Assembly (NCBI RefSeq): GCF_964204865.1
Contig: NC_135250.1
Span: forward strand, 6,262,001 to 6,326,000
Direction of reading: 5' to 3'
Origin: Styela clava
Lineage: Eukaryota
DNA length: 64,000 nucleotides
Position numbers and translations under genes: made by a program
Part shown: piece after piece, positions 1 to 64,000 of the stretch
Layout: the number at the start of each line of letters is the position of its first letter
Position numbering within the stretch: the stretch's first letter is position 1
Notes under the pieces: generated by a model
What the model was told of the DNA's origin: nothing
What the model saw: only the letters and a program-made list of their open reading frames with translations
Databases searched by the model: none

Positions 1-899
1 TTCGATTGCTCATAAATTTAGAATCAACTTTTGTAAATTAATAAGTCATCACGGAAATCAGATGAAGAAATCCTAATTCGCTAAATTGCTACATATAAAA
101 CCGAATGTACTGAAGTAATCACGGTAGTAAGATATTCTGTCGTTTTTCTAGCAGAAATAGTTATATGTTGATTAAAAGAACTTTTCAATACATATTGGAA
201 AGTTGAGTTGTTAATGGAACAATTTCCATATTCAAATGTAATATAGATTCTTGTAATTCCACACGCTTGTAACTTACGTTTGTATAATAACTTGTAGTGC
301 ACCTTTATCGCCAACATGTGGCCGCTTCAATTCGGGACTGTTTAGTTAAGACGATCCGCCCTGGAAGCAGTGCAGTCAGTGTGGTGATTTTGTACATAAT
401 TGAAATCAGATTTCAAATTTGCGACCGTATTGATTCAGATTTCTAAAGTTCCTGATGTCAAACCTTGTTCCGACTCCAAAATATAGACCCCCCCAACGTA
501 AAAAACTGTTTTTAACGTTACCCGATAATATTATGAAATAGAATATAACCACCCGTAACGGTATAATATATTTTTTTTTAAATCATGAAAATTTTTCAAA
601 TTTCATTAATAAAATACATGAAGTGTACAGAAAATGAATACAGTAGTTAAAACTTGTCTCATATGCTTGTAATCGAACAATCACGAATTACGCGGCAATG
701 CACGCTAAATAACTAACATCTGCATAAGATCATCAACATACATTTTATAAGTAGGCAACTCCAAATTCTTCATTCACAGCTTATTTAACTATCAGGAAAA
801 GGCATTTGATGTATCAGTTTTAAAGGCGTTTTGCTGTACATAGGTCATAGACACGAACCAATATTAGTTTAGTTATTTGTTTATGCGACACCCAAGTTA

Positions 900-927
900 A
901 ATATATATATATATATATATATATATA
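900..927. repeat. (AT)n microsatellite
   Basis: Run of about 13 AT units downstream of the decarboxylase stop codon. Confidence 0.9.
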
Positions 928-1394
928 ACGTTAATTGCTTTCACCATTCGTAATATTAATTTAAATATTCACTGGGGCAAGGGTGAGGAACCGCCAAGAG
1001 GGAAATGCATCTTAATGCATGTTTCAAGTATATGGCATGGTGCTAAAACAAAACTGTTGTGTAAGTTATAGTTTGTCCCTAGAGTATTGTTAACTAATAC
1101 CTAAAACGTTACGAAACTTTCGCCAAAATTGCCAAGCATTCAATCAATGCCGCCGCGGCATAAAATGATGAGATTTGTGCAGTTATCCAGTGATGCCCTC
1201 CTGGTTTTTGATATAACGCTCATATCGGAATTCAACCTGAATATATGTCTATTTTTAATATAGTGTTTTGCAGGAGTGTATATTCTAAAAAATTACATAG
1301 ATTGACATATTGTGTACAGCTCTGAAAATTTGAGAGTTTTTGTTAAAATTATCGTCTTCGGATTACTATTATACAATAAAAATACAAATCAAAT

Positions 1395-4300
1395 TTAAAG
1401 ATCAGCACCCAGACGTTCGATTTCGTCTAAAACAAAGTCCATATCGTTGTGTTCCACTTTTTCGTTCATGACGACCATTCGAAAAAAGTTGGGCTTGTCA
1501 CCAAGCGGTTGATAACCAATCAACATGCTCCCTCTCTCCACCATACGTTCTTTGATTATCGGAGCTACTTTTGATAAATCTCGTTTGTAACCATCCTCGC
1601 TTGTCCAAGTTGTTATACCATCCCTCATTCGGGGTGGAATATACCAGAAACAGACGTTAGTGCATTCCGGCTAAAACAAGTTGAATTTTTCATAAACATT
1701 GCTATATATTATGTGACTGTATAAAAGACATCGCGGGACGGTTGTTCCCAAATTCTAAGTAGGGATGTGAAAAGCAGAATCGGGAACATTTACACCGGAC
1801 TCCAACTTCGAACTCCAAGCCATTTAAAAAAACGATTCCAGCTGACAATAATTTCGATTCCGCCTGAACCATGGCTTCTTAATCTTCTGTTAGGAATGCT
1901 CAGTAAAATAAATTCTTCAGGTATTTGTTTGTCGATCACCACTGATCTCAATTATTATATTGATACTTATATTCGTTTGATAAATATTTTTCTATTTTGA
2001 TATGAATATACAAAATTCAATTATAGACTCATGCGTCGTGCAAAGTTGTAATTGGGATCAATTTCCGGTACAAAACCCATACCGAACTCGATGGTACAGG
2101 TCAATCAAGTATGTCATATACTTACTTCGCTTAATACTAATCTGAAGCCAGGACGTTTTTTGATTTCTCTAGCGAGGTATTCAGCATTGTCAAATGCTTT
2201 TTCAACTTGTTTTGCTATTCCCGTGTTTCCTTTAGCTTTCCACAACATCCACAATTTAAGAGAGTCCACCTAGATTTAATTCAACAAAAATAAATTCTGT
2301 AAAAATAAGGTAATTTTATTTCAAATTTATAAAGTTTTAAGATTAGAATCTCGCTTCACATAGACAGACATCAGGGTAGTTGGATTGAATGTAGGGGTCG
2401 ATCCGAGTCGTTCAAAAAAAACGGTCCTGAATTGACAAAAATCTTGACTCCGACTCCGGTTCAAAAAAAACTGAATCCGGAATGCCTAATTTTTTCACAC
2501 AAAAACACGAACGTTCGCAAGTGTTTCGTAATTTGAGTGAGAATTTCAGAATATAAACTTTTACGGTCATTATTTCCGCATGCGATTTCATTTCAAAAAA
2601 GGACTCCAACAACCACTCTAATACTCGGCCCACTTGTAGATATTGTTCCTTCAGTACCGATCAACAAATCTAGGTAACATTTGTATTATTATAAAGCAAT
2701 GCATACACTTCAAAGTTCTTTGCTAAACTTGACTCCATTATTTAAGAAGACGGATCGACATAAGCTATACACATTTAATCCGTAGAAGGCTATTGCAGGA
2801 CTATTATTAATCATAATCTCATTATTTCTGGCACCCGAGATGCCACAAAGCATAGATAGACCCCCATGATACGAACCTTTCTTCCACATTGTATAATTTT
2901 CGTTCCGATGTCGTAACTTGTGTCGTATGTTGTCTTGTCCGTTTGAAACAAATACGGAACATGGATGCTGTTGCATTTTCGTAATATTTCCTAAAATTTG
3001 AAACAAAGAGTTTAGCAATCTTAAAAGGGATATTGAAATGCGCTGTTGTAATTTAACATTGGAAGATCTGTTTAATATAGTATTAGAAAGTGACGGGCCG
3101 TTTACTTACTGCTGTGGAGTTTCTGTACAAATTATTGACTCCTTCTACCACCAATTGAAGTCGGAAACCTCCACTCTGGGAAGTTTTGACTCTGACTCAT
3201 GGTCATGACTCCGGGAATTTTGACAATTTGAATCGGTATCCGACTCCTCCTCCCACTCCTCAACCCTGTGTTTGTCGCACGCAAGAAGACAAAACTGGAC
3301 ATGCGGCAAACAAATGAACCTTTGCATTATCTGGGTATCGATTTCTTAATTCTCTGATTTTTCTAAACCAAATTTTGAAAAATTAACGACTTACAGGATG
3401 TCTTGTTAGTAGAGACGAACACTGTAACGGTGCCATCATCATTTTATGTTGATTCCAGGTGATGGAGTCAGCTCTGAGAACATAAGGTCATTTCATATTA
3501 CCCATTTATAAAACAATGGTAACCATTCAATTTAAACAACTTCATTTCAAATTACATTTTTTGGAAATTTTCTCGAGTAGTCCTAATTCGGAGAATTGAT
3601 TGAAGCCCTAGATTCAAACTCTTACTGGCAGTTACGTATTTAGTAGAACATAAATTTAAAATTTGCTAACACAATGTCGAAAAAATTCACCTGTGCATTC
3701 CTTTACATAAATGCTTGTATTTTTCTGACATCAGGGCACTGCCACCCCACGCCGCCTGTAAGGAAGAGTTGGTTACAATTGGAGTAGTCGTTTATAATAG
3801 TGTTTCCTAACCAAGAAGAAGTTTTATCGTTCCGAGAGAGGAAAGTTTAATGACTTGCAACTAGGGATGTAAGTTTCAGAATTTCGAATCGAAGCAATTC
3901 GAATCAACATCAATTCGAATCGATTCGAGGCACTTTAAGAAAAAAAGGCTTGATTCTATTTAAAAAAAAATTCAATAGTTACCACAAGGCAAGTGCACGA
4001 CACAGCAGCGCTACCGTTATATCGACCAAAAGCGTTTATTATTCTTACGTTCACAGCTTTCCAAATCCGTGACACTCCCAGAGTCGTTATATTTAATATT
4101 GGTAGCAGCTTTCGAGGGACCAATGGTTTCGCTTCATTTTGTTCGACTACTTAAAATGTTACAAAGTTTCACAAATATTTGGAACGTTTCTTCAAATTAT
4201 CTACGTAATAATATTATAATAAAACATCATTGCTTCATACCGTATGTCTGCGATGCTTGCCTCGTTATCATTGGTTCTTTTAAAATCATGGCACATACGG

Positions 4301-7300
4301 TACTAACTAGCGATTATAATTTGGATGAATTTTGAAGGTCAATTTTGGAAGAAACAATCGCTATAAATTCGTTAATATTTGCAAACATAATTGTATGTGA
4401 GTAAATATGTAACTGAGTTTTATGTAATAAAAAATAAATCTTAGCCGTAATATATTTGGTAGTTGATACATCCATGCAGTGTGTTTTTCTGGTAACTTTC
4501 TTGATTCCTTAAGCTCATTATTGTTATTTTATCAAAATTTATACTATATTTCTTCCAAATTTGAGAAAAGTTAACGATAATATGATGATATACTAAATAG
4601 AATCAGATTCGGAAATATTCGAATCGAAACATTGTGATTCGAAATTCGATTCGAAAAAAAATATTCGGAACTTACATCCCTACTTGCAACTATAACAATT
4701 AATTTGATGACTCCTGAATTAATTTAGAAAACTCACATCGACGTGCATCCATATTTGATATTTTTTACAAATATCGGCAATCTCCTCAAAACGATCATAA
4801 GCTCCCAATACTGTAGTTCCTGCTGTAGCGTTGACAAAGAATGGTACGGCACCCTAGGTAGAATTTTTGAATATAAAACAAAGCATTTCAAAATAAAACA
4901 AAAAATTATTCTTTCAAAAGCCTCTGAAGTCCTACAATGCGAAAAACACAATTAGAAAAAAAAGTTTGGGCATCGTTGGCAGAAATGAAATTTAGGATAT
5001 GTTCGAACCACGATAGTGATCGTCCATCACTGAAGAGAGATAAGCCAAAAGATAGGCATATTTTAATAGTGAGAAAGTGTGTGCTTGGGCTTACTTTGAA
5101 AAATTTCCTCAGATAAAAAAATTGTGAATCCGCTCACAATACCCAGTCAGAAAATAGTTGCTTAGATTTACGCAGTTATATAGACTTTTTAGTATGTTGG
5201 TTGCAAACCGGTATACTCACTTCGCCCTTCAACATCAAAATTTGCTCTTCCAGGCTTTTTGGACACATCTTTCCTCTGTCGTCACACTTCACTTTAATGA
5301 CGTCATCGGTAGGTAGTCCCATCAATGCGGCGTTTTTCTTCACAGAGTAGTGACCATGTTCACTAGTAAACAACACCATTCGTGGAAGACGTCGGAGTCC
5401 TTTTTCTTTAATATCCGGGAATTTACGACAACGTCCAAGATGCATACCCATCAGGTTAGAATAGGAACCACCTACAAAAATAAGAAGATTTCAAAATGCA
5501 ATATGTGGCAATATAGAATAATCAATGCTGAATGAATTTATCGAACATTCCTCGCGGTTTAAAAGCTAAATATATCCATTGTAGAAAAATAAACAGTCGT
5601 CAATTTTGAAGTTCACGTATCTCTTAAATTCAATTGCATTAAGTCCAGCCCAATCCTATCATGTGAAGTCAAGCTGGTTTGAATATTAAGTGAAAGTCAA
5701 GCTAATTATTTTGCTATCTATGACCTGAATTGGGTCTAGGTGAAGCCATTGTCACAAGATCAAAACTGAAGTCATGCATGGCTATTGCAACAAAGTAGTT
5801 AGTTTTCTTCAATTTTTTAATCCATCAGGAGTTGGTAATGTAGCCTAGGTCGTTGCTAAATGACCTGAAGTTTGAATTCGGAGTCGGGTTAGAAGAAGCT
5901 TACTTCGTGTACAATGATTTTGACAAATATTTCGGCGATCCAGAAGTATCAATATGGAGGTAACTAATTTTGTTCGCCTATTTTACATCAAATTGTGTAA
6001 AGGGACGGAAGCCTATGGGCCGAACTCGTTATAGAACTAAAATAAGATAAATCGGAATAAAAGTATGACCTAACCCTAACCTGGTATACATACTACGGGA
6101 GTACCAATATTTCTCCAAAATAATAACAATCATTACCGGGACAAAACGTTCCGTCGCCTTTTTCGTAACCAATAATTTTCATCATATGCTCAAGCAAAAC
6201 TTTCTCCATCAGTATAAACACTGGAGCCACTTCGTAAGTGTATCTGATAAATAAAATCAATATTTAACGCTATTAGAAATTTTATATTTCGAGTATAATA
6301 ATATGGCAGGAATTCTGATACTAATGACTTTTCTATACCTTTAGATAAATTTTCATTATTTTCATTTGAGTTAACAGAAATTATCCCCATTTCAACCAAC
6401 CCAAGGAAGAATGAAATTTGTTTTTTATTGTTTTTGACTGGATTTCCTAATGAAAAGAGACAGTGACATATTTTGATGGCCAAATTTGATTTTAAATAAT
6501 AGCCTTCTACATTCAAATGGTTGGTAGTGCAGAACCTTGCTAATAGCGAAAACGTGCAATTATAGCATATTCGTCATTTGGAAAGCTTCCTTCAGCAGTT
6601 TGATGTTACACAACAAAACTATGCAACCTCAATAAAGGATGGTCCATGAGATGAGTCGCGTGCTTTATATCCGCTAATATACAAAACCGGCAGTGGATGT
6701 TTGCCAGCGGTGTGCTAGATTTATCATTTTCAATTAACGGATATCTTGCATTACAAGTGTTGGCTTGATGAATATAATTAAGTCATTCAAATATAAATTA
6801 CATATGGGATATTACTGGAAACAATATAAGCAACAACAATGAAAACAGAGGATTGGTTATATTCGAAACGCGGGCGCAAGTGCCAGATACTTGAGACAGC
6901 TAATTCATGTATATTTCAAACTTTTAAAAATGCAAATGCAATAGAAGTCGTAATACTCTTACATAGAAGTGTTAAGAACATCTGTGATGACTTGACCTGC
7001 AAATCCATATGGATCCAGTCCTCCATATAATTGATTGAAAAACCTTGGATGGCCTGTGAAGAAAAATAAAATAATTATATATTTACGAGTACAAGTAGTC
7101 ACTGATCAGTCTGGTCGGGGATTGCCAAGTCTTCGTAACATTGAAATCGTTTTCAATAAAAAAAAAAAATTTTTTTCCAATTACACATAGAATATTTCAT
7201 ATATGGCACATTTCTGTTTTTCCACTTTTGTTTACGTCTACCAGTTTCACGTAACAAAGCTATTGCAAGTAGTTGAATCGAGATTGGCAATTGTATTTAA

Positions 7301-8559
7301 TGTAAATGACTTCAGAATTTTTTTTTGAATATTATAATATTCTATTCCCCCAATATGACATGTCGAGAAGAGGTATCTGGCCAAGTATCCCGCCAAACCT
7401 GTCACGTGCGTAAAATCGACATGGGTATAAAATTAATCGCATCGCCAATAAAGCAAAGACATTCAATTTCATAATCTTTATTGTGCAAATTTTGCTAACC
7501 TAATTAACCGCAATATAGAATTATCCGTCTTTCGCCTCTGGCGGTTAGCCGACAAAACCAACTTGCGGTTACCGTGAATTCGTTAGAAAATAAGAAGACA
7601 GAATTTCGCAATAAAAGACACGTGCGAACGCTAACCAGTCGGGCGTAAAGCCATAAATAAGAGTGGAAAATCACTGGATATTTTCCCGTGCACGGGTCAG
7701 TTTCCATTGTGACGTGCTGAATTCGGCGGATTCGTCGACCATGGCACGTTTCACTTTTTAACTTTGAATGCAACAGCAATCTTCGCTGTCCGAACTAATT
7801 TATTGGTTTTGACCAAAGTGAAAAATCATCGGTATTAGTCAATAATTCTTTTATATGTTGCATCGTGAAGAGTGTAACAAAAACTAAATTTGAGTTTTTT
7901 ACAATCTGACGAATGTAGCATTTTCGTCCTTGCATTGCTCATTTATATGTAAACGTGAATGAAATAATGTGGCAAATTGTCCAGGTGGCTATTTTTGTTA
8001 GCTATGCCCCTTATTCACGAAGAATGCGGCCTTGAAATCTGTTCAAACTGATTTTTCTATAAGATCGTGAATTTACTTTATTCCTTCGACTTTCAATTCA
8101 AAGGGTATTTACTCTTATTAACGGGACCACGATTGTAATTTAATATCGTGTGGTAGATACACTCGAGTATGTACAAGATATAACGCTTTTTGCAGTAGAA
8201 ATACTATTGACAAAAAACTGACCGTTCTTACCCGTTTTCACACTATACTTGAAAATGTCTTTGCAACATTCCAGCAACTTCTCATGACTTTCTCCACCAT
8301 CACCCAACTCAAGGTCCATTTTGTTCGAAAGCTCATCTGGTTTTTCAAACCTGACCACTGGATCATCTCTTTCCTGAGATTTAAACCCTTCCATCAGAGC
8401 TAATTCTACGACTTCTTTTAAAAAGTTGTCAATTGAATCTGGTGTGGAGCCGAGCAAAGTTCCATTTTTCCCGTTTTCGATTTTTCTAAGCTTTGTTGCC
8501 GGCACCTCAGCGAATCCATTACCGTTGCTGATACTATGTTTAATGCCGTTAGTTGCCAT
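1395..8559 (-). CDS. PLP-dependent group II acidic amino acid decarboxylase (GADL1/CSAD-like), 10 exons, ~523 aa
   Basis: Exons (minus): 8232-8559, 6963-7053, 6137-6243, 5221-5471, 4737-4853, 3691-3755, 3395-3473, 2877-2990, 2126-2269, 1395-1670. All introns are GT-AG and the exons sum to 1572 nt in frame. Motifs: [72 protein letters not shown] (PLP lysine), [29 protein letters not shown]-terminal ERLGADL. Confidence 0.93.
3862..4682. mobile_element. Non-autonomous hAT-type DNA transposon (821 bp) in a decarboxylase intron
   Basis: TIRs TAGGGATGTAAG...CTTACATCCCTA. Perfect 8-bp TSD CTTGCAAC at 3854-3861 and 4683-4690. Subterminal TTCGAAT motif clusters at both ends. Confidence 0.9.
5934..6105 (+). 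mobile_element. MITE family A copy (internally deleted), contains CTAACCCTAACC
   Basis: Same sequence as copies at 21880-22073, 25688-25879, 51342-51554, 55325-55517 and 57864-58075. Imperfect TIRs GGCGCTCCAGAAGTGTGTGTACCA / TGGTACACACACTACGGGAGTACC. Confidence 0.8.
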
Positions 8560-9867
8560 TTTAATTGCTAAGCTATTCACGATAAATGATGAATACATTA
8601 ATAAGACAATGCAAAAACTAAAAATGTTTCCATTGTGCGGAATCCCAAAAAGTAAATGGGAATGAATACTAAAAAGTCGATAGCGATGTCCTGCCTATTG
8701 TCCAGTCCACGCGTGCACGTCCGAATGCTCGTACGCTCGTATCCATCTGTTACGCTAGCGTGGGCGACATCGCGGCTAAGCATAGTTGTTGAATCTTTGT
8801 TACAATGGCTAAGCTTGCTAGCGAGTTATTTCCCGGCTTTCCGCTGTGACTAGGTTTATAAATATAGGTATAGACAGGCGTAACATAACTGTGTTTATCC
8901 AGTAAACGCATCATTCATTTTGTTTATACAATATGCAACACAGTTTTAGTCGGACATGTTTATACCAATGCTGGTCTTTTGTGCAATATTAGCAACAGAT
9001 TTGACGCAGTTTTTGTATAATTGTCAAGTATTTTCTGCCTGGACTACTTTCTACGCTTCAAATGAAACTAACTAAAGCGCTATAATGTGTAAAACATGGA
9101 AACCCCCGAAAACAAAAACTATCAGTTTCGGTGCAGCGTATGTAGCATATAGTGCGCTTAAATTACTCGAGTATCTTAGTCCTACAACATTTGTTTATCT
9201 AAACCTGGCCTAAGATGGCGACCGCAAATACGCGCGGTTTTGGAAAAAGTTCAAATCTGTTTTGAACATTGAAATTCTGTTTTAACGATCACCTTACATG
9301 ATCGTTATTGAAATCAGATCACGATGTTTGTCGTCATCGTTGAATATACTCGATTATCACAGCCTTATTTTCGGTTTATGTTTGGTAAATTCTCAGTTTT
9401 ACTCGTTTTACAAAATACGTAATTAAGCTCTGAGTCGTTATGACTTTGCATATTTTGTTCGTTCGGAAATTTGATTTAGTTATAATATTATAACACATTT
9501 AACAAAACGTTCAAAATTAACTAACTTTTTCCGGTATTACAACTAACGGTATATGTCATGTCAAACATATCGCATTACATTGTTTGTGAGTTTCTTTGCT
9601 AAGATCGTATTACACCATCTCCGCAAGTGGGAGACATTCATTCAAAAAAAATTTGCGGGGAATATCGCTTTGTACCCACTTATACACGATGCTGTCTTGA
9701 TCCGCCCTGCGCCTCTCTGGTCATAAGAAGCTGTCAAAATCCATTGTAGACAAGTACACACTGTTCTATCACTTTCTAACTACTGTTACAGGCAAAATTT
9801 TTACTTAAGTGAATTAACCCATTAATTTTAATTATTCTAGTCCCGATAATCATGTTTAGACTTGCTC

Positions 9868-10195
9868 TTGTTACTTATCGATCTCGATCGGCAAATATGT
9901 TGATAGGTATTTGTCTGTTTGTTTGTTTCACTTTCGTATGTTACGCGATATCTCACGAAAGCGAGGTTGAATCTGCTCCAAATTTTGCATGCATTCATCA
10001 TTCGTGCATTCATTATTCATTCATTCATATCTCGGACCAGAAGCCTATTGATTTTGGATGAATTATGTCGTATAATTAGCGAGTTATTAATTAGTTAGTG
10101 ATGAGACACGCGGTGTCGCTATCGAGTGAAAGCGAAGGAATCGAAACCACAGATCGATAAGTCGGCGGTCTCCGATCGCTATCTAGTTTATTTGT
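9868..10195 (-). mobile_element. Helentron/DINE-1-like non-autonomous element, family B
   Basis: Reverse-orientation homologue of 12747-13056, 37735-38021 and 58311-58682 (shared core AATAGGCTTCTGGTCCGAGATATGA...TTTGGAGCAGATTCAACCTCGCTTTCGTGAGATATCGCG). Confidence 0.7.
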
Positions 10196-10552
10196 TTGTT
10201 TATGTTAAGAGCCCCTGACCGAGAGACGTTTATGGCAATAATGGTGCAAAACTATCTCATATCAGCTGTTTTATATTCATGTCCTTGTTATTATCATACT
10301 GTCCTACTTGGTGTCCTATTTATTAGTGTCGGAGACAGTGCAATGAGGCTCTTTGGTCATGAATTTTTTTGTTAGATGCAGCGGTTACTTTGCGGCATTG
10401 GTTTGCAAATTATAGAGTGTTCAATTCTGCTAATTTAGGCTTGTTAAGATATTTAGGGTTTGTAGTTTAGAGTTATTTAGGTTCCAATAGTTATATATTT
10501 GAGGCTAATTATAATATTTCTTGCTTTGCGTCTTTTAGCTAAATCTAAGTAC

Positions 10553-10869
10553 TGTTGTTGGGCTGGAGACACAAATATATTGTAACCACCATATTCAGAC
10601 CGTGGACACGTATATACACATCGTATATGCACCACGCCGTACACACATATATCGCGTTATTCACTGTGCTACACTGCCGTTATACTTGCTGTGGAACTTT
10701 ATCTACTGTGGAACTTTTACCTGATTGTGGATTTTTACTGGATTGTGACCTTTATATACTGTACAGTGTACATATACTTTCATCACAAGTTCATTTAATA
10801 AAAGTTGGATGTGTTTATGTGTGCGTTACTACTGTGTCGATGGTTAGCTTCAGAAGTAGATTAACAACA
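10553..10869. mobile_element. Possible solo LTR
   Basis: Begins TGTTGTT and ends AACAACA, with an AATAAA about 70 bp before the end. No matching TSD found. Confidence 0.35.
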
Positions 10870-11406
10870 CCGCCCAATAAGCAGAAATAGGACCTGTAGA
10901 ACTTCTAACTCTACCGTACTACTACCGTACACTGAAAAATTAGCCTCTGTAACTTTTTTCACCTCTTATTATTGATTTTAAATATATATAGTTCTTCAAT
11001 TGAGAAATTGTTTTTGTACATGCAAATATCACTGAAACCAACTAAAATACAATATTGCACAAAAGCTTATGAAAGTTGCAGAAACTTATTACGATAATTC
11101 TCTTTGGTAATTGGCAGGTACTTGTTCTGCAAAAATCACGAATTGGAATGATAGTGAAAACACAGAAGATCGGAATTCATCCTTTAACCCCGGAAGTCAA
11201 GTCAGTGTACAAATATGGTTTTCCACAGTATAGATAGTTACTCTGTATCACAAGTTTCATCAACAGCTACAGCAGCAGGTCGCCTTTTTCTTTATTATGC
11301 ATTGCATTGAAATGATGGCCACGCGTTTTACAAAATAAACTTTACAATGTCTTTTTAGATTTTGAAACTTTGAGTCCGGTATGAAATCTTAATTTTTGCG
11401 AACAAC

Positions 11407-14400
11407 TTAGCCTGGATGCTGTCAAAATAAAGAACAATCTGCAGGTTGAAGCAATATAGTGCAAGGTCGCTTTATATTTTTTTCCGTTTGCTAGATAGTT
11501 GCTGTTGTTTGAAAAAAATCGCCTTTCTCTGAAAGCAGCGGATCAATCGTTTTCAAATTTTCAGTACGTGAAGATGGTTGAAGCCCCTAAAAGCCAGTTT
11601 TTAGATTTGCTTGAGTCCTATGGGCCTCGATGTTTTCCCCAAATTTTGATATTTACACGAATATTCGCCACGATGTGGCAAGTGTGTGGCACGTGACGTC
11701 AGACAAGTCCGGCATTATTTTTCGACAAAGCTGCTGTTCACAACCTAGCTGCGGCGATGGGACTTGATTTTCAGTTGCGATTTGAATTTTCAATGATCAG
11801 ATAACAGATTTCGGTGTAAGTCACATAATGCTACCGGTACTGCGGTTGATCATTGAACATTAGTGACCTTATATGTTAGCGTTGCTCGCTTATTTCATTT
11901 ATTAAGCTGAATGTTGGTAGACAGGTGTAATGTGCCCATGGCAAGTTGAATAACTACAATTGTCTTGCATTTTGTTAAGTATTCATCAAACCATGCACTA
12001 CCGGAAGTAAAATTCCAAAATCAGTTCTTTTTTAAAAGTCTCGGCCCAAAATGGGGGGTCGTGAAGGTTTATATTATTTAAACAAAAGCGTAATACTCAA
12101 GTTTATGGACGCAACCATTGTGAAACCATTTTAAACAACATAGCAAGAATAAATACCAATAATCCATGTGAATTCTTGGCATCCAACAGTGGTAATAATG
12201 CTCTTACCTCGCAATGAATTCCTCGGAAACCTGGTGCACATTCACAGTCACTTCCACTTGCGAAAAACAAAAAATATTCATTGCAAATTCCTCCGTTTTG
12301 GCAGTGGTTTGGTCGACAAGAGTTCGGCATCTACAATATATGTAATTTTATTGTCATCAAAACCACAGGTGGTTGTGTTGTATCGTTTATTTATAATCTG
12401 TGTATAAATTGACATTTCACGATACAAGATTGATAAACAGATAGACCGCGTTATATACAGTAGAACTAACATGATGTTAATATCAGAGATTTGACAATTG
12501 TCGAGAGCGTTTTGTGTCTAGACGCGGGATTTTCAACCTTTTTAGTAGAGCGGAATCCCAATGAAACATTCCTCTAGCTCAAGAAACCTATGTGCAATAT
12601 AGTTTGATTGTCTTTTATTGTCTGAGTTGTATAAACTATGCATATATATGAAAAAAATCAAACCTAATTCCGTCAAAATAAAATATTCTTCAAAGTGTAG
12701 AAAATTTAATAATAGTGGCAAACCTGACAGAGATTTGATAATATTTAAACGAGAATATCGGTCAGAGACCGAAGACTTATCGATTGAAAGTTAGGGGATC
12801 CCCCAAAACAGCGCTCTTACTCCATAGTGACACCTTGTGGCCCATCACTAATTAATTAATAACTCGCTAATTATAAGATAAATTCGCCCAAAATCAATAG
12901 GCTTCTGGTCCGAGATATGATAAACGGACATGCAAAATCTGGAGCAGATTCAATCTCGCTTTCGTGAGATATCGCGTGCATCTAACAGACAGACAGACAT
13001 ACAGACAGACAGACAAATACCTATCAACATACTTACCGATTAAAATCGATAGGTAACAATATACATATAATAACATCGACTCTCGGAATTAAATGTAAAC
13101 TTTGCGAAACCCCTGAGCAGTATTGGCGGGACCTTGGGTGCTGCGGAACCCGGTTGTAAACCACTTGACCTGTATGGTATAGTTCTACCCAATGCTTTTC
13201 CTAATTGAAAATGCAATTGATAAAGGAGAGAGAGAGAACAATGACCGCAACGCGTATCCTTGTAAAAAATGTGAAGTTGTTTATGAAGTTGTTGTGAAGA
13301 TGTAAAATGGCGGAATAATTTTCCAAAAATTATCTAAATTATGCAAAGGTTTATTTCGTGGCTATTTTATTTCACACGGCCATGCTTGTTGAGTAATGAT
13401 TTCACCAACCTGGCAATATTTCCCTCCAAACCCATTCGCACAAAAACAACGAAAAAATCGCAAATCTGATCCCGCACATTGTCCTCCGTTTCTGCATGGC
13501 GTTTTTTCGCAAGAATCTTTGCCGGTATTCTGTTAGAAAAATTGGCGCTGGATTTACCCATGGGTTAATGTAGTATATATATATCTTGACTTTACCTTGA
13601 AAAGGTTTATCTAAATAAATCTATGCATATAAAATAGACAATATGGATTTAATTTATGTCTAATGAAACCCGCGTAATTCTTATATGAAATCGATTATAT
13701 TTTTTATGATTTTTCATTCGAATGATATTCCAAAGTCCGTTCCAATCTTGATAATTCAAGGTCGCCTTCAAAAAAATAAAATCTCGAGACCTGGGATGGC
13801 GTGGAAAAAATATGTGAGAATTTTGAATTTAATTAAACGAGGTATAGATATGATTATCATTTAAATAACTCACTTCACAAAACTCTCCACTGAATCCTTT
13901 TCTACATTCACAGAAATATCCACCGAACCTCATTCGTGAACAAAGTGCATTATTTTTACACGGATTTGGCTCGCATGGATCTTCATTTTTCTGAAATTTC
14001 AAAATAAATTAAAATAGCTAGGAAACTTGATCAACCTGCTATATAACCTCATCCATTTCGATTCTGAATATTAATTTTGCCTAATTGGTATTCGCCCTGT
14101 CAGTTGTGTTTTCAATTTAGAAGAATGCTCGATAACATCAATACAACATAAATAAACGAATAATGCTCAAATATATGCAAAAGAAGACAAAAACGCAGTA
14201 GTACAGTTCCGATAGTCTTCCTTGTCAAAAAACACCCGACTTCGCTGATCTACAGATCGCTGAACGGTGCGCAATTTTTAATTTTGACGACATCATCACA
14301 CAAAACTTCAAAGGGAAAAACGAATTTCATGAAGGCCGAATAAATTGTTGAAACGAATAAAATCAATATCCTTCTAGCGAGAACAACAATCTACAACCAC

Positions 14401-15881
14401 TAAAAATTTGAAAGCAATTGGTCCAACAGTTAGACAGAATGGCGATTTTCTCACGACAACGTTAACAACTTGAAGGAGATTATTAACAATAATAACAATT
14501 CAATAAAATACCTATACTTACTTCACAGTTAATTCCCCAGAACCCCGGTTTGCATAAGCATATATGCTTGTTCCTTGCCAGTTCACAAGTGCCGTTGTTT
14601 TTACATGGATTTGGATTGCAGTCATTAACTTTCTGAATGAAAAACAAAAAAGCAGAACGTCTGACAAAGAAATATTGATAATAAAGTGTACAACACTTCA
14701 CTTGAATGCCAAGTCGTTGGGAATCGCGCAAAACAATCTACTTGTCTGACATTTTCTAACTTGTTGAAAGTGATATATGACTAATTTTAAAAGCTTAAAA
14801 TTAAGTTAGCGGTTGTGAACTTGGCTAAGTTTAGAAATGGAATTGAAATGGTGTTATTAATATCTAACAAACTGCACGTACTCAAGCGTCCATTGGGCCA
14901 GAAAACATCCTTCGATTAGAAACGGGTATTATGACGTTACGTTACGGTCCTTTTCATTACACATTTAAGAATATTAACTTTTGTTTAAATTCAAGTTGTT
15001 GATAAATTTATAGGCTTATAAATGCAATTTCGAAGTTCATGCATATTTTTGAAACTCTATTTATCACGTAATAATACATTGACGGGAATAAGAAAACACC
15101 AGCTCCTTCTATTTTGCAGTTCATATCTGAGTCAGTTCTGTTCCTGTGAGCATTGTTCAATAACAGTTTTCCACTGTCTATTACTTGTAATCAAACTGTG
15201 ATATATTTCAAAGTCGGACACTTTTGTATAGCATTTTATATAAAAAGCATTTCAGAGATAATTATATCAAGTTACCTCGCAATTCGGTCCCCAATATCCA
15301 TCAATACATTCGCATCGATATCTACTTCGTCTCCACCACGAATAGACACAGGTCCCATCATTTTTGCATGGATTAGAAGGGCAGCTTCTTTTTCGTGTTA
15401 CTTCAGCTTAAAATTTGTTATTGAATTTAAATTTATGGTTGTCAATATTATTATTGAACACTGTATATACTACTGATCAGGGCTGTGGAGTTAAGTAAAA
15501 TTTTCAATCGACTAGCCTACCTTTCAAGTTTAGTAATAGTTATTCTCTGACTTCTGGGTTGAAAAAAGTTCAACTCCGACGCCAGAGGACATTACATTTT
15601 GAAGAAAAAAACTGTAATAGAATGTCAGTCATCTTCATGTTTGCGAGTTTATGTATAAATTTTTATTATCATTAGGCAATATTTGATGAAAACGTACCAT
15701 TTTCCGACATCAAAGCCCTGCTTGTTATAGAATAATTATCAGTAGTAGCCAATAAGCGTAAAGATTACCGATGTCTCGCCCTATTTTTTTACTCTATGCC
15801 TGAATATATCGTAAACCAGTAAGAAACCAACTTACCTTTGATTTCCATACATATGAATATCAGAAGAATTAGGTACTTCAT
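11407..15881 (-). CDS. Small secreted protein with four tandem EGF-like domains, 6 exons, ~179 aa
   Basis: Exons (minus): 15836-15881 (MKYLILLIFICMEIK, signal-peptide-like), 15276-15406 (EVTRKRSCPSNPCKNDGTC...CECIDGYWGPNCE), 14522-14632 (KVNDCNPNPCKNNGTC...GFWGINCE), 13874-13990 (KNEDPCEPNPCKNNALC...GFSGEFCE), 12208-12330 (MPNSCRPNHCQNGGIC...GFRGIHCE), and a putative terminal exon 11407-11418 (HPG*) with AATAAA at 11291-11296. The EGF exons are solid; the terminal exon is tentative. Confidence 0.82.
12747..13056 (+). mobile_element. Helentron/DINE-1-like element, family B, nested in a hAT-like MITE (~12583-13170)
   Basis: Subterminal inverted repeats, (GACA)n microsatellite and a 3' hairpin. 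Near-identical in parts to 58311-58682. Confidence 0.72.
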
Positions 15882-16137
15882 TATTTAAATCTAATTTATT
15901 CCTAACGGTTACCTTATCATAATATTTAAGCTCGCGATATAGCCAGGAAAACCTTTAACAAATAAAATCTATTAATACTGTATTGAGTTCCATTAATGTA
16001 GTACGGATGAAGTAGATAGCATCGCGGTGACGCATTATAAATAACCAAATAAATATAAATCAATTACAGCACTTTAAGTTTTTAATTAAGTCAAGGATTA
16101 CAAGTACTTGTACACATCCCAATATTACCGTAAGATA

Positions 16138-16372
16138 CGGTTCCATTACATTTGAACCCACGTACATTTGAACCAACATACATTTGAATCACGTACATCT
16201 GAACCCACGACAATTACACCTGCATACTATTGCACTTATGGAAATTTATTTGTTTTACGGATATTTGAAACCATACTAACCCTAACCCATGGGTTTTAGC
16301 ACCCGCATATAGATTGAACCCGCGGATACACACATGGGTTCAAATGTACATGGTTCAAATGTACGGTCACCG
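16138..16372. mobile_element. MITE with tandem TACATTTGAACC subrepeats in inverted arms
   Basis: Left arm has several TACATTTGAACC-type units; right arm has GGTTCAAATGTA x2. TA flanks on both sides; internal CTAACCCTAACCC. Confidence 0.75.
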
Positions 16373-18228
16373 TACGATACATATGTGCATCCCAGACCTC
16401 GATTAGAGAAGGGAGTATTGTCGAAGAAATATAATAGGTCAAAATTTTCATTTTATTTTGAGACGCTGACGTTGCAAATATCTTGTAGAAACTGTTGTTG
16501 TCCAAACGTTTTCAACCCTTTTGGGCGACAAAGATATAACTCACATAGGTGAACACGATCAACACTGCAGTTAAATAATTCAGGTTACAATCGTCAAAGC
16601 GGGACACTATTCACCTGACACCGATTTTGGAACAGTTTCTATGCCAGATAATTACATGAAGACATATTACATTTGACATAACCTGGGCCTATATTGCAAT
16701 ACGAGGCAATTTTCGTGGAGTTTTGTGTTTCCTAAAAAACTAGATTCTTCACAACTTTCAATTTCTAGTGTCGCATGAACTGAACGGTAAATTCATCCAT
16801 ATACCATGCTAATGGGTTTATATAGCTATTTTTCAACAGCTGCTGTTGAAAATACTGGCGGCTAATTTTGAGGGCTAGTCTTTTCCGGCCTTTCGATCAA
16901 TTTTATATCTTTGCAACTGCACTCTTTCACTTACGATGAAAAAATGATTATCTGATCTATTCTTTCATTTTGGAAACATAACCAAAAACAGATAAATAAC
17001 ACTCAAAACTATGAAAACGGGTCAATATACAAATATTTCTGCAATTCTGTCGGAGTGGAAAAGGTGTCATGACTCCTTGCTGATTGGCCATTGTTGCGGA
17101 ATTAAACAAGGAATCCAATTCTCGGAAAAGATCCATTTCATTCGGCTATGAACGTACATGTATAAATGACCACTTTTTGAATAAATAATTAAATTACCGT
17201 CTTTTAATAGAATTTGTTATATCCATAATTTTGGTTTCCTTGCTTAAATTGTACATTTTTGGCAGCGTTTTGTTTTGATGCAAAAGCTTTTGTTTCTGGT
17301 AACGCAACTAATGGGTGCGGTAGCATTTGTAACGTAAATTTCAAAACGCTCAAATCTTTCTCTCTGCCGTCGCTGATTGACTGCACCTTTCGACTTCTGG
17401 TCGGCTTCACTTCTGTGTCAGCCTCACAAACATCTAACGCATTTTAATTTGTATACACTACTAGATATTACGCGACTTAAAAGGTCGTTAGCACTTTATT
17501 TGGCACAAACAACGTCGGATTATCACGTTTTGTGGTAAGCTCGCGTGGACTTGACCGCAAAACATGGTATAAGAGCATCTCGGAAGTCACGATTCAGACG
17601 ACGTGGTTGCAATATACATAACACTCAAGTTCCTGACGATATTCAATCTATATACGATAAAAATTTTCCTCGGTCGCGGAAAACATTGAAACGATAAAAA
17701 ATATTGTACAGGTAGACTATACTAAAATTGAACTTGAGTTCAATCGCACTAAAAAGAATGCAAGCAATATCAAACGCCAGTTATAAATAATGATATGAAT
17801 TTGCGGTGCATGTCCGCGCTGCAATATTGCTTCTGTCGTATACGGTACTAGATCTGCAATAGATGAACCTTACAAAAGTGTGCCGTTACAGTATTTCAAT
17901 AGTCGCAAGCTAGTATGACCACGCTAAAACTGCAATTTAGACTATTAACGAACAAATGTGAATTCAACATTATAAATTAAAGGTCAAGATTGATTTCGAA
18001 AAGTCATTGCTACATCGCAAGTAGTGCAAAAGCTTTTCCTGACATTTAACCAATTTTGAAATGAGAGGCAGGTGACATTTCCAGAATTTATTACGAAGAT
18101 TATCACCTAACATGCGAAAAGCAGTTTAAGCAGGATAAAAATAAAATTTAATATTAGTAACTTGTTTTTGTGACCAGTTTCCAAATAAAATATCGTAATT
18201 TCGCATTCGGTCCCAAGCTCATGAAAAT

Positions 18229-18680
18229 GAAACAAATAACCGACGAACTAACCCCATAAACGACAAGAATTGGTAACCGAACGAGAGGGCATGGCGCACC
18301 ATGTGATTGAGATGTATTACCTCCTTTCCTCTCCCGGAGGATAAAAGTGACATTCTGTAACACGCGCGCCACTGATTTCCATGAATATAACCACCAAGAT
18401 CTATTCGCATATTCAGGGATGCATACAGGCCGTTCAGAATGGGTACCCGTATGGAAATTTTGAAACAACCGCAGCCTTTAAAACGTTAAATGCTGGCTTT
18501 TTTTTATTTATCTGGTATTGATTTTTCGGTCTTACGGCTAGTCCATGCATCTGAAACAAATAACTGACGAACGAACCTTATAAACGTGATGCACTGGCAC
18601 TTGGACGAGATACCCCATATGATTAGAACGTTATATCAGCTTTCTCTCTCCCGGGATAAATATAGAAATCCTGTAACTAC
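18229..18680 (+). repeat. Two adjacent diverged copies of the SINE-like family C 3' region
   Basis: Both read AAACAAATAAC...CGAGAG...CCATRTGATT...TTTCCTCTCCCGG-GATAAA. Related to 19760-19850, 34420-34585 (minus) and 61750-61870. Confidence 0.55.
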
Positions 18681-19232
18681 CATGTGAATGACAACGTTGA
18701 TGTGCCACTGCCAATATTATGCCGGAATCACTCTCGAAATATCATCAGTCACAAAATTATCTCACAATTTTTTACTCTATAGTAGAGGAAATAATGTATA
18801 AAAAAGATTTATTTGAAATGTATGTGAATTGCTGGCATGACTTCACGAGTGAATAGAACTCACATAAGTTTTCTGTGGCTAATTTGAGTAATTGATCAAG
18901 TGCCCTGTCAGTCCAAAAGCACTTGGCCAGATATAGATAGGACTCATTATCGTGTATTTAGGGTGCTCGACCTCCCGGGTTTAAGAAACCATAAAAAGCG
19001 AGAGGTGGAGAATCAACAAAAAATGTCCATTTTATACCAATACGTATATACTCCTTAGTCTGCCTTATTTTTAGGCATTAGGATTAACAGGCAGTAAAAA
19101 AGTGAAAAGCATATCCATTTTGTTGGAAGGGTCAACACATCGTCTGGGTTTAGAACCGGTAGTAATAGATGTGAGGTGAGCTCTGCTTCGCCGCTTCCTT
19201 AGGTCGTTCAAGTTTATTCAGCTATTTACAAT

Positions 19233-22200
19233 TCAATTGAAAGCAAGACGGAATTTGCTTTCATGTTCCTTTTTCATCATGTCAACTTGTTTACCTATGT
19301 CATCAACTTTGTGATTTAGAGAAGCGGAATTTGAATCCAACCATTGTAATGAGTCCATGTGAGCAGAAAGAATCTTTCCAATCTGTAATATCTGAAAAAT
19401 ACATTGATAAAGTTTTTACATCTAATAACATGACAATGCTCCATTCATTGCTGGTTACAATGCGAGCCAAATTCAAGAATTGAGTACCAAACAAAATTAT
19501 CTGACTGACTTGGCATTTTTAGCTATTACTGCTGAAAGTTATGCATGGCAGTGATGATTATCTTGCAAGTTCACTTAACCAGTGACTAATTTTTTTAATT
19601 ATGGTTTTGTGTCAGCACATGTTTATGGACTTACTGATTGGCTATACCCATACACATCCTTGATAAACAGATGAGAGCGCTGTGTTCTGCCACATGATTA
19701 GTCATCTTATTTGATATAACTTCAATTAATCTGAGAAACTTGTGTCTAGTTGTTTTTACTATTCAAGTCCAGAAAACAAATAACTACTGATTAGGCCGTC
19801 TCATCAGCTCCCCCCCCCCCCCTCGAGATAAACATGTAAATCCTTTACCCTATTGCATCAAATCTTGTAGCAAAGTCAGTTACCGCCATCGCTCGTGCCA
19901 ATCCCAAATATTCAATCAAAATTCTAAACTTCACAGAAGCAAAACCTTTCCTTACCGGATTATTAGCATTAGCAGGTGTACTTGTAGAATTGATATGTTC
20001 AACAACTTCTTTTAAATCTTGTGCCATATTCTTCAGTTGACTGTCGATATTCTCAGCAAGATTGTACCTAAAAATTATGTTTAGTCTCAATAAAAGAGCT
20101 TTCTAAAACTGATTGAAACGGTCCAGTCCATCATAAATATTCTACAAGTCAAAATGGGCATCACACAGTCATAGTAAGTGGCCAGAATCCCATTGCTTGT
20201 TTTTTTTTTATAATTAACCAGATTTTGATTTATCATAGGCAATAAATTATGTGGCGAAGTTTTGGTCCCTGTTTTGAAATTGTTTTCTTTTATGCGAAAA
20301 ACAATATTCAGAGAGATATAGGTTATTTTTTTAATCATCCAGTTGATAATTATGTACCCAATTTAAATAATTGTAATTGGATAATCATGATTATTTATTC
20401 AATTGGATGCTTATCTTTACAGATAAAAGATAACAGATAAGATATAGTTTTCAGTAACTAACGTTCGTTCTCTCTCTAAATCAGCATGATGAGTGTGGAC
20501 AGATGATGAGAGAGCGGACATTCTCTGTTTCGTATTTTCTTCGAGTGGTTTGAGTAACTCCTCAAGCTCCAGTTGCTGAGTCTTAATATAATCTAACTCA
20601 GCATTGAGACGTTTTTGACTCGACTCAACATCATCAAATTCAGTATTTAAATTTGTGATCTGAAAACGAAATTTCAAATTATATCTATTTCTTCAGGAAA
20701 ATTCCGTATTTTCAAATAATTTTTTTTGGCAACAAAGTGATTCTAAAAATGAAAAATAAAATCCCCAGCTACCAAGAGAATTAAAAATTCAAACTTGAAT
20801 TAATTTGAAGCACAATTTGTGAGTTATTTATTTAACTGCAACAATATACAGATTTCAGACTAAAAGAGATGTAATGTATCCATAAAGCGATAACGAAGCA
20901 TAACAAAAAATAAATGGAAAAAAATATAGTTTTCTCAATTTATTCTATTTTACTTTATTTCAGCTGCGCAGTAACTGTGTTACATGAATACTAACCTTAT
21001 CAGAATTCTCGATCAAGAGTCTATTCCATGCATTAACATGTGTCGCCTGCGTCAAAAACAATTTTTCTTGTTGTTCAAGTTCTGTGATCCATGTATTTAC
21101 TTTCTTCTCAAGATCAGAATATTTCATTGTAGGTGCTGTGACTGTTGATGAGGTGGATGAAGCTGAAATAAGAGAGAAATAATTTAGTCATTAAGAAGAT
21201 TTTTTTATTGTGAGTGGATGTTACCAGGCTGATTCAAAGTAAAACAACTTTTTTATATTACCGAAAATAGGTTTTGTATGTTTGAAAAAAGTAAGTTGGA
21301 TATATGAAATAGGGGAGATGCTAATCTTTGGCCAAAGTGGCTGAAAAACCTGTTCTATTCCTCTTTTCAACAGGATGTACATATTTAGGTTTTTTTCAAC
21401 TAGCAAAGCTCCTAAAAACAAGATTTTTTTGAGTGTTTTTTCCGAGTTCACTATTTGCAGAAATTTTTCAACGGCTAGATTTTAATACAGTGGATTGCTT
21501 ATAAAAACCAAAAACTGTCTGGCATAACATGCATTCAATAATTCTACTTGATACAAACCTGTAGTGGATGTTGCGGCAGTGGAGTTTCCACCCAAACTGA
21601 ATTTACTAGTGCCAGTTGTACTAGCAATTGAAGATGCTGTTGCTGCTGAAGTAGTCTGTGCAGTTGAAGACGTGTTGAACAAAGAACTACCTCCGCCTAG
21701 CTTAAACGCTGAAGATGTAGATACGGTAGGAGTCGGTGCTGCAGTTGAAGTTTGTCCCAACGTACCTAAATAAAAAATATAAATATATGGTAAAGGATCT
21801 ACATATAACTCACAACACCTTTTGCAGATGAGAAAAATGCGCTGTAAAGACTATTTCTGTTTTAAATACAGGAGTAAAAGGCGCTACAGAAGTGCATGTA
21901 CCAATATGAAGGTAACTAATTTTGTTGGCTATTTACATCAAGTTGTGCACAGGTACTGAAACCTATGAGCACAGAGGGTATATACATCGTAATTCGTAAT
22001 AGAACTAAAATAAGAAAAATCAGAATAAAATTATCGCCCAACCCTAACCTGGTACACACACTACGGGAGTACCCCGGAATCATCCAATTGGCATTGTCTT
22101 CTCATTTTACTACACTCTGGGTGACATAGTGGAAATGGTACCAGAGATATTTAACCAGTGCCGCCAGCCCGCCACCATAGTTGACTCTAACACTTCAACC

Positions 22201-25200
22201 ACTGAGCCCTCTCGTACATGATTTAAAAAAATTTCACAGAGTATAATACATTATGCAGAAATCTTGGATTTTTCTCTACCTATGAACAAATAAACAACTT
22301 ACTTAACCCTGCAGGGGTAGATGATGTTTTGCCAAAAGAAAACCCACCAGCAGCTGGAGCTGGAGTAGTGGTTGCAGTCGAAGTCGCAGATCCTAGTTTA
22401 GCTCCCAGACCTTCAAACAAAAATGTTAAAGATGTAGAATTCTATACAATCTAGGCATTTCCGGTAGCGCGCGGGCTACAATAATTTCCAACTATAACAA
22501 TAGCAACATCAAACTTTAAATTATGACACACCCGCAACTCCTATTTCTATGTTAATTACAACTATCCGCAAGTAAACGACATACAACAATAATGAATTTA
22601 TGAGCATATTTTATTGTATTGTAATTTTTATGTATTAAAAGTAAGGTCGTTCGAGGGACACAAAAAATTTGTTTGCGGGCGCATTTGGCCCGCTGGCCGC
22701 AGTTTGTCGACTTCTGATTTACAGTTTCCTCCATCATATAGTCCATTCATCTGATACTATTGTTTTTATTTGTAAACCTGACCAGGATTGGCCGTAGTAA
22801 CCGAATTAAGCAGATTTATTGGATTTCCTCCAACCAAATATAAATACTCGAGATGCTATCCTGGACTAAAGCCACCGCAACTTTTTTTTTTCTAAATCCA
22901 TTTTAAATTTTTGAGCATGTATTTTTAAAATAAAATTCGTCAAAAATCTGATGAAACAGATATTGTTACTAAGGTAGAGAAGTAGAAGTAATCTTAGAGA
23001 TCAGAAATCCAGGAAAATCAATTTCTCCCTAAAAAATTATTCTGCGCAATTTAAAAATAAAGGCAACTATGTTAAATTTATATTGTAATTACCGAAGCCA
23101 AGCCCGCTACTCGTAGTTGATGCGGGTGCCGCTGATGTTGTTTTGGGAGTGGATAATGAAAATCCTGAGACATTTGTCTGTGCCACTGGAGCAGATGTCG
23201 CAGCTGAAATCAAAGGGAACTTTAGTATATATTTATATAGTATACAATCACTCCGTAGAACATTGATAATTTGTTTATTTTTATGAATCAAGATACACAT
23301 GCATATTTTAATTTAATAAATATTTGAAATTAGGAGTATTATTAATTAATTTCAAATATTTGTTAATTATCGGTGATTCGACTATACGGCTTACTCCCAA
23401 GCTTTTTACCTATCCGTGATGCCAGACAAGAAAAAGGTTAACATAGAAAGTTTTTCTACACCATTGGTCAAAGCACCTATATTTTTAGCCTAAGCAGGGG
23501 TGCTCGACCTTCAATACAGGAGGGTCAGATACAAATGACTGGGTGAAACCGCGGACCACATCGTTATCACACATAGGTTTTCTAGTACTTGCAGGCACAA
23601 AAATTTTGGTTATTGAACCTATGACATGTATTGTTCGCTTCGCGCAAGCTAGCTGTTAGGGATTTGTAACGTCGTAGGCATAGATAGACTTGGGTATAGG
23701 CTTTGCAACGCAAAGGGATTGGTATTACTTGCACATGCTAGATTAAACTAAATTGAAAACTAGTTTCGCATGCTGCACACCATTCAAAATTGTCACCTCC
23801 CCGCAGGTCGTACAATTCACCGCATTTGGCCCGCGAGCCGCAAGTGGCACACCGCTGATCTCTAGAGTGTTGGAGAACAAGACATAGCCTTGTTCTGAGC
23901 AAAATCCAGGCAAAAAAAGGACGTATAAAAAGGTTGGCATCCCAAAGCGATCGTGTTTCTGGCTTTTTACTGATTATTCAGATTCACAAGGTCACTCCTG
24001 ATTAAATTACAATTATTATATTAAACATTATTTGAAATTTCACCTGTAGCTTGACCAAAATTAAATCCTCCAGCAGCCGGCTGAGTGGTCTGAGCAACTG
24101 TTTTTTGTGTAGCTGTGACAAAGGAAAAAAATCTATTTGTATTTATTCTATAAATACCGTTTTTGCCCCCCTAAGTAGGGGAGGCCAGGGTTACTGGAAA
24201 ATGTATTATGGAGAATTTAATAAAAGTACATAAAAACAAAAATTGCATTTGATTTTTACAGATAACTTGATTTTGAACGTAGTCCGATGGGTTATTCTAG
24301 AATTCTGCATTGCAAATAATTTCTATCTTGAATAATAATCTTGATAACGTATTTTTGTAAACAAGTCGAGACCAAATCAAATTAATCAAAAAAAAGCAGT
24401 AACATTGAATATCTCATGTTTTACAGAAAAGGGAAAACTTATTCAGATGACATTAAATTTTGTAAAACTGGAGACTAGGGAGACCTCTATAACTTGTATT
24501 ATCTTAAAGATGACAAATTTCGGTTTGATTCCCAAATAAAATCTGCGATCAATACTCGGAATGTAAAAATTATGAATGTTATAGCAAAAAAGGTCTTCGT
24601 CTCTTTTTTAATGAAATTTTTTCAGGGCAAGGTCACAAACACTCACTGAGGAATGAAGAAGATTGATTGATCCCTGAGCTAAGTTATGGGAGACTCAATA
24701 ATTATAGTGTAAAATTGGGTGTTCATAAATACAGATTAAAAAGACTTCGTAAATGTTAATGCCAAAATTCTTAAAAAATAATATAGAATGAAATCCGCCA
24801 CAAACATATTTCTGTGATATCCCATCTTAATAAGCTATTCCAGGGTGGTACGCGGGCTTCATTATCTGTGGCCCGCGTCACAGTCGGAGAGGAATTAAAA
24901 AATCTCATTTCGTGTTGTTTCGTCATAAAATAACCAAAAAATCTTCTGACATATTGTTGCATCCCTAATGTCACTGAATTGACTAGTGTTACGGCTTGCT
25001 GAGGCAACTAGCGAAGTTAAACGAGCAAAGTTCTTGGCACTGATGTGGCCGGCGAACAATGCAAAAATAATTTTGTGGCCCGCGGAGCTGCCAATTTTGG
25101 ACCACCCTGAGCTATCCTTTCAAAGACAAAAGTGCAAGATAAAAAGCTTAAAACAGAGTACTTACGTACACCTAGACCAGCAAACCCTGCTCCTAGTGGT

Positions 25201-28200
25201 ATTCCAGCAACATTGGCAGCTGTTGTTGCCGGTGCTGCAGTTGCAGCAGGCTTATTAAATGAAAAAGCACCTCCTAGTCCAGTACTTGCCCCTGAAATTT
25301 TTCATACAAAATTTAAGATTAAATTACTAAAAAAAAAGCATGAAACAGAAACCTTTTTGGTTTCTATAACTCAATGATTAATATTCAGATTACAACCAGA
25401 ATGATACGCCCAAAACAATTCAACTATTCAAATCGATTCAGAATAAAATAGTTTCTAAATTCAAGGGATAATTTCACTAAAAAAAATTGATGTTTTCAGT
25501 AAGCGTAAAGACACAAAGCATGAGTGTCATTACGATTAATTAATGCAAACACAGCCAGATGTCACTTAAAATTACTCCAGATAAAGTTACTTTCACATTT
25601 TCATTCGTTAAAAAACAGGATATTAGTGGGAGGAATTACCCAAGGGGGGCTCCATACTTTGGAATTGTATCAGGCTATGCTTGAATGGCCTACTCCTGTA
25701 GTGCCAGGTTAGGGTCTGGCAATAATTTTATTCAGATTTTCCTTATATTAATTCTATTATGAGTTTGGGAACTGTCTGTGGTAGCCAAGTGAATAGGCTT
25801 CCGTCCCTTCACAACTTAAAGTAAAGTAGGCAAACAAAATTAGTTACCTCTATATTGGTACACACACTTCTGGAGCGCCTAAATAGGTATTTATTAATAA
25901 AATCAAAATAAGGAAGAATGAATTTACCTGCATTGCCTGATAATGAAAATGGTTTGCTTCCGCCAGTCAATGTACCCGTTCCACTTAGACCTGAAATGAA
26001 TAAAACAATTTTGATTCAATTAAGCCTTTTGAAAAACATTAGAACAGTGGTACTTGATTTTTTCACAATAAATGACCAGCGAAAATTCCCCCTCAAAAAA
26101 CTAGATGGCTATGTGGAATCAAAATAAGTAAAAGAGAATATACCAATACTTTTATTACAAAAGCCCCTATGTTGTGTACACATTTTTGTGGAATTGCAAA
26201 AATCCACGTCAACTATTAATATCAAGAGGGCCCATAAAGGGAAGGGAGCACTTGTTCAAATATAATATGAACACATAAGGCGAACGATTTTCATATAAAA
26301 GTGTTGAAAGAAAAATTTTGGGTAAAAAATAATGTCACACGGGACTCGAAGTAAAGTGATATCTTAATAGTTAAACATAGTTTGTTTCGGTTTGGTGTTC
26401 GACTACCGATTTTTCATGTGCGATGACGTCATAACAAATTGTTCACCTTGTGGCAGTTCGGCTCTCACACCTTAGTCGCAAAGATTGCCATGCCGGTAAC
26501 ATCGCTCTCTTGTTGAATGGCCAAGAGGCAGTCGAGATGCGTGGTTCGAGTGACGTCATCTCACTCGATGGAGCGCTAGGGAGTTTGAGCACCGAATACC
26601 CGTTCAAATAACACAACATTTTTAGGCTAGAATTTTTTGGGCGGCTACCGAATTGTTCGAATATCGAGTCGTTCGACTACCGAGGTATCACTGTGATTTG
26701 AATGAGAATAAAAGCCTTTTAGCGGCTTTAACTATCAAGTACTGAAAAATTTATTAGTTGCAAAAAAAAAATCTTTTTTTCACAACAGCATCAATTTAGT
26801 ATGACAATCCATATGTATACTTAATGTCCATTAATAGAATTGCTAGTAACGATCTATTACCAAGTAAAATTCAAGACGTTTACTGGTAAACTATCTCACC
26901 CCCAAATGAAGGAGTTGATTGTGACTGTGCAATAGTAGATGCAGCTGGTTGACTGAAAGAAAACCCATTACCAGTACTTGCTGCACCAAGAGCTGTGAAA
27001 TAACATAAACATTAGTTAGAGTCATATGTAATTATACAATGATACAATTCAATACAATATATACTGCATGAAAAAGGGAGGACAAAGAATACCTAGATTT
27101 TTTTGTCATCGTCGGCACGATTGCATGGTGGTAAAAGCATTGACTTTAAAATTTTATCGTTGCAGGTTAAAAATCTCAAATTCAAATACCTTGCCCAGTC
27201 AGAGTGTAATGAATTGGGTAGGTATTAGGCAACATCGTATAAATTAATTAACAAACATTGTATTAATTTTTTTTTCAACCTTTAATAACCCCCCCCCCCC
27301 CTCCAAAAAACCAACCAATAATAACCAACAAGCAGTTTGAAAACAAATAATACATTCAAAACATCCCAACTTCGCAAGAATATATGCAAATGAGAATTAT
27401 GGTTGTGCAGTATAAAATTAAAATCCCAAACAATTTCGCTAACAGGAAGACTTCGCTTCGGAAGATTTATCTCTCTATATAAACACTGCAATAAATCAAC
27501 AAAACTTATATCCACATACCACTTGCACCACCAAATGAAAAACCAGTGCTTTGTGGTTGTGGAGCAGCTGCAGTTCCAAATAATCCAGATGCTGGTTTTG
27601 GTTGTGCTGCAGTACTTGCGCCTGCACCAAAGCCCCCGATAGGAGCACTAGACCCAAACGCTGGAGCTGGAGTGTTAGTACTGACTCCACCAAATGAAAA
27701 ACCAGAAGGAGCAGTTGTCGCAGCTGGTGTGGATCCAAATCCTAAAAGAGTAAAAGTCTTTGTTGACTTCCAATTCAAAAGTACAGGTTGATTCAATAAC
27801 AGAACCCAGGTTTTAACACATCTTCGAGAGACCATAATCATAGATTCCTGAAATTTTTGGGCATAGTCACATACAAACAGAAGTTCAACTGTATCCACAA
27901 TATTTAAGTCAAGCTATCACTGAAATGTTGCCATGCTTAGCTTACTTTATTATAGAAATTATGAAGTTTTTATTCAGAAACTGAAGAAATTCCTGATTGT
28001 CAACAAAACTTAAATTCAAAAATATTCACTAAAATTTCAGTTTTATAAGAAGCCTTTCCATCTTCTTGTCTGCTTTGGAAAATATATCCAATTATGATGG
28101 TGCAAGGAAATGCGGTTTCGGCGAGAGGCTTAGAGCAGTCAAGTCTATGGCAATGTAATGTGAAAAATGCTACAACATAGTGAATTCCATAAGTACTGAA

Positions 28201-29164
28201 AAATCTACTTGCATACAAATATTTTCGCAACTCTTTTATCAGTAATATTTTGAAGGTTAAGCTTTTCTTTATAAATTGTTACAGGATTATCTTGCTACAT
28301 ACCGGTAAACTACTAACAGAAAGTAATAATTCAACAAATAATTTATGATTATGGAAGCTGCACCTGTTTTTGGAGCTCCTGCAAATGCAAAACCACCTCC
28401 TGTGGGCTGATTTGTAGTTCCTGCATTTTGTCCGAAAGAAAATCCTGGAAATTCATTTATATTTTATTATTTATGTATGACACAAACAAGCCATCTTAAG
28501 TAAAATAGCATCCATAAGCATTATGATTGTCACATGGAAATCAAATATCCACTATTACAAATATCTTCTAAAATAATAATTTTGAACATGGAATATCGTA
28601 TATATTCTGAATTCGGCAGAAATTAAATTTGCAAGATAGTTCAGATAAAGATGATTGATTCACATTTCCTACATTGTTAGAAGTAAAAATTATCTTGTCG
28701 TCAGCTGTCCAATGCTTATATGTAAATTTTTTAAATACAATATTCTAAATTCTGTTGAAAAAATTTTTATATGTCGAAATCCGTTTTTATCGTGTACATC
28801 CATATCTTCGATTTGTGATAGAAAAAAGGGACATATTTATCTCCGGAAAAAGAAAGCTGATAAGACGATTTAATCATATGACGAACCACAGCCTCTGGTC
28901 CAATTACCAGTCTATCTCAGGTATGAGACTTGTTTTCATAGGCATGGCCTTGATGGTAGAATTCCAACCTGCGACACACACAGGTAATCAGAGGTTCGAT
29001 GGCAAGAGTATTCCTAACGTTGTTACAATAATTCGTTCATTTTTCGAAATATTTTTTTACCTGTACTGGCTCCTCCAGAGCCAAAGAGACCACCACTGGC
29101 TGCTGTTGTAGCTGGAGTACTCGTTTGTCCAAATAATCCCTTATTCTGACTAGCTCCACCAAAG
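19233..29164 (-). CDS. NUP62: Nuclear pore glycoprotein p62 (FG repeats + Nsp1_C coiled coil), ~607 aa, first (ATG) exon unresolved
   Basis: Exons (minus): 29061-29164, 28364-28444, 27520-27741, 26900-26992, 25928-25990, 25166-25291, 24044-24112, 23093-23203, 22303-22410, 21559-21765, 20996-21162, 20463-20659, 19956-20067, 19233-19391. N-terminal GFSFG/GLFG repeats with a Thr/Ala linker. C-terminal MKYSDLEKKVNTWITELEQQEKLFLTQATHVNAWNRLLIEN, ADLERERTYNLAENIDSQLKNM and KILSAHMDSLQWLD closely match the known Nup62 coiled-coil region. Confidence 0.95.
21880..22073 (+). mobile_element. MITE family A copy
   Basis: Full-length homologue of 57864-58075. Confidence 0.8.
23495..23857. mobile_element. 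hAT-like MITE (CAGGGGTG...CACCGCTG), family shared with ~54690-54955
   Basis: CAGGGG-type termini and GGCCCGCG subterminal motifs. Internal similarity (TTTCTAGTA...CAAAAATTTTGG...GATTAAACTAA) to the copy in the hnRNPU-like intron. Confidence 0.6.
25688..25879 (-). mobile_element. MITE family A copy
   Basis: Reverse-orientation homologue of 57864-58075. Confidence 0.75.
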
Positions 29165-29299
29165 CTGTCAAAGCAAATGCTTATAATTAATCATCTCCTA
29201 TCCCCTCAAATAAAAGTAGTAATAAATTACTGGGTTTGTTGGTTGCATCATATGAAATTGATTTTGTTAGTTTTATAACTTCTTCTACTGCAGTACGGC

Positions 29300-29470
29300 A
29301 CACTATCCCGAATCCGGATTTGCGTCTACATTCCGGAAGAGCCAAAATATGAATAGGCGTCTGTGAAACCGGGGGCGTCGAGTCGTCTGCGAGCTCGATG
29401 CGTGAGAACGTCAGATGTCTGGATATGACGTCAAAGAAAGTCACGCACAGATCGACAGTTCGGCACGGCT
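29300..29470. promoter_or_regulatory. CpG-rich putative Nup62 promoter with ETS-like CCGGAAG and CRE TGACGTCA
   Basis: GC/CpG-rich island directly upstream of the first mapped Nup62 exon. CCGGAAG near 29333, TGACGTCA near 29426. Confidence 0.45.
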
Positions 29471-29994
29471 CTCGAATTTTGCTAATTTGATTTTCGTTTT
29501 TTACCGATGTATACTGACCTATATGGTTAGATATACGATGTATTTCTGAATCATTATATTCAGTCTACTGTTGGTAGTGCCTAATTAAAATAATGTCGCG
29601 TAAATGCAAACGTCTGTGAATAAAATAATTACTTTTAAATAATATCAAGAGATTATAAAATTATGCGTTTCGATTAATACGTCTACGAGTCCAACTAATT
29701 TTATTATAAGTGTTTGTGACTACATGACATCGTTTGAATTGTCGTATAACGAAGTCAAAACGATGCACGATATCGAAGTTTTTTTTTTCAATAGTTAAAT
29801 TAATATCGATAGTGAAACTTTGTATGCCCGTTAATACATGTAATTACAACAATTTAACATAGCATCTTCGGTTATTTAGAACTGAAACTTCCAGAACGCA
29901 CAACGATTACGAATTACGATATACCGTATATCATTTAATAATTATATTCGAGATTTTTATTTAAATTTGAGCGTCAACAATCCATAGTAAAATA

Positions 29995-30800
29995 AAAGCC
30001 TCGATGATTAATTGGATTAAACTATTTTGCCAATTTGATTCTTGTTTTTCACAGACTACGCAAGTTGATCATTTGCGGCATACGAATGCATCAATGCGGC
30101 ATTATATTAATTTGATTCTTGTTTTTCACCTATCTATTCTTGCATAAATCACGCAAATTAACATTTGCAGTATATGATTGCCTCGACGTGGCATTGAATT
30201 AAAATATTCTCGTATTCCGTATACTTCGAAGTTAAACATTCGCGACATATGAATGTATCGATGCCGCATTATATTAGTTTGAATCTTGTTTTTCATCGAT
30301 TTATACTAGTATAAATTACGCAAATTGAACATTTGCGGCATATGAATACATCGATGCGGCATGATATTACATTATTTTGCTAATTTGATTCTTGTTTCTT
30401 GCCGATCTATTATTGTGTAAATTACGCAAGTTGATCATTTGCGGCATATGAATTAAATTATTTTCGTATAAATTAACATTTGTGGCATATGAATGCCTCG
30501 ATGTGGCATTGAATTAAATTATTCTCGTATACCGTAGCTTTCGAAGTTAAACATTTGCGGCATATGAATGTATCGATGGGACATTATATTATTTTGAATC
30601 TTGTTTTTTACCGATCTATACTAGTATAAATTATGCAAACTGAACATTTGCGGCATATGAATACATCGATGTGGCATATTAAGTTATTTTGCTAATTTGA
30701 TCCTCGTTTTTCGCCGATCTATTCTTGTATAAATTACACAAGTTGCACATTTTGCGGCATATGAATGTCTGGTTGCGGCATTAGATTAAATTATTGCTTT
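29995..30800. repeat. Higher-order minisatellite with conserved core CATTTGCGGCATATGAATGYATCGATGYGGCAT
   Basis: Nine cores at ~30070, 30162, 30237, 30330, 30436, 30477, 30552, 30645 and 30748. Spacings of about 75/93/105 bp recur, giving a ~315-bp super-unit. Confidence 0.85.
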
Positions 30801-32984
30801 ATGAACTAATTCATCTAATGCTATATCGAGGCATTAATTTTACTGTTTATCGATTGTGTGTTATCAAAATGTAATTTTTATTATCTCTGATCCATTTATT
30901 ATCGTTAACACGCCATCCTATCTACATTGAAAATGAGAGAAACACGGCACGCCAAAGTTTACGTCGAGGAACGGTCGATGCGTGCCTGCGTGCGTCGATT
31001 GAAATTCAGTGACGTCACACGCCGTCAATCGTTTTTTGCTCATTTCTCTCGAACGCACCGGTAAAATTTTTTTTACATCGGTAGATCTGATTATTTTTTC
31101 ACGAGGAATTCAATGGTGATGGTTTTAGATTGCGCTTTTTGTTAGTTTACTGCGCAGCTTCAATTTATCGATATCGGGAGACAAAATCCGCCAGACGTCC
31201 ATCGAAGGAGGGGTATTCGATCACCGTTAAAATAGGTTTCTCTAAAACGAGAGATTGTCTCTCGATCTGTAAAGTGTGCCGTACTGTACTGTTTGTACAT
31301 TTAACATGTGCATTGGTATAAATACAGAAACAGATGTTAACATCTTAAACAATTGCTTAGGCCTGTCTGTAGGCAATATTTTTTCTTTGTTTGTCTTTGT
31401 TTTTTATCTCTTCAAATTTTGTTTCAATAACTTTAAACACTTCTAATACAGTAATCTGGTAATAGTCATATTTTATTTACTGTGGACTTATCCCAGTATC
31501 ACATGTTAAATATAAGACAAGAGACAATGCTTTGTTCAGGTTGTGTAATATATCTTTTTTTTTTCAATTTTGGATAATATTAAGTCAAGATTAAATTTGT
31601 GGCAGTATCTGAGAATAGGTAATAAACTCTTTTAACCAATTGTAGCATATCTCGACTGCCGAAGTTGAATGTCTAAATCAGAAATAAACTTGAACCTTTA
31701 CCTGACAGATGCATGAAAATCTGAGATAAAAATAAGTGCTATGGCAGTATGGCAATACACTAATTAATACACTGAACCGTTTCATACTTTTACAGTGAGC
31801 ACAATAAAATACAAAAAGATGTTTATACAAACTTGAAAGCCATTTCTTCGGTTCCTGAATATTCAGAATTGTATATTTCAGAAGTAATTCCCTTGTTTGC
31901 GAGGAAGTACTTGTTTGCCAAGTGCTATTGTAGTTTTCTAACCTTTGACCCCACAATTATGCTCTCTTGATATTTTAAAACTGATTTTTTTGTGATGTCA
32001 CAAAAAGGTACCGGTATCTATCGGTGTCGGAGGAAGTATGCAAAAACAAAAATCGACAAATTTCATATGCATTAAGCGTATGCATACCCATATTTTTAAA
32101 TAAACAACATATGACTGAGACGATAGTGATGTTTTTGTAGGATTTAGTGACTAGGATCATGGATAAGCATAATTTTTAAATTTCACAAAACTGGGCGCCG
32201 CGATGTCTGGCGTTCAAATGTCGCAGCGAGTAACGCACGAGCTACGCAAAGTGACGTCGGCTACGAAGAGAGAGAACGGGATTTGCGTCGTTGACGTCAC
32301 GCTGTACGTAATCATCAAAACGTCGTTATTTTGATGTAATTTTTAAATCAAAATAATCGATTTTACTCGAATCTCGTACGACACCTTGTGATCACTGTAT
32401 TTTTTTGTATACATTGTGTACGCTCTCTAGCGCTTGGTGGTGATTTGACGAAGGTAGCGTCTGTAGAAGTCACGATTTGAGCCGCTCGAAAAAACGGTGT
32501 CATTTTTTTGGTAAAATATGATTTTTTAAATGATAAAAAATCAAATCGAGCGATTGGAGGCTACGGCAGATTCAGATATGTAAGGCCTTACTATAGAAAC
32601 CGACAGAAGCGCAATACGACGAAATTTAGTTGAGATATGAATGATTGAAAATTTCATCCGAAGTTACAAGGCATCCGAAGTTAGCCGGTTTTACGGTACC
32701 GGTACTAAATTAATATGAGAATTTATGTTCGAAGGTCGTGTCGAAATGTAGCATACTTGTTTATACTGCACTTACCCACGCCTTTCGCCCGGAGAACAAC
32801 ATTTTTAATGATATGCAAAGAAGATTAGGTATAGTGGCGTGCCAGGAATTTTTTAAAGGGAGATTCTGAAATTGCCAATTAAGATAAGATAAGATTTTAT
32901 TTCGATTCATTCGCAAAAACAAAATAAACATACATACACAAAAGATCAAGGCGATGAATCTGGTAAGTGAACAAAGCCTAATAA

Positions 32985-33395
32985 AACAAGAGAGCTACGC
33001 ACAAATATATGGACACGTTAGACCAGAGCGAATCAGTCTTACCGGTACCTTTGACGCTACCGGTACCCTCAAAAAAGTTCTGAATTTCCAGTAGCAAGAA
33101 TTTTGCAGAATCAAAACGTACAGCCAGTCATGACACTGACTAAAATCCGTGTTCCCATGGATAAAAAATAATACAGCAAAATTTTAGACGAAATATCAAA
33201 TTTCATAGAATTCACGCAAAATTTTGAAATAAATAAAAATAATAGTCTTCTAGCGAAAAAATTAATCTTTAACCACTGAAAATTTCAAAGCAATTGGTCC
33301 AGTATTCGAAGAGAAAAGCGATTTTTTAAAAACGTGTCAAAGAACAACAACAACATAATATTGAAACGATCGTTATGGCCATTAAACGTGTCCAA
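32985..33395 (+). mobile_element. Helentron/DINE-like element, family D (related diverged copy at ~14150-14480)
   Basis: Starts AACAAGAG, with subterminal inverted TGGACACGT / ACGTGTCCA and an (AAC)n tract. Shares the core CTTCTAGCGA...AACCACT.AAAATTT.AAAGCAATTGGTCCA with 14371-14425. Confidence 0.6.
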
Positions 33396-34419
33396 TGAGT
33401 TTAAAACGTATTGAACGCGTTCACTTACCAAAGAAAACAAATCACAAACAAATAAACATGAAAATTGACGGCGATCATCACTCAGGCGTTTCACTTTGTG
33501 ATCAGGTTACCAAGTTATACCGTAACAGCTATCGGGTCCGGCCGGCAGGATTTGTGCATTACATTTTAAAAGGGGGAGGGGGTCCGACCCCCCAATTTAG
33601 TCTCTATTGTGACCGTAGTAGTCTTTTTGCAAAAACACAATGCGCCCGTCTATAGACGACCCCTGGTCTAGGGCTAGGCCATAAATTATCATAGTGCTCT
33701 ATACGAAAACCTAGGGTCTCTGCTCCGCAAGCTATTAGTTCAATTATTAAAATACTGACTTGTCTAATTGTGTAACTGTCCAAATAGGCAAGCACGGAAT
33801 TAAGAAAATTTCACAACGGCGACGTCGAAATCCGGATAGGACATTATCTATAAGTTTTTTTAAATTTACTCATGAACATTAATCGGTGTATAAAAATATT
33901 TTTTCTTGTTTTTCTTCTTATTTTCATAAATTTATTGTGGAATCAATAACACCGGAAGTTTGACAACCGTTGGTCTAGGCTAGCAGTACGTAGTTGAATA
34001 ATTTTTGATAAAAATGATGGTTTTAAAGATGTAAACCAGTTTGTAAGCGCCATCTCTCCAAAACACTATCAAAAAGCATAAAATGTTTTGCAATTGTGAC
34101 GCTGCTCGACAACCTTCTCTGGTTTATCGCGTCTCCCTTCACACTGAAATGTAATTTTTCATTTTTTTCAATTTTGTTCGTCAATGTTTACATTCGGTTT
34201 GTGATAAAATAAACTACTGACTGACTGACTGACAATAGTATGGAATTGAGAGGATTTATCTGGGCCCAAGGGTCGAGGCAACGTCCATATGAGCTATTTC
34301 GAAATCAGAAATTTAAATTTCAAAATGGATTGAAACCTGCAAAATTTGATTTGTAGATGACGTGAATTCGAAATGCCCCAAAGTGTCGAAACTATAACTA
34401 CTGAATATATCTTGAACTA

Positions 34420-34585
34420 GATGGGATTTACATATTTATCCCGAGGAAGAGGAAAGGTGATAATACGGATCAAGCATATGGCAAACCACCGCCCCTCGTT
34501 CTGTTACCAGTCCATGTCGGGTATGGAATTAGAAAATCAGTTATTTGTTTTCGGAAGCATGGACTTGACGGTGGAGGAGGCCTCA
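34420..34585 (-). mobile_element. SINE-like family C copy
   Basis: Reverse-complement match to 61750-61870 (TACCCGACATGGACTGGTAAC...GATAAATATGTAAA). Confidence 0.6.
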
Positions 34586-34986
34586 ATTGTCTGGGTATGA
34601 AATGCATCAAAATATCTTGGTATTGAATGAATGAATAAATCGTCACAGTGGGTAAGATGTGTATATTATTGACGATACGATATTATTGACGGAATAAATA
34701 TCTAAATCATACTTCATAAGAATGACAGAATGGTTTGGTAATTTTGATTTGTATGTATATAAGACCTTTACGTCTAAGTTACAAAACTATCATGAAATGC
34801 CCTCGGGTGTAATTACTGGAAATGGCTAAGTTAATATAATCACTATAATACGTTAAATTAAGGCTCGGTATTCATAACAAAAATGTTAACAAGATATTTC
34901 ATCAATTAAGTGTTTAATTGATCGGATTTGACACCGCCCGTGTCTTCGAATAGTTGGCACCACTCGGTACAACGATGAAGGTCAAG

Positions 34987-37366
34987 ATGAAAGCTGCCGC
35001 ACTTGCCATAATTTTATTGACTTCCATATATATGCTTAATAAAATATAGCGTTTTCTTTCAGTGTCTATCTTCTTATGTAAGTAAAAACACTCAAGTAAC
35101 TAAAAATATTTGAGTTCGATGAAGATTATTATTAGTTTCGTCCAGACTAGCGGATATTCACTTCAGAATCAATAGGATTTATGAGAAACTCAAATGATCG
35201 CAGCTTATCGGGGACATGTGGCAAGTTAGTCTATTTTGACACACGACTATTCATCACCTCGCGACAATATTGATGAATTCAGCTTAACACGTGGTAGAAC
35301 ACTATCTATGTGAGGCTTTATTTCAAAACTTCACTATCTTCAGCGGTTGGTATTGCGGTGAGAAAGTTCGAACAACCTCCTCTTGCTTCCACGTTTCGCT
35401 TCTGAGTTAATGCATCTAGTGCAGTGGTTTCCAACCTTTCTACCCTGGCGGACCGGTTAGATTAAATAAAATGTATTCGCGGAACGACAAAAAGGGAAAT
35501 AGGTGGAACATAAAATAATAACATATACTTGCATAACAACATGAAGTGCTGGGCACGATTTCGCGTAAAAAATACACCAAGAAAAACCTCACATAAAAAA
35601 CATGTACATGCCAAATCATGTACAAACACAATTACCTATAGCGAGAATTTGCTGCTGTTTCGTTGCCAATACAAGATTGCAAACGAGGCATAAAAAATGG
35701 TTTTGCAACTCCTAGCTTTGCAGTGGCTCACAGTCTATATTTTTTCTTCGTTTTAGTTAAAGCTAACGATGATAAAGTTTTTTCGTACAAGTAACTGGTT
35801 GAATATTTGGACAACAGTTTGATTGTTCGATTACCTAGCGTTAAGCATTCGTTATCGAGAGGGCTCAAATATTGTGACAGTGATTCTTTTATAAATCTGG
35901 ACTGTAAACTAGTGGTTTCATCATATCATCCCTCTGCATTCGATCGATGCCCCAGACAAATGAATTTATATTACAATGATAAAGTAGTTTCTAACTTGGC
36001 ACCAGGGGCGCAAAATCCTGCTGTGCATCACCTAGAAAAGATCTTAATGTTTTTGTTGCGCGTCTCATGACCACCTACTGGGCGCAACAAGCTCATATCT
36101 TGCTGGTTCCCAAGGCATACTCTGTAATATTATACAATTCTTGACTGTTTTCTAGTTTAAACAAAGAAATATTCATAACCACTGATCTAGTGCGTCAATA
36201 TGCTTTTCCTGATTTGAATGGCGTCTTAGATAGTCAACTTCCCATCCAAGATTTGCCTTTTCCAAATCACTATTAGGTGCCACTTCCCGACAAATTTTGC
36301 AGATTATCAGATTCCTTAACGCGGAACAGCGATAAATTTGCGTCACAGGCATACAGAAATCAATGTACGTGAGCGTGACTTACACGTGTGTGACTTCACA
36401 ATGACCAGTGATCACCAAAATACGCGTGAAACATACATAGAACAGCATTCTAGTTAAGCGTTAATAAATATGACATATAAAATATGAGCCACGCTTTGAT
36501 AACGAAATGTTGCAACTGCGCGAGAATAAGATTTTACTGCGCAAATGTTCTGGTGGCACTGCGCAATTGCTCAGTTGCCCAGCTTAGATGGAACCTTGAC
36601 CGTAACTATGCTAAAAGTCTTCAGAAGACAAAAATATTATTCATTACTAAATTTCGGGAATACAACTAATACTGACAAATAAGTAGCAAAAACACGAAGA
36701 CGGAAACAATGATGAATTATTTACATTGTCTGTTTATTTCGAACTGTAGAACAATATATTGAAATTTAACTGTTCCACATTTGCACAGAATTAACAAGTT
36801 TTGTCGATCATCATTCTATTTTCAGGACGATCACCTTGCAAACAGCGAGATAGCAAATTAGTTTACAATAATGTATGCTATTTTTAACGTTTGTACGGGA
36901 GTTCACGGAACGACTGGTAAATTATAGGCAAGTGGAACTAATATGTCAGGAAGATTACAGCCATCCAGACAATGTTTACGGTTCTGATTACCACGATGCA
37001 ATCCAGTCGTACCTCGTATTCAAACGATCTTATCTTTATATTGGGATGAAGTATGATAATAATATAGTGGTGAGGTGAGTTGTGTCTTCCGGGCGTTATT
37101 ATTTTGAAATAATTTAGGCTACTTTGAACGAGACTGAAAAACTTGATTAGGACACATTTCTAGATAGTATGCTCCCCAGCCTTTAAATTCATGACGATGT
37201 TCCAAATTTATGTGATGATGAATTCGCGATAAAACCATTTGTAACTTATAAAAATGTGGTTTATATTTTGCTGACCATCTACATCGGCATATACGCCACT
37301 TTGTGGATATTCAAATGCAGAGGTGTAGAGAAATCACTGTTCTTCGTGGGTTTCGAAGTTATTTAA
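34987..37366 (+). pseudogene. Decayed multi-exon gene for a putative signal-peptide / C-terminal TM (type I membrane) protein
   Basis: ATG at 34987 gives MKAAALAIILLTSIY. The coding-like frame at ~35240-36364 is restored across the hAT insertion (LMHLV|RQYAFPDLNG) but contains in-frame stops. Exon-like ORF ~36895-37075 ends at GTGAG. The last segment 37118-37366 has two stops and a hydrophobic VVYILLTIYIGIYATLWIF followed by KCR. Confidence 0.45.
35422..36184. mobile_element. Non-autonomous hAT-type element (763 bp)
   Basis: Termini CAGTGGTT...AACCACTG. Perfect 8-bp TSD ATCTAGTG at 35414-35421 and 36185-36192. Confidence 0.88.
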
Positions 37367-37734
37367 ATGACATATAGGCTACTTTCTGCAAATTCCTTAC
37401 ACTATGAGTGTGCCGGTGGATTATTTTCATAACTTAAACTGAAAGCCAAGACCTTATGCTTCTGGGGCTCAGCTCAGCCACAAGACGGAGCTCTGAATCA
37501 TTACTCAGCCTTGAGCGTTGACATGGCAGGCGACGATGTAGCTGCGGGTTTATACCATTAAGATCCATAAGCGTTTTTTAACGGAGTGTTGTGCGAAGGG
37601 AAAGGTAGTCAAGAAACGTTTTATTAATCCATAAGTTGCGAAAAAATTAATATCGGTAATTCAAAAGGCCACCAAACAACTTGCCACACTAAATAGCATT
37701 GTGACGTATCAATATAGCATAATAACAGATAAAG

Positions 37735-38021
37735 TAAACGAGATAGCAATCGGAGATCGCCGATTTATCGATCTAGTGACGTGTTTCATTTGCTCTGACT
37801 CAATAGCGACACCGTGTGTCCCATCACTAATAAATTATTAACTTACTAATTATACGACATAATTCATTCAAAATCAATAAGCTTCTGGTCCGAGATATGA
37901 TAAATGCACATGCAAAATTTGGAGCAGATCAACCTCGTTCCGTGATATATCGCGAGTGTCTAACAGACAGACAAATAGGCTACCTATCAACATATATTTA
38001 CCGATCGAGATCGATAAGTAA
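37735..38021 (+). mobile_element. Helentron/DINE-1-like element, family B
   Basis: Homologous to 12747-13056 and 58311-58682; ends in ...CCGATCGAGATCGATAAGT. Confidence 0.7.
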
Positions 38022-38879
38022 GAAGCCCAGCAAAGAAGGTTAAAACAAGATATAATAGTGAAAAGGCTCCTTTTCCCAATCTAAATTGATACACGTTGTC
38101 TAACATTATCAGGCCGATTACAATAATGAGTTTTGCCACAATAATGTAAGCCAGCGTTATATGATTGCGTGGTCTGTCTTCTTTGTGCCTAATTTCTGTG
38201 TAGAGTATACCGATATAACAAATTGTTGTTATCATCAAGTACAGACAGAATGAACATCCATTCATGCATACTCAGCTGTGTCTATCATTTCCGTATCTTA
38301 TTATTAGCTTCCACCTAACCTCTTCGTGGCCATATTTGGGTACCTTCAGCTTTTCACACTGATGCATCACAATACAACAAAGTTTTACTGCCTGCATCTG
38401 CCTGAAACAAGCTTTTCTGTACTGTCACTTATGCTAAATTTGACATCATAATACCATTTGAAAGTTAGAAGCGCTTTATTTTACTGGCTAGTCAGTCAAA
38501 TCAATTTTATCGCCCCGCACCATTCAGTTCTTGTCGTGGCAATGCGTGCACTGACTGAGTATGAAGTATCAAATTATATATTCCAACGTCATTTCACTTT
38601 TTTAATTGTATTTTGACTTGTTAACTTAGCGTTGAAATTGATACCGCCACTGCAAATTATTTTAGTAAATGTTATCGTATTTTAAATATGAAACAACTTG
38701 TCGGGGTGCATAAACACGAGCCAGAAGTGTCTTTTGTTATTTCTGGGTTCTTCATATTTGTTAGTGGAGATTTTGCATAAAATATTTATAAAATAATGTA
38801 GATTGTGATATTATGGAAACATTTTTACAGGTTAAATAAATTTATTAATAATAAATGATTTTCTTGAAAAATAATTTTG

Positions 38880-39060
38880 CGTAACGGCAGTCACGTGATC
38901 TCCGTATATTTATATAGGTGGCGATAGAGGGTTAGAAAGCCACAGCGTGGCTTCCCGGTATTGCTTGCGGCAGCTTCCGTTTGTTTTGGTTCGGCCTTTG
39001 GTGGCGTAAATTCAAAAATCGCAGCCAAGTGCACACACTGATTAGAATAGGATTCGGAAG
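38880..39060 (+). promoter_or_regulatory. CpG-rich putative promoter/5' region of the hnRNPU-like gene
   Basis: GC-rich island with palindromic E-box GTCACGTGA (38890-38898) and CTTCC motifs. It lies about 1 kb from the ATG if the Foldback element is removed. Confidence 0.35.
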
Positions 39061-39330
39061 TTTAACAAGAGGAGTAAATGGAGTATAGTAAATTGTCGAA
39101 CTTTCAGATACAGAGCTGTGGAATATAGGCAGACAAAAGCGCCAGTGATCCTGTAATCAGTGTTATGTTCCAGTGTTTACTGCAGTACCTTAATCTACGA
39201 CTTACCGGACCAATAATTTAGTTCAGTAATTGGACGCTTCTGATATGAAACAAGACAAGAACAGGCATACAAATTTTGAAGTAACCAGAAGGCCCCAAGG
39301 GAGTGACTCAATCAATAGACTGATAGAGGA

Positions 39331-42300
39331 GGGTCTCCCTAAAACCAGGCACTCGCGAATTCAGGCACCATTTCAGGCACTTTGATATTTTTTTATTTTT
39401 ACAGTACGTCATTGGGATTTCCAATTTACCTGACAAGATAATTAGACTTTAAATAATTTTTGCATCCCTATATTGCAATAAAACAATATTATTTCCGATT
39501 TATTAGGGTATAAATAATTTTTCAATAGTAAAATGTGGCAACATTGATTACAAAATATAGAAAACAGGCACTTGTGAAATTTCAGGCACTTGGTCAAAAC
39601 CTATTTTACAATGTATCTGATTACTCTAAAGCAGAAAATTGAATATAAACACTTTGTATGGTTGAATTTACAACCTTTTGGTAAAATACAATACCGTTTG
39701 TGACTGATGGAGGCGTGTCATATTTCGCAAGTGCCTGATTTTTCATTTTTCTCGGTGACAGTTGCCATATTTTTTCGCAATTATTTTCCTAAATTATTTG
39801 GGTCAGCACTTACTATTCTTTGCTTTCTAACGCCAATTCACTGTTCCACAACAATTTGAGCGTTTTTAGTATTGCAATGAGCAATACCATTTGACAACAT
39901 ATAGTCAACCATCGTACTTTCTGGATTTATTTGAAATTGAATATGAATAATAAAATCTGGCAACCTCAAGCACAAAATACTAAAAATGGGCACTTGTGAA
40001 ATTTCAGGCACTTCGTAAAAACCTATTTCTCGATGTTTTTACTTACTTTGAAGCAGAAAACTAAAATATACACTCTTTTGTATGATTGAAATGACGTCTT
40101 TTTGGTAAAAAACAAGAACGATTGGGACTGGTCATGAGGGGTCAAATTTCGCAAGTGCCTGATTTTTCATTTTTTCCGACAACCGTTGCCATATATTTTC
40201 GCAACAATTTTTCTAGATTATTTGCGTCAGCACTTACTATTCTTTGCTTTCTAACGCAAATTCATTGTTCGACAACAATTTGAGCATTTTTAATATTGCA
40301 ATGAGCAATACCATTTGACAACATATGATCAACCATCGTACTTTCTGGATTTATTTGAAAATTGAATATGAATAATAAAATCTGGCAACCTCAAGCACAA
40401 AATACTAAAACCAGGCACTTGTGAAATTTCAGGCACTTCGTAAAAACCTATTTCTCGGTGTTTTTACTTACTTTGAAGCAGAAAACTAGAATATACACTC
40501 TTTTGTATGATTGAAATGACGTCTTTTTGGTAAAAAACAAGAACGATTGGGACTGGTCATCAGGGGTCAAATTTCGCAAGTGCCTGATTTTTCATTTTTT
40601 CCGACAACCGTTGCCATATATTTTCGCAACAATTTTTCTAGATTATTTGCGTCAGCACTTACTATTCTTTGCTTTCTAACGCAAATTCATTGTTCGACAA
40701 CAATTTGAGCATTTTTAATATTGCAATGAGCAATACCATTTGACAACATATGATCAATCATCGTACTTTCTGGATTTATTTGAAAATTGAATATGAATAA
40801 TAAAATCTGGCAACCTCAAGCACAAAATACTAAAACCAGGCACTCGTGAAATTTCAGGCACTTCGTAAAAACCTATTTCTCGATGTTTATACTTACTTTG
40901 AAGCAGAAAACTAAAATATACACTCTTTTGTATGATTGAAATGACGTCTTTTTTGGTAAAAAAGAAAAACGATTGGGACTTGTGATGAGGGGTCAAATTT
41001 CGCAAGTGCCTGATTTTTCATTTTTTTCGATTACAGTTGCCATATATTTTTGCAATATATTTCATAAAATCATTTTCGTCAGAACTTAGTACTTACTATA
41101 CTTTGCTTTCTCGGTAAAATGTTTTTTAGACAATCCGATGTATATTGAGTGCTATTCTTATCGCTAATTTCAATTCGACGTCTGCCCGAAGGTGGTGCAA
41201 GTAATTATATTTGAAGTGAGTACATACCTCTTCAAAACGCCCAGATGGAATATTGAACAAGTCGGAGTCAACAAAAATTCAATCACATTTGGAACGTTGT
41301 CGCACTGCATCGTCGCCACTCATATACTCTGACATTCCGATGCATGAATTTTGCTTTCTGGAAAATAATAATTGGAGTGTCTGTTAAAGTGCGAAATGTA
41401 TACGGGAGCACGTACAATATCAATGCTTCGTTTGCAAGCGTTGGTATCATTATACATGTGAGAAAGTATCGAAAGCGAAATTGTGGAAGTGTAAAATTTG
41501 TATTCGGTAAGTCGGTGTTGCCAATGTGGGTATTTTCAGGGCGCTCCCGTAGTAGCCTATGTGCTCCAAGATACTATGTTCGGGTTGTGTGCCAACTTTG
41601 TGCACATACTACGGGAGCACCATTTTCTGCACAACCTATTCTGATGCTCATTCGCGACATGAAGAAACTATACGCCCGACATATAAAAGTAGAAAAATAT
41701 ACACAAAACCTTTTCATGTTTAATTTCAGAACTGACATTTAGAATTTTCAATTCTTAGATCTGTGGTTTTACCTAATTGCAAGATACGTAAATCATATCA
41801 TGTCAAAATTGAAAAAATAGTAAGGATTTTCATTGGATACTCAATATTTCTAATAATTTTCAAACTGAAAGCTTCGATTAGTGTTCACTCATACACTTCC
41901 CTTGTGAAGTTGTGTTTTTAATGTTTTATCTCCTTAATAAATTTAAATTCAAATTTATATCCCCAATTACTGATGAAGAAAAATCTATAATCGAGAGTTT
42001 AATACGGCTTCTGTGACATTAAAAACAATTACTGTTTTACGTTTTTATATATTTGTAACTTTTTGAATAACGCAAAAACATTTGTTGACTGACTACTGGC
42101 GTGTTGAATATTGAAGGATTTTTATTGTAATATTCGTTTAACGATGCTTTTAAGCCTAACTTTGGGCATATCAGCTACCTGATGTCATTCGCGGAGCGAA
42201 TTTTGTTTAGGTGACATTGCCATCTCGTATTTACCATCCTGTAGCCATTCTTCTTATTTAGGAACTACGTGTTTTACAGTTAGCTGTTACAGCATGAAAT

Positions 42301-44815
42301 AATGTACAAATAATTCTACGTAAACTATCCATGAAAAGATATTACAGTCAGATCTTCAGGTTGTAAAGAATATTATACAACAGCAACAGCAAGTGATTGA
42401 ATATCTTTATTGTAGCCGTGGTTGAACACCGCTGGTTGTCAATATAGATTTTGCACAGGCTTTTATACATTTTGTGAACGGTAAATTATGTTCTATTAGG
42501 GGATAATGTGACTTGGATACGTTTTATAAAAAATTCTATACGACATAAGTCAATTGTTTCTGTTATGTAGTTTATATGAAGTCATAGGCCAAATTACATT
42601 ATTAAAATCGTCGTCCGATAACAATAATTAAAACTGGAATTTTGAACTAATATTGCCAGAAGACGAATTAGGTTCTTTATAACAATGCGATTGTTGCTAC
42701 CTGGGTAATATATTACGTCGAAATGTTTATAACAAATTAGAAGAAGTTTTGAACCAATTTCAAGGGTTCCGAACATTACTATAAAGATGTAGTCTGAATA
42801 ACTAATATTCTTTACAGATCTGTCAAATTTAAACCCGTATTTAAATAATACATATGTCATACTTTTCAATTAATAAAAATAAACAACACAATGTCATTCA
42901 AACTTTACAATATTCAAATAGTTTTGCAAAAGCGTGATTGGTTTAATTAAATACCGATTTCCGGATGTAGATACTGATGTTAAAAGTTTAATTCCATTTA
43001 TGCTAAGTGAAGCTCTCATACAAACATTGACTTTTATAAAATAATGCAATAGGGAAACAACATATAAAAAAAAAGAAAAAAATTGTAGAGATATGGCAAC
43101 TACCATTGACAAAACCAAAAAATCAGGCACTTGCTAAATTTGCCACATTCCTACCAGTGACAGTTCTTCTTGTTTTGAACAATAAAAATACCAAATTCAG
43201 TCATACAAAATATGTATATTTGGATTTTCGGCTTTAAAGTAATCAAAAACATTGGGAAATGGTTTTTCACAAAGTGCCTGAAATTTCACAAGTGCCTGAT
43301 TTTAGTATTTTGTGCTTGCGGTTGCCAGATTTTATCATTCCTATTCAATTTCAAATAAATCCAAAAAGAACGATGGTTATCTATATGTTGTCAAATGATA
43401 TTGCTCATTGCATTATTAAAAACGCTGAAATTGTTGTATAACTAGGAATTTCCTTTAAAAAGCAATGATTAGTAAGTTCTGACGAAAAAGATTTTATGAA
43501 AAGTATTGCAAAAATATATGGCAACTGTAATCGGAAAAAAGGAAAATTCAGGCACTTGCGAAATTTGACCCCTCATCACAAGTCCCAATCGTTTTTCTTT
43601 TTTACCAAAAAAGACGTCATTTCAATCATACAAAAGAGTGTATATTTTAGTTTTCTGCTTCAAAGTAAATATAAACATCGAGAAATAGGTTTTTACGAAG
43701 TGCCTGAAATTTCACAAGTGCCTGGTTTTAGTATTTTGTGCTTGAGGTTGCCAGATTTTATAATTCATATTCAATTTCAAATAAATCCAGAAAGTACGAT
43801 GGTTGACCATATGTTGTCAAATGGTATTGCTCATTGCAATATTAAAAACGCTCAAATTGTTGTGGAACAATGAATTTGCGTTAGAAAGCAAAGAATAGTA
43901 AGTGCTGACGCAAATAATCTAGAAAAATTGTTGCGAAAATATATGGCAACTGTTATCGAAAAAAATGAAAAATCAGGCACTTGCGAAATTTGACCCCTCA
44001 TGACCAGTCCTAATCGTTCTTGTTTTTTACCAAAAAGACGTCATTTCAATTATACAAAAGAGTGTATATTTTAGTTTTCTGCTTCAAAGTAAGTAAAAAC
44101 ATCGAGGAATAGGTTTTTACGAAGTGCCTGAAATTTCACGAGTGCCTGGTTTTAGTATTTTGTGCTTGAGGTTGCCAGATTTTATTATTCATATTCAATT
44201 TCAAATAAATCCAGAAAGTACGATGGTTGACCATATGTTGTCAAATGGTATTGCTCATTGCAATATTAAAAACGCTCAAATTGTTGTGAAACAATGAATT
44301 TGCGTTAGAAAGCAAAGAATAGCAAGTGCTGACGCAAATAATTCAAGGAAATAATTGCGAAAAAATATGGCAATTGTCACCGAGAAAAATGAAAAATCAG
44401 GCACTTGCGAAATATGACACGTCTCCATCAGTCACAAACGGTATTGTATTTTACCAAAGTGTTGCAAATTCAACCATACAAAGTGTATATATTTAATTTT
44501 CTGTTTTAGAGTAATCAGATACATTGTAAAATAGGTTTTGACCAAGTGCCTGAAATTTCACAAGTGCCTGATTTCTATATTTTGTAATTAATGTTGCCAC
44601 ATTTTACTATTCGAAAATTATTTATACCCTAATAAATTGAAAATAATATTGTTTTATTGCAATATAGGGATGCAAAAAATTGTTTAAAGTCTAATTATCT
44701 TGTCAGGTAAATTGGAAATCCCAATGACGACGGTAAAAATAAAAAATATCAAAGTGCCTGAAATGGTGCCTGAAAAAGTGCCTGAATTCGCAAGTGCCTG
44801 GTTTTAGGGAGACCC
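39331..44815. mobile_element. Foldback/Mutator-type non-autonomous DNA transposon, 5,485 bp, with ~1.75-kb modular inverted arms
   Basis: Ends GGGTCTCCCTAAAACCAGGCACT ... AGTGCCTGGTTTTAGGGAGACCC. Perfect 9-bp TSD GATAGAGGA at 39322-39330 and 44816-44824. Arms ~39331-41100 and ~43075-44815 are made of ~424-bp tandem units rich in AGGCACT. The ~2-kb core has no transposase ORF. Confidence 0.95.
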
Positions 44816-45433
44816 GATAGAGGAACGCAAAAACACTAAATCCTGGAATTACTGAATTAAAGCTTCAATTAATGTCCGAATGTACCGGTAGTAGACTATT
44901 ATGACTTAAAACATTTAAAATAAACATAGGTCTGTAGGTGTGTGTGCAATATTAATGTGTACATTCAAGTGTATTCCAGTATTCTGGCATTCCTCATTGT
45001 AAATCTAAAAATTTAAGACACCTAAACACTTTTCTATCTATTTATCTTTTTTCACTCCATTTTTTTGATGTTAAAGCGCAATCATAGTAAAGACCGCAGA
45101 ATATGACAATCCTACAATCATTGAATTGAAGTGTTTCGTAGTTCTGTTTCTGGTTCGTGTTTCTGGCATTCATAGAGAAAACACCATTTCTACCATTTTC
45201 TCAAAGTTTCAATATACGATACATTTTGAAACTTCTCTGGTTTTAATGTTTACTGGTTAATGATCTTTCCCGTTGATTTTAAACAAATATTTGTCAAACG
45301 AAAATTCCGCCATGTCAAAATCTATATATCAAACAAGAACAACCAAAAGAAATGATAAATTATGCAACTTGAAAGTATATAAATTTCTTTTCACAGTTTA
45401 GAATAAATTACATCTGAACTTAAAAATAGCAAG

Positions 45434-48400
45434 ATGTCTTCAATAAATCCAAAAAGGATGAAAGTAGCAGAGTTGAAAAAGGAATTGGAGAGTCGTAGCA
45501 TCTCTGTCACAAAAAATATGAAAAAGGCTGATCTTGTAGCTTTGCTTCTTTCTGCAGTTGAAAGTGAGTATACGATTTGTATTGAATCATATTTTGTATT
45601 ATCATATAATATATATAAAAGTAAATCGTTATTTTCTTTTTTTGTCGAAGGCGAAACAGGACAAGAAAGAGAATTTTCATCGTCAGAAGCGCCAGACGAT
45701 TCTGCACAGAGTGAAGTTGAAGGGGGAGATTCAATATTAGAGGATGAAGTATGTTATAATATATATAGTTTTAAAGTTATTTTTTATCCACAATCAGTTA
45801 TAATAATATTTTTTATCATAATATTTTTTTGTCAGTAGTTCGACACAACATTATGGTAACATTTAACAATTCAACCTCGATCGGCCTAATTTAAAACATT
45901 GGTTATTTGCTAGGCAATCTGGATTCATTATCAGTTGCTCTTTATAATATTGAGAGAAAATGCAAATTTTTGGCTCATTTTGCAGCCTGCGGAAGAGCCA
46001 CCTCCAGAAGTGAGTGAACCGAATCAAGAGGAAGCAGGCGGAGAAGAGTTTGAATCTTTTTGTACAGCAAACGATGAAACAGAACAAGTGCAGGAACCAA
46101 CAGAGGATGTTGCTGAACCGACGCCAGTTGAACAACAGGAACCTCAAGAAGAGGAGAAAAAAGAAATTGAACAACAGATCGAAGAACCTCCTCAGCCTGA
46201 GGAAGCCGAAACGGAATCAAAACAAGAAATGGAAACTGCGGAGCCAGTTGCAGAACCTGCTGTTAGTATAAATTTTTCAAAGTTAGTCACTGTTGAATGT
46301 ATTTGTAAACCCTCTGTGTCTCTTTTCATATTTCAACTTTGTGTCCCCTTTTATATTTTGTTTCAATCCAGTGGACCTTCTGGGTAAAGCGTTAGACTTG
46401 AGTATGTTGGCATGGTAAGTTATAAATCTCTGTTGAAATCTCATGCCTGCGCTTAACCCAGGGTGTAAGAAATTAAGTAGGCAATGGCAAATTGGGCAAG
46501 TTCCAGTCATTCAAAAATATAATAGCTCTTGCCTAGCAGTGACTGCTCGTCCAGAACCTTGTTCATAGTGCTACTGCAGTCATCAATAGAAAACCAAATA
46601 TTCGAATAATGTCAATGATACGTTGGTTCAATGTATTGTTTTTTCATTATTAAAAAGATAAACAAAACACTTTTTATTCTTAAATAGGATCTTCTGCTCT
46701 ATTGTAAAAATTAGGTTCTCAGTATGAAAATTAAAAACTTTTCTTACTTGGATGACAATTATATCCAATGTTATTGAGCATGCCGGTCCTAGTCTCTGAT
46801 ATAAAATTGAATTCGGAATCTACTCGATATCATTAAAATTACCTGTTTGTAGAAAAAGGCTACATTTGTCCAGTTGACATAGTTTCTTTCATTATTAATT
46901 ATATATTCGAATTTTTTTATGACCCAATTCGAATCATCTAATTTAGGATTGAATAGTTTGGCGTGATACGCTATGCTTATAACGTCCTGTTATACTGACT
47001 GTTTTCATTTATTGTTCGTATATAGCAGACTGAAGAACAAGAAGAACAGAAACCCGCAGAAGAAGTTAGTGACGATGCTGCAGCTACAGATCAAACTGCA
47101 GACGTAAAACAAGAAGAAGGTGAACTATTGAGAATTTTGTAAAACTATTTTTCGATAAAATTTATAAAATTCATATTCATGATGCATTTATTGAATTATT
47201 AACATAGAACAAGCTCCAAAAATTGAGCAAGAAGAGTTCTCAACTCCACGAGATGTGCAAGATGTGGAAATGTCTGAAAATGTGGAAGATGCAGAAAAGA
47301 AGAGTGAGAGTGCAGAAACGAAAACTGAAGAATCTGGTGAAAGTAAGATTGAAATATAATTTAGAATTATGGGGAATTACTGGAAAAAAGCATACAATAC
47401 TGTGGATCGATGGTTTTCGAACTTTTCAAGCCGCGCTCCCTTTTTAGAATTTGTCAAGAATTAGAATTTGTTGTAAATAATAAAATAAATGAAATGTTTT
47501 AAACACAAATAAGGCCTTCAAAATCCAGTCTAACAAATATTTTTAATCAGCTTCACGCTCCCTCAAAAAAATTTTTCTGTGAAATATTTCATTGATGTGT
47601 CAATTTTTTTTACTATAACTTGAATTTTTGCTTTTTTTCAATACAGCTGGTGAAAAAACAGATGAGAAACAAGCAGAAGAAAATGGTGATGAAAAACAAG
47701 AAAGTAAAGGTAATTTGACAAATACTCAAATATTTTTTTTCTTAAGATTTGTCATTAAAACGTTAATTTTCATTATTAAGTTAACCTGTTTCAGACGCTC
47801 AATCGAGCCCAATTTTGAATACATTTTTATTAATGTCATACGACCCCCAAAATTTACCCAATATACAATAATTATATACCATTGGAAAGGTATTTTAGAG
47901 TACTATACGCTAGATGTCACTGGAGGACCGTAAACTAAAACACCTCTTTCAAGAGGTCTCTCGTAACGTCAAAAAATAACAAAAATATTTACACTCTCTC
48001 ATTCGATCAGCTGTTGGTCGTCTATCGCTATTGTAAAGCTGAAATGTGACTCTACAGTTGACTGCACATTGGTTTTCTCTTTCATATGATACTAAACGCT
48101 TTTCCATAGCGCGCGTTGTTCAAACGTTTTGGAAATTTTCCGTTTGAGAAGTCACCACATCGAATCAGGCCAGGCTAAGCTTGATAGATCGATCGGTTGT
48201 TTGTTTGTGCTTTATCGCGTTGAAAGCTTTTGTGAGTCATAATAAAACATTTATTATGAATCATAAAAGCTTATAATCGTCACACAAGGAGAATTTGCGA
48301 GATAAAACGCCTAACTTTTTTTCGGTGAGGCAGCTGCGATCAAACGACTCGATATTTTTATAACTTCCTGACGTTGTGAGATGTCCACTCTCCTATGTTA

Positions 48401-51400
48401 TGTAGCATATAAAATGACCTTCAAAATAAGACCTTATCATACTAGCTTTTGTTATTGGTTTGCGCGCAACGCCAAGGTTTATGGAATCATTTTCTTGTTG
48501 TGCGACGTTTTTATATCGCAGCGGGAAGTACACGCGTGATATGTAAGCGAAATTTTATCACTTCTAAATGTCATATAAGGTTCATTCTCATATCGTTGTG
48601 TGGGGAATAAGATTTCCTTTCAAGCAAGACCATAACAAACATTCCAGACCTCATGGTATACACACAGCATTGCAAAACGTCTGAAACGTCGCGCATGCGT
48701 CAAAACGGGAGGATTAGGTTAATAATATTTCGAAAAATTCGCTCAGATTCAAAATTTTTTGATTGTTTTGCAATGCTACATAACCGATGAATAAAGTAAA
48801 TATACTTTTTTTATTATTCTTATTCAGAATCAAAAGATGATTATCATGATCATGCCAGAAAACGTCGTCACGATGATAGATATGACAGACATAGTCGCTG
48901 GGAAGACAGGTATATTTTACTTTTCAATTTCTTTAAAATGTGCAAAAAGGTTGGCTGGAAATGCGATATTCGGTATAATATGGTATTAGCTGTTGACAAA
49001 TTTTTTATGAAATGACATTTTTATTCTGTCTGTTGATCTATATAATAATAGTTCATAGTAATTTTTGACCTATTTATTCACTTTCTCACTCTGATATATT
49101 CTCTTTTTTTGTTAGATTTGCTCCACCAGAAGAAGAACCAGAAGAGGAATTTGATGACAATCTTGTGGTGTTAGATCTCTACAACAGCGATCTGAATTTC
49201 AAAGTGAATCGAGACAGAACTGGTGGTCAACCTCTAACAATGGAAGGTTTTGCTTATCTCTGGGGTGGTGCTCGTGCCACTTATGGAGTAAAAAGCGGGA
49301 AAATCTGCTATGAATGCAAGGTATGTTACTTGATTAGAAACATTTTACTTCTGCTCTAATATATGGTGAATAAATGATAGGTAACCTCAATGATTGAAAT
49401 ATGAGAAACGCACGAATCCATAATTCCCAAGCCATTTAAAAATCGCCTCCTAACTTCGGGTCGTCAAAATGTTAGACTCTTGATTCCAGGTTGATGGAAA
49501 TTTGACTCCAGTCAGGAAAACCAAAAACATAAACATATGCAAGCTCTCCTCTTATTGTCTGTTGGGAACTAAATGCTTTTATGAGTTTCTTTTGGCGTTA
49601 TGTGGCTGGCCATAGCTTTGATTAGAGCTCAGGCTTCTTGAGTGAACTTGCTTTGAAGATAAAATATATATGAATTTTGACGGATCCAAAAAAGTAAAAT
49701 TCAAATTCAAATTATTGGCAAGAATTTACTCTAATGGACGTTTATACCACAATTATTCATATTTAAATTTAAAGCAACTCTTTAATATAGATTTTAGAGG
49801 AAGAGGCAGTGAAGCATTTGCCATCTGACGAACCCCATCCAAGAGTTGTGCGAGTTGGTTGGTCGGCTGAAAAAAGCGGAATTCAACTTGGTGAGGAACC
49901 TCTATCGTTTGGATATGGAGGAACAGGCAAATCTTCCGTCGATTGTAACTTCAATGACTTTGGAGAAACTTTTCATGAAGGAGATGTGATTGGATGTTAT
50001 GTTGTGAGTAAATTTTTTCTCTCTTTGGAAACGTGTCTCTTATAATAATGTTTAGACTGTTTCTTGGTTTTGTGATTCTCTGAGCTGAATGCTAATTGGT
50101 TCTGAGTGTCTTTTGTACTTCTTAATGAATACTTTCTGAAACTTTGAATTCTTTGTGCTTTACTGAGTGTGAGTGCTTTTGTACATCTTTATAAGTTAAT
50201 TTTAAACCAGAGTTTTTTGTGCTCTTTAGAGTGAGTAGTTTTTGTGCTGAGTGAGTTCTTTCTGAGTAACTTTTGTTTGGGATTTTAATAAGTGAGCGCT
50301 TTGTACTCTCTAACTGAGTTTGTGCAACTGAATAGGTGCTTTAGTACTTCAGAGTGATTACATTTTGTGCAGAGCGAGAAGTTTTTATAATTAAGTTTTG
50401 TTTAGGACTTTAATTGAGTGCTCTCGGCCTACATTATAACTACTATTTGAGTAGTGTTTTGACAAATATCTTTCAATATTTTTATCAGAACTTTGAGCAA
50501 GAAGACAAAGTTGAAATCTCTTATACCAAGAATGGGAATTATCTCGGTGTTGCATTCACTGAAGAAAAAGCAAAATTAGAAGACCCTTTGTTTCCCCATG
50601 TTTTGTGCAAAAACACCAGCGTGGAAATGAACTTCGGTCAAAAGGTGAGGATTTCATTTTGATGGAAGGCCTGTTCAGGCTGTAGTGTCAGAGTCTGTTT
50701 TTGGCCGGTTTTATTGGTATTGATAATAATTGGTTGATATCCGAGCTCAGGTCAAATTTTTGGCTACGGTATAGAGGTTAGAAGACAAAATTTTTGATAG
50801 AAACTGTTAAAATTAAGTTGACTATGCATTTTTGACAGGTAATTAAAAAAATGACTGCACAACACACACCTTCATAAGTTTGAGTTCAAAATTTTCCGTA
50901 CCTGTAGTTTGGAGCTGGAATCGTTTTTAAAATCCACTCATAGTCTTTTGTCAGATTTTTGTTTCATTAAGTTTTTTCGATTCCTCAACCTTGTATAGCT
51001 TAACCTTATAGTTGAGCAATAGAAAAGTTATTCTCGATAAGTTCTATTTCTGACTTATCACAAAATTTAAATTTTAGGAGGCACCGTTCTTCAGTCATCC
51101 GGAAGAACTCACAGACTATACTATGATTGGTAGTTTACCATTAGAAGACAGAGTTCGTGCACAAAAAGCACCAGAAGCCAAAAAGGATTGTGAGGTAACA
51201 TAAACCAAGTATTCTTGAATAGCCGAAAACTTTAGAATTCATTCGTTTATAAATATTTTAAGATACTACAAATGTTCGTTAATTTTAAAAAATTTTACAT
51301 GATTTATGATTTTCTTGAATGTATCGAATTATGTTTTTTTTGGTACTCGTGAGTATGTGTACCAGGTTAGGGTTAGGCCATAGTTTTATTCAGATTTTCC

Positions 51401-54400
51401 TTATTTTAGTTCCATTACCAGTTCGGGGACTGTCTATGTTAGCCAAGTGAGTATACCCCTGCCCATAGGTTTTAGTCCCTTTACACAACTTTATGTGAAG
51501 TGGGCGAACAAAATTTAGTTACCTCCATATTGGTACACATACTTCTTAGAGTGCTTTTCTTTCGCTTGATCTCTGCCTTCAAATTGTTTATTCTTCAAAT
51601 TTTTTTTAATTAACATAGTTTAATAATATACAGCAGTTAAAAATAACGCATGCCTTTAAATTAGAACATTTCATAATTATATCCATTCAGTTGACTTCGA
51701 TTTCTTTATTTATTGCTAAATTTTTTTTGGGGGTAGAAATTTTTGTATTACTATTCAGGTCCTAATGATGTGTGGACTACCAGGAGCCGGTAAAACATAT
51801 TACGCGGTGCAGAAGCTCAAAGAAAACCCAGACAAGAAATACAACGTCCTGGGAACAAATGCTATCATGGAGAAAATGAAGGTAATTTCATAATCATAAC
51901 AAATCAATCTACATGTAGGCTACACTTGTACAATAAGACTCGCATCGCATACATCAAAGTTTTTGTGACCAAAATTTCCTTCACTTGAAGAGTTAGCTTG
52001 GATTGGTGTCAAAATTCTTTTAACCTGGTGCCGGTGTCTCTATTTAAATGGCCCACCGTTAATTAAGGAAAATGAAAATGCCATAGTCACACACCCATTA
52101 CCATATTCACTTATCTCAAACTTCTTTGTAACTCAGGTCATGGGTGTCGCTCGCAAACGAAATTACGCAGGAAGATGGGAAATACTCATTCAAAACGCTA
52201 CACACTGCCTCAATCGTTTGCTTCAGCTTGCATGCAGGAAACGAAGAAACTACATCTTGGATCAGGTAATGAAACGAAAAACCAAGTATAGTAGGAATAA
52301 TATTATGAAATTGTAATCGATATGCGCAATTTGAAAAGAACCATTTTTTTTTTAAATATTTTTGATTTAATCATGAATCCAGAATATTGTTTTAATTTAG
52401 CAAATTTTGTTGAATTTTCTTATTTATATCTGGCCGCGCTGAATCAAACGAGGGTTACTGTTCAAATGAGTTGAAAGGAAATATTTTTTTTGCATATAAA
52501 ATATAGTCTGAATCGTGCACGACCGTTTATGATGTAGCTTCTTCTGGGTTTAAGACAAGCCAATGTATTATTCAGCTTATCTTTGTTATTAGATGACTTC
52601 CTTGTTTATATTCAAAACAATAACTAATCTACAATGTTTATGATTGAGAATAATTTTTTTGAGGTCAAAGAGGTATACGTTTGCTTTTAAAGTTTGCTTA
52701 AAAAGATTTTGTGTTTTTGAGGGCTATCTACATATTGTGGTACTGTATAACTGTAATTGCCAAATTGCAAATAGGAACTTGTTTAAAGTGGTGTTGAATA
52801 TTGGCAAATGGCAACGCTTTGCTAATTTTTAGGTGCCGATTTAATCTGATAGTATTAGATCAAATGTATTGACATTTTTCCTGATTCCTATATTATATAC
52901 GAAGAATAAATCGTAAAAATTTGAAAAAAAAAAACAATTGAGAAACTTCCTAAATGCAGAATAATTTAAAGTAGTTAATCATAAAGTAGTAAAATCATTA
53001 AGTTTGCTATCTCTATGTCTCATAAAAATAATAAAAATTGTTATCATACTGTATCGTACATATGGAAATTTTTGATCTGAAAGCTTTAATATTCTTAATG
53101 TTTGTTCTATGATTAATTTGATTCTTGATAGTGTTTTTATACGTCTGGAGTAAACAATATAACTTATGTGTACTCGTACTTCTAAAAATGTTAACGAATC
53201 TGATTCGTTTCATTTTTTATTTTAAAGGATATTCTTATGATTCATTATGAGACAACACTTGCAAATATGTCCAATTCGGGGATAAGAAATACTTTGATAA
53301 CAATTTTTGGTCACGTAGTTGCCATACAGAATTTCATGGCTTATCCCTATATATAGAAAATGGTCTTTGTTTTAAAGCTGCAGTAAATATAATGCATTTG
53401 TAATCTTACTTATTTTCCACAATTCAATCTTAGCTTCAAATTATGATATAATTTGTAGTTTTTACAAAATATGTAAGTTCACCAGGAAGTTTGGAAAATA
53501 CTGAATCTTATAGATGGTGATTTATTCATTTAATAGATTAGTTTCTTTTTCTGTTTGTGAATAAGAAGTAGTACGAAGTAATTTTCATGAATTGGCTTTA
53601 ACAAAGTAGAAATAATTTTATTTATCAGTTTTAATATATGTTGCTTTCACTACTTTTGTTTTGTATTATTCTATGCAATATTCTGGATTCGTGAAAATAA
53701 AAAAAATGGAAATTCAATTTTTTTCTTGTCTCAATATCAATTAGAAAATTACTGATTTTATTTTGGTTCTTTTCATAATGTACTTATCGATAACAATACT
53801 TAACACAGCTTCAGAGAACGGTAAGTATTTCCTAACCATATACACATTTGTCTGATAACCATATGAATTTTGTATACTCTACAGATATATTGAGATAAAA
53901 TGCAAAAAAAACTGTTAACTAATCCGATTCCTTGCATTTTTTCCCCATGTATTGCTTTGCTCAAACCACACGATAACTTTACGTGGTGGTGTACGATGTC
54001 ATGTGATGCATCCTTACAATCAACAATGAATGAATGAAAATAGACAAATGTGTATCCGTCGGCCCAGAGACGGAAAATGCGTCCGTTTGAGGGCTTTCAG
54101 CGCAAGGCTATTGTTATTGTGCCGAGTGATGAAGAATATAAGCAGCGTTTTGAAAAACGCACACAGGATGAAGGGAAGGAAGTACCTGATATGGCCGTTC
54201 TTGAAATGAAAGGTATCGTAACCGTCAGACTTCACGTCTCGATGGGTACTATTAGTTGTCTTATAATATACGGCCTTATTGTCTAACTAACAGTTTGGGT
54301 ATAATATTTTTTTTGTACGAAATTAACTTTTTTTTCCTTTTTTTTTTCTTGTCTCCAGCTAACTTTTCTCTCCCCGAGAAAGGAAACTTGTTCGACGAAG

Positions 54401-57400
54401 TAATCTTTACCGAGCTGGAGAGAGAAGAAGCGGAAAAACTTGTCGAAAAATACAGAGAAGATGGACGAAAGAATGGTCCACCTCCTGAAAAAAGATCCAG
54501 AAGTATGGATTTTTTTGTCGGCTGTCTGGATACTATTTACGATAATTGAAAATGAAGATATTTGTAAAATGTGGTTGTTTTTTATTCAGCGCTTGAGCGC
54601 CTTCTACTTGTACAAGTAGTGACTGCTTCCTGCTGTCGTGAATATAGTATTATCAAATATTTTTGAAAAACTTCTGAGAACAAATAACAGGTGAAGCCGC
54701 GGGCCACACCTTTATTTAACAGACTTTCTAGTAGTTACTGGTACAAAAATTTTGGGTATTGATCTTCTGACATGTTGTTCGCTTTGCTCAGGTGTAACGC
54801 AAAAGAATTTGAATTTCTCGCACATATTAGATTAAACTAATTTAAAAACTCATTTGGCTGGCCTCACACCATATTATTGGCACTACTCTGTGACCTACAC
54901 AATTTTTCCTTGTGGGCTACATTTGGCTCGCGGGTCGCAGGTTGAACACCCCTGATTTACAGTATTCTCTTATATTTTAGTTGAACTACACTTTCTAGCT
55001 GTTCTTATAACATATTTCTCCATATAGATGGTGACAACAGGAGCAGAGGACCCGGTGGGTGGCGTCAAAGAGACAACTATGGACCACCCATGCCATACGG
55101 AAATAGGGGTGGTTGGGGAAGATACGGAGGAGGGGGTGGGGGCCCAATGGGGTACGGCAGAGGAGGCGGAGGAGGTGGTTTCGGGGGTGGATTCAGAGGT
55201 AGAGGTGGAGGCTATGGAGGAAGAGGGGGTTATGGAAACAGAGGATACGATCAGGGAAGAGGTAAGTAGTATCTATAGTCAAACCAAATTTTGTGATATT
55301 TTTATAGTATTCAATATGTTTATGGGGCACTCCTGTGATATGTGTACCAAGTTAGGGTTAGGCCATAATTTTATTCCGATTTTTCTTATTTTAGTTCTAT
55401 TGAGTTCAGGAACTGTTTGTGTTAGCCAAGTGAATACACCCTCTGCCAATACGTTTCAGTCACTTTATACAACTCGAGGTAAAGTAGGCAAACAAAATTA
55501 GTTACCTCCATATTGGCCATGTTTTGTTCTTGGCAACATAATTGCTATTGGTAGTGGAGGTGTTTATTCTGTTCAGTTAGGTTTGGTAAATTACCGATAC
55601 TTGTCTTGCCAGTTTGATGTCACTACCCATGTGTTACCAATCTTGCTTCATTTAAACTAAAATTATTGACGGAGTCATCTGATAAGATGGTTTGATTATA
55701 TAAACAAACCACAACCTTTAGTTGGTGATTAGGTTCTATCTAGCACTTGTATGGGAACTACATTCTACAGTTTCAACATGCCAATTTTAATACTTGCCAG
55801 GTGGTAAAGCGCCATATTAAAATCTGAGAACTATGGTTTGTTTGTCAATCTAAAATGCTTGTCAACGACTCAATGTTTCCTCTGGATTAAGGATGGGCAA
55901 ATTACGGCCCACTGAAGTGTTTCGTCCGGCCCACTTGTGTCTGCTAAAACTATGACTAAAGTTTTTATGAATATATATTTCAATGAAAACATTGATGGGA
56001 ATAACAAATTGTTGGCAAAAATATTCTCTACACATAACCCTAACCTAAATATAATGTGCAAATAAGCCTCATATACCTCAAACTCACCCATCCGAATTAT
56101 TAATGTCATTGTAAAACTTTAACTTCTCTGCCAGGAACAGTGCTCGGGACTAGCGTTTAGACGTGCAAATTACCTTTTTCATTCATAATTTCCTATTGGG
56201 TTAAGAACTTATGGCCCAGTGACCAAGTCTAGTATCTGTAAGTGGCCCACTAAAGAAATTAATTGCACACCCATGTTCTAGATTACAACCGTGGAGGTGG
56301 ACGAAGAGACAATCGTGGCGGAAGTGGTGGCGGCAGTCGTGACGGAGCCAAAAGAGGTAAAAGCAATAATGTAACAAGAATTTATTTGCATAAGTTATGT
56401 GAGATGCTTGCATCACATCAACACAGATGTTTCTAACTACAACAACAAGAGAGTAGTAAATTTATGTCGACTTTGTGTCTAAAATGCAAATTTCACTTTA
56501 AAACAAACAGCAATTTTGAATTGTTCAAATTTCATTATTATGCAATTTTTATTTCGTTCACAGTAAATCTATGGAAAACCATACAATGTAGCTAGAATCG
56601 ATTCAAACATTTTTACATATTTATTTTATATTTGTCATTTCATTATTTGTAGTCTCTCATTTTGTGTTTCGCTAATACAACAGGTGGATGGCAACAGAGT
56701 CGTGGCGGATATGGAGGTGGACGCGGTGGCGGAAGTGGTGATATGTATGGAGGATACAATAAGTATGTTTTTATAATATGATTTAATTGAATAAATCTTC
56801 CATCTATTTTAATTGTTATTGTTCAGTATTGTTCCAATCACTCTCAAATTTGATGGTGTTTATGCCTTACCTAAATTCAGTTTTTCGTGATGAATATAAT
56901 ACCTTGACGACGAATTTCACACTTCTCAAAATAGGATTCTAGAGAAGCAGAAAAATATTCAGAGCGGCAGAATAGTTACCATTTGGCGTTGTCTATGCAT
57001 TATGTTTTATCCCGAATGAAACGCTGTTAATGTTTCTAATAATTTCCATTTTCAGGCACAATCAAGGAAGAGGAGGAAGTAGTAGTAGTAGTAGTAGTAG
57101 CAGTACCGGCAGTGGTGGAGGAGGTTATCGTAATGGAGGCGGAAGTGGTGGATACCAGGGAAGACAAGGCAGTGGTGGACAGAATAAATATCAAGGAAAT
57201 AATGCCTCATCTAACACTCATCCTTCAGCTCAGGTATGATGTAGTATTCAACCTCTGCGGCATCAAAGCTTCTTTTTACATCGGACCTGGGCTTCTACTT
57301 CATAGGCAATGGTTTTATTGGTATGACCATTACCATTTTAGCCATATTTCTTGCCACCATCCAGTTAGTTGAACTCTAGAAGTGGTTCAGTGACATGGGA

Positions 57401-58981
57401 AATTCAAATATCTCTGTAGTTCCTGTAGCTAAATATGTAGTCATATTTTGGAGGATCGGTTATTAAGAAAATTTTTATCTCTTGATATTTCAAAATTAAA
57501 GCAAAAGGAAGCTGTTTTAATTTTCATTCATTTTTTATCTCTGGTCGTGGCACTTTTAACTCTTATTATTCTCTCTTTTTAGTCGTACACTTACGGTCAT
57601 CACCCGAACCAACAGCAACAACAACCACAACAGAGGCAGCAACAACAAATGCAGAATTACGCCAACTATGGTATGCAGGGCTATAACTATCAACAACCTA
57701 GCACTCAGTCACAAACTTCAAATGCTCAGACCCAACAACAAGGCTACCAACAACAATACGGACAACAGGTTTTTTAGATTTTTTAGTTCATTTGCTAATT
57801 AATCCGCAAAATGTATTTATCCCAACTCAGAACAATGGGACAAGTGTAGCTAATTGAAACAAGGGCGCTCCAGAAGTGTGTGTAACAATCTGGAGGTAAC
57901 TAATTTTGTTCCCTACTTCACATCAAGTTGTCTAAAGGGACTGAAAGCTATGGGCCCCCTGCCCTGTACATTCACTCGGATAGCAATCCCCGAACTCGTA
58001 ATAGAACTAAAATAAGGAATATCGGAAAACAATTATGGCCCAACCCTAACCTGGTACACACACTACGGGAGTACCAACAAGTGTACTAAAAAGGGTAAAA
58101 GCGGGACGCAACATTTTTGTGACACCGTTCTGAACATTGGTCCATTATTGCCTTACCGCTTTTATGCACAGCAAATGTACATCACTTTTTTTTCTGTTTT
58201 TTTTTCGGTGATTCCGATAAGTGAATAAAATACCATAAAAGAAGTTGTCAAAATAATATTAGGCAGTTGGTAAAAAAAAATTTCCTAAATTATTTAAGTA
58301 GACAACATTTAAACGAGAATATCGGTTGGAAACCGAAGACTTATCGATCGATAGTTAGGGGATCCCCCAAAACAGAAACTGCGGTTTCGATTCATCCGCT
58401 CTTGTAACTTGCGCACTGCACATCGCACACACACACTCGGCGGGTCTCAAAATTCTCTCGCTTTACAAAAATCTAGATCACTATATCAATAATTGATTGA
58501 TAACTCGCTAATTATATGACATAATTCGCCCAAAATCAATAGGCTTCTGGTCCGAGATAAGATGAATGCACATGCAAAATCTGGAGCAGATTCAATCTCG
58601 CTTTCGTGAGATATCGCGTGCATCTAACAGACATACAGACAAATACCTATCAACATACTTATCGATTATAATCGATAAGTAAGAACATGCGCATGTGCCT
58701 TTTGAAAGAGCTGTTCATGTTTACTGTGCTGACTAGGTATTTATTTTTCGAACAAATTAATATTTCTTGACTCAGATTCAAGCATTTCGTTCATCTTTTT
58801 GTACATTTTTTAATGTGTTTATTTTTATTTGTATATTCAGGATTACAGCCAACAATGGGCACAGTACTACCAGGCACAACAGAACCAACAATATCAAAAC
58901 TACTATGCTAACTATCAGCAGTACTACAATCAGCAAGCCGCAGCCGCTCAACAACAACAGCAACAGGTGCCAAAATCCTAA
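45434..58981 (+). CDS. HNRNPUL1: Heterogeneous nuclear ribonucleoprotein U / U-like 1 (SAP, acidic, SPRY, P-loop NTPase, RGG, Q/Y-rich tail), 21 exons, ~1008 aa
   Basis: Exons: 45434-45563, 45651-45748, 45986-46261, 47026-47119, 47208-47342, 47647-47709, 48828-48909, 49116-49320, 49791-50003, 50489-50644, 51078-51194, 51759-51881, 52137-52265, 54044-54212, 54359-54502, 55028-55261, 56282-56356, 56684-56762, 57056-57233, 57583-57768, 58841-58981 (3027 nt in frame). [16 protein letters not shown]; [20 protein letters not shown] / VRVGWS; Walker A GLPGAGKT; RNYILDQTNVY; RGG boxes; QQWAQYYQ tail. AATAAA at 59659-59664. It may be a single co-ortholog of vertebrate U/UL1/UL2. Confidence 0.93.
47785..48718. 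mobile_element. piggyBac-like non-autonomous element in an hnRNPU-like intron
   Basis: Flanked by TTAA (47781-47784, 48719-48722) with CCT...AGG ends. GTTTCAGACG near the left end is mirrored by CGTCTGAAAC near the right end. Confidence 0.5.
50080..50430 (+). repeat. Degenerate TGAGT/TTTGTRC-rich minisatellite in an intron
   Basis: Recurrent (G)TGAGT...TTTGTRC units fill most of intron 9. Confidence 0.6.
51342..51554 (-). mobile_element. MITE family A copy
   Basis: Reverse-orientation homologue (GGTTAGGGTTAGG...TTAGTTACCTCCATATTGGTACAC). Confidence 0.8.
55325..55517 (-). mobile_element. MITE family A copy
   Basis: Reverse-orientation homologue, truncated at one end. Confidence 0.75.
57864..58075 (+). 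mobile_element. MITE family A copy
   Basis: Both imperfect TIRs are intact. Confidence 0.82.
58311..58682 (+). mobile_element. Helentron/DINE-1-like element, family B
   Basis: 5' ACTTATCGATCG, GACA microsatellite, and a perfect 3' hairpin ACTTATCGAT-TATA-ATCGATAAGT (58657-58680). Confidence 0.75.
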
Positions 58982-60418
58982 ACGCTGGAACCTACAACAA
59001 CAAAAACAACAGCAGTTTGCTTCAATGATCAAGCGTAGGCCAAGTTGTCTGCCTGGGACCTTTATTATTGAGTGTTTTTCTGAAATTTTTTAGCATCTTA
59101 CTTGATTAAATATCAAAATGAATATCCTATTATTAGAATCGCTACTCTCCAATAAAGGACGAATTGATTGTAGTTTACATGTTGAATTAGGCAAATCTTG
59201 CTTTTAGCCTATCAATTTTTAGCAATTGATTTGCGACTCGCGATCGAAAATTTTTTTTACGATCTGAATTTGTTTATAACACTGCCTTTGTATGCTTAGA
59301 AATGAATGTTGTCAGTTGATTTTGTAATAGGTTTTATAACTTTTCCAGTTCCATCAATGAGTTGAGAATTTACCGAATTATGTTATTATTGCTTTTGATA
59401 CAAACAAAAGCCGTAGTTTTGCATGTAGAATCTATTACAAGGAAGCCCATTCGACTTGTAGTAGGTATATAATCTTGCTTTGTAGTAATAATATCATCAG
59501 AAATTGACCTTATTGTCATGGGGAATTTGATTGAATATTTTAGACTTGAAAGATGTTAAGTCTTTGTAGTTGAAGCTAAGTTTTCTATTGCATTGGTAAT
59601 CGAATGTTTATAATTGAATATTGATGGCATGCATCGTTTCAAGCATTTTGAAAATGTAAATAAAGTACAATTGTGATGAAATCAGTTTGGTTTTCATTTT
59701 TGCAATGTTAGGACTTGGGGAAGGTGCGCAGTTTCCTATCTTCAATTGTATTCGAAGATGTTTTTGTTCTCATCTCTGAAGAAAATTATTATTTCACATA
59801 GTTTTAATTTGAGTTTGTCACTGTGTTAGGCTTAGGCATTACTTGTTGAATGGGCTGACGTTGATCCGAGCTGTGAACATGTTTTTGTGGTGTTTGCTAA
59901 CTCCTGGTCTGGGATCAGGCTCAGAAAGTGATGGGTCGCCTAGCAAAACTAGCTGTGAGTGTAACCTTTTTTCGAGATATTTGTTAGTGGTATTAAGAGT
60001 GTCAGAGTTGGTTTGGTCAGCACGGAAGATGATAAAATATTTACCTGATTACCCTTCAAAGCAAATTATCGTCTCTTCAATATACGTATGTGGGAATGCA
60101 GATGCGATATGTCGACAGTGGGTACAGTTTCCAATGACCTCTATCCCCGTGTCATTACCGATTACTCCTTCTGTACAATAAATTCTAATTTTGCGGTCCT
60201 CAAGTTGTGTTGATTATACGTAGAAATGGTACAGGGAAAATATATTTCAAATTCCGCCTGTTCTACATTTTGTTCGAAACCTTGGAAAATTTTAATCAAA
60301 GGTCCCGCCAGGTGGCCGCTGTAGTACTCGCTGTTTATTGTTTTGAAATTCGAGTGTTGTTGTCTCGGCATTAGGTTTGTAGTTGACGGTGGAGATTTTT
60401 CAAGAATCGATAAGTACG

Positions 60419-63400
60419 ATGTGGCGGTCTAATGTTAATGAGAGTACAGAAAACATTTCAGATTTTGACGACAGTGATACATATTCTAGTTCCGGAGCTG
60501 ATGAGTTTTCTGAGTAAGTGACTTTGTTTTTATTTCAATAACGGTCTGACGGTAGCAAATGAATGAATTGATGCTATTTTGCTGTCGGTTTATACAATTC
60601 AATCTAAAATATACTATTTAATTTCCTGCCATACTACAATGTTTAAATGTTGATCATTTTGAGCTACAGCCTATGGACTGCGCAATTTTATGCTCTAACT
60701 GTATTTCGTTGGCAATATACGACTGTACGACGCTTTTCTAGCCAAGATAGCTATGCAAGTTTAAAATTTTTGTCCGAGGTTTGGGTACTTGTGTAGTTTC
60801 GTTCCACACTAACTTCTAATGAGCGTGGAGCAACAATTTTTTTTTATATGTCAGATATGACCTGTGTGATACCAATAATTTTATTTAATGCAAAAACGGC
60901 CTCTTCCGGAATCTTAATTGTTAATAGTTCGCATACTAAACAGTTTACCTGCCTTCAAATTTTGATATTTTCATGTAGCAAGTAACCTAGGCATGCGTGC
61001 CTCGTGCCTCATTTTCCTATCACACGAAACACCCGACCAGCCTCTCACTTCTGCTCATCGAGTCTTTTTTATTATAATCTTATCATATTATGTGTGTTGT
61101 TTTTGGTGAACAGGCACGTGCATTACATGTTATGAACTATATTCTTGAGTTTTGCTCGTTTTCCTGGCATTTCTGTAATATGATTTTTTGGGTCTCGTTT
61201 AGTTTCGTACCTAATGTACTTCTGGTGGGCGTAGCATAACAATTTTTTGATATGTCAATCCTAACAATCTGTCAAATATACGACTATCGCCCGAAATGGC
61301 ATTGGCGCCTACGATAAAGAACTGACTGGGGTTATCGATCCCTCTCCTATTGGAATCGTTGCAACGAGAAATCGAGAGAAATAACTGTTCGATTTCGGGT
61401 GCTCGTTTGCGCGTTTTGGATGGCATTTTCGTATAGTTTGAAGGGCTGTATTACGTCACTGTGACGTCTTAATGACATAATTTTTGGATGGTGTAGTCAG
61501 GTGGGGGTTAGGATTGATACATGAAAATTATCATGCTACGCTCACTAGAAGTATGTTAGGTACGAAACTACATGGGACCCGATTTTTTTTACTGAGTGTT
61601 GTATTTTCTGAATGAATTGTATTATATTGTCATACCTAACCCCCACCTCAATAACATACTGACATATGTAAAAATGGTTATGCCAAGCCCACTAGAAGTA
61701 CTTGTGGTACTAGATTACACTACACCTTGAAGTTTGGCAATTTAATGGTAACTGGCTAACTAATCCTGTACCCGACATGGACTGGTAACCGGGCGAGAGG
61801 CCATGGTTTGCCATGTGATTCAGCAGTCTAAACCAGCTCCCCCGAGATAAATATGTAAAGCTTATCCTATATTTACTTACTAATTATTTATATGCGCATG
61901 CAATTACCTGTCCAGTGATGTTTTCAAATGATATGATAGTAAACATATTCATTTCTACAGTGATTCAAACCCACCATGGCATGATGAAATAGATGATGAT
62001 GGAGAATTATTTTTTGTTGAAGATGAAACATCAGTACATCAAACAGTGCAGCAAAATAGAGATGCTCGAAACAAAGTAATTTGGCATTAGTAGGCCTAGT
62101 TGACCTCTCAGCCAGGCTCCTATTCTTAATTGGAAAAACAAGACTTGGGGTTGGCCTTTTGTGGGTGGGATACACACTTGCCATTGCACAAATTTTGGGG
62201 TGATAAAAGTTTTTATTTTGTTGTAAAAGGTTTGTTCTGCCATAATCTATAACTAAAGTTATACATTTTGCTAAATTTTTTTCTCTGGTTTGTTGTTGGG
62301 AAAAAAAAATCTTTACTCCATATCTGATGGACAAGTTAATTTTGAATTTTCAGTGGGCCAACTCTATGATGGAAAAGTTGCTATTTTAATTTTCTCGGAG
62401 TCCCTGATATTTCACCAAAATTTTAGAAAACACCTCCTGTTCTGTATTGCTTGACCCGCCCCTGTATTTCTTGTCTGCAAACTTGAAGTTCTCAGGCCAT
62501 ACCATACTTCACAGATGCATGACCTCTGTATCTATTTATTTGAGCATTGCTGTCATCTTTGAAGTAATATATTTCTATACAGAAATTCGACAACACATTG
62601 TCAAGCACAGACCTGCACGGTACAGCATCAAACGCTCCATCCCATCGACAAACCCATTCAATTAGCGTGAATGAACGAAAAACAATAAGAGATGAATACT
62701 TAGCTCATCGGAATCAGCAACAGAATAGACATAGGCAACACGATTCTTTCAGACTTCACTCGGATGAAAGCGACAATGAATTTAAAACTGTCTTTGTTTG
62801 TGTGAACTCGGCGTCATCGTATGGATCAGGTTAGAGTTATTAAGGGATTAGTTCTGAAAGTCGTTCACCCCTGCCAGTGAACGGGCACCTCTTATTACTC
62901 GTGTGGGTTAATTGATGGGTTCATATGTTTTTCTTAAGGGGGGCCTTTCACTCCAAAAAAGGCTCTGTACAGTGTATACTAATATTTTTTTATTAATGAC
63001 ATTTTTTGTTTGTTGAATAATTGATAACATGTTTGTTGGATTTTCATTTGTTCAATATCAATATATTTTACATTTTTTTTTAGGTGATTCATCTTTGTTG
63101 AAACAAATGCTCGGTATCATTTCTCTCAACAGTCTTAACGGAGGACAATATTTTGCGAAGACTAGCGATGATAAATCTATTATAATCAGTGCATTGTTAC
63201 CTGATGGGCCTGCTTTCAGAAGTGAAGCCATTGAAATAGGTAAGTTTTATAACTTGAAAATGCTATTTAACATGATTAATATTTTCAATTGGTCTCAGCG
63301 ATTCGGAAAAAAAAGTTTTGGATGCGTTTTAACTTTTTCATTTGGTAAAAGACTTGATGCCAGCAGTCCTTAATATGAAAGGAGCGCCAAATTGTTCATA

Positions 63401-63694
63401 TATATTTGGATATTTTACTTTTGACTGCCAATGTGTTATAATAAATGTTATCAGTTGCAAAGTTGAATTTTAATTATTTTCCAATTCCGAATTTTTTTTT
63501 CGAATAAAATTTTTACTGACTGAACGCCGATAATACTGTACTATTAAATGTATTATTTTTGGCCAACATAGAAATTTAGTAAATTACTCATAATTACTAC
63601 CTTTGAAGGTGATATTTTACTCGCCATTAACGATGTTGCTGTTTATCGATCTAATATAGAGCAAGTACTCAGAAGGATACCCCAGAGAATGGAG
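60419..63694 (+). CDS. INTU: Protein inturned (CPLANE planar cell polarity effector, PDZ domain), 5' partial
   Basis: Exons 60419-60513, 61961-62075, 62583-62829, 63084-63239, 63609-63694; the gene continues beyond the window. PPWHDEIDDDGELFFVE matches the conserved INTU N-terminal motif. The PDZ segment LLKQMLGII...IIISALLPDGPAFRSEAIEIGDILLAINDVAVYRSNIEQVLRRIP matches the INTU PDZ. Confidence 0.85.
61750..61870 (+). mobile_element. SINE-like family C 3' end
   Basis: Matches 34420-34585 (minus) and 18229-18680, and ends in an ATCCT-like tail. Confidence 0.6.
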
Positions 63695-64000
63695 GTAGGA
63701 AAACATTTATTTTTCCATTAGTAATTTGATATTTTAATCTTTTTTGTTTTTTGGTTAAATATAAGGGATCTGAAATTCAGTAGTATGAGATATATCGTAT
63801 ATAGCGAAAGCTAAGATGGTATAATTTACTATTCTGAATTCTGAAAATCGAATAGGTTGAAAATAATGTTATATTCATCTCAGAAATTTGTACAAACAAT
63901 TATATTTTTATGTAGAAGGTTTACTTCAATTTGATATTATATACAGATTGTCAGATTTAAAAAGAAACTGAATATTATTTTTGTATGCGTGTCAAATGTC

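Follow-up and report, generated by a model that had tools for sequence, protein, structure and literature searches.

The 64,000-nucleotide stretch of Styela clava DNA analyzed here (the window) contains two long inverted arms around a core of about 2 kb. What kind of transposon do they belong to, and which transposase moved it?

Structure and copies of the element

The foldback element is 5,485 bp long (39331-44815). Its terminal motif GGGTCTCCC begins at 39331 and recurs reversed at 44815, and it is flanked by a perfect 9-bp target-site duplication (TSD), GATAGAGGA (Table 1). An earlier note on this DNA had described an element of ~5.5 kb with ~1.75-kb inverted arms built from ~424-bp units, and arm alignment, tandem periods and the TSD sequence bear this out. 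The arms (39331-~41111 and ~43073-44815) are 90.9% identical over 1,732 columns (blastn), with 96% identity over the best 913 nt, and their tandem periods are 425 (3.6 copies) and 424 (3.3 copies). Their mirror symmetry fails inside, where the innermost units are ~25% different. Paired CAGGCACTT motifs lie at 39565/39583, 39987/40005 (the variant GGGCACTT at 39987), 40412/40430 and 40837/40855 in the left arm and are mirrored in the right arm; AGTGCCT lies in the opposed orientation ~150 bp inward of each pair. The positions recovered in both arms confirm the earlier claim that AGGCACT is arrayed both ways. Counted in both orientations, it occurs 28 times in the 3,524 bp of arms vs twice in the remaining 60,476 bp of the window. 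Palindromy within the unit (42 vs 30 +/- 6 for shuffles, maximum 60) was not above shuffles, and the terminus-like repeat GGATCCCCCAAAACAG proved internal to a different high-copy repeat.

Table 1. Features of the element and its downstream neighbor (window positions)
Feature	Coordinates	Strand	Details
Left TSD	39322..39330	.	GATAGAGGA
Left arm	39331..41111	+	5' relative to the lost transposase
Left outer end	39346-39382		9-bp terminal motif GGGTCTCCC; AGGCAC repeated three times (coordinates), then ~190-bp spacer
Left full units (n=3)	39524-39945, 39946-40370, 40371-40795		~424 bp each
Left partial unit	40796-41111
Transposase-tail relic	41142..41510	+	last ~125 codons, decayed
3' region of parent	41511..43072	+	non-coding, ~1.55 kb
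Short hairpin-like repeat	41540-41621		in 3' region
Older dispersed repeat fragment	~42418-42816		in 3' region
Right arm	43073..44815	-
Right partial inner unit	~43118-43296		divergent
Right full units (three)	~43300-44568		then spacer
Right outer end	44753-44800		four AGGCAC repeats (coordinates), then terminal motif
Right TSD	44816..44824	.	GATAGAGGA
Neighboring host gene start	45434..45600	+	SAP domain (Pfam SAP, E 1.6e-5)

The family numbers about 30 copies in the S. clava genome. A 22-nt terminus has 65 exact genomic occurrences (reversed control, 0) and short-read contigs cross or reach both junctions, which shows that the element is real and no assembly artefact; these contigs are from sample S1, possibly the assembly's own source. 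Copies with 9-bp TSDs do exist elsewhere: the duplication is a perfect 9 bp at 24 of 32 paired ends and 8 bp at one, and seven lack a perfect TSD. Base bias in it is weak (C1 11/24, A4 13/24, G9 13/24). TSDs of 8-11 bp, typically 9 bp, without a strong consensus, and long terminal inverted repeats (TIRs) beginning with G, are as in Mutator/MULE elements. The motif-counted units number 1-7 per arm in 26 copies and vary independently between arms, both arms being equal in 8/26 (rho 0.19, p 0.35). Variable-number subterminal tandem repeats are a Rehavkus trait, and long modular inverted arms of varying length are the structural hallmark of Foldback elements. No satellites seeded by the units were found among the matches listed (100 of 157 motif matches). 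Long ORFs near single termini, considered as cargo, are actually host genes or separate hAT/LTR insertions.

The insertion had been called young. Its perfect TSD and a sibling copy only 1.1% away in the core agree with this, but the mean difference among family cores is 3.4%, and the arms of the window copy are 4.6% apart. The latter figure arises because each arm comes from the parent copy, and arm-to-arm divergence was therefore rejected as an age clock. The 2-kb core has 24 near-full genomic matches at 90-100% identity. An element-free allele exists at the locus; unlike a clean empty site, it is a deletion, and no clean allele with a single GATAGAGGA appeared among the matches listed from six sequencing runs, two of which (X16 and X10) are thin in flank coverage and list no joint spanning the element.

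The transposase relic and its relatives

A broken PHD-finger tail, which the earlier note overlooked, survives in the interior, and the core is partly coding-derived. The relic consists of the end of a Ulp1 domain, a linker and a PHD finger (QCFVCKRWYHYTC...WKCKIC), with in-frame stops common to other copies; its TAA stop is present in 22/22 near-full matches. Stops common to the copies imply that the founder was dead before multiplying. A 161-aa ORF (41257-41742) has no Pfam match and is out of frame with the PHD relic. Pfam PHD scores on the relic (E 0.81) and on the S. clava relative P0037 (E 0.018) are below threshold. The core holds a transposase tail and non-coding DNA and no captured host-gene fragments of the Pack-MULE kind; the host ORFs at L061-L065 fall outside complete elements.

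A sister foldback family in the same genome (ends GGGACGGACTAAAAGTAGGCAC..., units ~359 bp) carries a whole gene encoding a DDE domain with CxxH, SWIM, Ulp1 and PHD, a Mutator layout of the Rehavkus/FB-NOF type. The relic matches the sister protein P0002 at 31% identity (E 1.6e-10, tblastn) and at 33% (E 1.6e-8) in a genome-wide search, the C/H pattern of its PHD finger aligns with the sister C-terminus, and the ~1.55-kb 3' region equals in length the sister's stop-to-arm spacer (1,547 bp). The Ulp1 domain of P0002 (PF02902, E 6.5e-14) is C-terminal to the DDE domain, the arrangement that Repbase descriptions give for Rehavkus, and relic-to-sister alignment gives the transposase a PHD finger, likewise a Rehavkus trait. 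In the sister protein P0001 aligned with 32 relatives, the catalytic and neighboring residues are conserved (D282 33/33, D347 31/33, C367 32/33, H370 31/33, W378 31/33, E461 27/33 with 5 gaps), and its predicted structure (pLDDT 84) best matches the Hermes and ISCth4 transposases. Pfam by itself did not call P0001 a MULE. A genome search with the Pfam MULE profile gave 82 matches; the 30 short and 20 longer loci inspected revealed other foldback MULEs, none with these arms. The profile misses the lineage of the window element. The MULE DDE with (C/D)xxH and W is present in P0001 and as a decayed gene at G000:C4:13.488 Mb, and is deleted from the window copy. The C4 copy is colinear, joining CAGGCAC-type ends (72-84% to the window element) to the DDE gene and to a 3' region that resembles the window core at 75%. 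An older lineage with window-type ends possessed a transposase of its own, whose identity to the sister's is 32-65% depending on the segment.

The relic tail, together with the sister's whole gene, makes the window element a non-autonomous deletion derivative. We are highly confident that it is an internally deleted foldback-type Mutator (Rehavkus/FB-NOF-like) retaining both arms and, of its transposase, only the broken PHD tail, likely moved in trans by a related transposase. Background for the alternative superfamily is that P/Galileo elements have 7-8 bp TSDs and a THAP P transposase; the 24/32 9-bp TSDs and a core relic matching the sister MULE protein support Foldback/Mutator instead. That a P-superfamily (Galileo-like) or hAT transposase was the mover, the MULE fragment being merely captured, is hardly credible. 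P transposases do occur in elements with foldback arms (PMC3169594), and hAT ORFs lie within or beside two copies (L067, L070); these, however, appear to be separate insertions. The TSD is 9 bp in 24/25 perfect cases, the position of the relic and the spacer length agree with the MULE sister, and CAGGCAC ends flank the decayed MULE gene at C4, so that the C4 copy and the TSD lengths largely refute this mover.

The autonomous partner postulated earlier is a different matter: the copy is non-autonomous, but the assembly holds no intact transposase of its family, only near-complete sister genes and decayed older relatives, and we infer the mobilizer. The most likely supplier would be the family's own autonomous parent, missing from the single assembled haplotype or since lost. 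The next candidate would be the sister family. Its cross-mobilizing the element is possible, though we do not favor it. The first 70 bp of the ends are 79% identical (56/71 columns) with AGGCACT at equal offset, 63 sister termini are present, and the gene at G000:C16, despite one 8-bp deletion after SWIM, keeps a 647-codon frame open from the DNA-binding domain through DDE and SWIM with every catalytic residue. However, both near-complete sister genes are frameshifted, the older lineage owned a transposase, and the terminal 9 bp differ (GGGACGGAC in the sister vs GGGTCTCCC), and Muta1 requires its own terminal motif (PMC5499845). Counting against the main reading itself, the relic and the sister tail share only ~32% identity, and sister and window units have no similarity beyond the motif (score 26 vs 24 +/- 3 shuffled). 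The intact 1,013-aa relative P0037 at C6 was rejected as a partner: its identity is ~26%, its units are 72 bp long, and the NNxxES glutamate is not clear.

End recognition and known foldback elements

In Drosophila FB/FB-NOF, as here, modular long arms vary in length and most copies are non-coding; FB/FB-NOF has a 9-bp TSD, and FB subrepeats are tens of bp, vs 424 bp here. The unit size was remarked on early as unusually large. The ~424 bp stands, but sister units of ~359 bp and the ~220-bp units of Tetris from Drosophila virilis, whose foldback arms also vary in repeat number (PMC4079207), mean that large units are not unique. Tetris units seeded satellites, and its own transposase is not known. 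Rehavkus comprises foldback DNA transposons placed by Repbase in or beside Mutator/MULE. Compared by description, its listed hosts are arthropods and annelids and its TIRs measure 26-400 bp (PMC6446971); here the host is an ascidian, with ~1-3 kb arms and ~424-bp units. The element is a fresh member of an already-known transposon type, its likeness to Rehavkus/NOF being one of description rather than of direct comparison with Repbase Rehavkus or Drosophila NOF sequences. The best Atlas cluster for P0037 (score 0.94) bears the automatic name '120.7 kDa protein in NOF-FB transposable element' (45% Ulp1, 34% PHD, commonest in Chordata). This label pertains to P0037, which shares only ~26% identity with the sister; P0001 matched unnamed MULE/SWIM clusters. 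A homologue search with P0037 gave no match, and no named Rehavkus or NOF sequence occurred among 32, 41 and 0 homologue-search matches. No description of this family was found in openly readable ascidian/Ciona foldback-transposon papers, and the words 'MULE' and 'foldback' are absent from the main text of the S. clava genome paper.

The type-2 foldback MULE Muta1 of Aedes aegypti has, in the available part of PMC5499845, the terminal motif GGGTCTACCC (here GGGTCTCCC), subterminal repeats in unequal numbers in non-autonomous copies, an 8-9 bp TSD and DDE with CxxH and W, as here; unlike here, it has a 145-bp TIR with 12-bp repeats, and that part of the source mentions no Ulp1-PHD tail. Its binding and excision depend on the repeats, and it moves by cut-and-paste with flanking hairpins (same source and part). 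Tm1 of Meloidogyne likewise has foldback arms of varying repeat number, 9-bp TSDs and ~93% arm identity, but its transposase is of the FLYWCH Phantom type and its repeats are 14 bp long.

AGGCACT had been proposed as the transposase-binding motif. The 27-nt and 16-nt AGGCACT blocks are invariant in five unit-class consensuses, with 14-30% divergence among outer, middle and inner classes, and they are common to the sister family; this conservation supports, and does not prove, a binding role for the candidate motif. By analogy with Muta1 biochemistry, the N-terminal DNA-binding domain of the transposase would bind the blocks, added units would strengthen binding and excision, and cleavage at the GGGTCTCCC ends followed by 9-bp staggered insertion would yield the TSD. 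Unit number may shift by unequal crossing-over or slippage.

Position relative to host genes

The neighbor's ATG is 619 bp from the element end. We take this gene to be hnRNP U-like from downstream SPRY-type exons near 49069-50045; a PDB sequence search with the SAP exon gave no match. Family copies lie mostly upstream of genes that point outward (17 vs 3 flanks among 58; control regions, 3 vs 1 among 44), and at L061 an arm ends 63 bp before the ATG of a DUS1-like gene. The Fisher p for gene-start bias against controls is 0.005-0.05 by threshold, for standing copies only, 11 control regions and starts called from ORFs instead of annotation. These few controls, standing copies and ORF-based starts leave some room for copy survival or gene-dense DNA without targeting, which we regard as unlikely. 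Against it, discordant flanks in the internal orientation test split 15 to 1 at a 150-aa threshold (p 0.0005), and selection is expected to purge 4-6 kb insertions at housekeeping promoters instead of enriching them. Maize Mu likewise inserts upstream of genes, and its insertion targets transcription starts de novo (PMC7337890). A far-reaching scenario is that a Rehavkus-type transposon of chordates targets promoters of housekeeping genes via PHD (an H3K4me3 reader) and evades SUMO-dependent silencing via Ulp1, truncated arms having taken the place of promoters at essential genes of ascidians, e.g., at L061; we consider it speculative and quite improbable.

The element extends a known type of transposon to a new group of hosts and is a well-preserved case whose arm units are unusually long. 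The two sister families that have the AGGCACT motif in common offer a ready system to test end recognition and cross-mobilization in large-unit foldbacks. Should targeting be the work of the PHD finger, this would identify the factor recruiting a Mutator transposase to transcription starts, called unidentified in PMC7337890. Given the gene-start bias, the 4-6 kb insertions are probably regulatory alleles of housekeeping genes in an ascidian that is invasive.

Structure and copies of the element

The window element is 5,485 bp long, is flanked on both sides by GATAGAGGA, and has arms that are arrays of 424–425-bp units. The arms share 90.9% identity across 1,732 columns, rising to 96% in the best-matching 913 nt, and contain 28 AGGCACT motifs, as against 2 in the remaining 60 kb of the window. 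The coordinates in the earlier note, which had proposed a foldback/Mutator element of this build, were all borne out, the second left unit marker being the variant GGGCACTT. Its interpretation is right in the main, and the element is real.

The family searches cover the 377-Mb genome, in which the window occupies C1:6262001-6326000 of assembly G000. All five host ORFs compared, taken from this genome, are identical to database proteins assigned to Styela clava. The 22-nt terminus is found 65 times without mismatch (control, 0), and a looser terminus pattern 79 times. A perfect 9-bp target-site duplication (TSD) is present in 24 of the 32 paired ends examined, a perfect 8-bp one in one, and none in seven. 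At least 24 near-full matches to the ~2-kb core between the arms, at 90–100% identity, were found with 40 of 398 candidates scored. The 23 aligned cores differ by 3.4% on average; the closest pair, L068 and L070 (0.09%), is the most recent jump seen, and the nearest sibling of the window core is locus L047 (1.1%).

By motif count, which is blurred by insertions and mutated motifs, the arms of 26 copies contain one to seven units, with left equal to right in 8. In the 21 copies scored for arm comparison (L053 and L057 excluded), left arms are mostly nearest to other left arms, so the divergence of the arms is older than the insertion. The window left arm is 0.5% from the L047 left arm and 4.6% from its own right arm. 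The arms of clade L055, L068, and L070 are homogenised, left and right being merely 0.5–1.4% apart, which suggests conversion between them.

Outer, middle, and inner unit classes are 14–30% apart, and a 27-nt paired block and a 16-nt opposed block are invariant across all five class consensuses shown. According to the accessible part of PMC5499845, Muta1 has the terminal motif GGGTCTACCC and forms hairpins on flanking DNA, and more subterminal repeats lead to more bound transposase and more frequent excision. Because the Muta1 repeats bind transposase, we infer by analogy that the AGGCACT blocks of the window family may do so.

In contigs from S1 and S2, two short-read samples of one study, position 39189 is connected to position 44909 by 22 other letters. 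The joined allele lacks the element, both TSDs, and additional flanking DNA (left, 132 bp; right, 84 bp), with breakpoints near GTACC on both sides. It is a deletion allele and not a clean empty site, and it perhaps arose after excision. S1, which may be the source of the assembly, also has filled-site junction contigs.

The interior relic and a sister family

The core consensus of the family has no long ORF. In one frame of the window core, a PHD finger can be read downstream of stop codons. A genome search with this relic retrieved the family, whose 22 near-full matches all contain TAA, as well as two distant loci (32% identity) that belong to a sister foldback family. The sister element is 9,089 bp long, with a 9-bp TSD and ~359-bp units that have AGGCACT and nothing else in common with the window-family unit. 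Its ends agree with the window-family ends in 56 of 71 columns, and its termini occur 63 times in the genome. The sister gene encodes P0001 (DNA-binding region, DDE, SWIM) and P0002 (Ulp1, E 6.5e-14; PHD). D282, D347, C367/H370, W378, and E461 are conserved in an alignment of P0001 with P0037, a relative encoded on contig C6, and 31 of the 32 database relatives from the homologue search. Relatives bear MULE, CG-1, SWIM, and Ulp1 domains. The best matches of the P0001 structure model (pLDDT 84.3) are Hermes and ISCth4, at modest E-values of 1e-5 to 1e-4.

The distance from stop to arm is 1.55 kb in both the window and the sister element. The window copy is thus a deletion derivative: the lost stretch begins at the left arm's inner boundary and extends to where the Ulp1 domain ends. 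On contig C4, a decayed copy combines window-type ends with a DDE gene and a 3′ segment that resembles the window core at 75%, in that order.

The earlier note had the element mobilised by an autonomous partner. Genome searches with four queries (the relic, the DDE and the tail of the sister, and the C4 DNA) found no intact transposase gene of the window family; the autonomous parent is therefore lost or missing from the assembled haplotype, or the sister family acts in trans. The sister copy on contig C16 has a single 8-bp deletion 3′ of SWIM, and that on C4 has two single-base insertions and a stop. The 1,013-aa relative on C6 is intact, yet is ~26% identical and has different arms.

Insertion sites

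The flanks of 29 elements (58 flanks of 3 kb) were scored for ATG-led ORFs of at least 150 aa: such ORFs are directed outward in 17 flanks and inward in 3 (sign test, p 0.0005). The 44 control flanks from 11 regions gave 3 and 1 (Fisher p 0.005; 0.05, 0.008, and 0.02 at 100, 130, and 200 aa). The Pfam scan took in 72 of the 76 listed flank ORFs, the other four being window ORFs scanned in part separately. Outward-pointing matches are host domains in nine flanks (LRR, glutaredoxin, WD40, OST3/6, AAA, Nse4, Med19, FA2H, RRM) and mobile-element domains in three; the three inward-pointing matches are all mobile elements. Matches among the 35 control ORFs (2 duplicates removed) were to a dynein exon, the interior of VPS13, and an RT. 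The window element ends 619 bp upstream of a SAP-domain ATG. Maize Mu strongly targets transcription start sites, according to the accessible part of PMC7337890, and by that analogy placement near gene starts is the expected Mutator habit.

Older truncated family ends lie directly upstream of host ORFs, mostly long and uninterrupted: a DUS1-like ORF (63 bp from the arm end, then a metallophosphoesterase), an RRM protein, NudC, SLC52, and a 1,987-aa XMAP215/CKAP5. Promoter replacement and tolerated insertion in trans-spliced leaders are both possible.

Coordinates of the element and of other features in the window and in assembly G000 (C, contigs; L, extracted loci)
Feature	Location	Remarks
Element	window 39331-44815	
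PHD frame	window 41142-41507	
~300-bp repeat	window 9867-10200, 12740-13062, 37724-38025, 58300-58688	very high copy, 3′ hairpin; presumably Helitron/DINE-like
Local tandem array	window 30038-30795	degenerate
Second dispersed repeat	window 21877-22083, 25691-25885, 51303-51546, 55290-55516, 57861-58080	~200 bp
Decayed copy	C4:13.488 Mb	
Truncated family ends	L061:301-917, L065:301-590, L152, L156, L157, L063	
Nested insertions in family copies	L155:1185-6858, L067:2782-4914, L038, L033-34, L035-36, L049-50	LTR element with integrase and glycoprotein-B-like ORF; 711-aa hAT ORF; other inverted-repeat elements; a satellite
VPS13 gene	L260 (control region)	>7 kb apparently uninterrupted coding sequence
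Further foldback MULE families (at least three), all with long ORFs	L101-L107, L112-L118, L120	166-bp units, OTU-MULE, 992 aa; 29-bp units, PHD-OTU-MULE, up to 975 aa; 32-bp units, FLYWCH-MULE, ~450 aa
72-bp-unit foldback	C6:23.733-23.748 Mb, C8:5.468-5.481 Mb (L119, L198-L200)	two divergently oriented MULE genes: intact 1,013-aa Ulp1-PHD protein, seemingly without catalytic glutamate; shorter, frameshifted DDE-SWIM gene
Inverted pairs of Ulp1-like ORFs	C5:18272517/18279260; C8:15522270/15530123; C5:6408175/6427627; C17:12057433/12065179	~24% to P0002; 7-19 kb spacing; as if encoded within both arms of another element

Relation to known transposons

A foldback element in Ciona was reportedly described by Simmen and Bird in 2000. 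The layout of Rehavkus, as given in the accessible parts of PMC6446971 and PMC12581902, fits the window family. No description of the family was found in the literature searched, as far as those sources were accessible; the repeat libraries in the supplements of PMC3169594, PMC4079207, PMC13359780, PMC7540406, and PMC3698922 may list it. The accessible part of PMC1702500 already notes MULE-type proteins of Ciona that carry a PHD at the C-terminus, and an Atlas cluster automatically named after NOF-FB includes chordate members. The Rehavkus-type kind is therefore not new to chordates, and the window element is a further member of a kind of transposon already known.
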